IMG/VR virus record: IMGVR_UViG_3300035498_000944
Source: a virus
Taxonomy: Duplodnaviria > Heunggongvirae > Uroviricota > Caudoviricetes
DNA: 64,000 nt
Direction: 5' to 3' (one strand)
Below the pieces are notes generated by a model. It searched no databases. It had not been told where the DNA came from and saw only the letters and a program-made list of their open reading frames with translations. The position numbers were made by a program, and so were the translations under genes. Positions 1 through 64,000 of the stretch are shown here, piece after piece. Numbering within the stretch: the first letter of the stretch is position 1; each line of letters begins with the position of its first letter.

Positions 1-43
1 CAGGCTCTCCAAAAGAAAAATATATCATAGATTCACTTCCTTT

Positions 44-556
44 TTAAAATATACAGCAATTAGCATTCAATTGCATCACAGCTCTTAAATAGTTGTAACG
101 TTCCTCGCAGTCATAGTACTGATCATATAAACTTTCAGACTTGAAGTAATTCATCCAGTCTTTTAAGATGCTCAAAGTCATATCAGCTTCCCCGAGAGCA
201 AGTTCAGTAGGAGCGGACTCGATAGAGTTTATAGCACTATTATAGGCATCAACAGCCGACTCATAACTAGTTCTTGCATTATAGAATTTCATATCTAATT
301 CATATTCTGGTTTTTCTACAGCTTCTATAAACAGATTAGCAAGTAACTTCTCAGCGAGAGTGTTTAACTCTATACTATCAGATTTTGTATGGAGTATAGC
401 TTGCAAATACAATATTGATTTGTAAGCATTTGCCTCACCTGATTCTAGTAACTCAGTACCTTCATCTAACAGAGTATACTCATCTGCAGACAGAGACTGT
501 ACATCTGTTCTTATCTGGCTAACGATTTCATTGATTCTTTCTGTAAGTGATTTCAT
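44..556 (-). CDS. hypothetical protein
   Basis: Complete ORF of 170 aa with no recognisable motifs. Confidence 0.4.
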   Translation of the reverse strand: MKSLTERINEIVSQIRTDVQSLSADEYTLLDEGTELLESGEANAYKSILYLQAILHTKSDSIELNTLAEKLLANLFIEAVEKPEYELDMKFYNARTSYESAVDAYNSAINSIESAPTELALGEADMTLSILKDWMNYFKSESLYDQYYDCEERYNYLRAVMQLNANCCIF

Positions 557-586
557 AATCTAGTACTTCCTTTCTTATATTCTTAA

Positions 587-1105
587 TCATTGCTCTTTTA
601 AACCAGCGATATCAAGATACCTATATGATATATGCATAGTAGGTATAAGATACTCCTGAGAAGTTCCTATATCTTTAGATAACTCATCCCATGGATCAGG
701 ATCATAAACACATTTATAATAAGGACCATAGTAGGAAAATTCAACATAACTTTCATTGGGATTTATAACGTGCTGATTTTTATTGTACACGTAAATACCA
801 TGAGCAAATGTATAAGAGTTATTTATATTACCATACAAACCCTTAGGATACAAATCTGAATATGTAGCCTTTGTGTAATGTACACACTGTAAGAAGCCTT
901 CCTCTTGAACCCATATATGTTCATTACCATGTTCCTGAATTATCTCATTTATTCTTTCATAAGTAGCATTTTCTTTAGGTATTGTTATACCCCAACCTAT
1001 AGCTAAATCCTCAGCAACGATAGGTTGTTTCTCTGGTATAAGACTAGCCCAATACTCATACTCCTTTGTATTCTCAGAAGCTATATAAGCATTTATCTGA
1101 AACAT
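587..1105 (-). CDS. hypothetical protein
   Basis: ORF of 172 aa, Tyr/Trp-rich, no recognised domain. Confidence 0.4.
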   Translation of the reverse strand: MFQINAYIASENTKEYEYWASLIPEKQPIVAEDLAIGWGITIPKENATYERINEIIQEHGNEHIWVQEEGFLQCVHYTKATYSDLYPKGLYGNINNSYTFAHGIYVYNKNQHVINPNESYVEFSYYGPYYKCVYDPDPWDELSKDIGTSQEYLIPTMHISYRYLDIAGLKEQ

Positions 1106-1133
1106 AAAATAATACCCCCTCTATAAATAAAGT

Positions 1134-1979
1134 TTATATATCGTATCTCATAGATGCTATTTCTGAAACATCTTTTTCTGTCCATCCTGAATATAATAAG
1201 ATATCACGTATATATGGTACACCATCTTTATCCAAGCCAAGATATACTTTCATATCGGCTACATAATAAGGTATATCATACTCGGCATCTTGTCTATGAT
1301 TAGACTTCACTCCACAAATCACAATTCCTTTTCTAGTATGTTTGATATCGAATATATTCGTAAAACTATGATATGCTACCTTATCTTCCTCTGTCTGATT
1401 TAGAGCGTCATAAGTACTCTCCCCAATCAAAAGTCTACCTTGGAAGATATAACGATCTGCACCATGATAGTTACACATTCCCGTAAAATTAATGAACCTA
1501 TTGCCACTAGAATCTTCTACGCTATTACCATAGCGATCAGTTGTTAATACAGTACATAAACTATCACCCTTGAGTAATCGGATCTTAGCAATATCTTCAG
1601 TAGTACCCCAAAACTCATACATAGCTTTGTGACTCTGAAATGTATTTCCTAAATGATCTACCGCAGGCATTTCAGATACAGGGATAACAGGCTCTGTTAG
1701 TGCCTTCTCTAAACTCATTCCAGTTTGCAATCTACGGCTCAAAATTTCCTTAGTGATATTGTAAGCATTACACAGATCCTCTACAGTATCATATGTATCA
1801 CCCTTGTGATCTGCAATATACTTACCAGTTGGAGAATCACCACTTAGTGCTTCACTGGGTGACCATCCCCACTTCAATCTTCTCTTATATAAATAATACG
1901 GAACTTCCCATATCTCACACATTATTTCTTCTGTAGGGTATGGATTTCCTAAAACATCATAAACCATAATTAAAGTCAT
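1134..1979 (-). CDS. hypothetical protein
   Basis: ORF of 281 aa. Its stop overlaps the start of the next gene by 4 nt, which suggests operon coupling. Confidence 0.45.
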   Translation of the reverse strand: MTLIMVYDVLGNPYPTEEIMCEIWEVPYYLYKRRLKWGWSPSEALSGDSPTGKYIADHKGDTYDTVEDLCNAYNITKEILSRRLQTGMSLEKALTEPVIPVSEMPAVDHLGNTFQSHKAMYEFWGTTEDIAKIRLLKGDSLCTVLTTDRYGNSVEDSSGNRFINFTGMCNYHGADRYIFQGRLLIGESTYDALNQTEEDKVAYHSFTNIFDIKHTRKGIVICGVKSNHRQDAEYDIPYYVADMKVYLGLDKDGVPYIRDILLYSGWTEKDVSEIASMRYDI

Positions 1980-2542
1980 CTCCCTTTTGTTAATCTCAAC
2001 TGCATTAATTTGTATTCATTGTGTTCATACAAATTACCTATAGTAGTAAAACCATACTTCTGTAATAATCGTCCTGAACGATCATCTACAGCAGTAGCAG
2101 TTATATCACTAATAGCATAATCATTTTTAATATTATGGTTTATAGCATCCAGCATTTTTAACATTAAGCTAGAGCCTATACCTCTTTCCTGATATTCTTT
2201 CCTGATAGCAACAGATAAGAGGTAAATATGATTATCAAAATCTTTATCTAAATCAGCTATATCGTGTGCACGAATATTGTTATTATAAAATCTGTCAGCA
2301 TCTGAAATACTATCATACAAACTGTCCGTTATAGGAAAATAACATATGTAGCCTATAAGCTCATTTTCGTAAATAGCAACTGTATATAAATTAGGGCAAG
2401 CTAAGAATCTGGTTAATATAGCATCGTCTGTGCCCTGAAGCTCTTTATTGTAAACTTCTTCATCCAATTTCTGGAGTTCATCCAAAACATTGATATCTGT
2501 ATGGATATTTGTTGTCATAAATTTCAATTTATTAAAATCCAT
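1976..2542 (-). CDS. GNAT-family N-acetyltransferase (putative)
   Basis: The segment IRKEYQERGIGSSLMLKML...LLQKYGF resembles the GNAT acetyl-CoA-binding motif Q/RxxGxG/A followed by a C-terminal YGF. Confidence 0.5.
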   Translation of the reverse strand: MDFNKLKFMTTNIHTDINVLDELQKLDEEVYNKELQGTDDAILTRFLACPNLYTVAIYENELIGYICYFPITDSLYDSISDADRFYNNNIRAHDIADLDKDFDNHIYLLSVAIRKEYQERGIGSSLMLKMLDAINHNIKNDYAISDITATAVDDRSGRLLQKYGFTTIGNLYEHNEYKLMQLRLTKGR

Positions 2543-2579
2543 ATGGCATAAATTTCTCCCTTTTCTTGTTCTTTAGTTC

Positions 2580-3254
2580 TCAATTATTAACCTTATAAGT
2601 TAACTGAATATATGAATTGTCAAGGACTTTACTCTCTAGCAATTCTAAAGTCCTCAAGTCACAAAGTGATGAAACACTTGGTCCATCTATTAAAGTAGGA
2701 GTGTCATTGCCTCCAATTAATATAGGAGCAACAACAATATTAATGTAATCAATCAAGCCTTGCCTCAATAACATAGAATTAATAGTGCCGCCTGTTTGTA
2801 TAGTTATGGCTTCACAACCATAAAAGAAATAGAGCTCTTCAAATGCCTGTCTAAAGTTATAAATATCTTGCTGTATAACATCAACATTCTCAAGCTCTAA
2901 CCATGTTGCAGGATGTCTATCATTCTGTGTTATTATTACAAGATTATTTGCTTTGTGACTTAACCATTCAACACCCCTAGATGTTAAATGTGTATTATCT
3001 ACAACTACAAAATTAACATCTGTCTTCTCAGGAAATGAGTTTGTATTTGCACCAATCTTAGCCATTACAGCTCCAGAATTAAATGACCAAATATCTGTTG
3101 TTTGCTCAATATCATAGTACTGTTGTAAACCCTCTCTAACTCCAGGTAATGTAGGCAAGTCCTGATCAAAATCAAAATAATTTGTAGCACCGGTACTTAT
3201 CTTACCATCAACAGAAGCTAATAGGAATAGTGTAGTTACAGGTCTTTTACACAT
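2580..3254 (-). CDS. RibD C-terminal / dihydrofolate-reductase-like reductase domain protein (putative)
   Basis: LLASVDGKIS near the N-terminus and VVAPILIGGN near the C-terminus match the pattern of the RibD_C/DHFR fold. Confidence 0.45.
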   Translation of the reverse strand: MCKRPVTTLFLLASVDGKISTGATNYFDFDQDLPTLPGVREGLQQYYDIEQTTDIWSFNSGAVMAKIGANTNSFPEKTDVNFVVVDNTHLTSRGVEWLSHKANNLVIITQNDRHPATWLELENVDVIQQDIYNFRQAFEELYFFYGCEAITIQTGGTINSMLLRQGLIDYINIVVAPILIGGNDTPTLIDGPSVSSLCDLRTLELLESKVLDNSYIQLTYKVNN

Positions 3255-3277
3255 ATCTTACTCCTCCAATCTTTTAT

Positions 3278-3670
3278 CTAGTATCCACCTCTTATATCAT
3301 ATTCTCTTCTGTAATACAAATCATCGTAGTCTACTTCTTCTACAATAGGTAATGCTTCAACATATATATTGCCATAAGGATATCGTTTACCTTTAACTAT
3401 GAGACACCTCAGTCCAAGATACCCTAAGCTTGCAATGACTCCTACCTCTTTAAAATAGCTATCTGTAAAGTTTAAATATGCATCATCAAAATACACAATT
3501 TCATCTATGAAACAATTACAACCATATGCATCTTTTATAGCATTTTTAGCAAAGACCAATATGTTATGATGATCTGCCTCAGACAATAGCCTGATTACTT
3601 CATCATTGCCCCATTTTTCATTACCCCTCCTAGACTCACCCTCATACGTGCATATTGACATAAATATCAA
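3278..3670 (-). CDS. hypothetical protein
   Basis: ORF of 130 aa. Confidence 0.4.
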   Translation of the reverse strand: MIFMSICTYEGESRRGNEKWGNDEVIRLLSEADHHNILVFAKNAIKDAYGCNCFIDEIVYFDDAYLNFTDSYFKEVGVIASLGYLGLRCLIVKGKRYPYGNIYVEALPIVEEVDYDDLYYRREYDIRGGY

Positions 3671-3685
3671 TCCTCCTCTTTTGTT

Positions 3686-4786
3686 CTATCTTAGTAACTG
3701 TTCTATTTGATTATTAATTACTTTACTCAAGATATTTAAACGTTCTTTAGACAGATTAACTGTGTTGCTCTCCTTTAAAGTTATACCTCGTATATTTAAT
3801 AATTTATTTCTGGTTTCATTTGTCATTATATATTTAGGTAAGTCTATAAAATTACCACAACCACTGTCTAACTTGTGGCCTTTAGCTGACATATAAGAAT
3901 ATGGATCTTTTAAAGAAGTCATTGTGGCATAGCACAATAATGATATATTATGATCAAATAATGGAGCTGGTCCTAATATTTCAAAAGTATCATTATCTAT
4001 CATAAATCCAAAGTTATTCATATGTCTATCCTCATTCATTATAATAGCATCAATAACTAACATATCACTTATAAACTGAGAGTATCCCCATTCTGTGTAT
4101 GTTTTTACAAGATCAGGCAGACCTGTAATGTGTTTGTTACGTCTAGAGAATGGTATAAATCCATATTTCTCTGAAGTGAACAAATTACAAGATGTGCAAA
4201 CTTTTTTGTTACGTAACATTATATCATAAGATACATGATTCACCCCAAAACAATCAAGTAAATATGAAGCATAGTATTCTGAATAAGGTTCTAATCCTGT
4301 GTTAGAAAATCCTTCTGAACCTCTCTTTAAAAGTTTTACAATACCATTCTCTCTCACCCAACATTTAGCAAAAGATCCATCTGTACTAAACTCTGGTGAA
4401 GTTGATGATAGTGTAATGTTATTTATACCACCATCGAAAGCTGTATTAGCTATAACGACATTAAAAGGATTCCTATATAAAGATACATTATCCCAGCGTA
4501 AGTCAAAATCACTATCACTTTTCACCCAAAGTGTATCATTAAGACTAAGAGCATGAGTTACTCTTAGATATCCTTCTAAAGAATTACAGTCATAAATTGA
4601 TAACAATTTAGCTATATGCTCTCTATGCTTAGGAGCACGTCTATCAACCAAGAACAAATAAATATTTGTAATCCAAGCAGGAAGTTGGGAATATATTTCT
4701 ACAAACTCTGCACCTTCTGTAGCCATCTCATGTGTAAGCTTGAAAGATGCTAATCGGGTATCTTTGTTCATTAAATAATATAACAT
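3686..4786 (-). CDS. hypothetical protein, possible HipA-like Ser/Thr kinase fold
   Basis: IIMNEDRHMNNFGFMID resembles the HipA_C catalytic D-x-H-x-x-N segment and FAKCWVREN...IVKLLKRG resembles the HipA ATP-binding lysine region. The match is weak. Confidence 0.3.
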   Translation of the reverse strand: MLYYLMNKDTRLASFKLTHEMATEGAEFVEIYSQLPAWITNIYLFLVDRRAPKHREHIAKLLSIYDCNSLEGYLRVTHALSLNDTLWVKSDSDFDLRWDNVSLYRNPFNVVIANTAFDGGINNITLSSTSPEFSTDGSFAKCWVRENGIVKLLKRGSEGFSNTGLEPYSEYYASYLLDCFGVNHVSYDIMLRNKKVCTSCNLFTSEKYGFIPFSRRNKHITGLPDLVKTYTEWGYSQFISDMLVIDAIIMNEDRHMNNFGFMIDNDTFEILGPAPLFDHNISLLCYATMTSLKDPYSYMSAKGHKLDSGCGNFIDLPKYIMTNETRNKLLNIRGITLKESNTVNLSKERLNILSKVINNQIEQLLR

Positions 4787-4816
4787 TATCCAAACCTCCT
4801 TGTTTGTTCTAGTTTA

Positions 4817-5089
4817 TCATAATTCTACATCAAACATACAATTAGAATCTTTCTTCACTTTGGGCTTTTCTACAATAATAAGGAAACCTTCAACTATAGC
4901 CTTAAGTTCTTCAACATAAGTCAATACGCTAGCAGTATCATGAGGGTCTATTTTGTTAGCCTTATCATGAAGAGCCAGCAACATTTCAGAATTTGTTTCA
5001 TACTCCTTACCATCATTTAGAGCATCCTTTATTCTTTCTATTCCAATTTCATCAAAAACCATTGTTACTTCATTCTCTGTAAAACTCAT
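4817..5089 (-). CDS. hypothetical protein
   Basis: Acidic ORF of 90 aa. Confidence 0.4.
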   Translation of the reverse strand: MSFTENEVTMVFDEIGIERIKDALNDGKEYETNSEMLLALHDKANKIDPHDTASVLTYVEELKAIVEGFLIIVEKPKVKKDSNCMFDVEL

Positions 5090-5116
5090 TATTTCTTCAT
5101 CCTTTCAAATTACATC

Positions 5117-6082
5117 TTATCCAATGTTATATTCTGCAAATGTTTTATCTATCTGGTCTGCAATCATTTCATCAACGTTGTCATAACCAGCTTCCTTAAG
5201 TGATGACTGTATATCCTCACTCGGAGAAATTCTTGTCATCAACACTACAAGATTCTTAGCCATACCACTGAGGAATGCTTTAGCATCTTTATCCTTCTCA
5301 TAGTTGTCAGCTAAGACATAAAAATACTCTGAATATTCTTTAAGTCCTTCATTTATATTGTCTACATCGTCAGCGCTTGCTACTGCAGCCATAATAGCTA
5401 TAGCAGGTTCAATACCGTTATTTTCTTTACCAGCTGAGATAGCCTTCTCTATAGAACTATCCAAATTATCAGCTTCTATGTTCACACCAAAGAAAGTTGC
5501 AACTACACCATCAGGCGTGGAAGTATCAGCATACACAGAAGTCGTATTATCAGCAACTTCTAAGGTAGATGATGACGTTACACCATCATCCACCTTTATG
5601 TTAAGTTCTTTAGTAGTGCCAGGAAGTGTAACTGTTTTCTTAACAGCATCCCAAACTACATCTATATCCTCATCTCTCAAAAAGCTTAAAGGAATATAAT
5701 TATAACCATTCTTGTTGATTACATCAACTTCCTTAGGAAGTTCTGTACTTATAAGATTAGTGGTCCATTTAGAGCCTTCACGAACTATACTGTAAACAAT
5801 TGACTTAAAGTCTTCAGTATCGGTTTTGTACACAGCAATAAAGTTAGGCACATTGAAATCATCAGTTGTAAATTCAACTGAGAATGTAGTACCATCTTGT
5901 AACGTAAAAGATCTAAACAAGTTCAGTGGTACATAAGTCTGCTCATTATGCAAAATAGCATCCTGTGCAACCTGACCACTAGCAGTGTTTACATAACACT
6001 TGATGTTCTTATCAACATCCTGTGCAAAGACTGGCATAACTGTAAAAGACGTAGCTAATAATAAACATAAAAACTTTTTCAT
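5117..6082 (-). CDS. secreted protein with copper-amine-oxidase-N-terminal-like (stalk) repeats
   Basis: N-terminal signal peptide MKKFLCLLLATSFTVMPVFAQD. The repeated YVPLNLFRSF and YIPLSFLRD motifs are typical of cu_amine_oxidN1-like domains of Firmicutes surface proteins. Confidence 0.5.
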   Translation of the reverse strand: MKKFLCLLLATSFTVMPVFAQDVDKNIKCYVNTASGQVAQDAILHNEQTYVPLNLFRSFTLQDGTTFSVEFTTDDFNVPNFIAVYKTDTEDFKSIVYSIVREGSKWTTNLISTELPKEVDVINKNGYNYIPLSFLRDEDIDVVWDAVKKTVTLPGTTKELNIKVDDGVTSSSTLEVADNTTSVYADTSTPDGVVATFFGVNIEADNLDSSIEKAISAGKENNGIEPAIAIMAAVASADDVDNINEGLKEYSEYFYVLADNYEKDKDAKAFLSGMAKNLVVLMTRISPSEDIQSSLKEAGYDNVDEMIADQIDKTFAEYNIG

Positions 6083-6096
6083 TTAGTGTTTCCTCC

Positions 6097-6603
6097 TTAT
6101 TTTAACTCATCTGAGTTTATTACATTATGATCTCCTATATTATACTCCAACATCTTTATGGCAGAATCATGTTGAGATGCACCCTGAGTGCAGGCACAAC
6201 AATCTTTCACTACTGTTGTAGATATACCTTTACCAAACGCATCAAGAGCTGTAGCCATGATACAGGCATTTGTTTCAAGTCCTACTAAATATAACTTGTC
6301 TATGTTGTTATCATTTATGAACTTGAGTACTTCCTTTGTTAGACAGCTATAACTTTCCTTATTGAAAACTCTTAATGGATAAGCATCAAACACTCTACAC
6401 AAAGCTCTTCCCTCGGCTGTAGTACAACCATAGTATTTAAGCTCGTCTGTATAGATACTATGTATATGATTGATAAATTTAGTGGCTATCATATAATCAA
6501 ATTTATGTCTATCCATAAGTCTTGTTATTCTATTAAGAATAGCTATAGTTTCATCTGTTATAAAATCCTGTTGCATATCTACAATAATTAAACATGTATT
6601 CAT
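6097..6603 (-). CDS. isochorismatase-family cysteine hydrolase (nicotinamidase-like)
   Basis: LIIVDMQQDF at the N-terminus and LVGLETNACIMATALDA carrying the catalytic Cys are hallmark isochorismatase/PncA family motifs. Confidence 0.7.
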   Translation of the reverse strand: MNTCLIIVDMQQDFITDETIAILNRITRLMDRHKFDYMIATKFINHIHSIYTDELKYYGCTTAEGRALCRVFDAYPLRVFNKESYSCLTKEVLKFINDNNIDKLYLVGLETNACIMATALDAFGKGISTTVVKDCCACTQGASQHDSAIKMLEYNIGDHNVINSDELK

Positions 6604-6663
6604 AAAATATATTAATTCCTTTCACTAACAATTACTACTTATCACTTGTACTTATTATATTTG

Positions 6664-6735
6664 ATGGGTATACTGGAATCGAACCAATGATACTGGAATT
6701 GTTAATTCTGTGCCTTACCACTTGGCTAATACCCA
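6664..6735 (-). tRNA. tRNA-like gene with canonical acceptor, D- and T-arms (GGTTCGATTCC) but an irregular anticodon stem. Formally the anticodon is AAC (Val), or this is a degenerate tRNA.
   Basis: Reverse complement reads TGGGTATTAGCCAAGTGGTAAGGCACAGAATTAACAATTCCAGTATCATTGGTTCGATTCCAGTATACCCAT. U8 is present, the T-loop TTCGATT is canonical and the acceptor stem pairs. The anticodon stem CAGAA/TTCCA has two mismatches (27-43 and 28-42). Confidence 0.55.
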
Positions 6736-6740
6736 ATATT

Positions 6741-6768
6741 AGGAGAGATACTTTTATATATCTCTCCT
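6741..6768 (-). other. perfect 10-bp hairpin (AGGAGAGATA / TATCTCTCCT, 8-nt loop) between the stop of the Cys-rich gene and the tRNA. Possible terminator or processing signal.
   Basis: The inverted repeat was seen directly in the sequence. It is not followed by a strong U-tract. Confidence 0.4.
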
Positions 6769-6777
6769 CATGTTAGA

Positions 6778-6963
6778 TCAACTATAAGATCTGCGTCTAT
6801 TTAAATCTCTTATAGTATTTAAATGACTATAAGAGTCACACATATGCTCAAGGCGATCTCTATCTTTCATTGCTTTCAACTCTTGTTTAAACTTAGCATA
6901 AATCTCACAGTGTGAGTGACAGCCTGAGTATCTTTTAGTACAATTTTTACAACCTGAGTTCAT
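6778..6963 (-). CDS. small Cys/His-rich protein (putative zinc-binding)
   Basis: 61 aa, with CKNC...C.S.C...H at the N-terminus and a basic C-terminus. Confidence 0.4.
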   Translation of the reverse strand: MNSGCKNCTKRYSGCHSHCEIYAKFKQELKAMKDRDRLEHMCDSYSHLNTIRDLNRRRSYS

Positions 6964-6989
6964 AGCAAAATTCCCTTTCTCTATGTATA

Positions 6990-7244
6990 TTAGACGGCTT
7001 TCTTTTTAGCCATCCACATAGCCTTTGTAGCAGCTGCACCTCTCTTAGCACTATCTGCTTTATTAAGTTTTAGTAATGCATCTACCTCACTATATAAACC
7101 ACTGTTAACCTTAGGCAGATCATGTCTAAAAACATTATGTAGCATACTCTTAGATATACCAGTTTCGGCAGATAATCTTCTAAGAGTATAATCACCACTT
7201 ACAAATAAAAACGCAAGTCTTTCAACATCGTCTTTAACCCTCAT
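6990..7244 (-). CDS. spoIIID: SpoIIID-like HTH transcriptional regulator
   Basis: 84 aa. GISKSMLHNVFRHDLPKVN...EV..LL..NK....RGAAATK follows the SpoIIID signature G.SKS.VH.DL...LP..N...EV.......K....RGG.ATK. Confidence 0.55.
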   Translation of the reverse strand: MRVKDDVERLAFLFVSGDYTLRRLSAETGISKSMLHNVFRHDLPKVNSGLYSEVDALLKLNKADSAKRGAAATKAMWMAKKKAV

Positions 7245-7270
7245 ATATTACAACCCCTTCTAAACTTGTA

Positions 7271-8602
7271 TTAATCTAAGAAAGGCTCATTAGCCTTTGC
7301 ATCAGCTTCAAGTTTCTTTTTAAGTAAGTCTGGGATATCAATACCAGTAGAAGATTTAATGATACTCATTACATTAGTAGCACCATCAAGAACTGCATTT
7401 GACATTTTTGAGATATTCTCTCCACCACCGACAACTGTAACATTATCTATAGCACTAAGAGGCTTAGCAACACTCTCAGCAACCTGTGGAAGCTTCTCAG
7501 CCACAATGTCAATCATAGCGGCAGAGCCATATTGCTTGTAAGCTTCTGCTTTGATCTTCATGGCTTTTGCCTCAGCTTCACCCTTAGCAAGTATAACAGC
7601 AGCTTCTGCATCACCCTTCATTTTTATAGCAGCAGCTTCTGCCTCAGCTTCGACTTTCTTTTGTTCTGCAATAGCTTGAGCTTCAATGATCACACGTTCC
7701 TTCTCTGCCTCTGCAGGTTTAATAACAGATGCAATAAGTTCCTTCTCTTTTGTCTGAGCCTGCTGTATAGCGAGTTGTTCTTCCTGCTTAGCAATTATCT
7801 CTTTCTGGCGAATGTCTTCAAGTACACCAGCTGCATCAGCTTTCTTTGTAGCTTCTGCTTGCTCACCACGATATTGCTCAAGACTAAGATGCTTATATTT
7901 AACTGAAGCAGCAATTTCTGTATCAGCTAGAAGCTTAGCCTTCTTACCATCTCTATCAGCCTGAGATGTCTGAATATCTGTATCTCTCTGCTTTTCAGCT
8001 GTAGCGATGTCAGCCTCTGCTTTAGATGCTGCTGTCTGCTGAGCAGCTTTGTTTTCAAGATACTTAGATGATGGAGTGGCAACTTTAGCCAGAGTATAGG
8101 ATATAAGCTCAAGACCCATCTTAGCCATATCATCAGCAGTACCTTGCTTTACATTAGCAGAAAACTTTTCCATGTCAGCAATGATATCATCAATTGTCAT
8201 AGTAGCAACAATTGAACGAAGCTGACCTATAAGAACTCTTGTTACAGATTCTGCTATCTTGTTCTTAGTATCCTTCTGAGAACCTTGACAGAATTGTTCT
8301 ACAGCAGTCGCAACAGCCTTAGGATTTGACGCAACTTTAACCATTGCTGTACCATACACGTCAACAAGAAGACCACCTTGTGAAGTTGACTCTTTAATCT
8401 CAACTGTAAGCGGTATAGATTCAAGTGATATAATACAAGTCTTTTCAATTCCAGGTATAATAAAAGAACCTTTACCTATGAGGGTACGAGGTTTTAAACC
8501 TGTAACCTGAATAGCTTCATCCGCATGTGGAGACCTCCAACAGATAATAAAAAATAAGATAACAGCTATGATTATAGTACCTGCAATAATAACATATAAC
8601 AT
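7271..8602 (-). CDS. flotillin-like SPFH/Band-7 protein (FloT-like)
   Basis: N-terminal TM segment, SPFH-like core, then a long Ala/Glu/Lys-rich coiled coil (AEAEAAAIKMKGDAEAAVILAKGEAEAKAMKIKAEAYKQYG) typical of flotillins. GGAGG RBS upstream. Confidence 0.7.
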   Translation of the reverse strand: MLYVIIAGTIIIAVILFFIICWRSPHADEAIQVTGLKPRTLIGKGSFIIPGIEKTCIISLESIPLTVEIKESTSQGGLLVDVYGTAMVKVASNPKAVATAVEQFCQGSQKDTKNKIAESVTRVLIGQLRSIVATMTIDDIIADMEKFSANVKQGTADDMAKMGLELISYTLAKVATPSSKYLENKAAQQTAASKAEADIATAEKQRDTDIQTSQADRDGKKAKLLADTEIAASVKYKHLSLEQYRGEQAEATKKADAAGVLEDIRQKEIIAKQEEQLAIQQAQTKEKELIASVIKPAEAEKERVIIEAQAIAEQKKVEAEAEAAAIKMKGDAEAAVILAKGEAEAKAMKIKAEAYKQYGSAAMIDIVAEKLPQVAESVAKPLSAIDNVTVVGGGENISKMSNAVLDGATNVMSIIKSSTGIDIPDLLKKKLEADAKANEPFLD

Positions 8603-8671
8603 AATATTAGTACCTCCTAAATATTAAATTTAAAAATGTTACTTCTGTATGTTTCTAAATTTATCTTATGA

Positions 8672-9616
8672 TTAGAATAAAGGTTTCCTTGCCCTTAGGT
8701 AATACTTAGAGATGGTTGGTCTACACTGAAATCCAAAGGTATTATCTTCACAATAATCTTTGAAATTATCTGGAGTTAATAGATCTTTCAACTTTAAACA
8801 CCATTCGAACATGTAGTTTGTAGTTTTAACATTAGACATATTGAAATTACAGATATCTAGGTATCCCAAATTCTCACAACCATCAAACATGCTCGACATA
8901 CTCTCAACCTTGGAGGTATCAAAGTTATAAAGCTCTAAATATTTTAAAGTACTACAATTCTTAAACATAGAATGCATGTCTGTTACTTTGGACGTATCAA
9001 AATGAAGAATATCTAGCCATTTTAAACTAGGACACTCCCAAAACATACAAGACATATCTTCAACATTAGAGGTGTCAAAACTACTAAGGTTTATAGTTTC
9101 TAGATTCCTACAATTCCAAAACATGCAAGACATATCTTTAACCTTTGAGGTATTAAAGCCAGATAAATCTAACTTATACAAACTATGACATCCAGCAAAC
9201 ATAAGCTTCATCTCCGTTACATTAGAAGTGTTAAAGTTGCTAAGATCTATATATTCCAAATGCATACAGGCATCAAACATACGTGACATACATGTTACAT
9301 TCGCTGTATTAAGATTATTAAGCTCAGCAGTAGTTAACTCAAAACAACTATAAAACATACCTCTCATGTTCTTAACATTGCTAGTATCTAACAAGTCATT
9401 TAAATTGACATGTTTCAAACTAGAACAATCTTTAAATAAATAAGAACAATCATCAGGCAGAATAACTTGATAACCATCCATAAATGCCGGGAGATCTATA
9501 TCTCGTACTTTCTTTTTCTTCACGAGCCTATTTATCTTTACCCAGCCATCACCATAAGTACTACTGAATATATTGTCAAATTGCTCACGAGACATCTTTG
9601 ACAATTTAATCAACAC
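8672..9616 (-). CDS. BspA/DUF285-like LRR repeat protein, paralog 1 (314 aa)
   Basis: Conserved N-terminal module (...GDGWVKINR...LPDDCSYLF) followed by 26-aa MF..C..L..LD.S.F.TS.V..M repeats. Confidence 0.75.
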   Translation of the reverse strand: MLIKLSKMSREQFDNIFSSTYGDGWVKINRLVKKKKVRDIDLPAFMDGYQVILPDDCSYLFKDCSSLKHVNLNDLLDTSNVKNMRGMFYSCFELTTAELNNLNTANVTCMSRMFDACMHLEYIDLSNFNTSNVTEMKLMFAGCHSLYKLDLSGFNTSKVKDMSCMFWNCRNLETINLSSFDTSNVEDMSCMFWECPSLKWLDILHFDTSKVTDMHSMFKNCSTLKYLELYNFDTSKVESMSSMFDGCENLGYLDICNFNMSNVKTTNYMFEWCLKLKDLLTPDNFKDYCEDNTFGFQCRPTISKYYLRARKPLF

Positions 9617-9626
9617 CTTTCTTTAT

Positions 9627-11189
9627 TTAGCGTCCGAACATCTTGTTGTTTTTCCAATCAGCACCTTTTAATTTTGCTGGACAACGTAAAAACATATTCT
9701 CACAATTAAATGGATTAGACAATACTTTTTCCATGTTAAAATTACTTAAGTCTAAATTGGACAAACTGCTACAATCTTGGAACATACCAGCGAAGTTTTC
9801 AACATTCTTTGTGTCAAATCTACTCAAATCAAGTTCTTTCAAATTGTAGCAATGAGCGAACATCCAATGCATATCTTTAACGTTTGTAGTGTAAAAACTA
9901 GATACATTTACACTCTCCAGATTTTCACAAGAGCAGAACATATAGTCCATATGTGTTACATATCCAGTATTGAAATTACTCAAGTCTAATGTTGTTAGAG
10001 ATTCACAGTTTGAAAACATGCCAGACATATTTCTAACCTCAGATGTATTAAACTTCTTAGTATCTATATGGGTTAACTTTTTGCAATCAGAAAACATATT
10101 ACCCATATCACATACTTTAGATGTTCTGAAACTACTTATATCTAATTCAACAAGATTCTTGCAGTTATAGAACATGTCATTCATAAAGTGTACATTTGAT
10201 GTATTAAAGTTAGATAAATCTAACTTGTTCAGTTTTTCGCATCCATGGAACATGCTGTTCATTTCTTCAACGCTTGATGTATCGAAAGAACTTATATTTA
10301 AGTCAGTTAAACTAGAACAATACATAAACATATTATACATAGTCTTTACATGCTGAGTATTGAAACTAGATAAATCCAATGCAGTTAAGTTCTCACATTT
10401 ATAGAACATATTAAACATGTGCTCAACACTTGATGTATTGAAATTAGCTAAATTTATATTAACTAATTTACTACAACCCTCAAACATAGATATCATAGTA
10501 GTTACCTTTGCTGAGTTAAAAGAACTTAAGTCTAAAGATGTCAAATTCTGACAACCGTTAAACATATTACACATATCCTCAACATTAGTAACATCAAAGC
10601 TGCTTAAGTCTATATCAGGTAAACTTTTACATTCTGTAAACATACCTCTCATGTCTGTTACTCTAGAAGTATTAAAACTACTCAAATCTAAAGATTTTAA
10701 ATTCGTGCAATGACTAAACATATATGACATATCTGTTACAGATGATGTATCCATACCTTCCAAGTTTACACTCTCTAAACTATTACAATCAAAGAACATT
10801 CCTGACATGTCTTTAACACTGTCTGTACGCAACTTATGTATATTCAAGTTACATAAACTAGAGCATTTACTAAACATCTTAGACATATCTGTGACATTAA
10901 TAGTTAATTTCATACCTATAGAAACATCTACTAATGAAGTACATCCCTCAAACATACTAGACATATTGGTTATGTTTTTCCAATCCAATACACCTCTAAG
11001 ATTTACAGATTTCAAATTCTTACATCCTGAGAAAAGATAAGAGCAATCATTAGGTAAAAATACTTGAAGGCCATCCATAAATATAGGCATAACTAATTCT
11101 TCAATGGATTTGTCTTTCACCTTAGTTACCTTGACCCAGTCATCACCACATTCGTATTCGAATAAGTCCATAAATTCCTGTACTTCCAA
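9627..11189 (-). CDS. BspA/DUF285-like LRR repeat protein, paralog 2 (520 aa)
   Basis: Same N-terminal module (YECGDDWVKVTKVKDK...LPNDCSYLF) plus about 17 repeats. Confidence 0.75.
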   Translation of the reverse strand: MEVQEFMDLFEYECGDDWVKVTKVKDKSIEELVMPIFMDGLQVFLPNDCSYLFSGCKNLKSVNLRGVLDWKNITNMSSMFEGCTSLVDVSIGMKLTINVTDMSKMFSKCSSLCNLNIHKLRTDSVKDMSGMFFDCNSLESVNLEGMDTSSVTDMSYMFSHCTNLKSLDLSSFNTSRVTDMRGMFTECKSLPDIDLSSFDVTNVEDMCNMFNGCQNLTSLDLSSFNSAKVTTMISMFEGCSKLVNINLANFNTSSVEHMFNMFYKCENLTALDLSSFNTQHVKTMYNMFMYCSSLTDLNISSFDTSSVEEMNSMFHGCEKLNKLDLSNFNTSNVHFMNDMFYNCKNLVELDISSFRTSKVCDMGNMFSDCKKLTHIDTKKFNTSEVRNMSGMFSNCESLTTLDLSNFNTGYVTHMDYMFCSCENLESVNVSSFYTTNVKDMHWMFAHCYNLKELDLSRFDTKNVENFAGMFQDCSSLSNLDLSNFNMEKVLSNPFNCENMFLRCPAKLKGADWKNNKMFGR

Positions 11190-11210
11190 TTTTATACCAA
11201 CACCTTTCTT

Positions 11211-11750
11211 TTACAGTCCATAACCAGAACAAACATTTATATTTACCAAACTATCACATCCATTAAACAGCCTAGAGAAATGTGTACAGATATTCTGTAG
11301 AAAACTTTCATCTATGACTATAGTGGTTAAATTACAATCTCCGCTGAATATTTCATTTCCGTTAAATTTGTTTAGGAATTCGAAATTACTCAAATCTATT
11401 GACATTAGATTTTCACAATCCATGAACATTCCAGATATATCTATGATGTTGGATGCATCAAAATAGCCAAAGTCCACACTTTCTAAATGTATACAAGAGG
11501 CAAACATAAATGACATGTTTGTGACATTTGAGGTATCAATTAAATCACTTAAGTCAAGATTTACTAATCTACGACATCCTGAAAATAAAGAACTACAGTT
11601 ATCAGGTAAGCACACTTGATAACCTTCTATATAGGATGGTATAACTATATCAGTAGCATATCTATCTTTGACTCTTGTTATCTGAACATAATCCTCACTG
11701 TAAGTACATTCGAATAAACTTTCAAATTCCTCATAGGGCATATCGTACAT
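11211..11750 (-). CDS. BspA/DUF285-like LRR repeat protein, paralog 3 (short, 179 aa)
   Basis: N-terminal module plus about 4 repeats. Confidence 0.7.
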   Translation of the reverse strand: MYDMPYEEFESLFECTYSEDYVQITRVKDRYATDIVIPSYIEGYQVCLPDNCSSLFSGCRRLVNLDLSDLIDTSNVTNMSFMFASCIHLESVDFGYFDASNIIDISGMFMDCENLMSIDLSNFEFLNKFNGNEIFSGDCNLTTIVIDESFLQNICTHFSRLFNGCDSLVNINVCSGYGL

Positions 11751-11766
11751 TCATAACAAATCCTTT

Positions 11767-12825
11767 CTAACATAGATGACTTATCATATTTCTGATAGCT
11801 TTAAATTCATATCCACTATCATAATTAGATATAATATCTGTTAAACTTGTACACCCATCAAATAAGCCATCTGAATGTGCTTTACTAGGTATTATAAAAT
11901 TCTTGCCTAAAGTCAGCTTTGATAGACTATAGCAATCCTCAAACATCTCACACATATCTGTAATATTAAGAGTGTTAAAGCTACTAAGGTCTAACTCTGT
12001 TAGACTCTGACACTCTGCAAACATTTCATACATGTATATGACTCTAGATGTGTTAAACTTGTTAACATCAAGTGATGTTAGGTTAGTACAATCTCTGAAC
12101 ATATAAGCCATATCTCCAACCATAGAAGTATCAAAATTTCTTATATCTAGAGAGTTTAGACTACTGCATCCGTAAAACATAGAGAACATATCTACAACTT
12201 TGGATGTATCAAAACTACTTATGTTTAAATCTGTCAGACTAACGCATCTAGCAAACATGGCAACTGCATATACTAAATTAGATGTATTAAAGTTACTTAA
12301 ATCTAGGCTTTGCAAATTACTGCAATCCTTAAACATTCTAGACATACCTGCAACGTTAGTAGTATTAAAGTTGCTTAAGTCAAGTTCTTTAAGACTTTTA
12401 CACTTACAGAACATATCAGACATATCAGTTACCTTAGAGGTGTCAAAGTTGCTAAGATCTAGCTCTTGCAGAAGATAGCAAGAACTAAACATTGATCGCA
12501 TATCTGTAACATTTGATGTATTAATATTACATAATTTTACAACCTCCAGCAACTTACAAGATGAAAACATGTAAGCCATATCTACAACATTGGATGTATC
12601 AACTATATAATTAAAATCAATATAACGTAGGTTATGACAAACCTGTAGCAGATTTGTACAGGCGTTAGGTAGAAATACTTGCAGACCCTCTACATGTGAT
12701 GGAATTGTTAATCCCTGTATTGGAATATCCTTCACTTTAACTATTTGTACACGATCTTTACTACTTTCATACTCAAATAGTCTATCAAACTCTTCAAAAG
12801 ATATTTCTAACATTTTAGACATCAC
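11767..12825 (-). CDS. BspA/DUF285-like LRR repeat protein, paralog 4 (352 aa)
   Basis: N-terminal module plus repeats. Confidence 0.75.
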   Translation of the reverse strand: MMSKMLEISFEEFDRLFEYESSKDRVQIVKVKDIPIQGLTIPSHVEGLQVFLPNACTNLLQVCHNLRYIDFNYIVDTSNVVDMAYMFSSCKLLEVVKLCNINTSNVTDMRSMFSSCYLLQELDLSNFDTSKVTDMSDMFCKCKSLKELDLSNFNTTNVAGMSRMFKDCSNLQSLDLSNFNTSNLVYAVAMFARCVSLTDLNISSFDTSKVVDMFSMFYGCSSLNSLDIRNFDTSMVGDMAYMFRDCTNLTSLDVNKFNTSRVIYMYEMFAECQSLTELDLSSFNTLNITDMCEMFEDCYSLSKLTLGKNFIIPSKAHSDGLFDGCTSLTDIISNYDSGYEFKAIRNMISHLC

Positions 12826-12843
12826 CTTTCTTGTTGATATACT

Positions 12844-13995
12844 TTATTTGCAGGTAATAGTAGCGTTGCATCCTTCAAGTAACTCTGGTATATAAAATTC
12901 TATATTAGACATTGTGGATTTATTTAAACCTAAGTCCGTTAAGCTTACACAAAATTCAAACATGGAATTCATATTTCTTACATTAGAGGTATCAAAGTTA
13001 CTTAAGTCTAAACATGATAAACTCTCACATTCATAAAACATATTTGACATAGTTTCAACATTAGGAGTATTAAAACTACTTATATCTAAATCTGTTAAAT
13101 TTGTACAACCAGCAAACATCTCTGACATATAAATAACATTAGAGGTATCAAAGTTACTTAAATCTAAACATGATAAACTTCTGCAACTATGAAACATATT
13201 AGACATGTCAATAACACTAGAAGTATCAAGGTTCTTAATATTTAAATCGCATAAGCTTGTGCAACCTCCGAAAATGTAATTCATGTCTATAACATTTGAT
13301 GTGTTTAGATTACTTAAGTCCAAATATGTTAAACTACTACAACCTTCAAACATTTGTGCCATATTTGTGACATTAGTAGTATTAAGGCTACTAATGTCTA
13401 TAGCTGTTAATTTAGGACAGCTGAAAAACATACCAGACATATCTGAGGCATTTGATGTGTTAAAATCATTTAAGTTCACAGATTCTAAATTATAACAACA
13501 ACCAAACATATGCCTCAGACTCTTGATATTAGAAGCATTCAACTTACTCAAATCAATAGCCTTTAAACTATGACACCAAAAGAACATATTAGACATGTCA
13601 GTAACATTAGCAGTATTGAAATTGCTTATATCAACTTCTGCTAGATTCATACAGCTTTCAAACAAACTATGCATGTTAATTACGTTAAATGTGTTAAAGC
13701 TGCCAAAGTTTATCCTTGACAACTTATCACATTCACTAAACATTGCATACATGTTCTTCACGTTTGAAGTATCTATAACGTTACTCAAATCTATATGTTC
13801 TAACTCACGGCATCTAGAGAACAGATAGGAGCAGTCATCTGGTAAATACACTTGCAAACCATCTACATAGGAAGGAACTGTCATCTCCTCAATCTCAGAA
13901 TCCTTTAGTTTGATTATTTGCATCCTGTCTTCCAAATAGGCATACTCGAACAAATTCTCAAAATCATGTAATAACATTTTAATCATTTTAATCAA
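12844..13995 (-). CDS. BspA/DUF285-like LRR repeat protein, paralog 5 (383 aa)
   Basis: N-terminal module plus repeats. Confidence 0.75.
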   Translation of the reverse strand: MIKMIKMLLHDFENLFEYAYLEDRMQIIKLKDSEIEEMTVPSYVDGLQVYLPDDCSYLFSRCRELEHIDLSNVIDTSNVKNMYAMFSECDKLSRINFGSFNTFNVINMHSLFESCMNLAEVDISNFNTANVTDMSNMFFWCHSLKAIDLSKLNASNIKSLRHMFGCCYNLESVNLNDFNTSNASDMSGMFFSCPKLTAIDISSLNTTNVTNMAQMFEGCSSLTYLDLSNLNTSNVIDMNYIFGGCTSLCDLNIKNLDTSSVIDMSNMFHSCRSLSCLDLSNFDTSNVIYMSEMFAGCTNLTDLDISSFNTPNVETMSNMFYECESLSCLDLSNFDTSNVRNMNSMFEFCVSLTDLGLNKSTMSNIEFYIPELLEGCNATITCK

Positions 13996-14034
13996 TCACC
14001 TTTCATCAAATAAAAAATTTTCTTGCGTATTTCT

Positions 14035-15477
14035 TTATCCCCAATAAACTCTAGTAGGACAATCCCTAAACATGTTATCAGAGTTCCTCACATTAGAGGT
14101 ATTAAAATTAATCAAATCCAGATATGTTAAACTCTTACAATTTTCAAACATGGATTGTATGTATCTGACATTTGATGTATCAAAGTTCTTTATATTTAAG
14201 TCAGTTAAGCTTCTACATTCAAGAAACATACAACACATATTTATGACTTTAGAAGTATCAAAACTTCCTACATCTAAATCAGCTAGGTTGTAACATTCTG
14301 CAAACATAAAAGACATATCCTCAACATTAGAGGTGTCAAAGTTAGAGAGATCAAGACTCTTTATACTTTTACAAGCAGAAAACATTCCTGCCATGTCTGT
14401 AACATTTTCTGTGTTGAAATTGCTTATATTTAATTTAACTAACTCTGAACAGTTTGCAAACATAACTTTCATGTTCATAACATTGCTTGTATTGAAATTG
14501 CTCAAATCCAAATTCATTATATCACTACAATTATAAAACATACAGGACATATCTCTAACAGCAGAAGTATCAAAACTAGATAAATTTAAATTAGTTAAGC
14601 TAACACATTCCTCAAACATACATTCCATATCTATCACATTAGATGTATTAAAATTACTTAGGTACAGATTATATAAATCTGTACAGTAGTAAAACATATG
14701 AGACATACTTATTACATTAGAGGTATCAAAGTTGCTTATATCTAGAGACTCCAACCTTCTGCAGGTAGAGAACATTGATATCATATTTGTTACATTTGAA
14801 GTATCAAAGTTACTCAAATTTAAAGTTTCTATGGAACTATTCTGAAACATGCTTGACATATCTGTGACACTTGAAGTATCAAAACTACTGAGGTCCAGTT
14901 CTGACTGCCCATAATTGGCAAACATAGAAGTCATATCTCGAACATTTGAAGTATTGAAATTACTCAAATCCAAATGTGTTAAATCTTGACAACCACAGAA
15001 CATACAGTTCATATCTTTGACATTCGAAGTGTCGAAACTGCTTAAGTTTATAGAAGTTAAACTATTACATCCTGCAAACATGCAAGCCATGGTCTCAACT
15101 TTAGATGTGTTAAAACTACTCAAGTTTAATTTTATTAAACTGCTACAGCTTCTGAATACTCCAAACATATTTGTGACGTTCTCTGTATTAAAGTTGCTCA
15201 AATCTATTGTTTGGGCATTGGTACACCCTGAAAACATAGCTGTCATCTTGGTAACATTTGAAGTATCGATAATATGACTTAAATCTATGTCTTGAGCATA
15301 ACGACAGTTTTTAAACAATCGTGTACAATTTTTAGGCAGATATACCTGATGACCTTCAACATACGAAGGTATAACAACACTGCCATACAATTGCTGTATG
15401 GCAGTTATTTTTACCCAGTCATCACCTAAAGTATATCTGAACATTTTGTCAAATTCTTTAAATGACATTTCAAACAT
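14035..15477 (-). CDS. BspA/DUF285-like LRR repeat protein, paralog 6 (480 aa)
   Basis: N-terminal module plus about 16 repeats. Confidence 0.75.
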   Translation of the reverse strand: MFEMSFKEFDKMFRYTLGDDWVKITAIQQLYGSVVIPSYVEGHQVYLPKNCTRLFKNCRYAQDIDLSHIIDTSNVTKMTAMFSGCTNAQTIDLSNFNTENVTNMFGVFRSCSSLIKLNLSSFNTSKVETMACMFAGCNSLTSINLSSFDTSNVKDMNCMFCGCQDLTHLDLSNFNTSNVRDMTSMFANYGQSELDLSSFDTSSVTDMSSMFQNSSIETLNLSNFDTSNVTNMISMFSTCRRLESLDISNFDTSNVISMSHMFYYCTDLYNLYLSNFNTSNVIDMECMFEECVSLTNLNLSSFDTSAVRDMSCMFYNCSDIMNLDLSNFNTSNVMNMKVMFANCSELVKLNISNFNTENVTDMAGMFSACKSIKSLDLSNFDTSNVEDMSFMFAECYNLADLDVGSFDTSKVINMCCMFLECRSLTDLNIKNFDTSNVRYIQSMFENCKSLTYLDLINFNTSNVRNSDNMFRDCPTRVYWG

Positions 15478-15501
15478 TTTGCGTTTTAACCCTTTCGTAA
15501 T

Positions 15502-17130
15502 TTAATCTGAAGTTTCCCAATTAAAGTAATCTATAGCTGGATAGCTTCGAACAAGTTCTCCATCATCATATACATGTATAGTTAAATTCTGGAAATTATC
15601 TATAATCCTCATGTCGGAATGTGATGTCACACGTAATTTTTTATCATATTTTATCATATCTTCAAGTGCCTTATTTATACATAAATCATTTAATGTACTA
15701 CAGCCACTCAGTAGATTATACGCATAAGTAATATTAAGATTGGAAAGATCTAGATATACTAGACTCTCACATCCACTAAACATAGCATCCATACACATGG
15801 TATTAGAAGTATTAAAGCTACTAACATCTAGAGACTTCAGTTCTTTGCAACAAGCAAACATACCAGACATGTCTACTACACGTGAAGTATCAAAGCTACT
15901 AATATCCAAATTTACCATATTATCACACCATGAAAACATAGACCACATAATTGTAACATTACTTGTATTAAAATTACTAAGATCCAAATATGTTAAACTA
16001 CTACAACCTTCAAACATCTCTGCCATAGCTGTAACATTTGATGTATCAAAACTACTAAGATCCAAAGATGTTAAACTACTACAACCTGAGAACATCCCAC
16101 CCATCTCTACAACCCTAGAAGTATCGAAATTGGAAAGGTCTAGATATGTTAAACTCGCACAGTCAAACATAGCACCCATATCTGTAACATTTGATGTGTC
16201 GAAATTACTAACATCCAAAGATGTTAAACTACTACAACCTGAGAACATACAACGCATATTAGTAATATTAGAAGTATCAAAACTACTTAAGTCTAAACAT
16301 GATAAACTCTTACAACCATAAAACATATTAGACATGTTAGTAACATTAGACGTGTTAAAGTTACTAATGTTTAAGTCTGTTAAGCTTTCACAACTACAGA
16401 AAATGTGATTCATATCAGTAACATTAGAAGTATTAAATTTACTAAGATCTAGATATGTTAAGCTTCTACATTCATAAAACATATTTGACATACTTGTAAC
16501 ATTGGTAGTATCAAAATTACTAATGTCTAAATTACATAAGCTCTCACAGTTATAAAACATATAAGACATATCTTCAACCCTAGATGTATCAAAATTGGAA
16601 AGATCTAGACTAGATAATAGTTCACATACTGAAAACATACCTGACATGTCTGTAACACCTGCTGTATTGAAATTTCTGAGATTTAATGATTCTAGACAAG
16701 GACACATACTGAACATATACGACATATCAGTTACATTAGTAGTATTAAAGTTACCAAATTTTATAGATTTCAAAAATATGCATGCATCAAACATAGCTGA
16801 CATGTTAGTAACATTAGATGTATCTATAACATTACTTAAATCAATATATTCATATTTTAAATTATGAAACAGGCCCTCGCAATTATCAGGAAGATATACC
16901 TGATAACCCTCTACATAAGATGGTATAATAAATGAACCACACGCTATTTCTTGACAACGTATGGCCTTCTCTATCCAATCATCATCATATAAACGCCTAA
17001 GTATACTACTAGAAGTATCCTTATCCTTTAATCTAGTTATCTGAACCCAATCATCACCATATGTGTATTCAAATATCTCATTAAAGGTTTCAAAAGACAT
17101 CTCACTCATTTTAAAACAACTCCTTTTCAA
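15502..17130 (-). CDS. BspA/DUF285-like LRR repeat protein, paralog 7 (542 aa) with conserved C-terminal cassette
   Basis: N-terminal module with an insertion, repeats, then the C-terminal module ...KLRVTSHSDMRIIDNFQNLTIHVYDDGELVRSYPAIDYFNWETSD shared with paralogs 8 and 11. Confidence 0.75.
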   Translation of the reverse strand: MKRSCFKMSEMSFETFNEIFEYTYGDDWVQITRLKDKDTSSSILRRLYDDDWIEKAIRCQEIACGSFIIPSYVEGYQVYLPDNCEGLFHNLKYEYIDLSNVIDTSNVTNMSAMFDACIFLKSIKFGNFNTTNVTDMSYMFSMCPCLESLNLRNFNTAGVTDMSGMFSVCELLSSLDLSNFDTSRVEDMSYMFYNCESLCNLDISNFDTTNVTSMSNMFYECRSLTYLDLSKFNTSNVTDMNHIFCSCESLTDLNISNFNTSNVTNMSNMFYGCKSLSCLDLSSFDTSNITNMRCMFSGCSSLTSLDVSNFDTSNVTDMGAMFDCASLTYLDLSNFDTSRVVEMGGMFSGCSSLTSLDLSSFDTSNVTAMAEMFEGCSSLTYLDLSNFNTSNVTIMWSMFSWCDNMVNLDISSFDTSRVVDMSGMFACCKELKSLDVSSFNTSNTMCMDAMFSGCESLVYLDLSNLNITYAYNLLSGCSTLNDLCINKALEDMIKYDKKLRVTSHSDMRIIDNFQNLTIHVYDDGELVRSYPAIDYFNWETSD

Positions 17131-17157
17131 TCACCAAGTACCTGAGATATAATTTTC

Positions 17158-18456
17158 TCAACTAAGGTACTCTATAGCTGGATAGCTTCGAACAAATTCT
17201 CCGTTACCATATACATGTATATTCAGATGCTGGAAATCAGCTATAATCCTCTGGTCGGAAAATTGTGTCCCACGTAATTTTTGGTCCAATTTTATTCTGT
17301 CTTCAAGTTCCTCATTTATATACAAATCGTTTAATGAATTACAGTTATATAACATATTACACATTAGCTGTACATTTGAAATATCAAAATTGCTTATATC
17401 TAGACTGTCAAGACTCTCACATCTATAGAACATACCACTCAGATCATCAACCTTAGAAGTATCAAAGTTGCTGATATCTAAATAGTTTAGTGACTCACAT
17501 CCAGAAAACATACCACCTATGTGTGTGACATTAGAAGTATCAAAGCTACTAACATCCAAAGATGTTAAACTACTACAACCTGAGAACATATAATCCATAC
17601 ACGTAACATTAGAAGTATTGAAGTTACTAACATCTAAAGATGTTAAACTACTACAATCTGCAAACATACGAATCATATCTGTAACATTAGAAGTATTGAA
17701 GTTACTAAGATCTAGAGATGTTAAACTCTCACAACCATAAAACATATCATACATGTTGTTTACATTTGAAGTATCAAAATTTCTTATGTCTAAATATGTT
17801 AAATTCTCACAATAACTAAACATTCCCTGCATATCAATGACACTGGAAGTATTAAGACTACTAACGTCTAAACATGATAAACTCTCACAATTAGCAAACA
17901 TTTCTGACATAGTTTCGACATTAGATGTATTGAAATTACTAATGTTTAAAGATGTTAAACTACTGCAATTGTCAAACATGTAAGACATAGATGTAACATT
18001 TGAAGTATCAAAATTGGAAAGATCTAAACTATATAACTGTGTACAGTCTAAAAACATACCAGCCATGGCTGTAACGCTCGACGTATCGAAACTGCTAAGA
18101 TCCAGGAACTCTAGACGATAACACCTATTAAACATATATGACATCTCAGTTACGTTAGTAGTATTAAAATTACCAAAATTTATAGATTTCAAAAATCTGC
18201 ATACAGCAAACATACCGTTTGTACGTATTACATTAGATGTGTCTATAATATTACTTAAATCAATAGAATTGAAAGATGTTTCACTAAACAATGCTAGGCA
18301 ATCATCAGGAAGATAAACCTGGTATCCCTCTACATAAGATGGTATAACTAACACTCCACCTGTATTCTTATACTTTAATTTAGTTATCTGTATCCAATCA
18401 TCACCACATGTATATTCAAATATTCTACCAAATTTATCAAAAGACATTTCACTCAT
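17158..18456 (-). CDS. BspA/DUF285-like LRR repeat protein, paralog 8 (432 aa) with C-terminal cassette
   Basis: N-terminal module MSEMSFDKFGRIFEYTCGDDWIQITKLK..., repeats, and the shared C-terminal module. Confidence 0.75.
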   Translation of the reverse strand: MSEMSFDKFGRIFEYTCGDDWIQITKLKYKNTGGVLVIPSYVEGYQVYLPDDCLALFSETSFNSIDLSNIIDTSNVIRTNGMFAVCRFLKSINFGNFNTTNVTEMSYMFNRCYRLEFLDLSSFDTSSVTAMAGMFLDCTQLYSLDLSNFDTSNVTSMSYMFDNCSSLTSLNISNFNTSNVETMSEMFANCESLSCLDVSSLNTSSVIDMQGMFSYCENLTYLDIRNFDTSNVNNMYDMFYGCESLTSLDLSNFNTSNVTDMIRMFADCSSLTSLDVSNFNTSNVTCMDYMFSGCSSLTSLDVSSFDTSNVTHIGGMFSGCESLNYLDISNFDTSKVDDLSGMFYRCESLDSLDISNFDISNVQLMCNMLYNCNSLNDLYINEELEDRIKLDQKLRGTQFSDQRIIADFQHLNIHVYGNGEFVRSYPAIEYLS

Positions 18457-18508
18457 TATAAAACAACACCTTTCTCTGAGTGTTAACTTTTCTCTATAAT
18501 TTATCTTA

Positions 18509-19381
18509 TTAATAAATATCTTTTAAGTAACACTCATGTATAAGATCTCCATTTGAATACTTAGCGATAACCATATGATCATCACAGCCATCCAGGAGAT
18601 AATTTACAGGAGTGTAATCATTAAAGTTGATATCTATATTGAGTCTTTCTAAACATATACAGTTATAAAACATCTGACACATGTTTACTACGTTTAAAGT
18701 TTTAAAATTCTGTATATCTAATGATATTAATTCAGAACAATCAGCAAACATACTAGAAATGTAATTAACACTGCATGTGTTAAAGTTACTCAAATTTAAC
18801 CGAGATAACTTCTTACAATTAGCGAACATAGAAGACATATCTTTTACGTTACTTGTATCAAAATTATGGATATCTATATGTTCTAGACTCTCACAATTCT
18901 CAAACATACTATGCATACCTATCACATTATGAGTTTTAAAATTACTTAGATATAAGGATTTTAAACAATCACAATCAGAAAACATTCTAGACATGTCAGT
19001 CACATTTGAAGTATCAAAACTGCTAAGATTTAGAGAATCAATTGCAGTGTATTGGAACATACTAAACATGTCAGTTACATTTGATGTATTAATATCACTT
19101 AGATTTATGGACTCCAAGGATAGACAATAGTAGAACATCTGGGACATGTTATTAACATTTGATGTATTAATACAACTCAGATCTATTGAAGTTAAGTTTT
19201 CACAACAAGCAAATAATTTAGAACAGTCATCAGGAAGATATACTTGATAACTTCCAATGTATGATGGTATTACAATATCTCCATATACAAATCTATCGTT
19301 TACAGATGTTATTTGTATCCATCTATCTCCATATATGTAATTAAAGATTTTATCAAATTCATCAAAAGTCAGTTTATACAT
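18509..19381 (-). CDS. BspA/DUF285-like LRR repeat protein, paralog 9 (290 aa)
   Basis: N-terminal module plus repeats. Confidence 0.75.
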   Translation of the reverse strand: MYKLTFDEFDKIFNYIYGDRWIQITSVNDRFVYGDIVIPSYIGSYQVYLPDDCSKLFACCENLTSIDLSCINTSNVNNMSQMFYYCLSLESINLSDINTSNVTDMFSMFQYTAIDSLNLSSFDTSNVTDMSRMFSDCDCLKSLYLSNFKTHNVIGMHSMFENCESLEHIDIHNFDTSNVKDMSSMFANCKKLSRLNLSNFNTCSVNYISSMFADCSELISLDIQNFKTLNVVNMCQMFYNCICLERLNIDINFNDYTPVNYLLDGCDDHMVIAKYSNGDLIHECYLKDIY

Positions 19382-19401
19382 CTTCCTAACAACTCCTTCA
19401 T

Positions 19402-19518
19402 TTATTCTTCACAATCCAAGTGAACCATGTATCCCATCTTCGTAAGCCTATATCTATCAGAGTCATATATATGCTGTCCACATATATGACAATAACATAT
19501 AAACTTCTGTTTAGGCAT
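19402..19518 (-). CDS. small zinc-ribbon-like protein of 38 aa (MPKQKFICYCHICGQHIYDSDRYRLTKMGYMVHLDCEE). Not in the supplied ORF track.
   Basis: ORF in the 210-nt gap between LRR paralogs 9 and 10. The C.C..CG...Y...........H..C pattern is paralogous to the ORF at 23437..23574. A weak RBS (AAAGGAG) lies further upstream. Confidence 0.35.
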   Translation of the reverse strand: MPKQKFICYCHICGQHIYDSDRYRLTKMGYMVHLDCEE

Positions 19519-19591
19519 ATAACCATATAGTATCTTCATTTTGTCTCATGTTTTCTCCTTTACTCATTTTAATGACTCTACTAAGCTAATA

Positions 19592-20458
19592 CTATAGCTC
19601 CGCAAACATATACCGCTCTATATAGTGCATAATTGTGTTTGTAAGGTTAAAACAACCAGCAAACATTTTAAACGTATCAGTAATATTGGAAATATCGAAA
19701 TTGCGAGGATCTAAGTATCTAAGATTATGACATCCATAAAACATATATGACATGTCAGTGACTCTGGAAGTGTTGAAATTACTAACACCTAAATATTCTA
19801 TGTTTTCACAACCCGCAAACATGCTGGCCATACACGCAACATTGTGAGTATTGAAATTGCTGAGATCCAAAGATTCTAAACTCTCACAATAGCTAAACAT
19901 GGAAGACATGCTCATAACATTGGAAGTGTCGAAGTTACTAACATCCAAATACCTTAACTTCTTACAATTGTTGAACATAGCACCCATATCTGTAACATTT
20001 GATGTGTCAAAATTGCTAACGTCAATACTTATCAAACTTGAACAGGTATCAAACATTCCTGTCATATCAATGACATTAGAAGTATCGAAACTTCTGATGT
20101 CCAGGGATTCTAAACAAAGACAGCGGCCAAACATATAACGCATATCTGTTACATTTGTAGTATTGAAGTTATTAAGATTCAAGGATTTAAGATTATCACA
20201 TCCATAAAACATATAGAACATGTTAGTAATATTTGATGTGCCTATAACATTACTTAAATCTAGAGATTCCAAGCTTCTACACTCATAGAATAATTTTTCA
20301 CAGTTATCAGGAAGATATACCTGATAACCCTCTACATAAGATGGTACTATCAAACTGCCTGGCATACTCTTATCCTTTAATTCAGTAATTTGTATCCAAT
20401 CATCACCATATGTGTATTCAAATATCTTATTAAATTCATCAAAAGACATTTTAAACAT
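19592..20458 (-). CDS. BspA/DUF285-like LRR repeat protein, paralog 10 (288 aa)
   Basis: N-terminal module plus repeats. Confidence 0.75.
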   Translation of the reverse strand: MFKMSFDEFNKIFEYTYGDDWIQITELKDKSMPGSLIVPSYVEGYQVYLPDNCEKLFYECRSLESLDLSNVIGTSNITNMFYMFYGCDNLKSLNLNNFNTTNVTDMRYMFGRCLCLESLDIRSFDTSNVIDMTGMFDTCSSLISIDVSNFDTSNVTDMGAMFNNCKKLRYLDVSNFDTSNVMSMSSMFSYCESLESLDLSNFNTHNVACMASMFAGCENIEYLGVSNFNTSRVTDMSYMFYGCHNLRYLDPRNFDISNITDTFKMFAGCFNLTNTIMHYIERYMFAEL

Positions 20459-20478
20459 TTAAAACAACTCCTTTTCAA

Positions 20479-21885
20479 TTACCAAATACCTGAGACACAA
20501 GTTTCCCAATTAAAGTAATCTATAGCTGGATAGCTTCGAACAAGTTCTCCATCATCATATACATGTATAGTTAAATTCTGGAAATTATCTATAATCCTCT
20601 CATTAGAAAATTGTGTTCCACGTAATTTTTGATCACATTTTAATCTATCTTCAAGTTCTTCATTTATATACAAATTGTTTAATGAACTACAGTTATACAA
20701 CATATTACACATTAAATTTATATTTGAAATATCGAAGTTGCTTATGTTTAAACTGTCAAGACTCTCACATCCAAAAAACATATCTGTCATATTAGTGACT
20801 TTAGAAGTATCAAAACTATTCAAATCCAAGTATTTCAATTTACAGCAATTACAAAACATTCCTGCCATATCTGTAACATTTTCCGTATTGAAATTGCTTA
20901 TATCTAAAGAGTTTAGATTACTACATCCGGAGAACATAGCAACTGCATATATTAAATTAGATGTGTTAAAATTATTTATGTTTAAACATGCTAAACTCTT
21001 ACATTTAGCAAACATAGCAATTGCATACACTAAACTAGACGTATCGAAGTTACTTAAGTCTAGGCTTTGCAAATTACTGCAATCCTCAAACATTCTAGAC
21101 ATATCTGTTACACTAGAGGTATTGAAATTACTTAAATCTAAATATGTTAAACTACTACAACCTTCGAACATACTTGACATGCTTGTAATATTTGAAGTGT
21201 TGAAGTTACTTAAGTCTAAATAGACTAAACTACTACAACCGTCAAACATTTCAGACATATTTGTAACATTAGTGGTATCAAAATCATTAATGTCTATAGC
21301 TGATAATCTCTCACAATGATAAAACATGCTAGTCATCTCTATAACATTAGAGGTATTGAAATTACTAATGTTTAAAGATGACAAGCTTGCACAATTATAA
21401 AACATATAAGATGTATCTGTAACCCTAGAAGTATTGAAATCGGAAAGGTCTAGATTAGATAACTTGTTACATTCCTTAAACATACCTGCCATATCTGTAA
21501 CATTTGATGTGTCAAAACTACTGAGATCCAAAAATTCTAGACAAGGACACTCACTAAACATGTATGCCACAGCTGTTACATTAGTAGTATTAAAACTGCC
21601 TAAGTTTATAGAGATTAGTCTATAACATTCATAAAACATAGCGGTTGTATCAATTACATTAGATGTATCTATGATATCACTTAAATCTAGGGATTCCAAT
21701 CTGTCACACCAAGCAAATAATCTAGAACAGTCATCTGGAAGATATACTTGATAGCCCGCAACATAAGTTGGTACTATCAAACTACCTGACATATCTGTAT
21801 CCTTTACTTTAGTTATCTGAATCCAATCATCACCATATGTATATTCAAATATTTTACCAAAATCATCGAAAGACATTTCACTCAT
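20479..21885 (-). CDS. BspA/DUF285-like LRR repeat protein, paralog 11 (468 aa) with C-terminal cassette
   Basis: N-terminal module, repeats, and the shared C-terminal module. The 3' 100 nt are identical to paralog 7. Confidence 0.75.
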   Translation of the reverse strand: MSEMSFDDFGKIFEYTYGDDWIQITKVKDTDMSGSLIVPTYVAGYQVYLPDDCSRLFAWCDRLESLDLSDIIDTSNVIDTTAMFYECYRLISINLGSFNTTNVTAVAYMFSECPCLEFLDLSSFDTSNVTDMAGMFKECNKLSNLDLSDFNTSRVTDTSYMFYNCASLSSLNISNFNTSNVIEMTSMFYHCERLSAIDINDFDTTNVTNMSEMFDGCSSLVYLDLSNFNTSNITSMSSMFEGCSSLTYLDLSNFNTSSVTDMSRMFEDCSNLQSLDLSNFDTSSLVYAIAMFAKCKSLACLNINNFNTSNLIYAVAMFSGCSNLNSLDISNFNTENVTDMAGMFCNCCKLKYLDLNSFDTSKVTNMTDMFFGCESLDSLNISNFDISNINLMCNMLYNCSSLNNLYINEELEDRLKCDQKLRGTQFSNERIIDNFQNLTIHVYDDGELVRSYPAIDYFNWETCVSGIW

Positions 21886-21905
21886 TCTAAAACAACTCCT
21901 TTCTT

Positions 21906-22550
21906 TTAGGGTAGATTCATATCTTGTTCAAATTGAGTTTGTAATGTATCATTACCATATAAGTCTTTTAAACTACTACAGTCTCTAAACATATTCTCCA
22001 TAGTATCAACCTTAGAAGTGTCAAAACTACTTAAATCTAGTTTTCTTAGATGTTTACATTTAACAAACATATGCGACATTTCATTGACGCTAGAAGTATT
22101 AAAACTACTTAGGTTCAAAGATTTTAAACTCATGCAATCCGCAAACATACCAGACATATCAGTAACATTATGAGTATCAAAATTGCTGACATCTAAGGAT
22201 GTTAAACTATCACACCACCTAAACATACCAGACATATCAGTAACATTAGAAGTATTGAGATTGCTAACATCTAAGAATGTTAAATTATGACAACCTCCAA
22301 ACATCTCACACATGTTAGTAACATTTGAAGTGTCTATAACATCACTTAAATATAGAGATTTCAATCCTTCACAGTTAAAAAACAGATCAGAACAATCGTC
22401 AGGTAAATAAACTTGATAGCCCTCAACATGAGAAGGTACCATAAGTGTACCTTGCATATCTTTATTTTTCACCTTAGTGATCTGAACCCAATCATCACCA
22501 TATGTATAGTCAAATATTCTATTGAATATTTCAAAAGACATTTCATTCAT
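21906..22550 (-). CDS. BspA/DUF285-like LRR repeat protein, paralog 12 (214 aa)
   Basis: N-terminal module plus about 6 repeats. Confidence 0.75.
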   Translation of the reverse strand: MNEMSFEIFNRIFDYTYGDDWVQITKVKNKDMQGTLMVPSHVEGYQVYLPDDCSDLFFNCEGLKSLYLSDVIDTSNVTNMCEMFGGCHNLTFLDVSNLNTSNVTDMSGMFRWCDSLTSLDVSNFDTHNVTDMSGMFADCMSLKSLNLSSFNTSSVNEMSHMFVKCKHLRKLDLSSFDTSKVDTMENMFRDCSSLKDLYGNDTLQTQFEQDMNLP

Positions 22551-22580
22551 TCTGTATCAACTCCATTATGTATATAATTA

Positions 22581-23411
22581 TTATTTCCAATAAACTTCTG
22601 CAGGACAGCCGTCGAACGTAGACATGGCTGATATTCTTTTATGTCTAACAAAGTTGCTAAAATTAATTTGTTTCAGACTCTCACAATAGGCAAACATTTC
22701 AGATATGTCTGTAACACTTGATGAGTCGAAACTACTTAAATTCAAATAGGTTAACTTTTCACAATAACCGAACATTCCAATCATGTTTGTGACATTAGAG
22801 GTGTTAAAGTAATTTACATATAAACACTCTAACTCGTGACAACGATAAAACATGTAATACATATTTTGTACATTTGATGTTATGAAATTATCAAGATTTA
22901 AACTCTTTAATCTTTTACACCACATGAACATGTAACTCATATCTGTAACATTAGAAGTATCGAAGTTGGATAAATCAAGATATGTAAGATTACTACAACC
23001 GTAAAACATCTCTGACATATCAACAACATTAGATGTATTTAAGCTGACTAAATCTAAATCTGCTAGAGAGGTACAATGAGAAAACATAGCATGCATATTA
23101 CTAACATTAGAAGTATCGAAGTTGCTAATGTTTAATACCTCTAAACTACAACAGTTAAAGAACATTCTAGATGCGTTAGTGACATTAGATGTATCTACAA
23201 TATTATGTAAATCGATTTCCTTTAACTGTGTACCTTCAGCAAATAGATCTGTGCAATCATCTGGTAAATAGACCTGATAATCATCTACATATGAAGGAAC
23301 AACTAGTCTAGTTAGTTTACCATCATTCTTAAATTCAGTTATCTGAATCCAATTATCTGCACATGTGTATTCAAATAACCTTCCAAATTCATCGAAAGTC
23401 ATATTGTTCAT
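22581..23411 (-). CDS. BspA/DUF285-like LRR repeat protein, paralog 13 (276 aa)
   Basis: N-terminal module plus repeats. Confidence 0.75.
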   Translation of the reverse strand: MNNMTFDEFGRLFEYTCADNWIQITEFKNDGKLTRLVVPSYVDDYQVYLPDDCTDLFAEGTQLKEIDLHNIVDTSNVTNASRMFFNCCSLEVLNISNFDTSNVSNMHAMFSHCTSLADLDLVSLNTSNVVDMSEMFYGCSNLTYLDLSNFDTSNVTDMSYMFMWCKRLKSLNLDNFITSNVQNMYYMFYRCHELECLYVNYFNTSNVTNMIGMFGYCEKLTYLNLSSFDSSSVTDISEMFAYCESLKQINFSNFVRHKRISAMSTFDGCPAEVYWK

Positions 23412-23436
23412 TTTGTATCAAATCCTTTCTTTTTTA

Positions 23437-23574
23437 TTATTTACTAGTACATTCTTTGTGACGTATAAAACCCCCATCACTGTATGTATAAACTTCATAA
23501 CCATATACAGGCTCACCACAAATATCACAGTAACCCTTTATAATAGGTTTAGGTGTTGCAATAAAAACTGACAT
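23437..23574 (-). CDS. small zinc-ribbon-like protein of 45 aa (MSVFIATPKPIIKGYCDICGEPVYGYEVYTYSDGGFIRHKECTSK). Not in the supplied ORF track.
   Basis: Strong RBS GAGGAGG lies 9 nt upstream of the ATG. The CxxC...HxxC pattern is paralogous to the ORF at 19402..19518. Confidence 0.55.
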   Translation of the reverse strand: MSVFIATPKPIIKGYCDICGEPVYGYEVYTYSDGGFIRHKECTSK

Positions 23575-23602
23575 GATTAAGTACCTCCTCTTTAGCTAAT
23601 AA

Positions 23603-24592
23603 CTAACAGAGTTTATATCCACAATTAGGACAGAAGTTAGCACCTGTAGTTTTACTTCCACAATTAGGACAGAAATTTGGTATCTGTCCAGACTGCTGGA
23701 AATTATTTACCTGCTGATTTGACTGACCTTGCTGAGGCATAGACATAGGATTACTATTCATCATATGTTGAGCCATTTGCATACCCATCATTAACCCAGC
23801 CATATCTCTAGCTGTACCACTAGCAACATTTCCGCCTGACGGCTTTGTTAAGCTATCGAGCATCTGCATCTGTGAATATCTCTGCATATCTCCTACCATA
23901 GAGTAGGAAGCATTCTTTTGTACCATTGCTTGAACTTCATCTGGATATGTAACACTGCCAATATTGAACTGTCTTATAGAAATACCAGTATCAACAATGT
24001 TCATATCAAGTTCCTTCATAATACCTTGTCCAATCTCAGATGAATTTGCCTGAATGTTGAACATGTCTTTACCCTCTTTTACAATCCACTTACTAAGAAG
24101 TTGATCAAGAACAGATGTTATACGAATCTTAATATCATCAACACAATAAGAGTCTTTTACACCTGCAATTCTTTCAACTGTTGCAGTATAGTTTGTGAGT
24201 TTAAATACTAGGGTGCCATTTGCTCTTATAGGCATACCACCTGGCATATTTGGATTAGGTATATTAATTGGTTGTTTAGTTCCCCATCTTATGGTGAACT
24301 CTCGTGTATTTATAAAAAGAACCTCTGCTCTCATACCTGTATTAAATCCAAACTTAAAACCTTTAAGCTTAGATAAAAATGGTATGATTTGAGATTCAAT
24401 ATCAAACTCTCCTGTTTCTGTGAAGATGCCTTCTATTTTACCCTGATACATAAATATAGCATTCTGACCAGGTCTTATTATAAGTCTACTTCCTTTTTTG
24501 ATTTCATTGTTATGCCACTTGTAGAATATTTGGTCATCCCTATATTCTTCCCACTCTACAACGTTAGCTAACTGACTTGTAAAAAATCCCAT
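23603..24592 (-). CDS. SPFH/Band-7 domain protein with C-terminal zinc ribbon (COG4260 / B. subtilis YdjI-like)
   Basis: SPFH-like core, Met/Gln-rich linker, and a C-terminal CPNCGSKTTGANFCPNCG zinc ribbon. Last gene of the PspA operon, as in pspA-ydjGHI. Confidence 0.65.
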   Translation of the reverse strand: MGFFTSQLANVVEWEEYRDDQIFYKWHNNEIKKGSRLIIRPGQNAIFMYQGKIEGIFTETGEFDIESQIIPFLSKLKGFKFGFNTGMRAEVLFINTREFTIRWGTKQPINIPNPNMPGGMPIRANGTLVFKLTNYTATVERIAGVKDSYCVDDIKIRITSVLDQLLSKWIVKEGKDMFNIQANSSEIGQGIMKELDMNIVDTGISIRQFNIGSVTYPDEVQAMVQKNASYSMVGDMQRYSQMQMLDSLTKPSGGNVASGTARDMAGLMMGMQMAQHMMNSNPMSMPQQGQSNQQVNNFQQSGQIPNFCPNCGSKTTGANFCPNCGYKLC

Positions 24593-24612
24593 AAGGAATC
24601 TCCTTTCTTATT

Positions 24613-25335
24613 TTAAAAATGTCCGCCACCATGGCTTCCACCTCCACCTCCACCATATCCACCTGAACGATTACTACTCTTTCTAGTCTTCCTTATATCA
24701 GTCCAAGTGTAATCCATACGGAGTAGTGTAGCATTGCTTTTAGAGGTATCAAGAAAAGTCTCACCTGTGGCTCTTTTAATACCTGTAGACTCTTTGTATT
24801 GAAACCACAATATTATCATAGAACTTATTAGAGCTACACAAAAGAAGAATAAAGCTATAGGAACTATCCATATGGAAAATCCTGTAAGCTTAGGATGTTT
24901 CACACATTTATTCTCTAGCTCTAGAAATTTCATACATCCCTTGTAGTATGTACCTTTTGTGAACTTACTACGAATGCATTGATATATTAAGGTATCAATA
25001 TCAGTTGTTATTTTATCTTTAAGCAAACCATAAGCAGACACATCAATATATCTATCGTTCATGTTAACATATAACATAACACAATCAGGACTGTTAGAGT
25101 GTTGACTGTAGAAACTAGTTGCTTCAGTCTCATGCTTAGTAGTGTTGGTATTATTTGTATATATTATGACATCTATGTTTTGTTTACTCATTACTGACTT
25201 ATCATAGAAAGTTATAAGTTGAGACTCCTCCTCATTTGTCAATAATGTAGCATCATCAGCTATAAGAATGGTAGCATGAGTTGTTGTTGCAAATGTAACT
25301 ATAAAAAACAATGTTATAAAAATCTTTTTTATCAT
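24613..25335 (-). CDS. TPM-domain (YgcG/YdjH-like) membrane protein with Gly-rich tail
   Basis: Signal/TM segment, a TPM-like core (ILIADDATLLTNEEESQL...DRYIDVSAYGL), a TM segment and a C-terminal GGYGGGGGGSHGGGHF tail. Confidence 0.55.
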   Translation of the reverse strand: MIKKIFITLFFIVTFATTTHATILIADDATLLTNEEESQLITFYDKSVMSKQNIDVIIYTNNTNTTKHETEATSFYSQHSNSPDCVMLYVNMNDRYIDVSAYGLLKDKITTDIDTLIYQCIRSKFTKGTYYKGCMKFLELENKCVKHPKLTGFSIWIVPIALFFFCVALISSMIILWFQYKESTGIKRATGETFLDTSKSNATLLRMDYTWTDIRKTRKSSNRSGGYGGGGGGSHGGGHF

Positions 25336-26447
25336 GACTTTTTAGCACCTCCCGGATCCTTAGATTTTGAACGGAAGGGTTTATAATATAAATAGTATAT
25401 AACAACTGCGATTATAGAGAATACTGCCAAACATAAAGCAGACTTCCAATCAATTGCAAATCCAGCACACAAGTAGTAGATGTATCCTACTGGTATATAA
25501 CAAAGTGTTGCTATTGCTACTGTTCTAAAAACCTTTGTTGGACTTATAGGAGTCTCACCTGCGATACAGCCAGATTGACCATTCATATAAAACTTATAAG
25601 TCTTACCATCTACGTTACAACTGAATATGTATAATGGGTAATAGATTAAGTTTATTTGATTGTTTCGTTTTATAACAGCATCTGCTTTTATGTTAGCAAC
25701 TTTATAACCCTGTATACGTTGTGAGAAATAATCTACGACGAACCTTTCATTTATAGTATCAGCAACATGCTTTACTTGGCGATTATCATAATCATACCGC
25801 TTAGATCTTGTACCAGATAAAACACATGGATCAAAGTTAGTAATGTTATCATTATTAAATGGAGTTATAGCTTCCATATAATCATCATCTAATTCTTCCA
25901 TACCATCAGCAGGAATATAATTAGTTATAACATTACCAATAACTTCAGCATCAAAATGTTTTATTTCAGTTATTATATAATCACCTGAAGAATGTTTTGT
26001 AGTAGTCGTAACATCAAATAACATACTTCCACTATTTTCATAATCAAAACACCAAAATGGCATAAGATATTTATTAGTCTTTGTTATATGTATAGATTTT
26101 CTTAATTCATTTGATACAAGTGGTCTAGTTTTTAGCCAGGCTTTAAACTTCTTTTCTGCTTCTTTATCATCAAATTCAAAGGGAGCAATAAAATCAGGAG
26201 TTTGCATTGAATCTAGAACATCTGTATGTATAACCGATCTTTCACATGCTTCACAAAATCCAGATAAGATATTACCATGTGAATCAATAGGAGAACCACA
26301 ACTTATACAAAGCTGTGATTCTCCAGTATCTTTAGGCTCAATATCCAACAAACTGAAGTGTGAATTACATGAAGTACAGATCATGTCATCTGTTTGTTTC
26401 ACATAAATTAATTCTCCACCACAACTGGGACATTGATAGCTTAGCAT
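25332..26447 (-). CDS. double zinc-ribbon membrane protein (YdjG-like)
   Basis: Two zinc ribbons (CPSCGG...CTSCNSHF and CISCGSP...CEACERS) and two C-terminal TM helices. Start and stop are coupled to the flanking genes. Confidence 0.5.
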   Translation of the reverse strand: MLSYQCPSCGGELIYVKQTDDMICTSCNSHFSLLDIEPKDTGESQLCISCGSPIDSHGNILSGFCEACERSVIHTDVLDSMQTPDFIAPFEFDDKEAEKKFKAWLKTRPLVSNELRKSIHITKTNKYLMPFWCFDYENSGSMLFDVTTTTKHSSGDYIITEIKHFDAEVIGNVITNYIPADGMEELDDDYMEAITPFNNDNITNFDPCVLSGTRSKRYDYDNRQVKHVADTINERFVVDYFSQRIQGYKVANIKADAVIKRNNQINLIYYPLYIFSCNVDGKTYKFYMNGQSGCIAGETPISPTKVFRTVAIATLCYIPVGYIYYLCAGFAIDWKSALCLAVFSIIAVVIYYLYYKPFRSKSKDPGGAKKS

Positions 26448-26449
26448 AG

Positions 26450-27130
26450 TTATTTACCTGCTTTCATAGCTGCAAGCTCTGCTTCTATATCATCAGCATC
26501 ACTTGAGGCTTCACTGTCATACTTAGCTATCAATTCTGCAGTATCATCAATACGAGATGTGCTAAGTTCAGCCATAGCATTAGCTCTATCTATCATATTG
26601 TTTGCCCGTTCTTCTATTCTATCAAAGGCACCTATAGATGTTGATGCACCTGAAAGAGAAGAACCTATATTATTAATTTTCTCCTGTGTCTTAGCAACAG
26701 CTATCTTAGCCTTTATTTCCTGTCTACGGCTATTTAAATTGGATATATCTTTTACAAGCTTATCATGCATTTGACGCATCTGTTCTGCTTTTGCTTTAGC
26801 ACTTTCATGTACAGCCTTAGCAGATTCAATTCTTTTGTTAGTTTCATTCTTAAGTGCAAGAAATCTTTTTGCATCGTCATCATTGCCAGCATCAACAGCT
26901 TTCTGAGCATAATCTTTATATTTATTTGCTTCAGCTTCAAGAGCTTCAACATCTCTTCTTGTTCTCTGCTCTTCTGCCATTATAGCTGCTGTTTCAGCCT
27001 TCACATTACCAAGATCTTTCTCAAGATTTCTCATTACCTGATCAATCATTTTAGAAGGATCTTCTGCCTTGTCAAGCAAAGCATTTATATTACTTTCCAT
27101 AATGTCTTTAAAACGTGTTAAAATACTCAT
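26450..27130 (-). CDS. pspA: PspA/IM30 family protein (phage-shock protein A / LiaH-like)
   Basis: 226-aa coiled coil. MSILTRFKDIMESNINALLDKAEDPSKMIDQVMRNLEKDL is a typical PspA/Vipp1 N-terminus. Confidence 0.75.
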   Translation of the reverse strand: MSILTRFKDIMESNINALLDKAEDPSKMIDQVMRNLEKDLGNVKAETAAIMAEEQRTRRDVEALEAEANKYKDYAQKAVDAGNDDDAKRFLALKNETNKRIESAKAVHESAKAKAEQMRQMHDKLVKDISNLNSRRQEIKAKIAVAKTQEKINNIGSSLSGASTSIGAFDRIEERANNMIDRANAMAELSTSRIDDTAELIAKYDSEASSDADDIEAELAAMKAGK

Positions 27131-27149
27131 TTAAATAGCCTCCCTTTAT

Positions 27150-27626
27150 TTATAGAATATGTCTTATCTGCATCAAAGCCTTACCTAAAAGATTCTGACC
27201 GCTCCATCTTTCAGGATAAAATCTGTTAGGGCTTGACATAGAAAGTCCTATACCCCATATTTTGTCATGTACAGCACATTCAGCTAGTATAGCATTTCCG
27301 GTGTTTTTCAACATTTGACAAAGTTCTGGGTTTTGTTTAAACTTAAAATAATTACCTCTTAACACGACCTGAAATCTTTTATCAGACCATGTCTTCTCAT
27401 CATAGTGAACAACTTTTCTACCAAGTGCTTTTATAGCTTTTACATTGTTGCTTTCTAAAATTCTATTGGCTATGAATTGATCATTAAAGGTTATAGCTTT
27501 CTGATACATCATGTACTGCTCAACAGAATTAAAAGTAATTCCATCTGCAGTAAAATTGGATTTATACCAATTACTTAAAAAGCCATTTGGTTCATCTGGA
27601 TTATGAAAACAAATTACATTACTCAT
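27150..27626 (-). CDS. NADAR-domain (YbiA-like) ADP-ribose-processing N-glycosidase
   Basis: GFLSNWY...F.SVEQYMMYQKA...W...R...V..GN..KF.QNPEL...L..TG...L.E.....D.IWGIG matches NADAR/DUF1768 conserved blocks. Confidence 0.7.
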   Translation of the reverse strand: MSNVICFHNPDEPNGFLSNWYKSNFTADGITFNSVEQYMMYQKAITFNDQFIANRILESNNVKAIKALGRKVVHYDEKTWSDKRFQVVLRGNYFKFKQNPELCQMLKNTGNAILAECAVHDKIWGIGLSMSSPNRFYPERWSGQNLLGKALMQIRHIL

Positions 27627-28482
27627 TAGAAACTATCCTTTCCTCTATAAAGTTTGATAGATAATCATATGCATTAGACAATGCTATGTCATAGGATATA
27701 TTATTATCTATATAGTTAGTTAAACGATCATACAGTATTTTCTGCAGATCATATAAATCGTTAATATATTTATCTGAAACGTCATTGGTAAAATTACAAC
27801 ACAAATCATAGACTGTATCATATAAGAATTTGTCAGGTTGATATTTGTATAGATTTGCTACAGAAGTTGGTAAAGTGCTACATATAGAATCTGTTGGGTA
27901 AAATATATCGTTAAGAATAAGGCATAATCCTTCATTACGGAACGATGTATTATCTTTAGGAACATATGTCATTGATAAAGAATGATTATTATAAGATTCA
28001 TTTATGTCATTATAAATTGCTCTACCAATATCGCTACCTTTAAAGAACATGATACATATGCAATCATTCCATGTAGCAAACAGTTCTTTATGTGCCTCTA
28101 CTTTATCATTATAAGTTCTACTTAACGCTGGTTCTTTTAGGAGTTTTATAATACTTCGTTCTGATATGGAGTTTGAATTATTTAATAAATCATACAAATC
28201 CTCAATGTACTCTCCTGAATGTTTAGGATATATAGCTATTATATTATAATCCCCTGATTCCATACAGCAACTTTCAGGTACAGAAGAATTATCAATATGA
28301 GCAGACATTAACAACATATTAACTTTGTCATTATTTACATAATAATCAGAGCCTATGTTTAAATTCTTTAACAACTTTTGAGTTACCTCTGGTTCAATAT
28401 CATCAGAAGAGCCAAAGTTTAAACCAACATATTGACCTGTGTTATCATTCCATAAAATCTCTTTTCCTTTTAATCCGAACAT
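27619..28482 (-). CDS. hypothetical protein
   Basis: ORF of 287 aa. Confidence 0.4.
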   Translation of the reverse strand: MFGLKGKEILWNDNTGQYVGLNFGSSDDIEPEVTQKLLKNLNIGSDYYVNNDKVNMLLMSAHIDNSSVPESCCMESGDYNIIAIYPKHSGEYIEDLYDLLNNSNSISERSIIKLLKEPALSRTYNDKVEAHKELFATWNDCICIMFFKGSDIGRAIYNDINESYNNHSLSMTYVPKDNTSFRNEGLCLILNDIFYPTDSICSTLPTSVANLYKYQPDKFLYDTVYDLCCNFTNDVSDKYINDLYDLQKILYDRLTNYIDNNISYDIALSNAYDYLSNFIEERIVSNE

Positions 28483-29133
28483 TTACTTATCAACTCCTGT
28501 CTCAATTTCTATTTCTGTTGTCTTATGTGAAATTCCAAATACTTTTCTGATAGCCACTATCAATATAATTAACCAGCAAATACCCATAAAAATATATTGA
28601 TCTCTAGCACGTGCTAACTCTTTATTATACACATCATCTGGAGTGTAACCAATATACAAATAATGAACCTTTTCAGAATCTGACTTATTATAATTCATAA
28701 AAGTACAAGGAGTACCTGAATAAATTGTATAAGTCTTAGTTGTGTCATCTGAAATCCATTTAAGTTTAGAAGTATAATCTCCAACTATATCTAGCACATC
28801 CCAGTTTGGTTTATATCCACTAAAACTTGCATTGGTTCCAGGAGTTACTTCTCTACCAACTTCCATGTCATTATAGCTATAATGACCCTTTGTAAAAGTA
28901 TGATACTCTACATCTATTGTATAGGCTATATTATCAGAACTTTCTGCTGTGAAATAGCCAACACTCTCATCACTTGCACTATATAGGTAACCATTAGCCT
29001 CCACATTATCACACAACGTTCTTATGTGATCTATATTAGTCTGTATCCTTAAATGTATCTTATAAGAGAATAATAACAGCCATGCAAGTGCTACTATAAT
29101 TACTGCACGTTTTGTACCTATAGAGGATTTCAC
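28483..29133 (-). CDS. membrane-anchored protein (paralog A of a duplicated pair)
   Basis: N- and C-terminal TM helices. Shares VTPGTNASFSGYKPNWD and TPCTF blocks with 29173..29805. Confidence 0.45.
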   Translation of the reverse strand: MKSSIGTKRAVIIVALAWLLLFSYKIHLRIQTNIDHIRTLCDNVEANGYLYSASDESVGYFTAESSDNIAYTIDVEYHTFTKGHYSYNDMEVGREVTPGTNASFSGYKPNWDVLDIVGDYTSKLKWISDDTTKTYTIYSGTPCTFMNYNKSDSEKVHYLYIGYTPDDVYNKELARARDQYIFMGICWLIILIVAIRKVFGISHKTTEIEIETGVDK

Positions 29134-29172
29134 TGAATAAGAACCTCCTGCTCACAGAACTTTATAGAGGAT

Positions 29173-29805
29173 TTAATCCACATTTTCTGTTTTAGATTTG
29201 TCACGTAAATTAGCAATTAATGCAAGGAAATCTATTATTGCAAATATAGATAAGACAATCTCAATAAAAAGACATCCTTTATTTATATCACTTGATATAG
29301 TATTGTGTACAGTGTCAGGATCATTGTTTATGTAGATTCTATGCAGATTATAGTCAGGAGAACTATAATAAACAAATACACAAGGAGTATCATTATTTAT
29401 AGTATAAGTAACTTCCTTAGTTCCTGCAAGTGTGTTGTTACTAACTGCAGAATCTCCATAGAAATCTAACGAATTAAAATCAGGTATAAACCCATCAAAA
29501 CTAGCATTAGTTCCTGGCATTATATCTCTGTAGGATTCTGTATAATCTATACTATTTCTGTTAAAATAGCGGTCATAATATAAAGTTATGGAGTAGGTTG
29601 TATTAGCATCACTTGTGGATTTAAAATAACCCACTCCATTCTCATTAGGATCAAAATTATCTCCATCAAGTACCACAGCATTAAATAGGTTATTCACAAT
29701 GTCTAATCTCTCATTCTTCATATTTTCCATATAGACGAGACCTCTCATCAATAATAGAAGTACAACTGCTGATATGGTACACTTAATCCACTTAGTAGAT
29801 TTCAT
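29173..29805 (-). CDS. membrane-anchored protein (paralog B)
   Basis: IMPGTNASFDGFIPDFN and TPCVF blocks, with the same topology as paralog A. Confidence 0.45.
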   Translation of the reverse strand: MKSTKWIKCTISAVVLLLLMRGLVYMENMKNERLDIVNNLFNAVVLDGDNFDPNENGVGYFKSTSDANTTYSITLYYDRYFNRNSIDYTESYRDIMPGTNASFDGFIPDFNSLDFYGDSAVSNNTLAGTKEVTYTINNDTPCVFVYYSSPDYNLHRIYINNDPDTVHNTISSDINKGCLFIEIVLSIFAIIDFLALIANLRDKSKTENVD

Positions 29806-29820
29806 TTAACTTAGTGCCTC

Positions 29821-30570
29821 CTAAATATAAAGTTCTTTTGTCATTACTTCTGAAAAAGCTATATGATTCACAGATGATTTGTTTGGTATAGTGTATACTG
29901 CAATAGGACAGTAGATATACTCTTTGAATAATCTAGCTACAGTGTAGGGGTCCTGCTTAAATATACCACAACCAAATGCACCTAGAATTGCTACATCAAT
30001 CTTCTGATCGATGATCACATTAGATATATGCTTTATTCTTGATTCAAGAGCTTTTAAATTATCTTCATAGGAAATACCCTCTTTATAGGCATAACGCCAA
30101 TTAGGGGCTGCACAGGTTAAAACATCACACTTTACAATTCCATCTTCTTGTGGAAATATTATATCTGGAGTATAAACTAATCTATCTTCATATAAAGCAT
30201 TTTGCTGCATAGCTTTATTTTCTTTATAGTACAGGGGACATCTTGATAAAACATTGTACAAAGTAGATGCATGACATAAAGATTCCTCTTGTGTTGTTCT
30301 ACCCTTTAAAAATCCACCACCTGGATGTTTAAAAGATGCAAAGTTTAGTATGGCTTTCTTTCCATTTTTGTATCTTAGCATAGCAGATACAGAATCTTTA
30401 TCATCAAGAATAGTAAACTGTCTCTCTGGTAATTTTGATTTTCTCATATATCCAGTAGGATAAATTAGGGATCTTTCTACTGAAGACTTAATTTCTTCAC
30501 TGAAGTCTTTATCCATCTGTGCAACATGTTCATAAGCTTTCTTTACAAATGATTCTCTTTTTGAATCCAA
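29821..30570 (-). CDS. bacterial-type PARG-like macrodomain protein (DUF2263/TIGR02452-like)
   Basis: ILNFASFKHPGGGFLKGRTTQEESLCHASTLY matches the LNFA..PGGG....AQEE.LCR.S.L signature of microbial poly(ADP-ribose) glycohydrolase-like macrodomains. Confidence 0.55.
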   Translation of the reverse strand: MDSKRESFVKKAYEHVAQMDKDFSEEIKSSVERSLIYPTGYMRKSKLPERQFTILDDKDSVSAMLRYKNGKKAILNFASFKHPGGGFLKGRTTQEESLCHASTLYNVLSRCPLYYKENKAMQQNALYEDRLVYTPDIIFPQEDGIVKCDVLTCAAPNWRYAYKEGISYEDNLKALESRIKHISNVIIDQKIDVAILGAFGCGIFKQDPYTVARLFKEYIYCPIAVYTIPNKSSVNHIAFSEVMTKELYI

Positions 30571-30581
30571 TTATATACACC

Positions 30582-30851
30582 TCACTTCTTCTCATTCCAG
30601 TATTTACTTAAATCTCTGATCTTCCACGTAGCGAAATATTTATCTTCACAAATACATACATTTCTTTCAATACAACCATACCAAGCAGGATCGTACTCTG
30701 ATTGTTCGGCTATAGCATATATTTCTTTGTAAAATCGTGGATCGGAGTCTTTCTTCAACTTAAGAATCTTATCATAAGTTTCTTTAGATATTTCAACTTC
30801 TACAGGTGTAAAAGTCTGTAATTCTTCTACTGTTGGCAGTCTGTTTGACAT
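30582..30851 (-). CDS. small protein, tandem duplicate copy 1 (89 aa)
   Basis: About 60% identical to 30990..31241. Near-identical 5' leader. Confidence 0.45.
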   Translation of the reverse strand: MSNRLPTVEELQTFTPVEVEISKETYDKILKLKKDSDPRFYKEIYAIAEQSEYDPAWYGCIERNVCICEDKYFATWKIRDLSKYWNEKK

Positions 30852-30989
30852 AAGAACATCTCCTTATATTTATTATATCTAACACTAATAAAGTTAACAA
30901 TTTGGTTTACTTTCTCCTCATAAAACCAATTTAAGGATTCTAAATAATTATATAAATCATTTAATAATTTGGTCTCCTCTCTTAATCTA

Positions 30990-31241
30990 TCAATCACTTA
31001 CTTCTTTAATTTTCCATGTAGCAAAATATCTGTCACCGCAGACACGTATATCCCTTTCAAAACAACCATGCCAAGCTGGCTCAAATCCTGACTGATCCGC
31101 TATAGAGTATATCTCTGAATAAAATTGTGGATCTGATTCTTCCTTTAATTTTAAAATCTTATTATAAGTCTTTTCAGGTATCTCAACTTTTATAGATACA
31201 AAATCTTGTGATTCTTCTGTTGTGTGCAATCTGTTTGACAT
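30990..31241 (-). CDS. small protein, tandem duplicate copy 2 (83 aa)
   Basis: MSNRL.T.EE.Q.F......I...TY.KILKLK..SDP.FY.EIY.IA.QS...PAW.GC.ER....C.D.YFATWKI is shared with copy 1. Confidence 0.45.
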   Translation of the reverse strand: MSNRLHTTEESQDFVSIKVEIPEKTYNKILKLKEESDPQFYSEIYSIADQSGFEPAWHGCFERDIRVCGDRYFATWKIKEVSD

Positions 31242-31258
31242 AAGAACATCTCCTTATA

Positions 31259-31975
31259 TTAGTCTATTGATTCAATTATATAATTTGTTAATTTATCAAA
31301 ATCTTCTACTACTGCCGTGCTACCAATCTTAGGTATAACTATAACCTTACAATTAGCCAAATGACTTAACATGTCATTCAACTTCTTCTTAGTAACAATT
31401 TTGTCCTTCTCACCTAAAATCATAGTAATGTCATTACTATACTGACCTACAAGTTTCCAATCATCAAAAGTTAATTCATAGAGAGTTTGCATACCTACAT
31501 CTGGATTCATTCTCTTAATATCTTCAACCATTAAAGAGTCAATACACTTTGTATCATTAACCATAGGCTTAAGAAAGTGATTTAGCACCTTGTCATTATT
31601 TTTGATTAAATGTGTAAATAAAAACCTAGATAATGACTTTTTATTAGCTAATGATTTATTTACTGGAATTCCATTATAGGCAGGACTTAAGAGTATTATC
31701 TGAGTATGTAATGATAATTTAGACAACAACCTTAATATTATATTACCACCCATTTCATGAGCTATAATGACATCTGGTTTATAATGATCAATTTTATCAA
31801 GAAGTGCTTGACTATACCTAGGTATTAAGTCAGTTTCATGTATAGGAGGAGTATCACCAAATCCGGGGAACTCATGAAGTAAAACATCAAAGTTATGTTG
31901 TGTTAAAAATCCACTTAATCTCTGATATCTATCAGCTGATTGACCCCAACCATGAACTATCAGTATTCTCATCAA
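31259..31975 (-). CDS. alpha/beta-hydrolase-fold protein with atypical nucleophile elbow (AHEMGG)
   Basis: RILIVHGWGQS oxyanion region, and IIAHEMGGNII where Ser of the GxSxG motif is Glu. Confidence 0.5.
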   Translation of the reverse strand: MMRILIVHGWGQSADRYQRLSGFLTQHNFDVLLHEFPGFGDTPPIHETDLIPRYSQALLDKIDHYKPDVIIAHEMGGNIILRLLSKLSLHTQIILLSPAYNGIPVNKSLANKKSLSRFLFTHLIKNNDKVLNHFLKPMVNDTKCIDSLMVEDIKRMNPDVGMQTLYELTFDDWKLVGQYSNDITMILGEKDKIVTKKKLNDMLSHLANCKVIVIPKIGSTAVVEDFDKLTNYIIESID

Positions 31976-31985
31976 TATAACCTCC

Positions 31986-32270
31986 TTAGTTAGGTAAGCT
32001 TACTACATTCTGTTCGTATTCCTTGGATCTTCTGTTATAATTTATGTATTGAAAATAACGAATAAGTTTGTTATAATCTGAACCACCATAAGCAACAACT
32101 TCCTTCATATTTTTACTAGTACATAAAACACCAGTTATACATTTAGCATTATCATCTTCATAGATTACAACTTCTTTAATATCAGTTGGTACTTTACCTG
32201 CCAACTTAACGCCAGCATCAATTAATTGTGTAATCATTTCTATATCATTCTCATTAGCAGGACGAATCAT
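31986..32270 (-). CDS. hypothetical protein
   Basis: ORF of 94 aa. Confidence 0.35.
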   Translation of the reverse strand: MIRPANENDIEMITQLIDAGVKLAGKVPTDIKEVVIYEDDNAKCITGVLCTSKNMKEVVAYGGSDYNKLIRYFQYINYNRRSKEYEQNVVSLPN

Positions 32271-32689
32271 TACATAACCTCCAAATTTAATTTTATATTT
32301 GTTTGTATATTCTTTTGTTTTAACACCTCATTAGCACAGTATAGACAATCCTTAGCCATCTTTCCAAATTCTTTCAGCTCTGTGGAAGATAAAGTCAGGC
32401 TATCTTGAATTGATATATAGGAATAACATCTACTTAACTGACCTAACAACCATTTATCTAAATAGAATGGAAGTAGATCACTATATTGCACACAGAGGTA
32501 CCAATAATATAGTGAAGTATTTGCTTCATCAAGATTATTGTCACATAAATGGTTTATACTTTTTAAAGATGATAAACATACAGCATAGACATCCTTTATG
32601 AATTCATCAGCATCTATCACTTGATTAGAATGCTCAAAAGCCTCAACAGCATCATTAAATAATTCTAAAGCCCTACTCATAATAATCAC
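32270..32689 (-). CDS. hypothetical protein
   Basis: ORF of 139 aa. Confidence 0.4.
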   Translation of the reverse strand: MIIMSRALELFNDAVEAFEHSNQVIDADEFIKDVYAVCLSSLKSINHLCDNNLDEANTSLYYWYLCVQYSDLLPFYLDKWLLGQLSRCYSYISIQDSLTLSSTELKEFGKMAKDCLYCANEVLKQKNIQTNIKLNLEVM

Positions 32690-32711
32690 CTTCTCTTCTT
32701 ATTTTATATAG

Positions 32712-32792
32712 TGTACCTGATGGGATTCGAACCCACACGCCTATTAGCATTGGAACCTAAATCCAACGTGTCTACCATTCCACCACAGGTAC
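32712..32792 (-). tRNA. tRNA-Leu (anticodon UAG), type II with long variable arm
   Basis: Reverse complement reads GTACCTGTGGTGGAATGGTAGACACGTTGGATTTAGGTTCCAATGCTAATAGGCGTGTGGGTTCGAATCCCATCAGGTACA. 7-bp acceptor stem, U8, anticodon stem TTGGA/TCCAA with loop TTTAGGT, 13-nt variable arm, T-loop TTCGAAT. Confidence 0.75.
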
Positions 32793-32796
32793 AGAT

Positions 32797-32816
32797 AGAG
32801 GAGACAGATCTCCTCT
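32797..32816 (-). other. 8-bp hairpin AGAGGAGA/TCTCCTCT overlapping the stop of the upstream gene, 4 nt before the tRNA-Leu 5' end
   Basis: Inverted repeat seen directly. Analogous to the hairpin preceding the other tRNA. Confidence 0.35.
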
Positions 32817-33094
32817 TATGTATTTTTCTTTCTTCCTAGTTTCCAAAGTAGTTTAATTATGAACAAACTTATTATTGCCATATAATATAGAATTATAGCC
32901 AGCATAGAGAATATGATAATTATAAATCCATAAAGCTTACCAAACCAATTACTGCTTTTCATATAACTACATATCCACTCCCACAAACTGTGCTTACGAA
33001 AATCTTCATCAATTGCAATACACAGCAATACTATAAAGTTCCACATTATTATGACTAAAGTAGCAACATCAACTGGACCAATGTTAATTGTCAT
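32816..33094 (-). CDS. small membrane protein (2-3 TM)
   Basis: Hydrophobic ORF of 92 aa. Confidence 0.4.
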   Translation of the reverse strand: MTINIGPVDVATLVIIMWNFIVLLCIAIDEDFRKHSLWEWICSYMKSSNWFGKLYGFIIIIFSMLAIILYYMAIISLFIIKLLWKLGRKKNT

Positions 33095-33110
33095 TTGTTA
33101 TACACCCTCT

Positions 33111-33719
33111 TTATGATACTACACTTCTAGCGTAAAGTACAGTAGAGAAATCATAGTAATCACCATATGAACTTACAATGTCTTTGTCCAAGTTATAAGA
33201 ACTAAATGCCTTAGTAATTTTGCGTAATGTAAATGATCCAACCATCTTGAACTTAGAGAGAATCTCTATAGCTTCCAAGAGACGAAGAACATTAACATTA
33301 GAGTTTGTAATGGCACACTGAGTCTCTATGAGCTGCACACCATAATTTTCAATAATCAAGTGCTTCATTTGATCAGAGTATTTGTTTGTATAAACTATCA
33401 ATTCCCCTGGGACTCTGTCACATAATCCTATATCACTTATCAGTCCAGCACCGGCTTCATATCCAAATACTTCACCTGTTACATCATTTTTGATAAACAA
33501 TCTCTGTATTACACTCACTGGATCAAACTCATTTTCTTCATCTGGAATATAGTAAATATTTTTGTCTATAATTTCTGGACATTTATCGTACTTTATCATC
33601 AAACCTGAGTTCACAAGTTTGTCTGCTGCTCTTTTAGATATCTTAAGTGATTTTAAATCTTCAGCGAGAAAAGCCTTGTTGTAACCTATAGTATCAACCA
33701 ATTTCTCAAAATCTTTCAT
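33111..33719 (-). CDS. hypothetical protein
   Basis: ORF of 202 aa. Confidence 0.4.
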   Translation of the reverse strand: MKDFEKLVDTIGYNKAFLAEDLKSLKISKRAADKLVNSGLMIKYDKCPEIIDKNIYYIPDEENEFDPVSVIQRLFIKNDVTGEVFGYEAGAGLISDIGLCDRVPGELIVYTNKYSDQMKHLIIENYGVQLIETQCAITNSNVNVLRLLEAIEILSKFKMVGSFTLRKITKAFSSYNLDKDIVSSYGDYYDFSTVLYARSVVS

Positions 33720-33958
33720 AAATAAAACACTCCTTCCAAAAAGTCATAGAGAGTATGAATAACTCTCTTCTGTAGTTTAATAAAAAAGTTTTTGTAATTT
33801 TATATTAGTTTTAGAACCACTACTAAATACAATAGCTGCTAGAGACAGTTACAGTATTATATTAAGTAGTGGCAAATAGTCATAATCCTTGATAGTCAAT
33901 TCTTTTAAATCTATCTTACATTCACAATTTCAATTACACAAATATTTAAAAGATATTA

Positions 33959-34255
33959 TCAGTCATCAAAGATAGTTGTTATAGATTCTTCACACTGAAA
34001 GAATGTATTAGTATAATCCTCAGAATCCAATATAATCTTGCTATCACTATATGAATCCTTTACTTTAACCAAAGCTTCTTCAATACTGTCGGCTTCAACC
34101 TCAACATTACGTTGTAATTGCTCAGTTATCATCACATTAAACGTTTGCATGATATTACCTCCTTTCCTTAAAACTGTATGATATGTATCCTCCAATTGGA
34201 CTTGGTTAATCAGCCATAAAACTGATGTCTCCTTTAACCTTGATAGCCCAAACAC
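33959..34255 (-). CDS. hypothetical protein
   Basis: Acidic ORF of 98 aa, preceded by a 239-nt non-coding gap at 33720-33958. Confidence 0.4.
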   Translation of the reverse strand: MFGLSRLKETSVLWLINQVQLEDTYHTVLRKGGNIMQTFNVMITEQLQRNVEVEADSIEEALVKVKDSYSDSKIILDSEDYTNTFFQCEESITTIFDD

Positions 34256-34335
34256 TTCCGCAACGTTTTGAACCGATTTGACCTAACGAACACGATTCTT
34301 TACCGAAGTAGTTATTTTAGTTAATATTTCTAATT

Positions 34336-34854
34336 TTAGCTTAACATTTCATAGTAGAGATCATTTATATTATTCTCTACCTCAGATGACCATTGTGACC
34401 AATTACCTGGACAGTAAACTTTACCTATAGAGGAAATGGTGTATCTACCATTCTTGAAGTGGACATTTTTAATATTACTTCCAAAAGCTCTGATACTTTC
34501 ACCTATACTGTCATAGTAAGCATAGCCACCCTTAGAGCTAGTTAGACCATAAGCATTGTTTCTACTCAAGCCAGTTCCAGCACAGCCCAAAGAGGTCTCT
34601 TCTTTAGCAACAGCTAAAATGAAAAAAGCATTAACATCATTTGCTTTTTCTGTTTCTAATATAACTTGCTCATACCCTTCGAAACGAGTTCCTTTAGTTA
34701 CTTTTCGTAACTGTGCAACAGTAGCATGAGAGTAACTATTTACACCTCTAGTAAGGGTAGTATCTGCATTTACAGGTGAGCAAGTAATAAGTATTGTAGC
34801 GATTAGCATAATCACTATCTTCGTAAATTTATTCATAAGTTTGTATCCTTTCAT
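34336..34854 (-). CDS. secreted glucosaminidase-like (FlgJ/Lyz2-type) cell-wall hydrolase (putative)
   Basis: Signal peptide, ILAVAKEETSLGCAGTGLSRNNAYGL resembling the Glucosaminidase domain core. Confidence 0.45.
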   Translation of the reverse strand: MKGYKLMNKFTKIVIMLIATILITCSPVNADTTLTRGVNSYSHATVAQLRKVTKGTRFEGYEQVILETEKANDVNAFFILAVAKEETSLGCAGTGLSRNNAYGLTSSKGGYAYYDSIGESIRAFGSNIKNVHFKNGRYTISSIGKVYCPGNWSQWSSEVENNINDLYYEMLS

Positions 34855-34949
34855 TACAAATTGCCTTAGTTGGCAACACCTTAGTTTTCCGTTTGAAGAG
34901 GATACATATCATAGGTTTTGGTTTTAACGACTTTTCCTTGTCAAATATT

Positions 34950-35795
34950 TTATTTCTCTTCTTTCATTATATATGGCAGGTTGAGTGTTATTTTGTCTGA
35001 GATTTTTATAATTTTTGTAGAACGCCATATATACTTATCATAATCTGTAGATGAACACTTAAGACTATTAAACGTATACCAATCCTTAAAATTGTAATAC
35101 TCTAAAAAGTCATCACTTTTAAGAAAATATGCTGAACTGTAACCGTTTACTTCAGCATTGGCTATATCACTTGTAAGGTCTATGTTGTACCATTTGCCAT
35201 CTAACTGAACTGTATTCCAAATATGATTCATAGAATCACTCATGGCAGCAGAATTATTTATTCCAAGGTTGTTCAAAATATAACCATAAGCATATGTAAT
35301 ACCCTCGCATACAACAGATTTGTTAACTAAAGCATTATACATATCATGATTCTGATAGGAGTAATCATATTTTATATTATAAACGAACCAATCATGGACA
35401 TATAGGAGTTTCTGATAGTCTGTAGTATATTTATTAGCACCATTGATAATCTCTAAAGCTACATCATTCAACTCTTTTATTTTAGAAGGTAATTCATCCT
35501 TATCAACAGTATACTTAAAATCTATAGATTTTAATATTCCATAATCAGGATAACAAACACCACTAACCTGCTTGTCAACATAAAAATATTTAGGTTGACC
35601 AAACAGTAGTTTTGTAGCTAAATTACCAATGTCTTCAGTAGGAACTTTATATTGAGAAATATCTACACTAGGTAAGTAATTCTCAACACCAAGTCTCAAT
35701 GTATTTAGCACAGCTTGTTCGTCATATGCAAAAACATTATTAACACAACAAGCTATGCTAATTACTACTGAAATTATGCACTTTAATAATTTCAT
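34950..35795 (-). CDS. secreted transglutaminase-like cysteine-protease-fold protein
   Basis: Signal peptide, and the Cys-His-Asp arrangement VCEGITYAYGYILNNLGI...NHIWNTVQLDGKWYNIDLT typical of the transglutaminase-like core. Confidence 0.5.
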   Translation of the reverse strand: MKLLKCIISVVISIACCVNNVFAYDEQAVLNTLRLGVENYLPSVDISQYKVPTEDIGNLATKLLFGQPKYFYVDKQVSGVCYPDYGILKSIDFKYTVDKDELPSKIKELNDVALEIINGANKYTTDYQKLLYVHDWFVYNIKYDYSYQNHDMYNALVNKSVVCEGITYAYGYILNNLGINNSAAMSDSMNHIWNTVQLDGKWYNIDLTSDIANAEVNGYSSAYFLKSDDFLEYYNFKDWYTFNSLKCSSTDYDKYIWRSTKIIKISDKITLNLPYIMKEEK

Positions 35796-35796
35796 C

Positions 35797-36078
35797 TTAC
35801 TTTCGCCTCACACATCTAGCCCAATAATCTAGATATAGTTCTAAAGTTGGATATTGTCTTTTAAAGTAATCATTTGTACATCTCAGCGTATACTCTTTAA
35901 TAGCATCACGTTTGGTCCATAGCCACTTATAGTCACAAATATTCCAAGATTGGTAAATCCTCTTATAGGAAGAACCACTTGGAATATTTAAGTGCCTACG
36001 GACTCTTTTGTTAGCAAAGCGTTTATGCTTTCTATTATGGTCTTTTATATAAGGTGACCTATTGTAACTGTGCATCAT
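35797..36078 (-). CDS. small highly basic protein
   Basis: 93 aa, rich in Lys/Arg/Tyr/Trp. Possibly nucleic-acid binding. Confidence 0.4.
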   Translation of the reverse strand: MMHSYNRSPYIKDHNRKHKRFANKRVRRHLNIPSGSSYKRIYQSWNICDYKWLWTKRDAIKEYTLRCTNDYFKRQYPTLELYLDYWARCVRRK

Positions 36079-36096
36079 AAGTCATCTCCTTTTAGA

Positions 36097-36576
36097 TCAA
36101 GCATCTTGGAATTCTATAGCATTATATATCCATCTTGGTGGTAGATTATCCTCCTTATAGAAAACATAACCAGCATGATTATCTCCATAAACACAATAAT
36201 ACAAATTATCAGTGTCTTCTGGAATACTGCCGGTTATTACTCTTAGTCTATCAGAACACACTTCATTAAACAAGTCATTTATATTATCCCAAGCATCCTG
36301 ACTGTATGGATCAAATAAATATATGCCCTTGCCGAATGATCCCGAATTACTTCCAGCCTCTAAACCATTTCTTAATATGTCTTGTACGCTATCAGATTTA
36401 GTTATATGATAGAAGTCAAAAGAATACGGATAAGGCATTAGTATTAATACTGGATCTTCCAAATGAAGACTTTCAGCTAATTCATCAAATTCTTCATACG
36501 TAGCATCTACATATTCCGATAAATACATAATGACATTGTCATCTTGATATTCAAGTTTATAGTATACATCTAGCAT
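36097..36576 (-). CDS. hypothetical protein
   Basis: Acidic ORF of 159 aa. Confidence 0.4.
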   Translation of the reverse strand: MLDVYYKLEYQDDNVIMYLSEYVDATYEEFDELAESLHLEDPVLILMPYPYSFDFYHITKSDSVQDILRNGLEAGSNSGSFGKGIYLFDPYSQDAWDNINDLFNEVCSDRLRVITGSIPEDTDNLYYCVYGDNHAGYVFYKEDNLPPRWIYNAIEFQDA

Positions 36577-36590
36577 ACATTCAACTCCCT

Positions 36591-39500
36591 TTATGAAATC
36601 TTTAACTCACTTACCATAACTTTAGTTTCATCAATAGGACTTTGATAAATCTTAAATTTGAAAGTTGAGTTATCTTTATAAAGCAATGCCATTCTCGCAA
36701 TATCCGGATCCTGAGACAACTTAGTACACTTACCTGTTTCACAAAGTGCATAAGATGTGTTTTCATCTGACTGGGCACAAATCCTATTACCTATGAATGG
36801 TAAGAAGGAGTTAAATGCTTTAGCAAGCTTAGCAACAATTATAAAATGAATACCTAAACTTGCACACTTTTGAAGCATGTCTTTAAATTTATCAGTCGTA
36901 TTCCAATCTTCACCTACACCTATACCTACAAGTTTGTCCCACATCAATCCAAATACAAAGATTGGTGTATTTGTTTTACTTGGATCTTCGGTTCTAGCAT
37001 TCATTTCCTCTTCAACAAATGCTAAAAGATCATCAGCAGGATTTGGACTTATGTATTTCTGATATTCCGGTTTTACACGTTTTGTTAAGTCTAACAGATC
37101 AGCTAACTCTGGGTCTGGACATGATACAATAAATTCAATATTGTGTGACTCACAACCGTATAAAAATGTATTAGCTAGATTAAATCTATCATCTCGGTTA
37201 TTACCACAAATCATGACATGTTCACCATCAGCTTTCTGTAAGATAACATGCAATGGAATTTTATCTTCACTAAAGTAGGTACGTTCACCTACAAGTATAA
37301 GTGTATTTAGTTTCTGTACTTCAGTTCTAGCATACCAAGCAGTTGTATCTGTCAATGGATGCTTACGCTTTTCATCATAGAAAAGTGCACCATATTCAAT
37401 GTGACCTTTAACCTTTTCACCTTTAAAGTTGGTCCAAACATCTTCTTTAGTCTTTCTAGCTAATTTAGCTAAATATTCCTTAATGTAATCGTTAGGAGCA
37501 AATGGTATTACATATCTGTGATTAGAGGTTAATTTACCCTTATCACAGTTAGTGTAGATAGCACCTCTACCTCTAAGTTTTTCATATGCAGCTGGGTTAC
37601 CAAGCACATCATCTGATACATCTTTAGAACATCTAAGACAAGCTCTCAACATGAACTGATCCAAAATATCTTGTGACATTGTACCTTTCATAGACTGAGA
37701 TGTAAACCACAAATGACAACCTGCGAAACGAGCAAGCTTTGATATAGAAGTAATCTGTATCTTGATCTGATCTACTATTCTGTCCTCTACTTCGGTAAAC
37801 ATAACCTGGAACTCATCACAAAGAATTATAAGACGAGGCATTATAGACTTGCCATCAGCAATCATCCTTTGTTTCAAATCCCATTTTGTTTTCTCCTTTC
37901 CAGACATATTATTAACATCCTTAGGCTGGAAAGTTATAGTACTGTTCCAGTCGGCTATTGACTGGAACTGATATATACCCAATTCTGACTGACGCCTACG
38001 CATTTCACGAAGAGCATATTCAAATACAGAAAGAGCATATTCACCATCTGTTGTACCTGCAATGATTCTTGCATGAGGTATAATAGATGGAGGTGTTACA
38101 TTAGGATTGGATTTATCTGTATACATACCAAACTCAACGTTCTTGAAGTCAATCATTATCAATGACAATTCTTCAGGTGAGTACATATGTAAAAGATTAG
38201 CCAATACTTGGTTTATGGTAGCAGATTTACCGGCACCTGTCTCACCACACATTAGACAATGAACAGGCTTAACGCCATCTGAACCAAACCACTCTGGATT
38301 GTTATCACTTCTGTCACCTTCAAAGAATCCAAAATGTAATTCAATACCGGGTGCGGAAGAATAAGTCCATATTTTATTATCAGGTATGAATACTGTCCTA
38401 TATTCTTCCTCATACCAAATAATGTCAGGTTTACGCTTACGCATTGTTAATTCAAATTCTTTAACTGCATTTTGTACTGTATAAGTATCAGCAGTCAGAC
38501 GTTGTTCAAAAGTACTTGTTTTATATAGTGGTATTGATGTGCCATCATTTACAATGGCAACATCATCACTCTTTATAACAATAGGGAAATCTAAAAGGAC
38601 TGGAATATCTGGTGGAATCTTACCTTCTTTATCAGTGAAGTTAGACTCATCAGCATGCAGTAACCATATCCAAACACCCATATCTGTAGAGTATTTTTTG
38701 AACTCTTGGAATACCTTATTAGAAGCCAAACCAGATGATGATAATATAATAACAAGAGTATACTCAAGTGTTGTTTTATTTTCATTTGAGTTATCTTCAT
38801 TATACTTATTAAAGGATTTATTGCCTATAACCATCATATTTGATTTAGCTTTCTCATATAATTGCTCAAGCACTTTTGTATAATCTGTTGTAACAACACG
38901 GATATATTTTTGAGTATCTTTATTTAAAAATTCACTCAAATCCTTACCTAGACCTTCAGGATCAATGATAGTCACATCAAGAAAGTTTTCTCGTACGTTA
39001 GCTAACATAGAACATAAGAATAACCTTATCTGATCTAATCTATCTGATCTATCTGGTAAATCATGCCACTGGAATAATATATTCTTGTAAGGAAGAGTTA
39101 CTCTATTATATCCATATATTAACTCACCTGATCTATCTGTAATCTTTGTTGTAGTAAATGATGTGTCTAAGAAATAATTTATAGTAACTGGTATTCCTGG
39201 ACCACCTAATAGCTTAGCACGATTAAGAAGATCTTGAACTTTTTGCTTTGCTTTAACTTTATCTTTTTCTGACTTCTTTATATCAGACATAAGATCATCA
39301 AAATAAAGGTCGTTTCTAGAAGTTGAATTGTATTTAGCAACTTCCATCATACGGCTATTAAGTTCCTTAGCAACGCCTAAGAAATATTCATTATAGGCTG
39401 AGAACTTTCGCTTATATTCAGCAGTGAATCGCTCATAAAGACCATTAACCTGTGACTTGTACTTTATCATACAAGTTGCATTAGTAGCCTCATTTATGGT

Positions 39501-47776: not shown

Positions 47777-48625
47777 CTACTTTAAATTTTTTCTAAGCTT
47801 CATAAACTTCTCCAAAGTCTTAGTTGCAAGAAGTGCTTCAAATTGAGCAGATGTAAGAATAGGAACTCCACCCTTTAGAGCAGCTTCATATTTCTTATGA
47901 CCTCTCATATCAGAATCTGTTACGAGAAAGTCTGCACTCTGTTTAGCACCTACTTGTTTTAATGTATAATCTTTACCATATTTTGAATTCATTAGAGGAA
48001 TAAAGTTATTTCTATTTGAAACACCACGAATAGATCCTGTTATGCTAACTTCTATAATCTTATTAGAATAATTATATTGTATATTAAAATACTTTTCAAT
48101 ATCCTTAATATACTTAAAATAAAGTTTAGCTACTGTCCATTCTGCATGTGTTAATTTAGCGGGAGTATCCTTAGCTGCAACTTCATCAACTGTTATAGAT
48201 GTACCAACAATCTTTAACCATTCTGTCTTTAAACCTGGTATGAATAAGTAATAAAACAACTTCCAATATTCTATAGTAGGCTCTGATGACATATATTTAA
48301 TGAAGGCGTTATACTTAACATCTTTATAAGGATAATCTGCTATCTTCTCAAGATTGAATATTTCCAACACATTTGAGCACTGTGTATATCGTATCAAGTC
48401 TTTAGCAAATGAAGGACCTAAAGATTTAAATCCCAAGTCCTTAAATATAATATTGGCTCTTTCTGACAAATGTTCAGGACAAGCATTATTATAACATCTC
48501 ACGTGCTTAAGATTATCTGAATATAGAAGTGGGCTTCCACATACACAATACCATTGTAAATCTTTAGCCAACCTCATAGGAACCATATCTGTATTTACTA
48601 AGTTCTCCATAGTAAGCCATGTCAT
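47777..48625 (-). CDS. LigA C-terminal-like protein (Zn-finger plus HhH-like plus BRCT) lacking an adenylation domain
   Basis: CVCGSPL...RCYNNACPEHL matches the NAD-ligase C4 zinc finger, and the C-terminal ITGSIRGVSNRNNFIPLMNSKYGKDYTLKQVGAKQSADFLVTDSDMRGHKKYEAALKGGVPILTSAQFEALL matches a BRCT domain. There is no KxDG motif. Confidence 0.5.
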   Translation of the reverse strand: MTWLTMENLVNTDMVPMRLAKDLQWYCVCGSPLLYSDNLKHVRCYNNACPEHLSERANIIFKDLGFKSLGPSFAKDLIRYTQCSNVLEIFNLEKIADYPYKDVKYNAFIKYMSSEPTIEYWKLFYYLFIPGLKTEWLKIVGTSITVDEVAAKDTPAKLTHAEWTVAKLYFKYIKDIEKYFNIQYNYSNKIIEVSITGSIRGVSNRNNFIPLMNSKYGKDYTLKQVGAKQSADFLVTDSDMRGHKKYEAALKGGVPILTSAQFEALLATKTLEKFMKLRKNLK

Positions 48626-49290
48626 ATTAGATATCCACCTCTTATTAAAAATACTAACAATCCAACTAGAAATAAAAATACCAATACTGATATTATTCTT
48701 TCTGCTTTAGAGAAAAGTATAAAATCAGAATAATCTTTCTTTATGATAACACTTATAATAGAACCAGGTTTCTTCTTAGTATTTATTGTAAAATTAGAAA
48801 GTGTCTTACCTGTATCTAATTGTATAGTGTTTTCATCAATTACTTTAGCTTTGGTTAATTTTCCACCAACTATCATATAAGCATAAAGCGGACCATATAA
48901 TATGAACAACATACAGAATCCAACGATAGTTAGTATAGTTAAATTTCTGTATATTTTTATATCATCTTTTTCTAACAGGTCTCCATAATTACGCTTAAGC
49001 ATAATCTTCTCTGAATCTGTATTAGAATAATAGATGTGTAAAACTGATCCCGTTGCTAGATCTTTGTTACGAGTTCTATAAACTCCAACAATATCTTTAT
49101 CAGCTACCTTATAAGAGAACTGCAAGACATAACCATTATCTGTTCTAGAGACATCTGTTATATCTGCAGTACTCTCAGTAGAATTTGCAAGAAATGCTTT
49201 ATACTCAACAATTAGTGCATAATAAGATAAGGATGCAGCAATTAGCATGGCTGCTATTATGATGGATAGTGTTCTTATAACTAAACGCAT
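48622..49290 (-). CDS. multi-pass membrane protein
   Basis: 222 aa with N-terminal, central and C-terminal hydrophobic helices. Confidence 0.4.
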   Translation of the reverse strand: MRLVIRTLSIIIAAMLIAASLSYYALIVEYKAFLANSTESTADITDVSRTDNGYVLQFSYKVADKDIVGVYRTRNKDLATGSVLHIYYSNTDSEKIMLKRNYGDLLEKDDIKIYRNLTILTIVGFCMLFILYGPLYAYMIVGGKLTKAKVIDENTIQLDTGKTLSNFTINTKKKPGSIISVIIKKDYSDFILFSKAERIISVLVFLFLVGLLVFLIRGGYLI

Positions 49291-49301
49291 ACCTTCACTC
49301 C

Positions 49302-50198
49302 TTAACTGTCAACCATCTTTACATTAGTATAAAATTCTGCATTATATCGTTTGATGTAATCATAAGATATTTTTATGTTACCTGTTTCATCCAAACTATA
49401 ATACTGGTCAGGTGTTACAACGACAAACAAAGTTACATCTGTATTAGGAATCTTAACCTTAATTGTTGGCTGATATCCTTGCATAGGAATCTTATAGTAA
49501 TCTACAAGACAACTTGAAGAGTAATAATCAGCTTCCTGTATATTTTTATCAACAACCTGTATAGGAAGACCAAACATACTATTTGCCAAAACATATCGAT
49601 ATGCTTCATCAGGACTATCGGTTGAGTTACGCAATAAATTTTTATAAACCTGTGAGTACTTATCATACAGTTCTTCACGAGACTTATTTACTAAATCATC
49701 TACTGGCGTCTCAGAAGATTGCGCACTTTCGATTTCATCAGCTGAATATCCCCAATAGCGGAGAGTACTCCAATCATCTTGACTGTATGCAAATGTTGAA
49801 ATCTCTGTTGTAGGTTCTTCAACTATTACAGGTTCTTCAACATATTCTTCTGTTGTTTCTTCCTCTACTTCTTCAGAGGATTTATTCTTTGCAACAGCCA
49901 TAATTATTATCAGTAGAAGTACTAACACTATACAAGCAATACCTACTATGATAGTTTTATTGTCCTTTATTTTATCAAGAAGTGTTTCTTCATAATCCTC
50001 ATCTGGACCATCATCCTCGACATCATCTGTAGAATTTATTTCGTTGAACATTTCATCTAACGTCGCGGGTCTAGGTGTATCATCGCCTGTAAGTGATGCA
50101 CGACGTCTGGGTTTCTCACCGGGTGTAGAAAAACTTTCTTCCTCATAGTGAGTACCCTGTTCATACTGTTCATTATTAGCCAATGTTTTCACCTCCAT
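49302..50198 (-). CDS. acidic membrane-anchored protein
   Basis: 298 aa with an acidic N-terminal region, a single TM (IIVGIACIVLVLLLIIIMAVA) and an acidic C-terminal region. Confidence 0.4.
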   Translation of the reverse strand: MEVKTLANNEQYEQGTHYEEESFSTPGEKPRRRASLTGDDTPRPATLDEMFNEINSTDDVEDDGPDEDYEETLLDKIKDNKTIIVGIACIVLVLLLIIIMAVAKNKSSEEVEEETTEEYVEEPVIVEEPTTEISTFAYSQDDWSTLRYWGYSADEIESAQSSETPVDDLVNKSREELYDKYSQVYKNLLRNSTDSPDEAYRYVLANSMFGLPIQVVDKNIQEADYYSSSCLVDYYKIPMQGYQPTIKVKIPNTDVTLFVVVTPDQYYSLDETGNIKISYDYIKRYNAEFYTNVKMVDS

Positions 50199-53100
50199 TA
50201 TAACTAACTGTGTGTTCTTTTATCCAATCAGTCAATTGTTCTTCATCAATTTTATCAACACGCCTTTGTGTATCAATTATGTCACCATTCTTATAGAACA
50301 TAATTCTAATGTAAGCATTATCTCTATGATGTAAATCAACAAGATGAAGTAAGTCATCCAAACATGCAGGATCCACTTTACTTATATCTAACAGCAACAT
50401 ATTGAATAAACTCCACACTAATGGCATTTCATAATTTGTAAGATGATTTATTTCTTGAGCGTCATTATCACTCATATTAACTTTTAGGATATCTTGTTTA
50501 TCTTCTTCAGATATAAGTTCATTACCCTCGTCATCTGTATTGATAACCAATTCACACAAGTTGTCAATATCTTCTTCAGAGAGTTCTGTATAAGACAAAC
50601 TCTCTTCCTCAGTATCTGTATTTAAATCAAGACCTTGTCTGAACTTCATATATTCTTCTGTAGCATAAGCTATAGAATCTATATGAGACAATTTACCATG
50701 AACCTTTTTATGTTCTTTACTTTGAGGAAATCTAGCAATCAAATCATGAGTAAGTGTATCATGTCTTACATGTTCGGAAATTACTTTAGGGTCTGTGGAG
50801 TTGTATTCTTTTATAAGACCTTCCATATAATCAATAATCTCTTTTTCACGAAACTCATCATTCAACTTTAACTGATCAGCAACAGGATCTGCAAATGCTT
50901 CATGCCATTTACCTTCCTCATTATATTCTCTTATCATCTGATTTCTTAAATCAGGTGGTAAGCCATACTTATCAGCTTTAGCATCACCTAAGTTAGCAAC
51001 AACAGCTGGAATAGCGTAGAATGGAGGAGCACCTTCGATTTCGACTTCCATACAATCCTGTAACATAATGTATACTTCAACCAGTGGCACACTCTTATGT
51101 ACACACAAAAGTATCTCGTCATGAATTGTAAGGGCTATACGTACTAATGGGAATTTTCCTTGAGGGGTATCTACAAGTTTATCCCAACCTTTACGCTCAA
51201 TCCACTCTTGCACATGAACCTGTGCATTTTTCATAATGTCAGCACAAGTACCCTGAACCGGTAGATTGTTAGCCTGTCGTATAAGTGCTTCTTTATCTTT
51301 GTTAGCAATGCCTGGATTAAATATTTTCTCAAAGTGTCTTACTCTACCAAAATAAGTAGACATATATCCATCTTTTAGCACACGATTTCTATTATCATGA
51401 AGAAACTGTGCTATATTACGGAATCTAAACATAAATGCTTTCTGACCTGCATCAGCTTGAGCAATTTGTTCTTTTGTCGGTGATGCACCATATAACTGTT
51501 CAGCAAGACCATACTTTGTTATAAGATAAGGAATACCAAAATTTACTCTTTTCTGGAAACCTCTATCCTCTTTAGATACAGCCCATTGTGGAGTACCATC
51601 TATGATAGATTTACAACCACGATGTATATCATAGTTAATATCTTTTTCAGCCTCTATCAAGTCCTCTTGATGTGCAAGCCAAGCCATAGCTCTTAACTCC
51701 ATACAAGAGTAGTCTGTGTCAACAAATACATGATCATCTGAATCTGGTAAGATATCATATTTTACTGGACCTGGTAACTGATGCATAGGGGAAGATTCTC
51801 TTCCTGACGCTGTACCATTTTGCTGTATCCAAGAAAAATATCTATCTCCTCTAGAACCCTCAAAGAGTCTATTATAGAAGCCACTTACCAGTTTATTATA
51901 GACTTTCCATTTCAGAAGAAGTCTACATTCTGGATACTTTGCAGTGTTCAATTCTTGCGCAGTACAAATCAAGTTACCATTGTTATCAACGATATTTGAT
52001 TTTACAATATTTGTAGGATTCTCTCGATTCTCACGAGCAAGACGTTTTATAGCTTTGACACCAACAGATGGCTGTCCTTTATCTGTATAAGAATATATAG
52101 GACGACCTAATCTTTTATACAAAAGCTCTTGCATCTGTATAGATGATGTAAGCTTTACTTCACTTCTTGTAAGTTTGTGTATTAAATCCTCAAGATAATT
52201 TTGTACTGCTTTTACATTATCAAACTCAGAAATGAAATGCTCTTTGTTCAATCTATAGCCATACCATTCTTTACCCGCTGATATATAGCAGAGTTTTGAT
52301 TCCATCTCAAACAAACCTATCTGTGGTTCTGTTAATTGAGGATACATTTTCAGGAATAACTGCAATGTTCCATCAGCATCAGGACAAGCATAATAACGAA
52401 CTATTTCTTTAGGGAGAACTTTAAAATCGATTTTAGATTTATCTGTAAAAATCTCATCAAGTTCAAGATAATGTTCTCCTGTCATTTTAAACTCAAGAGT
52501 CTTCAAGGCATGGGTACCTCTTGTTCTCTCAGAGTTTAATAACTGTGATAGTGTCTGCGTACAATAATCCATGCGTAATGGTATATTACAATGAATGTTA
52601 ACTGTGTTCTCATATTTAGAGTTGTGAGCTATTGTTTTTGCACCAATCTCTTTTATACAGTCTACAATTTCATTCATAAACTCATAAGGCAAATTATCAA
52701 ATGCATTATGAAGAAATGGAAAATATCTAGAAAAGTCTTTCTTATGTGAGAGTACTAAACCTACAATCTTAGCATCTTCATTTCCACGAACGAAATCAAG
52801 TGTTGTGGTTTCGTAGTCATATCCTAATAAGGCAGGTTTTTCTTTTCTCAATAAATCAAGATATTCTCTAGCTTCATCAATATTATCAATGACTTTATAA
52901 TCTTTATGGTCCATCCATGATAAATCATATCTAGAGCGTAACACATCCATAGAGTAATATGGAAGTGTAGAACTTTCTAAAGCCATCTTTGTTAATTTAC
53001 TGGATGAATACTGGTTTAGAGTTAATGGCGGTAAATCAAAGTCCAGATCTTTTTCATATTTAAAAAGAGCGACTTGCACTCCATCATATGTAGATAGTTC

Positions 53101-53451
53101 TTCTGAAAATACATTGTTAATTGTTACTAACTTATAGTAACTTTTGGAGGCAGCATCATCTTTTATTTGTGATACTATGAATTTACCATTATCCCATTTA
53201 TTCTCTAAATTAGTTTTAACATCTATACTCTTAGCAAATGATATGGTGTTATTAAAAAGTTTACCTAATCTCTTATCACCATATGTGTAAAATTTACCAC
53301 GTTTTGTATATTCACCATAGAGTAGATTAGTATCAAGTTGATTGAACTTCTCTCCCTCAGAGACAATGTCCAATCTTCGTGTTTCTTTTGTCTCCAAAAT
53401 AAACACTGAATATTTATCTGTTTGGGTTCTGAGCTCCCCATACTTTAACAT
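50176..53451 (-). CDS. family-A DNA polymerase (PolA-like) with 3'-5' exonuclease domain and long acidic C-terminal extension
   Basis: Exo I LGYDYETTTLD, motif A DYSCMELRAMAWLA, motif B FQKRVNFGIPYLITKYG, motif C TIHDEILL. About 300 aa follow motif C. GGGAGGG RBS. Confidence 0.85.
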   Translation of the reverse strand: MLKYGELRTQTDKYSVFILETKETRRLDIVSEGEKFNQLDTNLLYGEYTKRGKFYTYGDKRLGKLFNNTISFAKSIDVKTNLENKWDNGKFIVSQIKDDAASKSYYKLVTINNVFSEELSTYDGVQVALFKYEKDLDFDLPPLTLNQYSSSKLTKMALESSTLPYYSMDVLRSRYDLSWMDHKDYKVIDNIDEAREYLDLLRKEKPALLGYDYETTTLDFVRGNEDAKIVGLVLSHKKDFSRYFPFLHNAFDNLPYEFMNEIVDCIKEIGAKTIAHNSKYENTVNIHCNIPLRMDYCTQTLSQLLNSERTRGTHALKTLEFKMTGEHYLELDEIFTDKSKIDFKVLPKEIVRYYACPDADGTLQLFLKMYPQLTEPQIGLFEMESKLCYISAGKEWYGYRLNKEHFISEFDNVKAVQNYLEDLIHKLTRSEVKLTSSIQMQELLYKRLGRPIYSYTDKGQPSVGVKAIKRLARENRENPTNIVKSNIVDNNGNLICTAQELNTAKYPECRLLLKWKVYNKLVSGFYNRLFEGSRGDRYFSWIQQNGTASGRESSPMHQLPGPVKYDILPDSDDHVFVDTDYSCMELRAMAWLAHQEDLIEAEKDINYDIHRGCKSIIDGTPQWAVSKEDRGFQKRVNFGIPYLITKYGLAEQLYGASPTKEQIAQADAGQKAFMFRFRNIAQFLHDNRNRVLKDGYMSTYFGRVRHFEKIFNPGIANKDKEALIRQANNLPVQGTCADIMKNAQVHVQEWIERKGWDKLVDTPQGKFPLVRIALTIHDEILLCVHKSVPLVEVYIMLQDCMEVEIEGAPPFYAIPAVVANLGDAKADKYGLPPDLRNQMIREYNEEGKWHEAFADPVADQLKLNDEFREKEIIDYMEGLIKEYNSTDPKVISEHVRHDTLTHDLIARFPQSKEHKKVHGKLSHIDSIAYATEEYMKFRQGLDLNTDTEEESLSYTELSEEDIDNLCELVINTDDEGNELISEEDKQDILKVNMSDNDAQEINHLTNYEMPLVWSLFNMLLLDISKVDPACLDDLLHLVDLHHRDNAYIRIMFYKNGDIIDTQRRVDKIDEEQLTDWIKEHTVSYNGGENIG

Positions 53452-53932
53452 AAGGATTCCCTCCCGTACTTCGTGGATTATCTATAAAAATATGACCACC
53501 ATGTTCACATCTATAAACACCACCCACAATGTTCTGTAGCAATATACTATATGAGTTTACGTAAATACTACATGGTCTTATAACATCTCGTATTATATCG
53601 AATTTCCCATCATGCAGAACATACATATAATTTACATATTTCTGAAATAGAGGGGATTTGTCATAAATGTTTAATATAGCCTCAGCATACTGATCATCAT
53701 CTTCAACATTACCTGTTAAAGCTATAACCAAATATTTACGTATCTCTTTTAAATTAAACGAACTATTTTCTTCAGGATATAAATACCTTAAAGTATTTAA
53801 CATATGTTCTTCAATCGCATAAAACAAATCGAAAACATACAATGTGGTCCCTTTATCTTTATTGACAGTCTCTATAAAATTAACTGTCATTTTCAGACCA
53901 AGTTTGCTCTCCATAAGTTCTGCAGCCATCAT
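53414..53932 (-). CDS. hypothetical protein
   Basis: ORF of 172 aa. Confidence 0.4.
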   Translation of the reverse strand: MMAAELMESKLGLKMTVNFIETVNKDKGTTLYVFDLFYAIEEHMLNTLRYLYPEENSSFNLKEIRKYLVIALTGNVEDDDQYAEAILNIYDKSPLFQKYVNYMYVLHDGKFDIIRDVIRPCSIYVNSYSILLQNIVGGVYRCEHGGHIFIDNPRSTGGNPYVKVWGAQNPNR

Positions 53933-54010
53933 TTTCCTCCCGTATTACCTGAATACATTCATCGTTTTCAAGAGCTTTATTTATTAGTTCTTCGGTTAGT
54001 TCATTCTCAT

Positions 54011-55399
54011 TTACTTCCATATCAACCATACTCCCCAATCTTTTATAGCACCACTTGAACTCTGAATGCTACCTCTAAGTCGTGATGCCATATACTGTCT
54101 TGCCCACTCTGGAGATAAGTATTCTTCAAGTAACTTATTTTCTTTATACAAGAACAGATAACCTGATTTATGCATAATAGCTACTCTCTTTGGATTGCCA
54201 GGTTGAGGCTTATATAAATTAGAGACATCAATTAATTTAATAGCTCCACTATGGGACATTAAGTAGCCATCATCTGACCATAGTGGAAGCTCTTTAGGAA
54301 TTAATCCATAATTCATATACATAGAGTACATTTCTTGACTATAAGGAGCATCTGTAAAAGATGTATTGTTGCATGCTAAGATAAACTGCTCCATAGAATT
54401 CAGTTCTACCTTTTTAATCTGGTCTTCTAAATTAAAATCAGCACGAAGATAAGCTGAAAGTGAAGTATTATTTATTATGCTTCTTACACTTGAACTCAAC
54501 AAATTATTAGGCTTAAATGACGCCCACACATTTCTAGATACTAACTCAGAATTAGGGGTTATATAATCTGATACTAGAGTATCTATATAATCCTGATCAT
54601 ATTCTCTTGGATCAATATTTCTTATATCAATATTTAAAGTTATGAGAATGTAGATGAAATCCTGTAAGTCTCTATATGCGATATTATAAGGATCTTGACC
54701 TGACAACCACTTAAGCAAGTACTTCATATTATCATTTTGTTTGTGTATCACTTGAATACATTTACCAGTGGTCTTATTCATATTCCAAATATGATAATCG
54801 CCTATATCACTCCACTGATACTTTTTCTTTCCAAAACCTGAATTCTGCATAGCTGATACACAAGATATTACAGAGTATCCTATTGATTTGCCAAAGTCAT
54901 GTAAGCTCTTCAATAGGACAGGTAATCTTGAACGCATACGTTCTATATCTATAGAATCTAGAATGTGTTCCTCTTCAAGTAATTCACTCTCAGAGATTTC
55001 TTGATCCTCGTCATCTGTTATTACACGGATTTCCTGATATCTCTTCTGAAAAGCTTGCTTTGTATAAAACGCTTTATTATGAGCATAGAAGCTATAAATC
55101 AAATTCTCTAAGTACTTTTGTATAGCACCCTGCTGATTAGGATGTAATATAGGACCACATGGTCTACCTTGATTGTCAAGTTGCTTAGTTGGATTGAAAT
55201 CTGCGCAATCATGTAATATATAATCACAGAATCTATCAAAATCCATTTCATCGCCACGTGTTTTTATAAACTGATACATTTTTTCATAATATCCTGTAAA
55301 TGGAGTTCCCTCTGCAGGTTGGTATTGTGGTGAGATTAATACGCGATATATAACCTTACCTTCAGTAAACACAGATCGTTTAGTTGACTGTAGTATCAT
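54011..55399 (-). CDS. hypothetical protein
   Basis: 462 aa. A weak HD-like H..D motif (ILHDCAD) is not convincing. Confidence 0.4.
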   Translation of the reverse strand: MILQSTKRSVFTEGKVIYRVLISPQYQPAEGTPFTGYYEKMYQFIKTRGDEMDFDRFCDYILHDCADFNPTKQLDNQGRPCGPILHPNQQGAIQKYLENLIYSFYAHNKAFYTKQAFQKRYQEIRVITDDEDQEISESELLEEEHILDSIDIERMRSRLPVLLKSLHDFGKSIGYSVISCVSAMQNSGFGKKKYQWSDIGDYHIWNMNKTTGKCIQVIHKQNDNMKYLLKWLSGQDPYNIAYRDLQDFIYILITLNIDIRNIDPREYDQDYIDTLVSDYITPNSELVSRNVWASFKPNNLLSSSVRSIINNTSLSAYLRADFNLEDQIKKVELNSMEQFILACNNTSFTDAPYSQEMYSMYMNYGLIPKELPLWSDDGYLMSHSGAIKLIDVSNLYKPQPGNPKRVAIMHKSGYLFLYKENKLLEEYLSPEWARQYMASRLRGSIQSSSGAIKDWGVWLIWK

Positions 55400-55571
55400 T
55401 TCTATGCACTTCCTCCATTCTATTCAATAATTGTTTCAATACTCTAGGATTGTTTATGTATTTAATATAAGGTTCAAAGTCTATGAAGCTTTCTACTGTA
55501 TCAAAGGATAACATAGAAGCTAGAGCTAAACTATCGTCCTCTATATCGGTTAATAAACTTAAGTCTTTCAT
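55380..55571 (-). CDS. hypothetical small protein
   Basis: ORF of 63 aa. Confidence 0.3.
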   Translation of the reverse strand: MKDLSLLTDIEDDSLALASMLSFDTVESFIDFEPYIKYINNPRVLKQLLNRMEEVHRNDTTVN

Positions 55572-55875
55572 GATATCTCCTCCTAAGATCTACAATAGAC
55601 TCTTTTGTGTAACAACTACCAATTGCTGTCTCTACAGCATAGTCCAGATTTAAATACTGTAATAGGCTACATATATTTTGGACATCACTAACTGATCCTA
55701 CACATTTAGCCATAGGACGTAATAACATAGCATCAGTTCTACTAGAGGATTCTTTCTTAAAATTAATCATAGAGTAATATGCCTGATTCTTTATTAGAGC
55801 TTCATTCTTCAAAAATGCAGGACATGAGGTATATAAATCTTTCAATCTTATTGGTACTAAAGAATAAACTAACAT
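55531..55875 (-). CDS. hypothetical protein
   Basis: ORF of 114 aa. Confidence 0.35.
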   Translation of the reverse strand: MLVYSLVPIRLKDLYTSCPAFLKNEALIKNQAYYSMINFKKESSSRTDAMLLRPMAKCVGSVSDVQNICSLLQYLNLDYAVETAIGSCYTKESIVDLRRRYHERLKFINRYRGR

Positions 55876-56333
55876 AATTGAGTCACACCCTTATGCATTG
55901 CAATGGCAGTAGTAGCCAATTCATCAGCTTTATTGTTACCGGCATTTGTCGAATGTCCTTTTACCCAAACCCATTCAACCTGCAACTTTGAGTTTAAAAA
56001 GTCAAGCTGTTGCCAAAGATCTACATTTAAAACCTCACTCTTATCTGCCTTTCTCCAACCACGCTTTTTCCAATTTTTAATCCATGATGTTATACCATCA
56101 TGTACATACTTAGAATCTGTATGCATTATAATATCATAATCTGTATATTTACTTGCTAGAACTGTAAGTGCTCTTATAGCACCTGATAGTTCCATACGAT
56201 TATTTGTGGTTGATGGGTCATAAGCAGAATGTAGAAGTGTTCTACCAAATGGCATTTCAATTACCACACCATAGCCACCTGGTCCTGGATTTCCAGAGCA
56301 GGCGCCATCTGTATAAACATTTATAATAGACAT
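55869..56333 (-). CDS. rnhA: ribonuclease HI
   Basis: VYTDGACSGNPGPGGYGVV, TDSKYV, KGHSTNAGNNKADELA are classic RNase H type 1 motifs. Confidence 0.85.
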   Translation of the reverse strand: MSIINVYTDGACSGNPGPGGYGVVIEMPFGRTLLHSAYDPSTTNNRMELSGAIRALTVLASKYTDYDIIMHTDSKYVHDGITSWIKNWKKRGWRKADKSEVLNVDLWQQLDFLNSKLQVEWVWVKGHSTNAGNNKADELATTAIAMHKGVTQLC

Positions 56334-56393
56334 GTCGTTTTACTCCTTTCAATTTATCAATACGGCGAATCTGAATTTATAGAAATATCAATA

Positions 56394-57227
56394 TTACCAG
56401 ATAGGTGTCCCCTCCTCAATAATGAGCCCTTCTGGCCTGCATTTGCGTTGTCGTTCTGCAAAGAGTTCGTCTTCATCTCTGTAGACTCCTCTTGAGTTGT
56501 AGACACTTTCTGTCTCGGAGGAACTTGACGCGGAGGAATTGTTGACTGTTCCACTGGAGCTGCTACTTCCTGGTCTTGGTCTTTCTTGCTTAGAGGATTC
56601 CAAGTCTGAGGTATCTTTCTTGGTATCTTCCTTATTGGATTCGGTATTGGATTCTGTCTTGGTTCCTGTTGACTCTGTGGCTTCTCTTCCTGTACTAGAC
56701 CCAGAGTCAGTATCATTAATGCTGTCGCTAGATTCGTTGCTGCTATTACCACTGCTAGCAGGATCAGCAATATCCCTAGCGATTCTACTGTTAGAATTAT
56801 TATTGCTGTCGTAATTGCTCCTAATAATGCTGGAGTATATATCTTGTTTTCCACAAGCAATCTCAACTTCTCCTCCATTATCACCCACATCCTTTCTATA
56901 GACTATAAAATATACACATAAACTAATTATTACAAGTACATCATCAACATATCCAAGTAAAGATTTTATGAACATTTCTGGAAGAATATCTATAGAGGAG
57001 AATACATAGAATAACGATAATACCAGTGCAGGTATAAATTTATACTTTATGTTAAATCTATGTAGATCTCCAACTATAGAAGAACACTTCTTTGTATTCA
57101 CTTTAGGCTTAGAGGGTTTATGAGCTTTCTTAGATTTCTTATGCTTCTTTTTATTTGTATGCAAAGCTTTACTAGCCTTATCAGCATAATCATCTAATTT
57201 ATTTAGAATATTTTTATCAGTTGACAT
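56394..57227 (-). CDS. DUF1232 (YkvA-like) membrane protein with Ser-rich disordered tail
   Basis: SIDILPEMFIKSLLGYVDDVLVIISLC matches the DUF1232 core. C-terminal S/T/N-rich low complexity. Confidence 0.45.
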   Translation of the reverse strand: MSTDKNILNKLDDYADKASKALHTNKKKHKKSKKAHKPSKPKVNTKKCSSIVGDLHRFNIKYKFIPALVLSLFYVFSSIDILPEMFIKSLLGYVDDVLVIISLCVYFIVYRKDVGDNGGEVEIACGKQDIYSSIIRSNYDSNNNSNSRIARDIADPASSGNSSNESSDSINDTDSGSSTGREATESTGTKTESNTESNKEDTKKDTSDLESSKQERPRPGSSSSSGTVNNSSASSSSETESVYNSRGVYRDEDELFAERQRKCRPEGLIIEEGTPIW

Positions 57228-58557
57228 TTAGAGAGATCACCTCTTGCTTACCTAAAGGTTCTCTAGCTTGTGCGGTTATAACACCACTTGGTGATACCGA
57301 TATAGAGAGTAAAATCAAACCTTGTTGGGCTTCTTTCTCTTCTCTAAAGTTGTATAATAAATCACCAATAAAATAATTGTTTCTAGCCAATCTGTCATTA
57401 CCCTGAACTATTCTCAAAGTTAATTGTCTGGCTCTATTCGGATTTGTTACTAACACATTATTGGATATAGGCAGCTTAGAGCTAGGCTCTATAATTCTTA
57501 ATGTCGTACCATTGGACATCTCGATACCTATACCCTTTGTTATGTCAGATACCATAGTTACATCAAGACCCTGCTCTATAAGATAAGCATAATATGCAGC
57601 ACCCATAGCAACTACAGTATCAGGATTATAGATTGAATCTGTAGTTTCATACTGCTTATAATCTGCTATAATATCCCTTAAGTATGGGTCTCTTGTTGAA
57701 CCACCAACCAATAATAATTTTAATTCAGATAAAGGATAGCCGGAATTTTTGACTACCTTGGACATTATACGAATTGTCTTACCAAAAGTGCTATAAACAA
57801 TAGACCTGTACTCATCTGGCGTAAGCTCAAGTCTATCTACTTCAAAAGCTGGTCTTAATGATTCTGACAATTCTATAATTCCATTTGTATGATTTTGCTG
57901 TATGAATCGTTTTATTATTTCACACTGCTCAATCATAGACCTATCTGTATTATCTTCAAACAAATGACGTTTGTGCTCATACTTATTTAAAAGATATTCA
58001 TAGATAGCTCTGTTTAAATCGTCACCACCAAGTTTAATACCATCAGTGCTCTGTACATCTGATATACCAAAAGATGTATCAATTACAGTAACATCAAATG
58101 TACCTCCACCTAAATCGTACACCACAAACTTTCCGGGTCTACCTTTGCTGAAATACATAGCTGCCGCTGTAGGCTCATTGATTAAAGCCCTTACATTTAA
58201 ACCAGCAGCTTCAGCAGCTTTCTTTGTAGCAGACCTCTGGTCATTGTGGAAATAGGCAGGGACTGTGATTACAACATCTTTACTCTCTGTCATGTATTTA
58301 GAGAGTTCAGAGAGAACACATGAGGATGCGAATACAGAAATCTTTCCTGAACTAGATTCTGAAATATTTATTTTATAAGAAGATACAATATCCTTATTCA
58401 TGTTTATCAGATTAGTTCTTTGTTCCGTACCAACCTCCTGCGTTACCATGTTTACAAAAGATGGAACTAATGGTGACAAGTTTTCGACTGTATCAGTTTC
58501 AGAATTATATTTTGAAACTAATGAGTTTGTTGTACCTAAATCAATACCATAAATCAT
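57217..58557 (-). CDS. Hsp70-family ATPase, truncated (nucleotide-binding domain only; DnaK-like)
   Basis: IYGIDLGTTNSLVS phosphate-1, DLGGGTFDVTVID phosphate-2, LLVGGSTRDPYL adenosine motif. 446 aa, lacking most of the substrate-binding domain. Confidence 0.8.
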   Translation of the reverse strand: MIYGIDLGTTNSLVSKYNSETDTVENLSPLVPSFVNMVTQEVGTEQRTNLINMNKDIVSSYKINISESSSGKISVFASSCVLSELSKYMTESKDVVITVPAYFHNDQRSATKKAAEAAGLNVRALINEPTAAAMYFSKGRPGKFVVYDLGGGTFDVTVIDTSFGISDVQSTDGIKLGGDDLNRAIYEYLLNKYEHKRHLFEDNTDRSMIEQCEIIKRFIQQNHTNGIIELSESLRPAFEVDRLELTPDEYRSIVYSTFGKTIRIMSKVVKNSGYPLSELKLLLVGGSTRDPYLRDIIADYKQYETTDSIYNPDTVVAMGAAYYAYLIEQGLDVTMVSDITKGIGIEMSNGTTLRIIEPSSKLPISNNVLVTNPNRARQLTLRIVQGNDRLARNNYFIGDLLYNFREEKEAQQGLILLSISVSPSGVITAQAREPLGKQEVISLNVN

Positions 58558-58629
58558 AAGTTTAAACTCCTTTCTTTATTCTCATTATATATGACTAGTA
58601 GATTAAATATTTCTCACATTATTTTATTT

Positions 58630-59115
58630 TTACACATAACCCTCTATTATGTGAAATATATAATCTAGATAAGGAGTAAAATTACCATCAGCTTTTGATA
58701 ACAAAAGTCTTCCCCTGCGTATTGTTAGATATATGGTTGCACCATGAGGCTTTATTATAATAAGTCCATCCTCAACAGAAACTTCTATGAAGAATTTGGA
58801 TCTATCTAATTCCTCATGCAATCTACAGAAGTACTGATAAATTAGAGGGCAATCCTCAACCATTACGATATTATGATACCTGTATGATAAGTATGGTTCT
58901 TCAAATTGTTTCTCTATAGACCAATCTACAGGTAGGGGATCAGTAGGAAACTCCAAATCTTCAGGAACATTATAGTTAAGACTTGAAGATAAAACCTTCT
59001 CTACTCTACCTTCATTCCATAAAAACATCTGCATAGTGCCATCATCAAGTACAGCCACTGACTTGTTATCAGAGATCACATAATGCGTCAATACTGCCAC
59101 TCCTCTCAAGTGCAT
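58630..59115 (-). CDS. hypothetical protein (start uncertain; possible TTG start after AGAGGAG)
   Basis: The track ORF overlaps the upstream gene by 47 nt. Confidence 0.35.
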   Translation of the reverse strand: MHLRGVAVLTHYVISDNKSVAVLDDGTMQMFLWNEGRVEKVLSSSLNYNVPEDLEFPTDPLPVDWSIEKQFEEPYLSYRYHNIVMVEDCPLIYQYFCRLHEELDRSKFFIEVSVEDGLIIIKPHGATIYLTIRRGRLLLSKADGNFTPYLDYIFHIIEGYV

Positions 59116-60097
59116 GTAACATGTTCTTCAGTATTCTAAGGAATGACCAATGAAGATCTTCCTTATTATATGAACCGAAAATGCTCTTTATCGCTTTAGG
59201 CGTTACTTCTACAAATATCTTATCATCAACCTTAAGCTTTGTCTTCGTACAAGAAATAGAATGTTCTTTAAACTTGTTATTTCTACGAAGTATATCTGCC
59301 AAAATGTTCATATAACTTGATATTAGCAAATTAGGTCTAACAGCAGTATCACATGGAATTAATACTTCTGATTCAGCCAACTCAATATTATTGTTTGTTA
59401 CAATTATAGGAATATGATTTGTCTGTGCTACCAAAAGCTGATTTCTGTTACATCTAAAAATATAGTATTTTATATTATCTTCTGAAGTCAATATGCAATA
59501 ATCTGACGTCTTATCAATAGAGGTCATAACCATAGCTGTCTTGAGGTTATTGATAAGGTACTGCATATTTTCCTCCAAAGTCTTTCCGTTATTGTTACTG
59601 TATTGTAATATAGCGTTAGATATCTTTCCATATGCAACATTGTAAGCTACAATGTTTGAATCGTAAATCATGTCACAGTGTCCTTTTTTCATCTTCATAA
59701 GATAAAAAGATAATCCTTCTTTTGTTATTATCTCATAGGTATAATTACCATGACGAACAACTTTGTGATAAAGATTAGGAAATAATGTGTTGAGATAATA
59801 ACTTCTTGCAGAGTTGTCTATTCTAGACACTAACTGATCAAGTGTAATGTAAGGAGTCTCACCATCATTAAGAATAGCTGTAACTTCCTCATCATATCTG
59901 TAAGCCTGATATAAAGACTTTCTGATTCTGTACTCAACCTCAAGTGGATTAATCTCTGAAAGGTCAAGTCTTGTAGATGTGTTATCAAATATGAGGTTTA
60001 TAATGTTACCACTTACCTCATAGCGGAATTTCTTATTTAACACATCACATATTTCTGTTAACGAATATAAATATTTAAATACCATTGAGCATAACAT
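59069..60097 (-). CDS. hypothetical protein
   Basis: ORF of 342 aa. Confidence 0.4.
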   Translation of the reverse strand: MLCSMVFKYLYSLTEICDVLNKKFRYEVSGNIINLIFDNTSTRLDLSEINPLEVEYRIRKSLYQAYRYDEEVTAILNDGETPYITLDQLVSRIDNSARSYYLNTLFPNLYHKVVRHGNYTYEIITKEGLSFYLMKMKKGHCDMIYDSNIVAYNVAYGKISNAILQYSNNNGKTLEENMQYLINNLKTAMVMTSIDKTSDYCILTSEDNIKYYIFRCNRNQLLVAQTNHIPIIVTNNNIELAESEVLIPCDTAVRPNLLISSYMNILADILRRNNKFKEHSISCTKTKLKVDDKIFVEVTPKAIKSIFGSYNKEDLHWSFLRILKNMLHALERSGSIDALCDL

Positions 60098-61226
60098 TTT
60101 TATTCATCTCCTCCTGTCTTATAAGATCTAGATACTCCTGACTATTATCTCTGTAAATTAATTGCAATTGTCTAGTCATATCCAGATCAATATCTGCAAT
60201 AGCATGTGACCTCATAACAAAAGCCACAGGCGAATCTTTATAAAGATTATTTGACAATATTCGTTCTATATTGTCTATATCCAAGACTGATTGTGTACTA
60301 CCTATAGCAGTCTTTACTGGATATATTTGTAACTGTATACCAAAATATAAAGGAGCATTGGAATATCTATAACCAGTGACAAAACTCTTGTAATAGGGCT
60401 CTGCCCAATTATAAATTCTAAATGCATATTTACTTTCAGATGGTAACTCATTTGGTCTAACAACACATCCATCAGTTAAGTAGCCTAACGTATTCTTAAT
60501 ATCTGAAAGTTTCTTAACAGTATTCATAACATCAAAAGCTGTTGTTAAAAATGTTACTGTATCGAACTTACAACGATATAGAGTATCCATCATTTCAGAC
60601 ATAGTTTTAAACTTAACTGTATCACTATCCATATAGAAAGTCATAACTTTCATGTCCTTAGCAAGTTCTGGTTTTGATAATGCTGTAGCAACTGATGATC
60701 TCTGAGAGACATTGGAATATAATCTTTGTATCTTAGAGAACAAGTCATTTGGGACAACAGCTTCACCATAGACTCTTACTTTTCCTTTTATAGGAATTGT
60801 TTGTGGAAACACTGGTTTAAGAGCACTCGCATCAATAGCATCTGAGGAGCGTCCTCTTGTTAAAATACATATGAGTCTACCATCAAGATAGTCAGCCTGT
60901 ACATTGAACCCATCGGCTTTTACAGAGCAAAATACATTAGACATACTAGATGCTATTTTAGATGCTTCTGTAAGAGTTGTTATACTGGGTATAGATTCAG
61001 ACTTATTTGTGTTTATAACCACATTATGCATCCAGTGGGTTAAATTATACTTCTTGAGTAACTCATATGGACATGTATCTAATGACCAGGAAGTTGCTGC
61101 AAAATCATGTGTCTGTGGATCTTTTAAAAATCTTTGATGTAGTAAAGACCACTCGTAATCTGAAATAAATTCTTGACCTATACTATAAGCCCATCTGGCT
61201 AATATATATTTATCGAAGTCATTCAT
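60075..61226 (-). CDS. hypothetical protein
   Basis: ORF of 383 aa. Confidence 0.4.
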   Translation of the reverse strand: MNDFDKYILARWAYSIGQEFISDYEWSLLHQRFLKDPQTHDFAATSWSLDTCPYELLKKYNLTHWMHNVVINTNKSESIPSITTLTEASKIASSMSNVFCSVKADGFNVQADYLDGRLICILTRGRSSDAIDASALKPVFPQTIPIKGKVRVYGEAVVPNDLFSKIQRLYSNVSQRSSVATALSKPELAKDMKVMTFYMDSDTVKFKTMSEMMDTLYRCKFDTVTFLTTAFDVMNTVKKLSDIKNTLGYLTDGCVVRPNELPSESKYAFRIYNWAEPYYKSFVTGYRYSNAPLYFGIQLQIYPVKTAIGSTQSVLDIDNIERILSNNLYKDSPVAFVMRSHAIADIDLDMTRQLQLIYRDNSQEYLDLIRQEEMNKNVMLNGI

Positions 61227-61707
61227 TTAACTCATCCTTTTCAATTTGGTGTACTAATTTATAGACTTTACGTTTTGTGTCTGTTATTAATGTAGGCACT
61301 TCCAGAGTGTACTTAGTTTTAAAATAATCAGCTGATGTATACAAATCTCTCATATGGAAAGGTATATATGATGAAAACTCTTTGTTAACACAAACAGTTA
61401 TTGCATTCATTTTCCTTTCAAGAAGATTAACAAATCTTACATCATCAACATCATCTATAATGATTGTTTCATAACTCTCTGGTAAAAATGCTAATTTTAC
61501 CTTTATAGAATCGATAAAGAAATTCTTTCTAATAGATAGGATTTTGTCTAATAAAACTTTATGGTCTTCAGCCTTATGACCAGGATACACCCAATCTAAA
61601 ATTGCGTACATACTGATAATGTAGCAGTTAGGAATCTCCTGTGCCATTAATTGAGAGACCAGAGTTTTTCCTTGTTTATGTGCACCACAGATAGCAATTA
61701 TACGCAA
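61219..61707 (-). CDS. P-loop NTPase / small nucleotide kinase-like protein
   Basis: Walker A MRIIAICGAHKQGKT at the N-terminus. Confidence 0.4.
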   Translation of the reverse strand: MRIIAICGAHKQGKTLVSQLMAQEIPNCYIISMYAILDWVYPGHKAEDHKVLLDKILSIRKNFFIDSIKVKLAFLPESYETIIIDDVDDVRFVNLLERKMNAITVCVNKEFSSYIPFHMRDLYTSADYFKTKYTLEVPTLITDTKRKVYKLVHQIEKDELNE

Positions 61708-61710
61708 TTG

Positions 61711-62202
61711 TTAGCCCTCCTTAAACCCGCCTAAGATTATACTGCAAGTTGTTTCTTTAGCACCTTCCCCGGAATCGATATATGCGATTGCTGGAATACT
61801 TATCTTGTTTAAAATAGTTTCTCTCTTTGTTACATTAGATGAAGAAATTTGTTTATTTCTGACACGCACCTGTACTGAAAACTGGGAATCCAATTCTACT
61901 AAAAGGTCTACATAGGGATTCTCTTCTAAGAAATAGTTCTTTATGAAGAGACTGTTATTCATAACAGTAATATTACATGTGTCATATTTTGGATCCTTCA
62001 ATTCTTTTTGTAAGGTTTCTGGCAAATCACCTTTCACCTGGACTGTACTTAATCCTAAGTACACTGCCTTCTCCAACTTATCAGAGATTTCACCTTTATA
62101 CTCTGATAATGTGTTTTCTCTAATATTATAGGAGAAATACAAGTTATCAATTTTTACAATAGTGTCATCATTACTATTTGTAAACACATCGGTTATACGC
62201 AT
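61711..62202 (-). CDS. hypothetical protein
   Basis: ORF of 163 aa. Confidence 0.4.
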   Translation of the reverse strand: MRITDVFTNSNDDTIVKIDNLYFSYNIRENTLSEYKGEISDKLEKAVYLGLSTVQVKGDLPETLQKELKDPKYDTCNITVMNNSLFIKNYFLEENPYVDLLVELDSQFSVQVRVRNKQISSSNVTKRETILNKISIPAIAYIDSGEGAKETTCSIILGGFKEG

Positions 62203-62214
62203 AGTTTGTCCTCC

Positions 62215-63171
62215 TTACTTAAATAGTCTGCTTGGGTCACTATTAACTTTCTGTAAAAATAAAGCAAAGTGACAATAACTGTTTGGTTTTAGATTACCAA
62301 TTTTAGCTCCTTGCTTAATGGACTGATGAGCTTTAACGTCTATGGTATCTAAATGTCCATATAAAGTCTGTATGTTGAATCCATGAGATACAATAACATA
62401 TTTACCTAACTCCTCAGATTCTCCTATTTTACAAACAATACCATTTAGAGCACTGTTCACTTGTGTATTATCTGTAGCAAGAAAATCTATACCCTTATGA
62501 TTTATTAAAGTATCATCTCTTTTTGTTGTACCATACACTGTTGATATTTTAGAGTCTGGCACTGGATAAGCTATCTTACTAGTCTGTCCTATATCATACT
62601 GATTTAGATACTGAGCATATATTTTTAAAGAGCCTTCGTAAGTATTTTTAGATTGATAAAACATATCTTCTGTAATTGTGTCATCAGACTCTATTATAGA
62701 GGCTAATACATATTTATCATAAGCATCTTTCAATGCAGCTGTAGCCTCATTTAATTCATCACGTGCTTTTACATAATCTTCTTCAATACTAAAAATTTCA
62801 TCTATATCTGCATCAGCATTAACAGCAGCTACAAGAAGTTCTTCTAAATCGGATTTCTTTTCTGTTAGAGAATCCACATCTAGAGACTTCTCTGTATTTT
62901 CATATTCAGCATATAAAATAGGAGCAATCTTCTCCTCAGCCACTTTTGAATAATACATATCTTTGTAACTATTGTATGTTACATAAAGGTCTGAGAGAGA
63001 CTCTTTGGTTATGGGATTCTCAGCTTTGCTAGAAATCAATCCATAATCAAAGAGAAGGTCTTCCTCAGTAGAGGCATAGCACATTGTAGTACTTATTAAG
63101 CAAATTGCTAATGCAGAAGTTAAAAATCTTAACTTCAATAGATTACCTCCTTTAAATGAGAGTGTCCTCAT
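62215..63171 (-). CDS. secreted M23-family peptidase (peptidoglycan endopeptidase-like)
   Basis: Signal peptide. C-terminal HKGIDF, YGHLDT and CHFALF blocks match the LytM/M23 HxxxD and HxH zinc sites. Confidence 0.65.
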
Positions 63172-64000
63172 TATTAAGTATATTAATTCTCTCAGACAGG
63201 AATGAAGAGTACTGTGTTCCTGACTTAGGTGCTAAGCCCATCAACAATCTTGAAAATGCAGAATTAAGTTCATCCGTCTTACTGAACAAAACAGCTGAAG
63301 AAAATACCTGCTTGAAGTTTTGGAAAGATAAACCTGATAAGAAGTCATTTCCATATAATGGTGTATCCTTAGTACTAAGAATAGTTGGCTCAAGTTCATA
63401 ATTACAACTGTCCAAATTAGCAACCTCTTGATTAGTTAGAACAGTACCAATTGGAACTTTGCAATTATTTGACTTGTGATTTACAACAATCCATCTTGTC
63501 ATTTCTGACGCCAAAATCTCAGCATGTATAGGTGCAACAGAAGCTTGACTGAAATAAATTGTAAATATAGAATTTACAATATATCTCTGTGCTGTAGTTA
63601 TACCACCATACCTCAATAACTCACCAACATCAAGATTACCCTGAGATAAAGATAAGCCTTCACCTTTGTGCACGTAATCTTTTAAAACAGGATAACCATC
63701 AAGGCGTAACTTTCTATTACTATCACCAATCATAACAATAGTAGAGTTACCATCCTGTTCAGAGAATACCTCACCCTCAGCCCAAGATACAGGATCATAA
63801 TAAGGATTACTTGCTGTAACTTTAGTTAAGTTAATAATATCTTTAATCTTATCAAAGTCAGATGTGATATCAGCCTTAGAAGCTACACCACCCTTTTGGA
63901 AGTTTCTCATGGCTAACTGAGTACCAGGTTCACCAATTGACTGAGCAGCTATGAATCCAATAGGAAGTCCACGTATTGCTCTTCTATGAATAGAAAGATC
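63152..64000 (-). CDS. multisubunit RNA polymerase beta-prime-like subunit, C-terminal part (5'-partial; the gene continues beyond the window end)
   Basis: The reading frame is open upstream of the track's ATG to position 64000. It translates as ...[38 protein letters not shown], matching the bacterial RpoC trigger-loop block [25 protein letters not shown]. Confidence 0.75.

Follow-up and report, generated by a model that had tools for sequence, protein, structure and literature searches.

An unsplit, bacterial-type RNA polymerase beta-prime gene on a putative large mobile genome associated with Firmicutes

Multisubunit RNA polymerases (RNAPs) encoded by mobile elements are rare. The RNAPs that have been studied in phiKZ and AR9 are split, lack alpha and are tied to a nucleus-forming or uracil-DNA lifestyle. 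In RNAPs of the phiKZ/AR9 type, beta and beta-prime are each broken into two or more pieces, which makes four or five polypeptides, and the break in beta-prime follows the DPBB domain; the jumbo phages that carry them have two very divergent RNAP sets, one virion and one non-virion (PMC7598289). Unsplit beta and beta-prime genes are present in several cultivated large phages, namely Rhizobium RHph_Y65/TM30 (Kleczkowskaviridae, ~207 kb), Yersinia vB_Yru_GN1, Vibrio 1.031.O and Va2, and Cobetia Carin-5.

The window analysed here, a stretch of 64,000 nucleotides, ends within a reading frame in which a preliminary description had recognized part of a multisubunit RNAP and, with it, a genome of the jumbo-phage type. 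Based on sequence comparisons, we consider it very likely that this beta-prime and a neighbouring beta belong to a large mobile genome that is autonomous, has not been cultivated and is associated with Firmicutes, and whose RNAP subunits are single polypeptides. Such a beta/beta-prime pair, full length and bacterial in appearance yet deeply diverged, is the distinguishing mark of a separate and very rare lineage.

The frame at the window edge is part of a complete beta-prime gene

The strand of the gene, which the preliminary description did not give, is the minus strand, so that upstream of beta-prime means past base 64000. Translation from 64000 to 63152 gave 283 codons, none of them a stop before the TAA-type stop at 63152-63154, and the reading is unbroken from base 64000, as had been proposed. 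The listed ORF (63152..63910) was correctly taken to start at an internal methionine, the ATG at 63908-63910 being Met31 of the open reading. All C-terminal beta-prime blocks are encoded within this stretch (Table 1), and the gene continues past base 64000. Similarity of the predicted product to Pfam RNA_pol_Rpb1_5, which covers residues 11-173 of the fragment, is far beyond chance, and in an alignment with bacterial beta-prime the trigger-loop arms and the G and H blocks are visible. Both results bear out the earlier assignment of one peptide to the trigger-loop block of a genuine multisubunit-RNAP beta-prime.

Table 1. Features of the window and the evidence for each
Feature	Position	Strand	Evidence
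Beta-prime-like gene, 3' part: last 282 codons + stop (residues 845-1126 of P0022)	63152..64000	minus	open frame; Pfam Rpb1_5 E=1.8e-17; identity to L096 5194-8574
Trigger-loop N-terminal arm of beta-prime	63878..63952	minus	translation and alignment with bacterial beta-prime
M23 peptidase, secretion-type N-terminus	62215..63171	minus	Pfam Peptidase_M23 4.2e-19
NAD-dependent DNA ligase adenylation-domain protein, 383 aa, core gene	60075..61226	minus	PF01653; 38% identity to high-GC orthologue
Hsp70/DnaK-like ATPase, 446 aa, truncated C-terminus, core gene	57217..58557	minus	Pfam HSP70 1.3e-58
Conserved 462-aa protein, no assigned function	54011..55399	minus	orthologues in L098, L099, L110
Family A DNA polymerase + 3'-5' exonuclease, 1091 aa, core gene	50176..53451	minus	Pfam DNA_pol_A 1.8e-49
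FtsK/SpoIIIE-like ATPase, 1303 aa	36591..40502	minus	Pfam FtsK_SpoIIIE 1.2e-19; PDB FtsK 2e-9

Contigs that extend the window were reached through the 90%-identity protein cluster of P0001. One of them, L096 from Logan, matches window positions 60898-64000 (3103 nt) at 100% identity and extends a further 7725 nt past the edge. On this contig, beta-prime is a single ORF (5194-8574) of 1126 aa (P0022), the final 282 residues of which are identical to those encoded in the window. Thus, the apparent fragment is a truncation by the window edge and not a split subunit, and the beta-prime gene that the edge cuts through is itself complete, unsplit and of the bacterial type. There is neither an in-frame stop just upstream of the edge nor an end to the RpoC-like blocks, since the frame continues on L096 and further Rpb1 domains follow. 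P0022 carries Pfam Rpb1_1, Rpb1_2, Rpb1_4 and Rpb1_5 (E=2e-26 for Rpb1_5 with the full protein), and its active site, NADHDGD (GFNADHDGDQMAVH), with the three catalytic aspartates, lies outside the window on L096.

A beta-like gene, a YdjM-like gene and a 323-aa gene precede beta-prime on the identical contig. The beta-like gene, which is located 1.6 kb upstream of beta-prime and outside the window, encodes at least 1180 aa on L096/L097, contains Rpb2_3, Rpb2_6 and Rpb2_7, and keeps the GDKxxGRHGNKG and SRMNxGQ motifs. Its complete ORF in a 77%-identical relative encodes one polypeptide of 1205 aa. The expectation that more RNAP genes would be found elsewhere was therefore borne out by this nearby beta gene, but tblastn revealed no second RNAP fragment in the 64-kb window, and no second beta/beta-prime set was present among the genes called in 41 kb upstream (L111/L113/L114). 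Neither an alpha nor an omega gene came to light in the stretches examined, which comprised ~105 kb of the low-GC lineage (the window plus these 41 kb, on the 77% relative) and ~66 kb of the high-GC one. The only sigma-like candidate was a 209-aa protein on L120, in which sigma region 4 was read by eye.

That the frame might be one piece of a split RNAP, of the kind known from phiKZ-like or AR9/PBS1-like jumbo phages, as the preliminary description had suggested, now appears very improbable. Homology to beta-prime and the occurrence of relatives on contigs of more than 200 kb would agree with it, as would L001, a relative at 46-49% identity in which beta-prime is split (771+354). However, this is the sole split seen, and its break follows the bridge helix, where that of the jumbo-phage enzymes follows the DPBB domain. 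Five other family members, like the lineage of the window, have beta-prime in one piece, and beta is likewise one ORF (~1205 aa). Furthermore, no phiKZ or AR9 relative appeared among the tblastn matches listed, all of the 60 PDB matches listed were ordinary bacterial beta-prime (up to E=1e-85), and no second RNAP set was seen in the window.

Comparison with bacterial and phage polymerases

Similar to bacterial RpoC (Firmicutes, Thermus), P0022 is a single polypeptide with Rpb1_1/2/4/5 and with the beta gene upstream. According to the alignment, it also keeps the NADxDGD active site, the bridge helix, the trigger loop, the second (C-terminal) zinc site and the clamp helices. In contrast to bacterial RpoC, it is ~90 aa shorter than the Firmicute protein, only 26-31% identical, and devoid of the N-terminal zinc ribbon (CxC...CxxC): there is no cysteine cluster in its first 240 aa, and the ribbon is absent from all four family members that were aligned. 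Pfam Rpb1_3 (PF04983) is also missing, both here and from P0023-P0028, whereas it is present in the bacterial matches listed below P0028. The catalytic trigger-loop histidine of the bacterial TMRTFHxGG motif is replaced by glutamine in the window protein, and the high-GC clade has lysine for this histidine and aspartate for the arginine. Because of these replacements, catalysis or proofreading may be altered. The retention of the clamp helices, together with loss of the zinc ribbon and of the Rpb1_3 signature, suggests that the RNAP of the element probably still uses a sigma-like factor, encoded by the host or by the element, and that it differs from the host RNAP in the control of initiation or termination. 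The family may thus offer a natural experiment on which parts of an RNAP are dispensable, with the zinc ribbon, the Rpb1_3 signature and the trigger-loop histidine as cases in point.

The cultivated phages with unsplit RNAP genes resemble the element in having a beta-prime of ~1090-1130 aa in one ORF on a non-cellular genome of 128-207 kb, and RHph_Y65 also has a large gene with a PolA domain near its RNAP genes. However, their beta-prime is 24-28% identical to that of the family, which is no closer than bacterial RpoC, retains the N-terminal zinc ribbon and contains trigger-loop insertions. These phages infect Proteobacteria and have recognizable virion genes. With the phiKZ-like (Chimalliviridae) and AR9/PBS1-like RNAPs, the element shares a multisubunit-type core on a large non-cellular genome and the lack of any alpha or omega homologue seen near its RNAP, but differs in that a single, unsplit set of bacterial-type sequence was seen.

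We considered whether the gene could simply be the chromosomal housekeeping rpoC of an unusual, fast-evolving bacterium. The domain order is bacterial, beta precedes beta-prime, and the best matches outside the family are bacterial RpoC. In housekeeping contigs (L007, L008), the order is rpoB-rpoC-rpsG-fusA-tuf, whereas the element has YdjM and the 323-aa ORFan inserted between beta and beta-prime, and its neighbours are the M23 peptidase, ligase, Hsp70-like and PolA genes in place of ribosomal-protein and elongation-factor genes. No ribosomal-protein, rRNA or elongation-factor gene was seen in ~105 kb around beta-prime, and no ribosomal-protein gene was found among window ORFs of at least 100 aa (best 25 families listed in alignment-mode scans). 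Bit scores also show a sharp gap, from 540-2011 bits among family members to no more than 301 bits with bacterial RpoC, in line with the low identity to any RpoC. All contigs are at most 210 kb, and the same core occurs at 33% and at 51% GC. A housekeeping origin is therefore hardly credible.

A conserved core and a small family

A core of ~35 kb, which comprises beta, beta-prime, the M23 peptidase, ligase, RNase H, the Hsp70-like protein, PolA and the FtsK-like protein, is common to lineages of 33% and of 50-53% GC, and its synteny was seen in L098, L099, L100, L101, L110 and L111. The M23 peptidase gene, which overlaps the beta-prime stop by 20 nt, is the first core gene downstream of beta-prime and occupies the same position in L097, L098, L099, L100 and L111. 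Identity to the high-GC clade was 41% for the Hsp70-like protein, of which exact copies exist on four other contigs, 35% over 1084 aa for PolA, and 32% over 911 aa for the FtsK-like protein. The gene for the 462-aa protein, which has no Pfam or PHROG match, is in every case flanked by the Hsp70-like and PolA genes. The core that accompanies the RNAP genes ends distally with the FtsK-like gene; the N-terminal region of the FtsK-like protein was read by eye as a coiled coil, and a hydropathy scan of the protein predicted two TM helices. A candidate C-terminal half of LigA at 47777-48625 was rejected, as it had no PDB support. The same 35-kb core appears to have been kept while the elements adapted to hosts of 33% and ~51% GC.

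By these comparisons the beta-prime family is small, sharply separated and very rare. About a dozen protein clusters represent it in a collection of 5.8 billion proteins. Its contigs are ~140-210 kb in size with a GC content of 33% or 50-53%, the largest being Logan SRR26717865_309 (202,269 bp) and JBANSE010407262.1 (209,529 bp); the others are 137-185 kb, including OBKG01000029.1 (181,250 bp) and the one family contig in IMG/VR, IMGVR_UViG_3300023495_000139 (185,025 bp). For P0022 itself, the longest contig on record is 123.5 kb. The habitat of the family includes the human gut. Beta-prime could serve as a marker gene to fish such elements from metagenomes.

Scans of IMG/VR and JGI with the beta-prime fragment returned no close match. 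Similarly, tblastn against 50,697 phage records yielded no family relative among the matches listed (7 with the fragment; the best 25 of 44 with the full-length protein), all of which were mislabelled bacterial contigs or unrelated unsplit phage genes. Matches labelled as Enterococcus, Listeria and Staphylococcus phages (phrog_25354) were rejected as relatives: the two that were examined, L007 and L008, are UNVERIFIED_ORG wastewater contigs with an ordinary rpoBC operon, and on this basis the batch was treated as bacterial contamination. Candidate plasmid relatives in PLSDB were mislabelled chromosomes. A GTDB scan gave at least 600 matches to housekeeping rpoC, with a best identity of 31% among those listed; saturated in this way, the list is uninformative on integrated copies.

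Phage-like and plasmid-like properties of the element

Judged from its genes, the element is not a jumbo phage of the phiKZ/AR9 type, and it is no more than a candidate phage of any type. Of the jumbo-phage-type genome that had been proposed, the large mobile or virus-like genome stands, distinct from a housekeeping rpoBC operon and with relatives of 202 and 209 kb, but the affinity to phiKZ-like or AR9-like phages does not. Phage and plasmid-like readings are both sub-cases of the mobile genome that we favour.

It is possible, at just short of an even chance, that we are dealing with a new tailed phage of Firmicutes, large or jumbo in size, with virion genes that are too divergent to be recognized or that lie in the ~100 kb outside view. 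A phage would account for the 185-kb contig in IMG/VR, for the two tRNA genes found, and for a phage-style autonomy in replication and repair (two PolA, DnaB, DnaG, ligase and RNase H, together with SbcCD-like and UvrD-like proteins read by eye). The NADAR and PARG-type genes are candidates for counter-defence. The window is 95% coding, with essentially all genes on one strand, and approximately two thirds of its non-repeat ORFs have no Pfam match; such dense one-strand coding and a high ORFan share are also phage-like. A single stopping point near the RNAP module, ~480 nt before a metA-like gene, is shared by at least 13 independent assemblies, as a fixed genome end would give, and cultivated phages with unsplit beta-prime do exist. 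However, capsid, terminase, portal and tail genes were not found by Pfam/PHROGs in the 57 larger ORFs of the window or in L113, L116 and L117, and there was no match to MCP, terminase, portal, sheath or tape-measure proteins in the window, L113/L114, L116, L117 or L120. Across the family, ~170 kb was examined without a virion gene being found. Among the matches listed from the phage records there was no relative either. A simple lytic phage would also be difficult to reconcile with the Tad-like pilus locus, the SLH-anchored and secreted surface proteins, the stress genes and the Tn916-like integrase module that occur in the family.

Some of these same observations could point to a non-viral giant extrachromosomal element (ECE), megaplasmid-like and with a lifestyle like that of Inocles or Borgs, but uniquely equipped with its own beta/beta-prime RNAP, replisome and Tad-type pilus; we rate this somewhat below even. 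On the 202-kb relative, a complete Tad-like locus lies beside the RNAP genes (ATPase versus PDB CpaF, E=8.7e-6), and 21 kb upstream on this relative, like ~66 kb of the high-GC clade, contained replication, repair, pilus and SLH genes only. The conserved core includes an FtsK/EssC-like membrane translocase. The 36-kb accessory part of the window is clade-specific and appears to have adaptive or surface functions (13 BspA-type LRR proteins, PspA, SPFH, TPM, GNAT and isochorismatase); a HipA-like protein was also read by eye in this part. In relatives, agr genes adjoin the L001 homologue and a Tn916-like insertion with its integrase module is adjacent. The steady GC skew and co-oriented genes are like those of a Firmicute replichore, and the failure to find virion genes would be expected. 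On the other hand, relaxase and VirB4 were not among the families matched, Rep and a partition system were likewise not recognized, and the FtsK-like ATPase was the only candidate seen. PLSDB contains nothing similar, a family contig is present in IMG/VR, and the tRNAs, NADAR/PARG genes and full replisome are more phage-like. A joint query of five low-end window ORFs gave no homology match.

The Inocle of oral Streptococcus and the Borgs or jumbo ECEs of Methanoperedens are like the element in extending over hundreds of kb, in having many stress and cell-wall genes and in consisting mostly of ORFans; giant plasmid-like ECEs are, like it, missed by phage and plasmid classifiers, and the GC content of Inocles (32%) is similarly low. 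However, Inocles have Pol III, gyrase and the InoC marker, and the text of the Inocle paper never mentions RNA polymerase. An identification of the element as an Inocle was rejected on this gene content.

A more tentative proposal, for which we would put the chances somewhat under even, is that the family stands for a kind of giant extrachromosomal element not described before, self-sufficient, resident in gut Firmicutes and neither conventional phage nor plasmid. Its vertically inherited ~35-kb core would include a complete zinc-ribbon-less beta/beta-prime RNAP, a replisome, an Hsp70/DnaJ pair and an FtsK-like translocase, with a Tad-type pilus in at least one lineage. If the element is non-viral, the known gene repertoire of plasmid-like elements would be extended, and, to our knowledge, no other non-viral element of bacteria would be known to encode a multisubunit RNA polymerase of its own.

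Whichever form the mobile genome takes, beta-prime (1126 aa) and beta (~1205 aa) are predicted to form the catalytic core of an RNAP carried by the element. This RNAP would very likely transcribe the genes of the element itself, and we infer that the element is in part independent of the host polymerase. The RNAP is thus a candidate host-independent transcription system for Firmicutes. Were the element a phage, the RNAP might transcribe its middle or late genes, as do the enzymes of other phages that encode one.

The unusual promoters that the preliminary description had predicted were not apparent. The only recurrent intergenic motif other than ribosome binding sites, CATATATAA(T), was not enriched in the window (4 found versus 3.3 expected) and was rejected as a promoter motif. 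It is conserved only in its position before the Hsp70-like gene. The element CATATATAAT upstream of this gene would be a candidate promoter.

The beta-prime gene past the edge of the window

The preliminary description took the end of the window for a beta-prime-like fragment that marks a jumbo-phage-type genome (phiKZ-like, AR9/PBS1-like), in which RNAPs are often split. Read on the minus strand from base 64000, the frame is indeed open for 283 codons, its first stop being the terminal one (63152-63154), and the 252-aa ORF of the ORF finder begins, as noted earlier, at an internal methionine, Met31 of the open reading. The 25-residue trigger-loop block is likewise genuine: residues 11-173 match RNA_pol_Rpb1_5 (Pfam, E=1.8e-17), and in an alignment with bacterial beta-prime the two arms of the trigger loop and blocks G and H of the C-terminus can be seen. 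A 1126-aa protein labelled beta-prime in its source (P0022) shares a 90%-identity cluster with P0001, a short, 100%-identical protein.

The sequence was extended beyond the window with a 10.8-kb Logan contig (L096, SRR11792607), which is 100% identical to window 60898-64000 over 3103 nt and continues for another 7725 nt; a JGI contig (L097) matches the window at 99.5%. On L096, beta-prime is one ORF that matches Pfam Rpb1_1, Rpb1_2, Rpb1_4 and Rpb1_5 and carries GFNADHDGDQMAVH, the bridge helix, a clamp-helix-like LYNNVIRANKVL and a C-terminal Cys4 zinc site. Three genes stand upstream of it: they encode a 323-aa ORFan, a membrane protein of the YdjM family and a beta-like product, truncated where the contig ends, that has at least 1180 aa and matches Rpb2_3, Rpb2_6 and Rpb2_7. 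The complete beta (1205 aa), found on a 77%-identical relative, retains GDKMAGRHGNKGV and SRMNPGQ. Because the gene is a single ORF past the window edge, the "fragment" is an artefact of that edge, and both large subunits are unsplit in the window's lineage or its 77% relative. No further RNAP-like sequence was found in the 64-kb window.

The RNAPs of phiKZ and AR9 have split subunits, with the beta-prime break after the DPBB domain, form two enzyme sets and lack alpha and omega (PMC7598289). Here beta and beta-prime are each an unsplit ORF, and among the tblastn and PDB matches listed the beta-prime shows no sequence affinity to the phiKZ/AR9 enzymes. The jumbo-phage reading is partly supported: this is an RNAP of a mobile element, unsplit and not of the phiKZ/AR9 type, and a phage is only a candidate for its carrier. 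Unsplit beta-prime genes occur in the cultivated Rhizobium phage RHph_Y65 (Kleczkowskaviridae, 207 kb) and Yersinia phage vB_Yru_GN1, so an unsplit RNAP borne by a phage or element was already known. These proteins are only 24-28% identical to the family described below, no nearer than bacterial RpoC, and those compared keep the zinc ribbon, whereas the four family members aligned are without it.

Two matching wastewater records (L007, OR844998.1; L008, OR846602.1; UNVERIFIED_ORG), labelled Staphylococcus and Enterococcus phages, were rejected as phages, being bacterial chromosome contigs with rpoB-rpoC-rpsG-fusA-tuf. The remaining OR84xxxx "phage" matches are probably bacterial contigs too. 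Such records bring host RpoC into phage reference sets as contamination, and phrog_25354 probably does so too.

A separate beta-prime family with a conserved gene order

A full-length search returned six further clusters (P0023 to P0028) at 540-2011 bits, with all bacterial RpoC at 301 bits or less. Their identities to P0022 were 77, 42, 37, 38, 33 and 32%, and their longest contigs 202,269, 44,657, 69,088, 4,127, 8,449 and 156,395 bp, respectively. Full-length identity within the family, including the P0010/P0011 subclade and the relative L001, was 29-46%, as compared to 26-29% with Firmicute RpoC. The N-terminal zinc ribbon, kept in bacterial beta-prime, was absent from all four family members aligned, and a Pfam Rpb1_3 match was absent from family members. 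At the position of the trigger-loop His, the window has Gln and L001 has His; the high-GC clade has Lys there, and its trigger-loop Arg is also changed, to Asp. In L001 (49% identity to the fragment) the gene is split 771+354, with the break after the bridge helix.

One gene order is common to the window lineage and six other loci: beta, YdjM, small ORF, beta-prime, (small ORFs), M23 peptidase, ~160-aa protein, ligase, Hsp70-like, ~460-aa protein and PolA. The loci are on a 209.5-kb NCBI metagenome contig (L098), Logan and ENA contigs of up to 159.7 kb (L099, L100, L101), a 185-kb IMG/VR contig (L110) and a 202-kb Logan contig (L111). Reciprocal BLAST delimited a collinear core common to both clades, from beta to the FtsK-like gene, and found almost no counterpart of window 1-36500 in the high-GC clade. 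GC is 50-53% in the high-GC relatives versus 33-35% here. Conservation of the core across clades of such unlike composition argues for long vertical descent in a mobile lineage and not for recent capture of host rpoBC.

The catalytic motifs are intact in beta and beta-prime, and the linkage of RNAP genes to replication genes is conserved; the two subunits would form the catalytic core that transcribes the element's genes. Retention of the clamp helices suggests the use of a sigma-type initiation factor, and loss of the zinc ribbon together with the altered trigger loop suggests that promoter, termination or pausing behaviour is changed relative to the host enzyme. As pure conjecture, the conserved YdjM protein and ORFan between beta and beta-prime may be accessory subunits.

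The only recurrent non-RBS intergenic motif was CATATATAA(T/C), which occurs on the coding strand, 26-121 nt ahead of gene starts. As CATATATAA(T) it precedes the start codon of the Hsp70-like gene by 26-36 nt in the window, L111, L099/L100 and L110, a position kept despite 33% versus 51% GC. It was not enriched in the window (4 found, 3.3 expected) and is therefore recorded as a lead only.

Coordinates of features in the window and related contigs
Feature	Sequence	Position (strand)
Open beta-prime frame	window	63152-64000 (-)
252-aa ORF	window	63152-63910 (-)
Trigger-loop peptide	window	63878-63952 (-)
Complete beta-prime ORF	L096	5194-8574
Collinear core	window	36591-64000
NAD-dependent ligase adenylation domain, stand-alone, 383 aa	window	60075-61226 (-)
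282-aa protein; zinc-finger, HhH, BRCT half by eye	window	47777-48625 (-)
FtsK/SpoIIIE-like ATPase block	window	36591-43530 (-)
tRNA-Val(AAC), tRNA-Leu(TAG)	window	6663-6735, 32711-32792 (-)
Membrane-stress and ADP-ribose-related cluster	window	23603-30570 (-)
DUF285/BspA-type leucine-rich-repeat array	window	8672-23411 (-)
SpoIIID-like regulator, 84 aa	window	6990-7244 (-)
Putative HipA-type kinase C-terminus-like protein, 366 aa	window	3686-4786 (-)
CATATATAA sites	window	58585-58593, 47763-47771, 34967-34975 (-)
CATATATAA sites	relatives	L111 17957; L099 16655; L110 3408, 12431; L114 14004
Tad-like pilus locus	202-kb relative	L113 1-9916; L114 5664-18519
Assembly-end region	high-GC clade	L100 1-1401; L101 1-1397; L099 2080-4360

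Virus or plasmid-like element

The neighbourhood was read for 21 kb upstream of the RNAP module in the 202-kb relative and for ~66 kb from the RNAP end in the high-GC clade, and neither stretch held recognisable structural genes. Nor did the window match capsid, terminase, portal or tail families (Pfam/PHROG); its PHROG "tail" and "head" matches were all rejected as the M23 domain.

The 21 kb encode a DnaJ-like protein, an SLH protein, DnaB helicase and a DnaG zinc-ribbon protein. At 4-14 kb upstream of beta there is also a Tad-like pilus locus, complete though very divergent, with CpaB-like and TadZ/ParA-like proteins, six pilin-like proteins, a 430-aa protein, a CpaF-like ATPase (PDB CpaF match, E=8.7e-6) and a 670-aa polytopic membrane protein resembling a TadB/C fusion; it is invisible to Pfam and PHROGs. 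Besides the core, the ~66 kb hold a second PolA, RNase H, an exonuclease, a NERD nuclease, a Toprim primase, a triple-SLH protein and NADAR and, read by eye, SbcCD-like, UvrD-like, J-domain and sigma-region-4-like proteins.

The high-GC clade was found in human-gut assemblies (contigs of 142-185 kb). At least 13 independent assemblies of this clade share one stopping point, which precedes a metA-like (HTS) gene by ~480 nt and beta by 2 kb. Within these terminal 480 nt are three TTTGTCAA(G)CAC(T)TTTTT repeats. At this position L099 instead has a Tn916-like sigma/HTH/xis/int module adjoining the core.

A virus is favoured by this common contig end, by IMG/VR membership, tRNA genes, a replisome and RNAP of its own, NADAR with PARG, and dense ORFans all in one direction. 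About equally probable is a plasmid-like element, to which the pilus locus, a membrane translocase, secreted or SLH-anchored proteins, stress genes, agr genes adjoining L001, the int/xis module in L099 and the lack of virion genes in the stretches examined all point. There is a substantial, though somewhat less than even, chance that the carrier represents a giant extrachromosomal element of a new kind. Inocles resemble the element in lifestyle flavour and GC; identity with them was rejected, since the gene set differs.

Gene content of the window

The window is tiled by 78 non-overlapping ORFs of 60 aa or more, every one on the minus strand; they cover 95% of it, at 31-35% GC, and the plus strand has a steadily negative GC skew. 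Replication and core products are PolA with exonuclease, RNase H, the ligase adenylation protein and an Hsp70-like ATPase. The FtsK/SpoIIIE-like ATPase (1303 aa) has two predicted TM helices, a coiled-coil-looking N-terminal region and EssC/EccC-like topology. Its gene is always preceded by the same 3-4 unassigned genes (366, 200, 202 and 255 aa), in a block conserved in 51%-GC relatives (L115); DNA translocation, secretion or packaging are possible roles.

By eye, the 282-aa protein, encoded 11 kb downstream of the ligase gene, would make with the adenylation protein a split LigA; a PDB sequence search gave no support for it as the C-terminal half. Both have conserved counterparts in the high-GC clade.

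The array comprises 13 tandem paralogues of 179-542 aa with a common N-terminal domain of ~60 aa (FEYTYGDDWIQITK...PSYVEGYQVYLPDDC) and no signal peptide or TM helix by eye and hydropathy scan. It may be a receptor-binding or adhesin repertoire, or something else. The repeats probably break assemblies. In the membrane-stress and ADP-ribose-related cluster, single genes were assigned by eye from a Pfam-type family list: SPFH with zinc ribbons (two SPFH proteins), TPM, a zinc-ribbon membrane protein, PspA/IM30, NADAR (found also in the high-GC relative L117) and microbial PARG. These may serve counter-defence or envelope-stress functions. Other products are GNAT, isochorismatase, RibD_C, transglutaminase-like and glucosaminidase proteins, and the HipA-like assignment was made by eye (EDRHMNNFGF). 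The SpoIIID-like helix-turn-helix protein (PDB 2l0k, E=6.5e-6) hints at a spore-forming Firmicute host. Both tRNA genes, in the accessory half, are Rfam-confirmed; in a bacterial tRNA-Val gene, AAC would seem an unusual anticodon.
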